From an uncultured virus (IMG/VR IMGVR_UViG_2912889086_000006) (Duplodnaviria > Heunggongvirae > Uroviricota > Caudoviricetes), in IMG/VR virus record IMGVR_UViG_2912889086_000006, positions 53,157-73,156 of that record: a DNA stretch of 20,000 bases; one strand, given 5' to 3'. Positions 1 to 20,000 of this stretch are shown piece by piece. Position 1 is the stretch's first letter; each line of letters starts with the position of its first letter. The notes beneath the pieces were generated by a model. That model saw only the letters and a list, made by a program, of their open reading frames with translations. It was not told the origin of the DNA and ran no database searches. Made by a program: the position numbers and the translations under genes.

Positions 1-108
1 TAAGGTTGATGGCGATACTCCTAAATCCTTCTTCAGATCAGTTCTATTTTTATCTCTCCGTATCAAAGTTATTTCCATAGGCTTAAAGCTGATTCTTAAT
101 TTCTTCAC
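1..108 (-). CDS. Cro/C1 (Xre)-type HTH transcriptional regulator, N-terminal part (runs off the window edge; not in the ORF track)
   Basis: Minus strand has AGGAG (120-116) then GTG at 108 (or 111), reading MKKLRISFKPMEITLIRRDKNRTDLKKDLGVSPSTL. This fits the 'ISYKPL..L..R....TDL....GIS.STL' pattern of HTH_26/YozG-like regulators. Confidence 0.8.
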   Translation of the reverse strand, partial: MKKLRISFKPMEITLIRRDKNRTDLKKDLGVSPSTL

Positions 109-170
109 CACAAATCTCCTTTTTGAAAATCTGTAGTTATCATACCACAAACCATACCAAATAATCGATA

Positions 171-224
171 TGTCAAACAAAAAATATATGTTTTGTTGAC
201 ACTTCATTCACCTAGGTGTATATT
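171..224 (+). promoter_or_regulatory. Sigma-A promoter (TTGACA-17nt-TATATT) with overlapping inverted repeats, probable operator sites
   Basis: TTGACA at 196-201 and TATATT at 219-224 with a 17-nt spacer. Perfect palindrome CACCTAGGTG at 209-218 in the spacer. Near-perfect inverted repeat TGTCAAACAAAA...TTTTGTTGACA at 171-201 overlaps the -35. Confidence 0.75.
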
Positions 225-269
225 AAGTACGTGAAATCGAACTAAATATACATCGAGGAGCTGTTAACA

Positions 270-518
270 ATGCTTAGTAAGACAGTTTGCGGCATGATGA
301 ATTTAGAAATATCGCGAATCTCTAATGCTACAACTCAAGATCTAGCCATACTGGATTCATACTATGCCATATCAGATGATCGAGTTGATTTGACTGAGTT
401 AACTCTACTACACAAAAATGGAAAAGTTTTAGGGACAGTCACAGTACATAATGTGAAAATTTCTTGGAATGGATTTAAAAAGGGAGAGAACATCATTGAC
501 TCAAATATACACTCATGA
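270..518 (+). CDS. Small hypothetical phage protein (82 aa)
   Basis: GAGGAG RBS about 9 nt before ATG 270; first gene after the sigma-A promoter; overlaps the start of the next gene. Confidence 0.65.
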   Translation: MLSKTVCGMMNLEISRISNATTQDLAILDSYYAISDDRVDLTELTLLHKNGKVLGTVTVHNVKISWNGFKKGENIIDSNIHS

Positions 519-2793
519 ATGTGTGCGAGATTATTTCAAGAAACATGGATGTGAACTTATTTCAGAATTTAAAAACGTTAAGCAGATACTTTCTTACAGA
601 TGTGTTTGCGGAGAAATAGGAACTACAAATTTTTATTCATATAGAAACAGTCTCCATAAAAAATGCATTAAATGTGTAAGAAAAAAAGCAAATAAGCCAA
701 ATAAATTAAACTTTGAATATGTAAAAAATTTTTTCAAAGAGAATAATTGCGAGCTCCTTGAAACCACGTATATTAATAGCTCTACTAAGATGGCTTACAT
801 CTGTTCGTGCGGGAAAAAAGATTATAAGACATGGAATAAATTTAGGACTGGACAAAGATGTAAGGATTGTGCAATAAATCAGAATGCTGAAAAACAGAGA
901 ACAGATACTTCATATGTTGAAAACTTTCTAAAAAAACATGGATTTTCAATAGCCAATGGGAAATATGTAAATGCAAATTTTAAAATGTTGCTTATTTGCC
1001 CATGCGGAAAACAAACTGAACGAACATGGAGTTCAGTTAAACAGAGCCCAAGATGCAACTGTTCAATTCATTACACAAAGCCCTTAAAAAGAAAATTTTC
1101 AAAAGAGGAACTGATTAATTTTTACTGGAAATTAAAGAACGATCTTGGAAGATACCCTAGTTTAGAGGATCTAAAGAAAAATCCGTCTTCCCCTTCCCCA
1201 TCTGTTTACGAACGAAAGTTTGGGGGATGGGTAAGGTTTTTAGAGAGTATTGGTGTAATGACTAGCGACAGATGGTATGTTGATGACATTGAAACCTTAA
1301 AACGTATGTATGCTGACTACTCTTATGAGGACATAAACGATGCTCTCATTAAGAAAAGGAGTAAAAGCACAATACAGCATAAAGCAAATAGCCTCGGATT
1401 AAAAAAATCTTATAAAGCTAAATTTGGAAAAGAAAAATTCTCAAATGATTATTTAATAACCTTTCTAAGGAATTTCTACGACAAATACAATCGAACTCCT
1501 GTTGCAAAAGATTTTGCAGAAAATGATTTAAACTATGATACTTTCACTAAACGTTTTGGATCATGGAATAATGCGCTAAAAAAAGCTGGTCTACCAATTA
1601 ATAGAGAACGATCAAAAAATCTCTCTAATAATGATTTACTTAAAATGAAGGAAATGTATGAAGCAGGAGTTAATATGCAAGATATAGCAAAACACTTTAA
1701 TTATACACATACTGCGCCTATTTATTATCATTTGAATAAGATGAATGTTAATCTAACACGTAATAATCGCTGGTCTAAAAAACAAATCCACTATTTGAAA
1801 GCTCACTATCCTAACGCAGAGTGGAAGGAATTACTTAAAAACCTTGCACCTTTTTCAAAAGAGGGTATTACTACAAAGGCTTATAAACTCGGCATAAAAA
1901 GAAACTCAAATTTTTACACCGAAAAAGAAGAAAAGATTCTTCGAAAATTTTATGGAAAAGTATCTTTTCATGAACTCCTTAAGATGTTGCCTAATAGAAC
2001 GGAATCTTCTGTTGTTTCTAAAGTTAATCATATGGGTTTAAAAATTAGAGAATTTTGGAGCGAAGAAGATATTAACATGCTGAAAAAACATTATCAGACC
2101 TCAACTGATGAAGAATTATTAAAAATGTTCAAAGATAGATCATGGTCTTCGATTCAAAGTATGGCAACAAAAAATTTGAATCTAAAGAGAACGAAGGAAT
2201 ATTACAAAAATAAAAAAGAAAAAATTAGAGATCATCTAATCAAAGAACTTATAGAGTACGCTAATGCTTTAGGAAGAACACCTACATCAGTAGAAGTTCA
2301 AAAGAACCGAAACCTGCAAGGAATTTCAACATATATTAGGTATTTTGATGGTTACAGAAATGCTTGTCTAAAAGCAGGTCTTGATCCTAATCAATCTATT
2401 TTTGGCAGCTCAATTCACTGTATATCATTAAATGGGGATATATGCCTTTCAAAAAAAGAGAAAGAAATAACCGACTTATTTATAAAAAATAACATAACGT
2501 ATGAAAAAGAGGTTCTTTATAAAGATATACTAGGCAAAAATAACATTCCAAATATAAGAGTTGATTGGTTTGTTAACAACAGAGTCATTGTTGAGTATTT
2601 CGGAATGACAGATAAAGATTATTATAAAAAAAGAGCTAATTATAAAATAGAGTTTTGTAAGAAGTATGACATCCCATTGATTCCCCTGTACCCTGATGAT
2701 TTAACGAATAACTACAAAGGCTTAAAAGAAAAATTTAAAACTCATGGAATTAACTTTTGGAATGGAGATGGGCAAAATGAACAAATACGTTAA
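496..2793 (+). CDS. Free-standing homing-endonuclease-like protein: multiple DNA-binding repeats plus C-terminal PD-(D/E)xK/Vsr-like (DUF559-like) nuclease domain
   Basis: Three CxC...Cx(x)C zinc-ribbon repeats, three 'homing endonuclease associated repeat'-like units (e.g. YNRTPVAKDF...TFTKRFGSWNNALKKAGL), four Myb/SANT-like units (e.g. WSEEDINMLKKHY...RSWSSIQ) and one HTH. C-terminus SKKEKEITDLFIKNNITYEKE...RVDWFVNNRVIVEYFG. The in-frame TTG at 496 has an AAGGGAG RBS 9 nt upstream, so it is the more likely start than ATG 469. Confidence 0.75.
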   Translation: MTQIYTHECVRDYFKKHGCELISEFKNVKQILSYRCVCGEIGTTNFYSYRNSLHKKCIKCVRKKANKPNKLNFEYVKNFFKENNCELLETTYINSSTKMAYICSCGKKDYKTWNKFRTGQRCKDCAINQNAEKQRTDTSYVENFLKKHGFSIANGKYVNANFKMLLICPCGKQTERTWSSVKQSPRCNCSIHYTKPLKRKFSKEELINFYWKLKNDLGRYPSLEDLKKNPSSPSPSVYERKFGGWVRFLESIGVMTSDRWYVDDIETLKRMYADYSYEDINDALIKKRSKSTIQHKANSLGLKKSYKAKFGKEKFSNDYLITFLRNFYDKYNRTPVAKDFAENDLNYDTFTKRFGSWNNALKKAGLPINRERSKNLSNNDLLKMKEMYEAGVNMQDIAKHFNYTHTAPIYYHLNKMNVNLTRNNRWSKKQIHYLKAHYPNAEWKELLKNLAPFSKEGITTKAYKLGIKRNSNFYTEKEEKILRKFYGKVSFHELLKMLPNRTESSVVSKVNHMGLKIREFWSEEDINMLKKHYQTSTDEELLKMFKDRSWSSIQSMATKNLNLKRTKEYYKNKKEKIRDHLIKELIEYANALGRTPTSVEVQKNRNLQGISTYIRYFDGYRNACLKAGLDPNQSIFGSSIHCISLNGDICLSKKEKEITDLFIKNNITYEKEVLYKDILGKNNIPNIRVDWFVNNRVIVEYFGMTDKDYYKKRANYKIEFCKKYDIPLIPLYPDDLTNNYKGLKEKFKTHGINFWNGDGQNEQIR

Positions 2794-3028
2794 TCACTTG
2801 ACATTGACTATAGCCGCTTACCAAACAACTCTTGGTAACTCAGAAGATGAAGCTAAACAATTTACCGAATATGACCTCTTGGATTTTGGTGGATTTGAAG
2901 AATTGAAAGAAATAACATTAATAAATTTTGACGGTGCTAAGATAACCCTTCAAGCCTCTAATATGGGGCTTGAAATTGAGGATACTGAAGAAATTGATAA
3001 AGAAGATGAACTGCTATACATAAAATAA
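2777..3028 (+). CDS. Small acidic hypothetical protein (83 aa)
   Basis: GGAG at 2764-2767, 9 nt before ATG 2777 (ORF track extends to 2744). Overlaps the nuclease stop and is followed by a terminator. Confidence 0.7.
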   Translation: MNKYVNHLTLTIAAYQTTLGNSEDEAKQFTEYDLLDFGGFEELKEITLINFDGAKITLQASNMGLEIEDTEEIDKEDELLYIK

Positions 3029-3039
3029 ATGATTTTCTT

Positions 3040-3069
3040 GACTCTGCTTGAATGCAGAGTTTTTTATTT
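3040..3069 (+). terminator. Rho-independent terminator closing the accessory operon
   Basis: GACTCTGC-ttgaat-GCAGAGTT stem followed by TTTTATTT. Confidence 0.8.
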
Positions 3070-3116
3070 CTGTCTATCTCTCCCCACTCTCTGCTTTGAA
3101 AGGATCTGATTATTAA

Positions 3117-6100
3117 TTGAGTCAACAGTTGAAAATTGTAGTAACTCCCGTTGCTGATACTTCCACTCAATCGGTTGAACAAATTAACAAGCAGCTTAAA
3201 ACACTACAATCCAAGTTAAACTACCTTCAACTCAAAACGAATATTGATGCTTCCGCTCTAAAAACCCTCAAAGAATTCTCTTCTGCAGTTGAAACATATC
3301 AAAAAAATCTTAAGAATTACAATCAGACAGTTAAAGAAACACAAACGGTCATTAAGAATGCTGACGGTACAACTGAAAAAATCATTCAGCAACACAAAAA
3401 GAATGGTGAAATACTTCAGCGAGAAATTAAGACGATTGATAATCGAAATCAAAAGATTCGTCAAGAAGCTCAGGAAACAGCAAAATTAACATCTGAAATT
3501 CAGAAACTTGGACAAGCTCAGAAGATTATTGAACGGCAAAATGCTCAGGGTGTAAAAACAGGATCAACTCAGAAAAACCGTGACGGTTTTAGGGATATTA
3601 CGTACAATCTCGATCAAAACGGTAATATTAAAAACTCAACCACTGTAACAAATCTTGATCAACAAAGAAAGGCAATTGAACAGCTTAGAGCAAGCTTGCA
3701 AAAATTAAAAGAGCAAGGGCAACTGTCTGAAGTCACCCTCTCTTCTCTTGGACGAAAAATTAATTTAGCTCAGTCTACAGAACAGATTGAAGCACTCAGA
3801 GCCAAGCTTAAGACTCTTGATGACAAGTCAGCAGCAGTTGCAAAAACTAAAGAGATTGAAAGGCAGTTAGAACTATATAGAAGACAAGCCCAGGTAAATA
3901 CTCAGAACCTGCAAAACAGATACGGCAGCTCATTGAGCAATGCAAGTAATCAACAACTTCATCAGTATTTGAATTCTGTTAATCAATTGACTGCAAGGAC
4001 ACCTAATCTAACAAATCAGATGGCTAGTCTTAATATGCAGTTTAGGGAAATGTCATCAAACATTGCTGCTACTACAAGGCAGACAATGGGTTTTGGTGAG
4101 CAGCTTCAAGTAGCAATGTCCCGCGTGCCTGTGTGGATGGCATCTATGACACTTTTTTACATGCCAATAAGATTGCTATCAGATCTCACCAGTCAAGTTA
4201 TATCGCTTGACACTCAAATGACTGGCTTACGACGGGTTATGGACTTACCTGATTATAAGTTTAACGAGCTTCTTCAAAGATCTATTGACTTGAGCGATGA
4301 GTTAGCAAACAAGACTTCAGATGTTCTTACCATAATGAACGAATTTGGGCGTATGGGTTACAAAGATGATGAGTTATTGGATCTAACCAAGACAGCTCAA
4401 ATGATGGAGAACATTAGTGAACTACAACCTGAAGATACCGTTAAAGCTCTCACAGCAGCGATGGTCAACTTCGGAATTCAATCTAAAGACAGCTTAAAAA
4501 TCGCCGATGCATTGAACGAAGTTGACAATAATTTCCAAACAAGCACATTGGATTTAGCTCAATCAATGAGAAAGTCAGCTGCCGCTGCAAAAGTATATGG
4601 CGTGAGTATGGAAGAGTTATTGGGATTAAGCTTAGTCCTCCTTTATAGCAATATAAAGGTAATAAACCTCTCTAATTGCTGGGAACTCCTTATGGGACAA
4701 TCAGCAGCGAAGCCTCATCTGAGGAACGTTCAACGACTATCGTATAGGCGGTGAAATTCCGCAAAACGAGTAGGGCGCAAGCTATTGGCGTGGGTGAGAA
4801 CCCCTTAAATCGAAACGGGAGGCATCCCAATGGGATGAAGATATAGTCTAGACTTATAGGTAACTATAAGCAGTAAACAGCGCATACAATGTAGCGAGTT
4901 GTATGGAATGATTCGATACTACAGCCATTCAATCATCCACTAAAGAAAGTGGTAACATTGTCGGTAAAATGATTGCTGACATTAAATCTCTTCTGATTGA
5001 CTTGGAACTCCTAACGTTTAGTCGAGGACGACAAGGGGCAAGCGTAATGGTAGCCTGAACGACTGAGTGAAGAGACACAGAAATGTGAAGCGACAGTCTG
5101 AACTCTATGGAAACATAGAGAGTGAGGTTGAAGCGCCTCACCGCCATTTATAATGGTCAGTAGCCTTTTGGTGAAAGTAACAGAATTGAACGCCTTAAAA
5201 ACAATATTTGCCAGAATCCAAACAAATGGAGCAGCAATTAAAAGTCTTGAGAGTGTAGGAATTGCAGTTAAAGATGTTGGTGGAGAAGCAAGACCTGTCT
5301 CTGATATACTCGAGGAACTCGCTTCTAAGTGGGATAGTCTCTCTGAAGCACAGAAGCAGCAAATCGGGGTTTCATCAGCAGGTATGTTTCAAAATACTCG
5401 ATTAATTATAGTCGCCTTATACAGTAATGTATAAGTGAAAACCCAGTGAACCCTATTGCTCAGGGGTGTGTCCTTATCAAAGGATGCTAACGGTGGAACT
5501 CTAAGGGAGAAATCCTATGACAATACCGTGCCAAGCCTTGGTTACTAGGAAGGTGTAACGACTAGCCTAACGGCGTAGAACAGACATTGAGCTACTGTTC
5601 AAAGTGCTGGGCATCCTTTTAGGATGAAGATATAGTCTAGTCCCCTACTTAAATATCGGGAAACCGAGGGTATAAACGTTTTAGCGCTCATGGAGCAATG
5701 GAGTACGGCTGCCAAGGCCACAACTACTGCAATTAACAGCCAGGGATCTGCGATGCGCGAGCAAGAACGCTACTCTGAAAGTTTGGAAGGACGCCTAAAC
5801 AGATTATCTGCTGCTTGGACAGGTCTTGCAGCAAATGCAGGTGATGCTTTCCTTTCTGATGGGATAATAGCTTTTGCCGAAGCATTAAGAGACATCGTTC
5901 AAGTCGGCGGGGAAGTTATAAAAACGATTGGATTCTTACCGAGTATTTTTGCTTTAGCAAGTACTGCCACTCTTCTTCTTAGTAAAAATGTAAGAATACT
6001 TGCAACCACACTTGTGCTCGGTACTTCTGCAATGAGACAAGAAACACTTGCAAGCATAGGTCTAAGTACAGGTATGACTCGTGCAGCAGTGGCATCGAAT

Positions 6101-9100
6101 CTATTGAAAACTGCACTTAGGGGATTAATGGTTGCGACGGTTGTCGGTGCTGGTTTCATGGCTTTAGGCTTCGTAATCGAAAAACTTGTCTCTGCTTATT
6201 CTGATGCTAAACAAGAACAAGAAAAGCTTGCAGAGTCACAAAAGAAAAGCGTTGAAGCAATAACCACAAATAAAGAACAGACCGATCAGTTAATACAAAA
6301 ATATAAAGAGCTGCAAAAAGCTAAAGATAAAGGCACCCTTTCCGCTGATCAAGAACAAGAATACCTTCAAGTAACGCAACAATTAGCTCAGACGTTCCCT
6401 AATTTGATTTCTGGCTATGACTCCCAAGGTAATGCCATCATTAAAAATAATGAAGCGTTAGAAGATGCCATAAAATACACCAAAGAATTAGCCGAATTAA
6501 ACAAAAAAGACATACAAACTGGCGCAAATAGCAACTTTAAAGAAACCCTGAGTGATATCAGTAAGCTGACTGATGAGATGAAAGAGTACCAAAAAGTTGC
6601 AGACCATTATAAAAACAATGATCGGCCATTCTGGGACATCTTCGACAGCGACAGTGATTATAAAAACTTTGGAATTAAAGCTGAACAGCAAGCTCTTCAA
6701 GTCAATCAGAAGTTATCTAGTTCTCAAGCTAAACTTAGAGAACAGGTGCTACAAACTGTTGACGCTTATAACTCCATTAAAATCAACCCTCAGTTAACCA
6801 AAGATATTAACGAAGCCTTCAATAAAATTGACTTCAGTAAGATGAATTCTGATGAATTAGAGTCGTTTTCCATTAATGTTTCAAAATACATGGATGACAT
6901 TCAGAAAGCATTAGAATCAGGAAATAAAGTTGATTTCTCAAGAGCATCTCAAGCACTTCAGAATTTAATTAACCAACAAATCAAAGGTTCTGATGAAGCT
7001 GATAAGCTTTCCCTATCATATGATGATCTTAAAGATGCACTTGACTCTACAAAAAATGCTGCTGATTCTGCAAAGATCACTTGGGATGAGAATGGTGAAG
7101 GCGTAAACGAATTAACCGGAGAAGTTGAAGATTTAAGTCAAAAGCTCAAGGATGCCAAAGGTGATCTAGAGGCAATAAAAGCTGTAATGGACGATTTGGT
7201 GGCTTCTCAACAAACAGAGCTAGCTATTTCTGCCCTTCAAAATGAAGCATATGATTCTTTTGCCGACTCCATCTCCCCTCTCAATGAACTGCTTGAGAAA
7301 ATGGCAGAAGGAAAAAGTATCTCAGCTGCTGAAGCAATGAAACTGGTTCAAAAAGAAAAAGACTTGGCTGGAGCTATTAGTGTTGAAAACGGCGTAGTTA
7401 AATTGAACCGAGATGCTATCATAAAACTACGTGATGCAAAACTTAAAGCATACAACGATATGCAAAAGTCAGTTAAACAGGATCTAATAAACCAGGCAAA
7501 CGCAACAGTTAAGAAAATAAAGAACTATGGTTTAGAAGTCAAATCAATCCAGACTGTTGCCGATGCCCAAGCCAACCTTTCCAAAATGAGAAAAGAAGTA
7601 GACACATTAATGGAAAGTGGCAATATCCAGATGGCAATGCCAGTCATTAAAGAAATAAATGAATTGAGCGACGTCACTGGACAGTTAGAAGATCTGGATA
7701 AAATGGCTGAATTGGCCAACTCATCTTTAAATGAAGTTGGTACATCCCTCGAGAAATATTCTGACGAACAAGAAAAAGCCAGCAAAGAAACTGAGAAATC
7801 CAAATACGTCATTGATAAATATAAAGAAGCTCTTGAAAAAGTAAATGCGGAAATTGAGAAATACAACAAGCAAACCAATGATTATCCTAAATGGTCACAA
7901 AAATACAGAGATGCAATCAATAAGGAAATCAAGGCATTAGAGCGTAAGAAAAAGCTAATGCAAGATCAGATTAAACTGCTGAAACAGCAAATCAAATCTG
8001 GTTATATTCCTCAAACTGGACTTGTTACCTCCTCTTCCTCTTCTGGTTCTTCATCAGGCTCATATTCTCCTGGAGGATCATATTCCGGAAAATACTCTTC
8101 TTATATTAATGCTGCAGCAAGCAAATATGGTGTTGACCCTGCACTAATCGCTGCGATTATTAAACAAGAATCAAACTTCAATGCCAAAGCTCGTTCTGGC
8201 GCTGGAGCAATGGGTTTGATGCAACTCATGCCTGGTACTGCAAAAAGTCTAGGTGTAAAAAATGCATATGATCCATACCAAAACATTATGGGCGGTACCA
8301 AATATATTGCTCAAATGTTAAACAAGTTTGGAGGGAACATCGAGAAAGCTTTAGCTGCTTACAACGCGGGGCCAGGAAACGTAATTAAATATGGTGGCAC
8401 CCCTCCTTTTAAAGAAACGCAAAATTACGTTAAGAAAGTACTCTCTAACTACAATAAGAGCTTATCAACAGCGACTTCAAAGATCGCAAATTATTACACG
8501 AGCAGCAATGGATTTAGAGTAAGTTCAAAGTTTGGAGCGAAAGAGAGTGGTCTCCGCTCCTCCCCTCACAAAGGAACCGACTTTGCAGCTAAAGCGGGCA
8601 CCCCTGTAAAAGCATTAAAAGCTGGTAAAGTCATAACCGCTACCTATTCAAAAACAGCAGGTAACTGGGTTGTTGTTCAACAAGACGATGGAACAGTTGC
8701 AAAATATATGCACATGCAAAACGGCCTTAAAGTTAAGAAAGGTGATGTTGTATCTGCTGGCCAAGCAATAGGTAAAGTAGGAAGTACTGGACACTCAACA
8801 GGAAACCACCTCCACCTACAAATTGAACAAAATGGCAAACCAATTGACCCAGAAAAGTATATGCAGGGTTTAACCTCAGATCTTTCTCAGTCTGAAGCTG
8901 AAAGACAACAAGCCCTTTCACAGGCAAAATCGGATTTAATCGGTTTGCAAGGTGATTTAGACGCAGTTAATGATCAAATTCAAGATCTGCAATACGAATT
9001 GGTTCAATCCAAGCTTGATGAATTTGATAAACGGAAATCTGATCTAGAAGTCAAAATTGCTCAAAATGAGTCTTTGGCCAAACGCTATCTTTCTGACAGC

Positions 9101-10561
9101 AAAGAATTTCGCAAATATACAAATGAGCAGAAGAAAGCTGTTGATGAGCAACGCAAAATTCAACAGCAAAAAATTAACTGGATCAACAAAGAGTTAAAAA
9201 CAAATAAAAAACTTAACTATGCTCAACGCGATCAACTAAGAGAAGAACTGAAACAGGCTAAATTAGATCTCATCTCCTTACAAGATCAAGTCAGAGAGCT
9301 GCAAGGGGAACTAATTCAGTCACAGGTTGACCAGACACTCAATAATATTGAGAAATCTGTTAAGAAAACTGAATCCAAGCTTAAAGATGTTGATATCAAG
9401 ATTCAAATGACTGAGGATGACAATCAAAAAGTCAAGTACTACAGTCAGCAAATAAAATTGATTCAACAGCAACAAGCTGAAGCAAAAAAGTACATTAAGC
9501 AACTTGAAGCACAGAAAAAGGCAGCTAAAGGTTTCCCTGACATCCAGAAACAAATCACAGAGGAAATTGAAAACTGGAAGGATAAACAGAAGGAATACAA
9601 CCTGGAGCTTTATAACACCAAGAAGTCCATTAAAGATATCTATAAATCACTCGCAGATGAAGTCGTTTCAATTTATAAAGAAATGTACGAAAAGATGCGT
9701 GATATTGAGCTGGAAGCACATCGAAAAGCAACTCAAGATATAATCGATGAAATTGATAAAGAAGACGACGAAGCCAAGTTCCAGAAATCCCTTAAAGAAA
9801 AACAGGATGCCATTCAAGAAACAAAAGACAAGATAAGCAAACTGTCTCTCGATGATTCAGATGAGGCAAAAGCAAAACTAAAAGATTTAGATAAGCAACT
9901 CCAAGAACAACAACAAGATCTTGATGAATTTTTAAAGGATCGTGAGAATTCTAAACGTAAAGAAGCATTACAGGATCAACTTGAAAAAGATGAGAAATCA
10001 ATAAACACCAAGTATGATGATCTTGTCAACGACGAAAGAGCATTTAAAAAGCTTGAGGATAAGTTGATGAATGGAAAGATTACCGATATCGCCAAGCAGC
10101 TTAATGAGTTTTCAAAGTTCATTAACAGCAACATGGAATCTATTGGTAAGAGCATCTCCAACAATCTAATTGATAAGCTTAAAGAAGCCTCCAAAGCTTT
10201 AAATGTTGTAGTCGCTGGAAACACCACAGGTAAAAAAGTTGCCTCTTTTGATGTTGGTGGCTATACAGGAACATGGGGCAGTTCGGGAAGACTTGCAATG
10301 CTCCATGAGCAAGAACTTGTTTTAAATAAAGCTGATACAAGCAATGTTTTGAAAATTGTTGAGCTCACCCGAAACATTTTTGGAGATATCCAAACAAAAG
10401 CTGCAATCCCTTCCCCTAATGCTACATCTAATCAAACGACAAGTAACCAAACATTTAATTTTAACTTTAATGTAGATAAGATGACTGGCTCTAAAGATGA
10501 TGCAAATAAATTCTTAGGAGAAGCATTTAACATTGTATCAGCTAGAGGGGTTAAAATTTAG
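3117..10561 (+). CDS. cwlP: Tail tape measure protein / virion peptidoglycan hydrolase CwlP (YomI), spliced: join(3117..4626,4916..4965,5189..5402,5679..10561), 2218 aa
   Basis: TTG start with AAAGGA RBS. TP901-type tape measure core (LNEVDNNF...[17 protein letters not shown]), SLT domain (IAAIIKQES...GLMQLMP...ALAAYNAG) and M23 peptidase (HKGTD...HLH). Exons of 1510+50+214+4883 nt sum to 6657 nt = 2219 codons including stop, and the junctions restore the conserved motifs. Confidence 0.93.
4627..4915 (+). ncRNA. Group I self-splicing intron 1 (289 nt, ORF-less, IA-like with P7.1/P7.2)
   Basis: P1: exon GGGAU|UA pairs with UAGUCCU, giving U4626.G4635. P AATTGCTGGGAA 4674-4685, Q AATCAGCAGC 4699-4708, R GTTCAACGACTA 4728-4739, S AAGATATAGTC 4838-4848. 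P3 CCTCTC/GGGAGG, P8 CATCCCAATGGGATG, P9 CTTATAGGTAACTATAAG. Ends in G4915. Junction T+AT gives Tyr. Confidence 0.93.
4916..4965 (+). CDS. cwlP: Tape measure exon 2 (50-nt micro-exon, (Y)[16 protein letters not shown])
   Basis: Translates to the conserved YTTAI.S.T.ESGNIVG motif of YomI-type tape measures; absent from the ORF track. Confidence 0.9.
4966..5188 (+). ncRNA. Group I self-splicing intron 2 (223 nt, ORF-less, compact core without P7.1/P7.2)
   Basis: P1: exon GUCGGU pairs with GCUGAC 4975-4980, giving U4965.G4975. P3 TCTCTTC 4987-4993 / GAAGAGA 5069-5075, P4 CTTG/CAAG, P7 GACTG 5061-5065 / CAGTC 5094-5098, S-like AAGCGACAGTC, P8 CACAGAAATGTG, P9 CTCTATGGAAACATAGAG. Ends in G5188. 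Junction GGT|AAC gives Gly-Asn. Confidence 0.9.
5189..5402 (+). CDS. cwlP: Tape measure exon 3 (214 nt, [10 protein letters not shown]...AGMFQNTR)
   Basis: Corresponds to the internal part of track ORF 5153..5434, whose two ends are intron sequence. Contains the conserved LKTIFARI and [11 protein letters not shown] motifs. Confidence 0.9.
5403..5678 (+). ncRNA. Group I self-splicing intron 3 (276 nt, ORF-less, IA-like, related to intron 1)
   Basis: P1: exon CGAU|UA pairs with UAGUCG, giving U5402.G5411. P2 CTTATACAGTAATGTATAAG. P TAACGGTGGAA 5488-5498, Q AATACCGTG 5522-5530, R GTGTAACGACTA 5553-5564, S AAGATATAGTC 5627-5637. P3 CCCAGT/GCTGGG, P8 CATCCTTTTAGGATG, P9 TCGGGAAACCGA. Ends in G5678. 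Junction T+TT gives Phe, then LALMEQW. Confidence 0.93.
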
Positions 10562-10595
10562 AGTCGGCAAAATGTCGACTCTTTCTGTTTTTTTT
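10560..10595 (+). terminator. Terminator-like hairpin between tape measure and distal tail genes
   Basis: AGAGTCGGCA-aaa-TGTCGACTCT stem followed by TTCTG and a long T run. Confidence 0.65.
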
Positions 10596-10618
10596 GAAAG
10601 GATGGTGATATATCGTCA

Positions 10619-11380
10619 ATGATAAGAGAGAGCCTGTACTTTATTTTCGGGAACGAAAAATCCACAGATATGGGTGTTGAAAACGTCAATACTGATGGAG
10701 GGTTAGTTGAAGAAACATTTCTAGCTACCTCATCAATTAATGAAACCTCCATCAAGGGTAATGATACACCCTTCTATGAAGGGAAAAAACGTGAACCAAA
10801 GCAATTCAATCTTAATTTTTATATAAAGGATCACTGGAATCAAAAAAGGATCGCCAACATTAAACGATGGCTGGATGTTGATACATACCAGCCTTTTTCT
10901 TTCAGTGACAACCTTGATATCGTCTATTATGCAATGCCTGTAGATGCAAATGATTTAGTTCACAATGCAAGCAAGGAAGGCTATGTAAGGCTAACTATGA
11001 GGTGTGATTCCCCTTATGCCTACAGTAGGACTATAACTACTCCGTGGCACGATGCTTCTAAGGAAGACATAACAGTTGAGATTAACAATAAAGGTGAATG
11101 CACCATCATTCCATCGTTTAAAATTCAAAAGATCGGTAAGGGTGATGTTAAAATAGAAAATTTAAGTTACTTCTCCTCCCCTTCTGTATTCACCGATCTT
11201 GAAGATGGCGAAATCATAACAGTTACTGGAGAAAAAGAAATTGTGGAATCATCAATATACGGCGATGAACGTTACGATAATTTTAATGATGAGTACCTTC
11301 TACTCGATTATGGGATGAACCGTATTAGAGTAACAGGAAGATGTAGAATTCTTTTCAGTTATAGATTTAAATATCGTTAG
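10619..11380 (+). CDS. yomH: Distal tail protein (Dit, Sipho_tail family), YomH-like
   Basis: Directly after the tape measure gene; 253 aa; motifs YFIFGNEKSTDMGV, LTMRCDSPYAYS, LDYGMNRIRVTG typical of siphophage Dit proteins. Confidence 0.82.
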   Translation: MIRESLYFIFGNEKSTDMGVENVNTDGGLVEETFLATSSINETSIKGNDTPFYEGKKREPKQFNLNFYIKDHWNQKRIANIKRWLDVDTYQPFSFSDNLDIVYYAMPVDANDLVHNASKEGYVRLTMRCDSPYAYSRTITTPWHDASKEDITVEINNKGECTIIPSFKIQKIGKGDVKIENLSYFSSPSVFTDLEDGEIITVTGEKEIVESSIYGDERYDNFNDEYLLLDYGMNRIRVTGRCRILFSYRFKYR

Positions 11381-11383
11381 GAG

Positions 11384-14023
11384 GTGTCTTTACTGTTTCA
11401 ACAAGTAACGCGATCATTTAATTTAAGGAAGCCGAAACTTTCACTTGCTAAAGCTAACAAAAAGAAAATCGCAAATCTTGTCGATATCTCAAATGTTAAT
11501 TTGACATTAAGACTAGGCGAAATCAATGAGTTGTCTTTCACAGTACCTTTAAAAATTGAAATAGACAAACAATGGGTTAAGAATCCTCATCTCAAGCGCC
11601 TGAAATTACGAAGGCTCGTCAAGCTTTCCGCATACAACTTCAAAGATGAATGGTTCATTATTAAAACAAAGCAAAAAACTGGTGCAGACAATGAATTATT
11701 GACATTTACGTGCATGTCACTTGGACATCAATTGAGCTATCGAAAAGTTAGAAGATATGAAGTCACTTCCTATAATATGCAACAGGTTACAAATGACTGT
11801 TTTGCAAACACCAACTGGAAAGCCGGATACATAAATCCTCTATTCAATGAAAAATTCCGCAGTTTTGATATTACCTCTTCTACAAAGTTAGACTTCCTCT
11901 TTAAAATATGCGAGACATTCGAAGCTATCCCTGTATTTGACACCATAGAAAAAAGAGTGCATTTCTATACTGAAGATGAAGTATCAAATTACAAAGGGAT
12001 GAGATTAAAATACGGTCAGTATTTAGATTCGATAGAAGACACTGAGGAACTTGAAGAAGTCTGTACCAGACTCTATGTAACTGGGAAAGATGATCTCTCA
12101 ATAAACGCTGCCAATCCAACTGGACAAGCTTATATAGAAGATTTTACATATTTTCTTTATCCATTTGAGCGAGATAAAGATCGCAAGGTGATAACTCACA
12201 GTTACGAAATGAGTGATGAATTATGTCATGCCATTCTCGATTTCAATGAGTTCATCGATTCTCAAACTGAAACATTCTCTTCCCTTCTCTCTCGACAAAC
12301 CGAGGAAGAAAAGAAACTTTCAACACTTAACGCAGAAAAGGCAAAGCTTGATTTAGAATACAAAGTAATTTTAGATAAAATTGCAGTAGCAACAGAAGCG
12401 AAAGATCCAACTGCCGAGCTTATAAAAGAGCGAAAAGCTAAAGAGGCTGAAATTGATTCAAAAAAAAAGGAAATAGAAGAAAAAGAAAAACTGATTAAGG
12501 ACATTCAGGATAAAATATCCCTTTTAAAGGGAAAATTGACGCTCGAAAGCCACCTTAATGATGAGCTTAAAGAAGAGTTGGCGGAATTTATAAATGAGCA
12601 AGAATGGGCTAATGACAATCTTTATGATGAAACTGATCTTTATGAAGCCGGACTTGAGGAAATGAAAAAGCGCAACACCCCTCCAATCAATATAACAATG
12701 AGCATAGTTAATTTTTTTGGAATTTTGAGTGAACAACAAAATTGGGACAGGCTATCTATTGGAGATATTGTTCGAGTACAGCATGATCGCCTTGGTATTG
12801 ATGTTAAAACAAAGGTAATAGAAATGACCTTTGACTTTGAGGCTAACAAGATTAATTTGACTGTCTCAAATTCAAAACGAGTTGAAACTGTTAAAGAAAA
12901 GATGGTCAAACTCGTTTATACAGTCAGTCATATAAACAACGACTATGCAATTAGAAAAATTGACTGGATGAATACCGCTGAGAATTTTAAAATCCGGAAT
13001 GATCGAATTTCCGCCCCAGTTGCAGCTCCTACCGTTGCATCAGACGGAACCGCAATTACTCATGAACTGAATGACAATGGTTCAGTTGATGTTGTTTTAA
13101 AATGGGAGTATCCAGATTCTGATGAGGATAGATACAACATTGATGGGTTTGAAGTTTATCTCTATTCCAGTGAATCATCTGATGAATATGTGTTTGGCTC
13201 TAAGATGAGCCATGAGGAAATGGTTAATGTAAAGTATGACAAGCGTTCCTACAAATTCACGGGACTTGCCTCGAATAAATACTACACTCTGGGTGTTAGA
13301 GCCTACCGTAGAGTTGATGCAGATATTGAGAGAACTGGAATTATTCTTTCTGATATTGTTCAGTCAAAACATATTACTGAGAATCCCTACCTCCCTTCTG
13401 CTATTACAGAAGTCAAAGGAAGAGTAAATGGACTAATCCAATCTGTGTCTAAGGAAAGACCTGCTAATCCAGAGGTCAATACAATTTGGATTAATCCAGA
13501 AACTAATAAGCAAGAATTATATAACGGAGAAAAGTGGATTGAGCAATCTGCTGGATCGGCAGATTCCTTGAACGGATACACAGCAGAAGTTACCGCTTCC
13601 CCCTATTCTATACCCGTCAGAGATGAAACAGGAACCATTAATGCATCAATTACTGGAAGCGCTACTCAGCTTGGAGGCCGTAACTCTTCGGAGTATGCAC
13701 TAAAATCTGATATCCCTTCTCCCCCGCAATATGCAATAGGGGAATATGTTGGAGACGGCAAACAGAGCAGATCAATAAGTCTTAATTTCATACCGACTGT
13801 TGTTAAAATTTATCCCACATCACCAGACGATTCAGCTTTAATTATCCAAAACAACTTAGGCGGTTATTCGTTCCAAAACGGTGATGCAGGTGCTTACCTT
13901 AAAGGTGGGGATAAATCATATGGATCATTGAACTTGAATTATTTTGTTACTGGCTCAGACATCAACACTCGCGGCAACAAGTTGAATGTAAAGTATATCT
14001 GGGAAGCGTACAAACAAAACTAA
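11384..14023 (+). CDS. yomG: Tail hub / Tal-like minor structural protein with coiled-coil and fibronectin-III-like domain, YomG-like
   Basis: Follows Dit; prophage tail motifs (INELSFTVP, TRLYVTGKDDLSI, GDIVRV) and an FnIII-like region (VVLKWEYP...FTGLASNKYYTLGVRAY). The track's GTG start overlaps the SD, so the real start may be CTG 11393. Confidence 0.82.
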   Translation: MSLLFQQVTRSFNLRKPKLSLAKANKKKIANLVDISNVNLTLRLGEINELSFTVPLKIEIDKQWVKNPHLKRLKLRRLVKLSAYNFKDEWFIIKTKQKTGADNELLTFTCMSLGHQLSYRKVRRYEVTSYNMQQVTNDCFANTNWKAGYINPLFNEKFRSFDITSSTKLDFLFKICETFEAIPVFDTIEKRVHFYTEDEVSNYKGMRLKYGQYLDSIEDTEELEEVCTRLYVTGKDDLSINAANPTGQAYIEDFTYFLYPFERDKDRKVITHSYEMSDELCHAILDFNEFIDSQTETFSSLLSRQTEEEKKLSTLNAEKAKLDLEYKVILDKIAVATEAKDPTAELIKERKAKEAEIDSKKKEIEEKEKLIKDIQDKISLLKGKLTLESHLNDELKEELAEFINEQEWANDNLYDETDLYEAGLEEMKKRNTPPINITMSIVNFFGILSEQQNWDRLSIGDIVRVQHDRLGIDVKTKVIEMTFDFEANKINLTVSNSKRVETVKEKMVKLVYTVSHINNDYAIRKIDWMNTAENFKIRNDRISAPVAAPTVASDGTAITHELNDNGSVDVVLKWEYPDSDEDRYNIDGFEVYLYSSESSDEYVFGSKMSHEEMVNVKYDKRSYKFTGLASNKYYTLGVRAYRRVDADIERTGIILSDIVQSKHITENPYLPSAITEVKGRVNGLIQSVSKERPANPEVNTIWINPETNKQELYNGEKWIEQSAGSADSLNGYTAEVTASPYSIPVRDETGTINASITGSATQLGGRNSSEYALKSDIPSPPQYAIGEYVGDGKQSRSISLNFIPTVVKIYPTSPDDSALIIQNNLGGYSFQNGDAGAYLKGGDKSYGSLNLNYFVTGSDINTRGNKLNVKYIWEAYKQN

Positions 14024-14038
14024 ACGGAGGTGGATATC

Positions 14039-14836
14039 TTGGAAGACATTCCAAAACTTTATAACGATCCCATCTTGTCCAAAAAAAGAAAAGGATCGGT
14101 GGATGATCCTTATCAACTCTACAATGAAACTCAAGTCATCTATAACGGAAAAGCCCAGTTAACTGAAGTACCTAATAGAGAGATGAGAGTCGAAGTCTCG
14201 GGGGACGGAAAAGTATGGAAAGAAGTGGAAGGCGGTGATTTACAAGACGACTTCTTTAAGGTTGATTACCTTAACGGAGTTGTCTTTTTTAATGCATCAA
14301 ATGAAGGTAAATCACTCCAATTTAAGTACAGTGGCGAAGGAGCTTACTACTTTCCTGGATCTCGTATATGGACTAAACGAAACGGAAATGAAGTTGTAGA
14401 AACGCTGGATTCATTGACAGAAAGAACTCGAAAAGCTACGGAAGAATCTGAAAAGGCAACTGAAGAATCTAAAAAAATCACGAAATGGACAAGATATGCG
14501 ACTTCAGATTATGAGGAGGTAGTCGCTGAAACAAGGAAAAAATACCTTCCCAAAGTCTATACATACACAGATATCATGTCCACGTACCCAAACCCCCAAA
14601 TTGGATGGACAGTAGTCACAGAAGATACTCATATTGAGTGGAGATGGGACGGTTATGACTGGATCGATATCGGAGTTTCGGATGCCTATGATGGGTTCAA
14701 CGTTATTGTAAGTGAAGTTCCGCCAAATAACGTTAATCACCTATGGCTTCAAGCACCTGTTTCGCCATTTGCAGCAAGGATCAAGAAATCCGAGACCGCT
14801 CCCCTCACTAATCAGATTTGGCTCAAGATCGAATAG
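14039..14836 (+). CDS. yomF: Baseplate/tail-fibre adaptor protein, YomF-like
   Basis: Position between yomG and the tailspike; motifs FKVDYLNGVVFF and TYPNPQIGWTV...WRWDGYDWIDIG. GGAGG at 14026-14030 favours TTG 14039 over GTG 14030. Confidence 0.75.
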   Translation: MEDIPKLYNDPILSKKRKGSVDDPYQLYNETQVIYNGKAQLTEVPNREMRVEVSGDGKVWKEVEGGDLQDDFFKVDYLNGVVFFNASNEGKSLQFKYSGEGAYYFPGSRIWTKRNGNEVVETLDSLTERTRKATEESEKATEESKKITKWTRYATSDYEEVVAETRKKYLPKVYTYTDIMSTYPNPQIGWTVVTEDTHIEWRWDGYDWIDIGVSDAYDGFNVIVSEVPPNNVNHLWLQAPVSPFAARIKKSETAPLTNQIWLKIE

Positions 14837-14851
14837 TAGTCAAGGAGGTAT

Positions 14852-17473
14852 ATGATGAATTTTTTAAAATATTATGATCCGCTTTTAGAAAAGTGGATAT
14901 CTATTGAACTAGAAGCAATAAGCTCAGACGGGGAAAGATGGACAGCCCCTATGATTACCCTAAAATTCAAAGAAGTTATTAATCAAATTGGTGATGTTAA
15001 ACAGGATATTACCGATGTTCAAAAGCACTTTGAAAAAGAAATAGAAAATGTCTCAAATAATATAAGCAACATTGAGAAAATTATTGGCGACGTCTCCAAA
15101 TTCAAGACAATTGGTGACACATTAGTTGATAAAATAATTAATCAGTTTACTCAACGCAGCGTGAACGTTAAAGATTATGGTGCAAAGGGTGACGGTTTAA
15201 CTGATGATACTGCTGCATTTGAAAAAGCTCTTGGTAGTGGATTCTCTAATGTATTTGTTCCTGAAGGGACTTACATGGTTAAAGGTATTAAGATCCCTTC
15301 CTTCACTCGTCTATATGGAACTGGCGCAAAATCCATAATTAAACTTCATCCAGATACCTCCCCCACCACCCATGTCATCACTAATAAAGATTACACAAAT
15401 GGCAACTCCTATATTCAAATCGAAAATCTCCTCGCTGACTGGAATTTAAGAAAGAAGAACAACAAAATCGGATCGGGGCCAAATGCAAGCTGCGTAAATA
15501 TAACAAATAGCCAGTTTGTTTGGATTAAAAATGTTCATGCGAAAGACGCTGGGTTGCATGGATTTGATGTTACTTCCCCTAAGTACAATTCATCTTCTGA
15601 TGGGGCTAATTATTATCAACCAAAAGGTTCTAAGTATGTTTGGATTGACAGTTGCACAGCTTGGAACTTTGGGGATGATGGTTTTACCACCCATTTCTCT
15701 GACTTCGTATTCCATTCAAACTGCTACTCTTATAACGGTAATGGATCTGCTCACAACACTGGAGTAAGTAATACCAATGGATATGAAGCTGATGACGGCT
15801 CTAGACACATTTGGTTCAACGATTGTCACAGTAAAAATAACTGTAGAGGTTTTGAAGTTAAAGCTCACAGTCTCGCCCCCGCTGCTCAAAATGTGCATTT
15901 AGTAAATTGTTCATCAGAAAATGATATTCGATCATTTGACTTTAGACATATTGGACACCACCTTGCTTCAGATCCTATATCTAAGAGTGCATTCAACGTA
16001 AGTGCTACTAACTGCACTTCTCTTCGACCTAAATTTGGAAGTCTGTATAAAGATCTTGCCCCCAGAGCGCTGGTTATTTCCGCATTCAGAAATGTGAATG
16101 TAAATAACTTTACTGCAATCGGAGATCCTTCATATGACTATAAAGGGAATCCTGTTATTGCAACTCAGTATAAATCGAGAAATATAAACCTGAACAACAT
16201 TTCAGTGTCAAACTTTAAAACTGCAGAGGCTGACATTTATGTTTATGGTGGAGATCAAAAATCAGACAACGTAAATATTTCTAATGTTAACAGTTTCGAG
16301 TCAGCCAGAGTGGGAGTGCGTATTGGGAGTGGCACCGAAAACGTTAAGCTTACAAATGCAAGCCTAATTGGGAATGGAAAAAGTGACAGCGTTGGAGTAT
16401 ATTGCTCTAACTCTCAAGCAAGCTTATTCGGGATTTCCGTTGAGAAGTATAAAAAAGCTGCAACAATTGCAGGTGTAGACTATTCTTTTGTCCCAAACTT
16501 AATAAAAAACGGGACGCGAATTGCATCCTCAAGTGGCGAGGTAAAAAACGTCACATCCTCACTTTTAAGCTCAAGCGCTGGGTGCGTAGCATCTGGACAC
16601 GACTCCACCGTTATCGCTTCTTCTAATTCAAAAGCAACTGGCACAAGATCCGCAGTTATTGGTTCCACTGGAGGAACAATAACAAGAGGAATTCGTACTG
16701 CAGCTATTGCTTCATCAGGTGGCTCATCGGTTCACGGCAGTAGAGCTGCAGTTATTACATCTAATAACTCACATACGACAAACAAAGACGGCGGATATGC
16801 TAAAACTGTTCTTTCATCGAACAACGTTATAAATGATATGAACTATCATGTTGTAGGTGGTTATGGCGACGGATCAAAAGCTTCTACTGCAAATATCAAA
16901 TGGGATATCAGCTCGTTTTCAGGAAACATAAAGGCCAGTGGAAAAATAACTGGCTCTTCTGTGTTCAGTGACTATGCCGAGTACTTCGAAAGTGTAGATG
17001 GCCAAAAAATTGACACTGGCTATCTAGTGACATTAGAAGGCGACAAAATCAGAAAAGCTGAAAAGGGTGACTTTTTATTAGGTGTAATTTCTGAGACAGC
17101 AGGCTTTGTTTTAGGTGAATCTACATTTCACTGGCAAGGTCGCTACAAAAAAAATGAATTTGGTGGATTGGTTTATAAAGAGTTGATCAACGAGCATGGA
17201 AAAACATATCGTGTCCCAGTTGAGAATGAAGAATACGATCCATCAACAGATTATGCGTCAAGAACTGAAAGAGATGAATGGAATGTTGTTGGACTTGTAG
17301 GACAGGTTTTTGTTCGAATCGATGACACTTTGAACGTCGGAGATTATTTCGAAGCTAATAACGGAATTGCAACCAAAACTGATAATCCAAATAACAGATG
17401 GAGAGTAATGAAAATTACCAAGCCATATTCAAAAAAAGATGGTTACGGAGTTGCTATATGCTTTATACGATAA
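14852..17473 (+). CDS. yomE: Tailspike / pre-neck-appendage-like receptor-binding protein: pectate-lyase-like beta-helix plus C-terminal peptidase G2 autocleaving chaperone, YomE-like
   Basis: VNVKDYGAKGDGLTDDTAAF beta-helix entry motif, GDDGFTTH and NGYEADDGS motifs, and SDYAEYFES at about 16967 as in phi29 gp12. AAGGAGG RBS. Confidence 0.87.
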   Translation: MMNFLKYYDPLLEKWISIELEAISSDGERWTAPMITLKFKEVINQIGDVKQDITDVQKHFEKEIENVSNNISNIEKIIGDVSKFKTIGDTLVDKIINQFTQRSVNVKDYGAKGDGLTDDTAAFEKALGSGFSNVFVPEGTYMVKGIKIPSFTRLYGTGAKSIIKLHPDTSPTTHVITNKDYTNGNSYIQIENLLADWNLRKKNNKIGSGPNASCVNITNSQFVWIKNVHAKDAGLHGFDVTSPKYNSSSDGANYYQPKGSKYVWIDSCTAWNFGDDGFTTHFSDFVFHSNCYSYNGNGSAHNTGVSNTNGYEADDGSRHIWFNDCHSKNNCRGFEVKAHSLAPAAQNVHLVNCSSENDIRSFDFRHIGHHLASDPISKSAFNVSATNCTSLRPKFGSLYKDLAPRALVISAFRNVNVNNFTAIGDPSYDYKGNPVIATQYKSRNINLNNISVSNFKTAEADIYVYGGDQKSDNVNISNVNSFESARVGVRIGSGTENVKLTNASLIGNGKSDSVGVYCSNSQASLFGISVEKYKKAATIAGVDYSFVPNLIKNGTRIASSSGEVKNVTSSLLSSSAGCVASGHDSTVIASSNSKATGTRSAVIGSTGGTITRGIRTAAIASSGGSSVHGSRAAVITSNNSHTTNKDGGYAKTVLSSNNVINDMNYHVVGGYGDGSKASTANIKWDISSFSGNIKASGKITGSSVFSDYAEYFESVDGQKIDTGYLVTLEGDKIRKAEKGDFLLGVISETAGFVLGESTFHWQGRYKKNEFGGLVYKELINEHGKTYRVPVENEEYDPSTDYASRTERDEWNVVGLVGQVFVRIDDTLNVGDYFEANNGIATKTDNPNNRWRVMKITKPYSKKDGYGVAICFIR

Positions 17474-17493
17474 CACCTTAATTGGAGGTTCAA

Positions 17494-17652
17494 ATGAATA
17501 CATTAAGCTTCTATAACAAAAAGAAAGACAAATGGGAAGACATCTATACCGTTGCGGTAACAGACGGGAAAGTTATTCTTACTGCAACTGAATTATTTGA
17601 GAGATTAAAAACATTAGAGAGTGAAGTCGCAAAATTAAAAAGCAGCACTTAA
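17494..17652 (+). CDS. 52-aa protein paralogous to the tailspike N-terminal anchor (not in the ORF track)
   Basis: GGAGG at 17484-17488, ATG 17494, MNTLSFYNKKKDKWEDIYTVAVTDGKVILTATELFERLKTLESEVAKLKSST, TAA at 17650-17652. Confidence 0.8.
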   Translation: MNTLSFYNKKKDKWEDIYTVAVTDGKVILTATELFERLKTLESEVAKLKSST

Positions 17653-17741
17653 GGAGGTGGTTAAATTCTGAATAAAATTTAGATTTCATTCAAACTACAG
17701 TTTAGCAAAACAGAGAAAACAAGAGCATATGTGAGAACGAG

Positions 17742-17771
17742 AGAGATTGGTAATTAGCCAGTCTCTTTTTT
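17742..17771 (+). terminator. Rho-independent terminator between tail and lysis genes
   Basis: AGAGATTGGT-aatta-GCCAGTCTCT stem followed by TTTTT. Confidence 0.75.
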
Positions 17772-17802
17772 AATGCTCAAAAACAAACAGGAGTGATTTA
17801 AT

Positions 17803-18891
17803 TTGGTTAAAGTCGTAAAAAATTTTGTGAAAGTCAATCAATACACTCGTCCAGGTCTAAAGCTTTCTGGTGTTAAAGGAATTGTAATGCACTGGACTGC
17901 AACTCCAGGAGCTAGTGCGTTAAATGAGCGAAATTATTTCAATGGTACATGTATTGCTGATAAACGTTATGCTTCTGCTCATTACTTTGTAGATAGAAAT
18001 GAAGCGCAATATATTATTCCTGAAAATGAAATGGCTTATCATGCACACGATCAAAACCGCTGCTTTGTGAGCTTCCTAAAACCAAATGCGAACCAAACAT
18101 CGATTTCCGTTGAAATGTGCGTGGAGAAAAACGGCACCATTCATGATGAAACTGTGCAGAATGCTGCTGAATTGGTTGCTGATCTTTGTAAAAGATTCAA
18201 ATTGTCTACAGATAAAATCGTCCGTCATTATGATGTAACAAACAAAAGCTGTCCTGCCCCTTGGGTAAGTGACTCAAGCAAGCTGGCAGCATTTCGCAAA
18301 AAAGTTGATGGACTGCTCGGAAACAAAACTGTTTCAAATTCTACAGCTCCCTCTAGTAAAGGTTCTTCCTCCTCTACTGCTGCAAGTTGCTCCCTGAAAT
18401 CAAAAGTTAATGGTCTTCGCTTCTATTCTAAACCTTCTTGGGAAGACAGAGATGTTGTTGGTACAGTGAATAAAGGCTATGGTTTCCCTACTGTTGTTGA
18501 AAAAGTTAAGGTTGGAAGTGCTTATCAGTACAAAGTTAAAAACTCTAAAGGAGCAACATATTACATTACTGCATCTGATAAATATGTTGAAGTTTCAGGA
18601 AGTTTGAAGACTGCCTCCTCCCCTTCTAAATCAACAGCATCAAAATCCAGCTCCGGTTCTTCTTCAATTAAGTCTGTGGGAAAAATTAAAATTGTTGGAG
18701 TATCAAATGCTGCAATTGTTATGGACAAACCTGATCGCAACAATTCAAAGAATATCGGGACAATTAAACTCGGCAGCAAAATTGACATTTCCGGGTCAGT
18801 GAAAGGGAAAAATAACCCTAAAGGCTATTGGGAAGTTATTTACAATGGCAGACGCGGTTATGTTTCAGGTCAGTTTGGCACAAGAGTCTAA
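17803..18891 (+). CDS. blyA: Endolysin, N-acetylmuramoyl-L-alanine amidase (Amidase_2) with two C-terminal cell-wall-binding domains, BlyA-like
   Basis: IVMHWTA, ASAHYFVD, AYHA, SISVEMC, RHYDVTNKSCP amidase-2 motifs; Ser-rich linkers; SH3-like C-terminus (GYWEVIYNGRRGYVSG). TTG start with AGGAGTG RBS. Confidence 0.88.
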   Translation: MVKVVKNFVKVNQYTRPGLKLSGVKGIVMHWTATPGASALNERNYFNGTCIADKRYASAHYFVDRNEAQYIIPENEMAYHAHDQNRCFVSFLKPNANQTSISVEMCVEKNGTIHDETVQNAAELVADLCKRFKLSTDKIVRHYDVTNKSCPAPWVSDSSKLAAFRKKVDGLLGNKTVSNSTAPSSKGSSSSTAASCSLKSKVNGLRFYSKPSWEDRDVVGTVNKGYGFPTVVEKVKVGSAYQYKVKNSKGATYYITASDKYVEVSGSLKTASSPSKSTASKSSSGSSSIKSVGKIKIVGVSNAAIVMDKPDRNNSKNIGTIKLGSKIDISGSVKGKNNPKGYWEVIYNGRRGYVSGQFGTRV

Positions 18892-18911
18892 TTGATATTT
18901 AAGTATCATTA

Positions 18912-18949
18912 AGGATATCTGTTGATTTTAATTGATCAATGGATATCCT
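18912..18949 (+). other. Long RNA hairpin after the endolysin gene
   Basis: AGGATATCTGTTGAT (18912-18926) pairs with ATCAATGGATATCCT (18935-18949): 15 bp with two G.U pairs and only a weak U tract. Confidence 0.6.
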
Positions 18950-19022
18950 CTATTTCTACTGGAGGTGAACAACGTGGGATGACGTACACCTCCTTTATTA
19001 TTGATAAAGGACGGTTGAATTT

Positions 19023-19409
19023 GTGGCTGAAGTAGATGTAAATACACGGTTAAGTGTCTTAGAAGAAAAAATGAAAAATCATCAAGAAAAAATTACAAAT
19101 TTAGAAGCAAGAACTGAAGACATGAGTCGACTAACAACTCTTATGGAACAGCAAATCGAAATAAACAAAGATGCCCAAAAACAATCGCGCGAACAATTTG
19201 TCACATTGACTGAGATGAATAACAGCTTAAAAAATCTAAGCAAATCATATGAAAAACTCGACAATCGAGTGGGCATTCTGGAACAATCAGATTCCAATAG
19301 AAAAATTGATCCAGGTCAATTCGGTAAAGACCTCATGTACAAGGTTTTACCTACTGTAATCGCAACGTTAGTCGGTGCATGGTTGCTTATACATTTCGGA
19401 CTTAAATAA
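19023..19409 (+). CDS. XhlA-like coiled-coil membrane protein (holin accessory)
   Basis: Long N-terminal coiled coil and a single C-terminal TM segment (VLPTVIATLVGAWLLIHFGL); lies between endolysin and holin; AAAGGA RBS. Confidence 0.7.
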   Translation: MAEVDVNTRLSVLEEKMKNHQEKITNLEARTEDMSRLTTLMEQQIEINKDAQKQSREQFVTLTEMNNSLKNLSKSYEKLDNRVGILEQSDSNRKIDPGQFGKDLMYKVLPTVIATLVGAWLLIHFGLK

Positions 19410-19427
19410 GAAAAGGAGATTGATATT

Positions 19428-19682
19428 ATGAATAAAATCAACTGGAAAGTAAGACTGAAAAAGAAAACATTCCTTGTAACAATTTTCTCTGCAACACTTT
19501 TATTTGTTCAAACAATTGCTTCAGCTTTTGGATATGACATAACAGTATACAGTGCTGCTCTAACTGAAAAATTCAACGCTATATTAACATTGTTGGTTGC
19601 ATTAGGCATTGTAGTTGACCCCACAACTAAAGGCATCTCTGATAGCAATCAAGCAATGGAATATGAAGAGCCAAGACAATAA
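19428..19682 (+). CDS. Phage holin, phi LC3 family
   Basis: MNKINWKVRLKKKTF...GIVVDPTTKGISDS.QAMEYEEP signature; two TM segments; AAAGGAG RBS. Confidence 0.9.
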   Translation: MNKINWKVRLKKKTFLVTIFSATLLFVQTIASAFGYDITVYSAALTEKFNAILTLLVALGIVVDPTTKGISDSNQAMEYEEPRQ

Positions 19683-19700
19683 TAGTAAAGGGCTGATTTA

Positions 19701-20000
19701 ATGAAAACGACTGTTACATACTCCCCCTATCCATCAAACTTTTCAGAAGTACATATTAACACCGGAGAAGAAAAATCAATTAAGCTTAGTCTCGTTGCGT
19801 CTCCTCCTGATATCCCTCCTCAGAATGATTCAGAAGATACTGAAGAAAACGCTGTAGAGATTTCATCAGCCATATTGGCTGACCCTAGTTTAAGAATGGA
19901 AATCAATGATGGGATTTCGACTGAGGAATTGATGACATTAAACAAAGAGGATGCTAAGGTTTTAGTGCAGGTACTCAGAGACTTTCTTAAACAAATGTAA
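19701..20000 (+). CDS. Acidic hypothetical protein (99 aa)
   Basis: AAAGGG RBS-like sequence before ATG 19701; complete ORF ending TAA at 19998-20000. Confidence 0.65.
   Translation: MKTTVTYSPYPSNFSEVHINTGEEKSIKLSLVASPPDIPPQNDSEDTEENAVEISSAILADPSLRMEINDGISTEELMTLNKEDAKVLVQVLRDFLKQM

What the first reader, a model, noticed from the sequence alone, without database searches (positions are those of the whole stretch)
4627..5678. Three clustered ORF-less group I introns interrupt the phage tail tape measure gene
Seen in sequence: three insertions of 289, 223 and 276 nt within about 1 kb. Each has a 5' exon U pairing with a G in an internal guide sequence, P3/P4/P7/P8/P9 pairings and a terminal G. 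Exact removal rebuilds a 2218-aa frame and restores LLG-Y-TTAI, NIVG-N-ALKT and TR-F-LAL junctions. Established knowledge: phage group I introns mostly sit in DNA-metabolism genes (T4 td/nrdB/nrdD, SPO1 DNA polymerase, SPbeta bnrdE/bnrdF), and a three-intron late gene is known from staphylococcal phage Twort orf142. I am not aware of a triple-intron SPbeta tape measure gene. Inference: tail assembly needs three splicing events, and automated annotation would wrongly call this gene a pseudogene.
Basis: partly seen in the sequence, partly recalled or inferred. Interest (0 to 1): 0.93.

Follow-up and report, generated by a model that had tools for sequence, protein, structure and literature searches.

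The report
Three self-splicing introns split tail-ruler gene
The tail-length "ruler" gene of this SPbeta-like Bacillus prophage is cut by three small self-splicing group I introns, which is real but is a further example of a habit already described for Bacillus prophages.

Summary
Three insertions (4627-4915, 4966-5188 and 5403-5678) each match the Rfam group I intron model, at 102.6, 27.9 and 45.8 bits. Removing them exactly gives a 2218-codon frame that lines up with intron-less SPbeta YomI with no gap at any junction.

Each site is empty in some relatives and filled in others. The weakest-scoring intron keeps a full group I fold, with 7 compensated base pairs. Exons on both sides of the introns are under purifying selection, dN/dS 0.04-0.26. 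Splicing itself was not shown: the RNA runs I laid were uninformative.

It is not new in kind. Tourasse & Kolsto 2008 (PMC2504315) described group I introns at three sites in tape measure genes of Bacillus cereus-group prophages.

Here 23 of 34 related loci are interrupted, at seven or more sites within about 131 codons, and three others also carry three introns. This scan has also noted multi-intron tape measure genes on other DNA.

Verdict: a new member of a known kind, of modest interest. The most useful extra is that one intron family sits at two different sites of the gene that share only CGAT.

The parts
3117..4626 (+). Tape measure gene exon 1 (TTG start, 503 codons plus 1 base)
   Evidence: tblastn of YomI 1-502 maps to 3117-4616. 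PF10145 PhageMin_Tail matches aa 390-502. TIGR01760 tape_meas_TP901 matches aa 351-502, profile positions 5-158 of 349.
4627..4915 (+). Group I intron 1 (289 nt). P1 pairs exon GGGAU 4622-4626 with GUCCU 4635-4639, giving U4626-G4635. The terminal G is 4915.
   Evidence: RF00028 102.6 bits, E 3.5e-27. The site is empty in L005 and eight other loci. Homologous introns at the same site: L006/L010 at 97.6% identity, L007/L035 at 89%, L008 at 88%. A 74-nt insert lies between the P7 5' strand and the P3 3' strand in the cmscan alignment.
4916..4965 (+). Exon 2, 50 nt (encodes ..[17 protein letters not shown])
   Evidence: Fills YomI residues 506-522, which tblastn left uncovered.
4966..5188 (+). 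Group I intron 2 (223 nt, compact, with no P2 and no P7.1/7.2). P1 pairs exon GUCGGU 4960-4965 with GCUGAC 4975-4980, giving U4965-G4975. P7 pairs 5061-5065 with 5094-5098. The terminal G is 5188.
   Evidence: RF00028 27.9 bits, E 8.5e-5, misaligned at its 5' end. On 10 distinct family members my structure has 98.9% of cells paired and 7 pairs changed on both sides, reached by 0 of 500 shuffles. The site is empty in 19 loci.
5189..5402 (+). Exon 3, 214 nt
   Evidence: YomI 523-594 maps to 5189-5404.
5403..5678 (+). Group I intron 3 (276 nt). P1 pairs exon CGAU 5399-5402 with GUCG 5411-5414, giving U5402-G5411. The terminal G is 5678.
   Evidence: RF00028 45.8 bits, E 3.7e-10. Compensated pairs occur in P2 (4), P3 (1) and P8 (1) across 10 family members. 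The site is empty in L007, L009, L020, L035 and L036.
5679..10561 (+). Exon 4 (1627 codons plus stop), with lytic transglycosylase and M23 peptidase domains
   Evidence: PF01464 SLT E 4.4e-34 and PF01551 Peptidase_M23 E 8.9e-31. YomI 596-2184 maps to 5684-10372 at 61.7% identity.
469..2793 (+). Neighbouring 774-aa homing-endonuclease-like gene (possible helper; link unproven)
   Evidence: PF18780 homing endonuclease associated repeat x3, E 1.4e-37. PHROG 559 'HNH endonuclease' matches aa 12-217, E 2.1e-18. No catalytic domain was found in Pfam at E up to 5. No match among solved structures.

Best explanation
The gene is an SPbeta YomI-type tail tape measure gene, with a lytic transglycosylase and an M23 peptidase in its C-terminal half. 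It is interrupted by three small group I ribozyme introns that carry no endonuclease gene.

After late transcription each intron should fold and pair its internal guide with the last 4-6 exon bases. A U-G wobble would sit at the splice site. The intron would then excise itself by the two guanosine-initiated transesterifications. Only the triply spliced mRNA encodes the 2218-residue protein, so tail assembly depends on three splicing events.

Unspliced RNA is translated into early stops. The last base of the stop lies 128, 93 and 32 nt into introns 1, 2 and 3.

Shown: the three ribozyme folds, the exact boundaries, the intact colinear frame, site-by-site presence or absence in relatives, and selection on the exons. 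Inferred: self-splicing activity, its efficiency, and how the introns spread.

The introns belong to a pool that moves among Bacillus prophage tape measure genes. Spread is probably by recombination between phages, and in at least one case by insertion at a new site that matches only the 4-nt guide.
For: - **Covariance model.** Three RF00028 matches with E 3.5e-27, 3.7e-10 and 8.5e-5 fall on the three insertions and nowhere else in the 73-kb record.
- **Colinearity.** Exact removal gives 2218 codons with no stop. The product aligns to YomI (1341 identical of 2290 columns) with no gap at the junctions.
- **Empty and filled sites.** Close relatives carry {1} (L007, L035), {1,2} (L006, L008, L010) or {2,3} (L005), while the window carries {1,2,3}. 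Uninterrupted sequence spans each junction in other loci.
- **Intron 2 fold.** 54 pairs were counted and 98.9% of cells are paired. Seven pairs changed on both sides (P5, P6, P7, P8, P9.1 x2, P9.2). None of 500 shuffles reached this, and slid controls gave 0-1.
- **Intron 3 family.** Compensated pairs occur in P2, P3 and P8.
- **Splice-site rules.** P1 with U-G at the splice site and a terminal G can be read directly for all three.
- **Selection on exons.** dN/dS of the window against six intron-bearing relatives is 0.04-0.26 for exon 1, exons 2-3 and exon 4, with no stops in the spliced relatives.
- **Intron conservation.** The introns are far more conserved than synonymous sites. Intron 2 is 100% and intron 1 is 97.6% identical to L006, where exon dS is 0.26-0.35.
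- **Similarity to a known phage intron.** Part of the intron 1 core is 95.2% identical over 126 nt to the region of the SPbeta bnrdF gene that holds yosQ, which by recall is the bnrdF group I intron.
Against: - No RNA evidence of splicing was obtained.
- Introns 2 and 3 score below Rfam's gathering score of 50 bits. Intron 2 drops to 19 bits in the whole-record search.
- A genome that carries an intron 2 relative (G003, locus L037) gave no RF00028 match at all.
- I drew the intron 2 structure from these same sequences, which favours it over the slid controls. The compared sequences are also related to one another.
- P10 pairings are weak, at 2-3 bp.
- The reading frame stays open 42 and 30 codons into introns 1 and 2. 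That is longer than the 27 nt or less reported for the B. cereus-group introns (PMC2504315, section 9 passage), so ribosomes could disturb folding.
- The provirus record is estimated to be only 57% complete.
Confidence: 0.9

Rival explanations
1. The insertions are decayed intron relics that no longer splice, so the tape measure gene is a pseudogene in a defective prophage.
For: No splicing was shown. Two of the three introns are below Rfam's gathering score. The provirus is estimated to be 57% complete. The introns carry no endonuclease gene, which is the stage that precedes loss in the usual intron life cycle.
Against: All four exons stay open over 2218 codons. dN/dS is 0.04-0.26 on exons upstream of, between and downstream of the introns in six comparisons. 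Compensatory changes keep the ribozyme helices intact. Each of the three intron families recurs in other loci: intron 1 in 5 (two of which, L007 and L035, may be one sequence), intron 2 in 12, and intron 3 in 11. In the nine of these loci whose genes I spliced and translated, no stop appears.
Confidence: 0.05
2. The introns are true group I introns, but they splice only with help, or their splicing is regulated. The helper could be a host or phage RNA chaperone or maturase-like factor. Competition between neighbouring ribozymes could also cause exon skipping, so that the three introns throttle or diversify tape measure production and do not act as neutral passengers.
For: Only 50 nt separate introns 1 and 2. 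Exon skipping is documented for multi-intron phage genes, namely Twort orf142 and the SIOphi DNA polymerase gene (passages of PMC11878797). Exons 2 and 3 sum to 264 nt, or 88 codons, so skipping both would stay in frame (arithmetic). The frame stays open 42 and 30 codons into introns 1 and 2.
Against: Nothing here shows alternative products. The 88 residues lie in the most conserved part of the protein (PF10145/TIGR01760) and are under strong purifying selection (dN/dS 0.04-0.16). Relatives do well with 0, 1 or 2 introns at these sites.
Confidence: 0.12
3. The insertions are another kind of element (insertion sequences, MITEs, inteins or assembly artefacts) and not introns.
For: None beyond the fact that they interrupt a gene.
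Against: All three match the group I covariance model. They contain in-frame stops, so they cannot be inteins. The same insertions occur at the same base in independently assembled records.
Confidence: 0.01

Closest known systems
TMP-IVS1, IVS2, IVS3a/b: group I introns in tape measure genes of Bacillus cereus-group prophages (Tourasse & Kolsto 2008, PMC2504315; passages and section 8 part 1 read)
   Same: The host gene is of the same kind, a prophage tape measure protein in Bacillus, with several insertion sites per gene. The introns mostly lack a complete endonuclease gene. Similar introns sit at different sites, and different introns sit at the same site. Their cores are reported to match the SPbeta ribonucleotide reductase introns and Twort-like staphylococcal phage introns, and searches show the same here.
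   Different: The phage lineage differs: SPbeta/YomI type with 2218 aa and transglycosylase plus M23 domains, against lambdaBa01-like there. As I read section 8 of the paper, no gene there carries more than two of the introns, whereas this one has three. The frame stays open 42 and 30 codons into introns 1 and 2, against stops within 27 nt there. I could not test whether the insertion sites are homologous, because the paper's Figure 4B is not held.
Staphylococcus phage Twort orf142 (three group I introns in one late structural gene; Landthaler & Shub 1999, known to me from recall and from passages of PMC11878797)
   Same: Three small ORF-less group I introns lie in one late virion gene, separated by short exons. 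The last 54 nt of intron 3 (5625-5678) are 96% identical to sequence in staphylococcal phages such as phiSA_BS1 and vB_SauM_Romulus.
   Different: The Twort gene encodes the tail tube, and Twort is a virulent myovirus. Splicing and exon skipping were shown experimentally there and not here.
SPbeta bnrdE/bnrdF group I introns (the bnrdF intron holds the HNH gene yosQ)
   Same: Same phage family. Intron 1 bases 4724-4849 are 95.2% identical over 126 nt to the bnrdF/yosQ region of SPBc2, phi3T, SPR and others.
   Different: Those introns sit in ribonucleotide reductase genes, and the bnrdF intron carries its own endonuclease gene. The 25 SPbeta-type isolates matched at 90% or more have uninterrupted yomI where listed.
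Multi-intron DNA polymerase and terminase genes of Bastillevirinae phages (PMC11878797; passages read)
   Same: Two or three group I introns occur per gene in Bacillus phages, with exon skipping seen by nanopore cDNA.
   Different: Those introns average 802 nt, mostly carry endonuclease genes and sit in DNA-metabolism or packaging genes. According to the passages read, that survey found none in tail genes.
ORF-less intron plus free-standing homing endonuclease ('collaborative homing', cyanophage psbA with F-CphI; recalled, no paper read here)
   Same: ORF-less introns lie next to a large homing-endonuclease-like gene (469-2793), which ends 324 nt before the tape measure start.
   Different: No catalytic domain was identified. 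The gene is found upstream in only 5-6 of 34 related loci. No single intron site is shared by all the loci that have it.

Membership tests
Group I intron (Rfam RF00028) | Match to the covariance model at or above the gathering score (50 bits) | tested here: inconclusive
   Intron 1 passes at 102.6 bits. Intron 3 (45.8 bits, E 3.7e-10) and intron 2 (27.9 bits, E 8.5e-5; 19 bits) are significant but below the cut-off.
Group I intron (Rfam RF00028) | P1 helix between the end of the 5' exon and an internal guide, with U-G at the splice site | tested here: met
   Read. Intron 1: GGGAU with GUCCU. Intron 2: GUCGGU with GCUGAC. Intron 3: CGAU with GUCG. The intron 2 P1 is kept in all 10 distinct family members, with one G-U to G-C change.
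Group I intron (Rfam RF00028) | Terminal guanosine (omega G) at the 3' end | tested here: met
   G at 4915, 5188 and 5678. These are the only boundaries that restore colinearity with YomI.
Group I intron (Rfam RF00028) | Conserved core P3-P9 including the P3/P7 pseudoknot, supported by covariation | tested here: met
   Intron 2: 11 helices, 98.9% of cells paired, 7 compensated pairs including one in P7. Intron 3: compensated pairs in P2, P3 and P8. Intron 1: full-length model alignment.
Group I intron (Rfam RF00028) | Exact removal restores a gene colinear with intron-less alleles | tested here: met
Group I intron (Rfam RF00028) | Guanosine-dependent self-splicing | not testable with these tools
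   The RNA contigs laid came from mixed food metagenomes and showed no spliced form of this gene.
Subgroup IA (IA2-like phage introns) | Extra P7.1/P7.2 between P7 and P3' | tested here: inconclusive
   Inserts of 74 nt (intron 1) and 38 nt (intron 3) lie at that place in the cmscan alignments. Intron 2 has only 4 nt there. No subgroup models were available, so the subgroup name rests on recall.
Tape measure introns of Bacillus prophages (TMP-IVS type, PMC2504315) | Group I intron inside a prophage tape measure gene of a Bacillus | tested here: met
   PF10145 and TIGR01760 on exon 1. YomI homology. The closest named genome locus is Bacillus paralicheniformis, at 93% identity.
Tape measure introns of Bacillus prophages (TMP-IVS type, PMC2504315) | Same insertion sites or same intron lineages as IVS1-3 | not tested
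   The figure with the sites is not held. A plasmid search for a B. cereus-group example found none with a split match.
Collaborative homing pair (ORF-less intron plus free-standing endonuclease) | Neighbouring endonuclease that cuts the intron-less allele at the intron site | not testable with these tools
   Only adjacency and homing-endonuclease-associated repeats are shown. No nuclease domain was found.

The most novel reading that the evidence does not exclude
The conserved TP901-type domain of SPbeta-like tape measure genes is a landing strip for endonuclease-less group I introns, with seven or more insertion sites in about 131 codons. These introns relocate within the gene by guide-directed reverse splicing.

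The intron 3 family sits after ..ACTCGAT in the window and L005. The same family, at 89-94% identity, sits after ..TTGCCGAT 128 codons upstream in ten other loci. The two sites share only the CGAT that pairs with the guide GUCG.

The variable homing-endonuclease-like gene just upstream (469-2793) might add DNA-level mobility in trans.
Probability: 0.25. Interest if true: 0.55.

Novelty: new member of a known kind. Interest (0 to 1): 0.3.

Why it matters
The practical consequence is for annotation. Gene callers split this 2218-residue virion protein into pieces: ORFs 3117-4754, 5153-5434 and 5690-10561. The same happens in many Bacillus prophages, so tape measure genes get miscounted or flagged as broken.

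Biologically, the finding adds the SPbeta lineage to the Bacillus prophages whose tail-ruler gene depends on ribozyme splicing. It also offers a natural series of alleles with 0, 1, 2 or 3 introns, one intron family at two sites, and two families at one site. That series could be used to study how endonuclease-less introns spread and whether neighbouring ribozymes interfere with each other. It does not reveal a new mechanism.

Tried and rejected
- **RNA evidence.** The look-up of sequencing runs found no run holding half or more of the sampled words. I laid three RNA runs (food metagenomes) and one run of unrecorded type on 4000-6200. Contigs were short and 90-99% alike, so they come from mixtures of relatives. 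One RNA contig joins 5394 to 5708 with 37 other letters between. That equals the 8 + 29 exon bases, so it is a form without intron 3. The contig still contains the end of intron 2, however, and differs at about 10% of positions. It is most simply an intron-3-less relative, whether DNA or unspliced RNA, and is not a spliced product. The high summed depth over the intron cores cannot be interpreted.
- **Isolated phages with split genes.** tblastn of YomI 440-650 matched 156 records. Of the 60 rows listed, 59 were single pieces and one had two pieces of unchanged length. I did not look at the other 96 rows.
- **Plasmids.** 30 records matched, all as single pieces, and none was the B. cereus-group example I was looking for.
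- **Degenerate intron 2 core pattern in viral contigs.** It returned only 9 loci, because my pattern demanded a base that the window-type introns lack. I dropped it.
- **Upstream 774-aa protein.** No solved relative, no catalytic Pfam domain at E up to 5, and only a sub-threshold NCBIfam match.
- **Homolog of that protein upstream of the gene.** It occurs in L006, L010, L025, L027 and L028, and weakly in L026. All of these are intron-bearing, but that is 6 of 23 interrupted loci against 0 of 11 uninterrupted ones, and the loci are related to each other. This is no evidence of linkage.
- **Literature.** Searches for 'yomI' + 'intron' and 'SPbeta' + 'group I intron' + 'tail' found no paper on introns in an SPbeta-type tape measure gene.
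Full report
**What is there**

The window is the last 20 kb of a 73,156-base provirus record. It carries an SPbeta-like tail and lysis module:
- a YomI-type tape measure gene;
- a Dit-like protein at 10619-11380;
- a YomG-like tail protein at 11384-14023;
- a Peptidase_G2 / pectate-lyase-like protein at 14852-17473;
- an amidase at 17803-18891;
- a holin at 19428-19682.

A mechanical ORF list breaks the tape measure gene into 3117-4754, 5153-5434 and 5690-10561.

**The observation checks out**

At Rfam's gathering threshold RF00028 matches only 4617-4870, at 102.6 bits. A permissive scan of 4500-5800 adds 5394-5659 (45.8 bits, E 3.7e-10) and 4891-5120 (27.9 bits, E 8.5e-5). The three other weak matches in that scan are to unrelated families at E 0.54-4.1 and look like chance. 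The whole provirus record holds no further group I match.

SPBc2 YomI (L004) maps to the window in three tblastn pieces: residues 1-502, 523-594 and 596-2184. That leaves exactly the 20 residues that the 50-nt exon 2 and the split codons supply.

Joining the four exons in a script gives 6657 nt, or 2218 codons, with one terminal stop. A global alignment to YomI has 1341 identities in 2290 columns and no gap across [30 protein letters not shown] or NTRFLALM.

**Ribozyme anatomy**

P1 can be read directly for all three introns:

| Intron | Exon strand | Guide strand | Splice-site wobble |
|---|---|---|---|
| 1 | GGGAU 4622-4626 | GUCCU 4635-4639 | U4626-G4635 |
| 2 | GUCGGU 4960-4965 | GCUGAC 4975-4980 | U4965-G4975 |
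| 3 | CGAU 5399-5402 | GUCG 5411-5414 | U5402-G5411 |

In the cmscan alignments, introns 1 and 3 carry 74-nt and 38-nt inserts between the P7 5' strand and the P3 3' strand. That is where subgroup IA introns have P7.1/P7.2. The subgroup name rests on recall and was not tested.

Intron 2 is compact and scores poorly on the general model. A genome that carries a 90%-identical copy (G003, L037) gave no RF00028 match at all. I therefore aligned 12 copies from relatives, 10 of them distinct, and drew P1, P3-P9 and three 3' hairpins by hand.
- Across 54 pairs, 98.9% of cells are standard pairs.
- Seven pairs changed on both sides (P5, P6, P7, P8, two in P9.1, P9.2).
- None of 500 shuffles reached these values, and slid controls gave 0-1 such pairs.
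- Caveat: the structure was drawn from these same related sequences.

For the intron 3 family, RNAalifold on 10 copies recovered P2 with four compensated pairs, plus one each in P3 and P8.

**Relatives**

A 209-residue piece of exon 1 retrieved 30 viral loci and 4 genome loci. The genome loci are Bacillus paralicheniformis at 93% identity, plus B. xiamenensis, B. pumilus and B. glycinifermentans. L036 and L038 are the same contigs as L009 and L022.

tblastn of the spliced protein shows 23 of the 34 loci interrupted and 11 uninterrupted. Combining, the insertions fall at seven or more sites between YomI residues 466 and 597:
- after D466;
- after D472;
- after V477;
- in codon Y506 (the window's site 1);
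- after G522 (site 2);
- in codon F594 (site 3);
- just after residue 596 or 597.

One 523-nt insertion in L030 is unresolved.

The closest relatives, at 92-97% identity, carry {1}, {1,2} or {2,3}. The window carries all three. L024, L029 and L031 also have three introns, in other combinations.

Uninterrupted sequence spans each of the window's junctions in other loci. Alleles without an intron often differ at the bases that pair with the guide: GGG or GGA in place of GGT at site 2, and AGAT in place of CGAT at site 3.

Among 91 genomes of the family of the B. paralicheniformis locus, 9 have a YomI-type match at 50% identity or more, and 4 of those 9 are split. In contrast, the isolated SPbeta-type phages listed have uninterrupted genes: 59 of the 60 rows shown, out of 156 records.

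**The interrupted genes are functional**

Against six intron-bearing relatives, dN/dS is 0.04-0.23 for exon 1, 0.04-0.16 for exons 2-3 and 0.09-0.26 for exon 4. None of the spliced relatives has a stop.

The introns are more conserved than synonymous sites. Intron 2 is 100% and intron 1 is 97.6% identical to L006, where exon dS is 0.26-0.35. That fits either selection on the ribozyme or recent spread.

**How the introns move**

None of the three has room for an endonuclease gene.

The intron 3 family sits at site 3 in the window and in L005. The same family, at 89-94% identity, sits after D466 in ten other loci. In nine of those ten loci (all but L029), site 3 is filled by a different 332-333-nt intron. 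RF00028 scores that other intron at 33 bits in G002.

The two sites share only CGAT before the insertion. That fits guide-directed insertion (reverse splicing) better than one endonuclease recognising both sites, but this is an inference.

Intron cores are also shared with other phage genes:
- 126 nt at 95.2% identity with the SPbeta bnrdF/yosQ region;
- 76 nt at 96% identity with phiNIT1-type phages;
- 54 nt at 96% identity with staphylococcal phages such as phiSA_BS1 and vB_SauM_Romulus.

Directly upstream, ORF 469-2793 has three homing-endonuclease-associated repeats and PHROG matches to HNH endonucleases, but no recognised catalytic domain. A homolog sits upstream of the gene in only 5-6 related loci.

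**What is known**

Tourasse & Kolsto 2008 (PMC2504315; passages and section 8 part 1 read) describe group I introns at three sites of tape measure genes in B. cereus-group prophages. By my reading of section 8, no gene there carries more than two of them, and the introns mostly lack endonuclease genes. They also report similar introns at different sites and different introns at one site, with cores matching SPbeta reductase introns and Twort-like phage introns. The paper's table also lists an intron in the tape measure gene of Lactobacillus phage JCL1032.

PMC11878797 (passages read) documents two or three introns per gene, and exon skipping, in Bastillevirinae. It notes that Twort orf142 encodes a tail tube protein.

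My searches found no paper on introns in an SPbeta-type tape measure gene. Earlier notes of this scan report tape measure genes with two, four and five introns on other DNA. I did not test those notes.

**Verdict**

These are real introns with exact boundaries, and the gene is very probably functional after three splicing events. It is a new member of a known kind.

Noticed in passing
window 469-2793 (+): A 774-aa protein with Cys-rich N-terminal modules, three homing-endonuclease-associated repeats (PF18780) and PHROG matches to HNH endonucleases, but no recognised catalytic domain. It ends 324 nt before the tape measure start. A homolog is present upstream of the gene in L006, L010, L025, L027 and L028 (weakly in L026) and absent from the other related loci.
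   Followed up: partly
L023 and L025 against window 3117-7600: A mosaic tape measure gene. Nucleotide identity to the window is 92-93% for codons 1-300, 61-71% for codons 301-700 (the whole intron-rich domain) and 89-95% beyond. The domain, together with its introns, looks exchanged as a cassette.
   Followed up: partly
window 4664-4849 and 5625-5678: Near-identical stretches of intron core are shared with unrelated phage genes: the SPbeta bnrdF/yosQ region (126 nt, 95.2%), phiNIT1/SPG24-type Bacillus phages (76 nt, 96%), and staphylococcal phages such as phiSA_BS1 and vB_SauM_Romulus (54 nt, 96%).
   Followed up: no
window 4916-4965 plus 5189-5402: Exons 2 and 3 together are 264 nt, or 88 codons. 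Skipping both would keep the frame, while skipping exon 2 alone would not.
   Followed up: no
L030:3589-4111: A 523-nt insertion lies between YomI residues 509 and 523 in a 48%-identical relative. It may be two introns around a roughly 39-nt exon, or one larger intron. Boundaries were not resolved.
   Followed up: no
window 5394-5708 in RNA run X1: One 744-nt contig joins 5394 to 5708 with 37 other letters between, which is the length of the flanking exon bases. It still holds the end of intron 2 and is about 90% alike, so it is probably a relative without intron 3.
   Followed up: partly
G003 (genome of L037): The whole-genome RF00028 search found nothing, although L037 carries an intron 2 relative at 90% identity. 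The general Rfam model and its filters miss this compact intron type.
   Followed up: no
window 4960-4965 and 5399-5402 against the empty sites in relatives: Intron-bearing alleles use GGT and CGA-T at the splice sites. Many intron-less alleles have GGG or GGA, and AGA-T. Either the exon bases that pair with the guide travel with the intron, or they are needed for it.
   Followed up: partly
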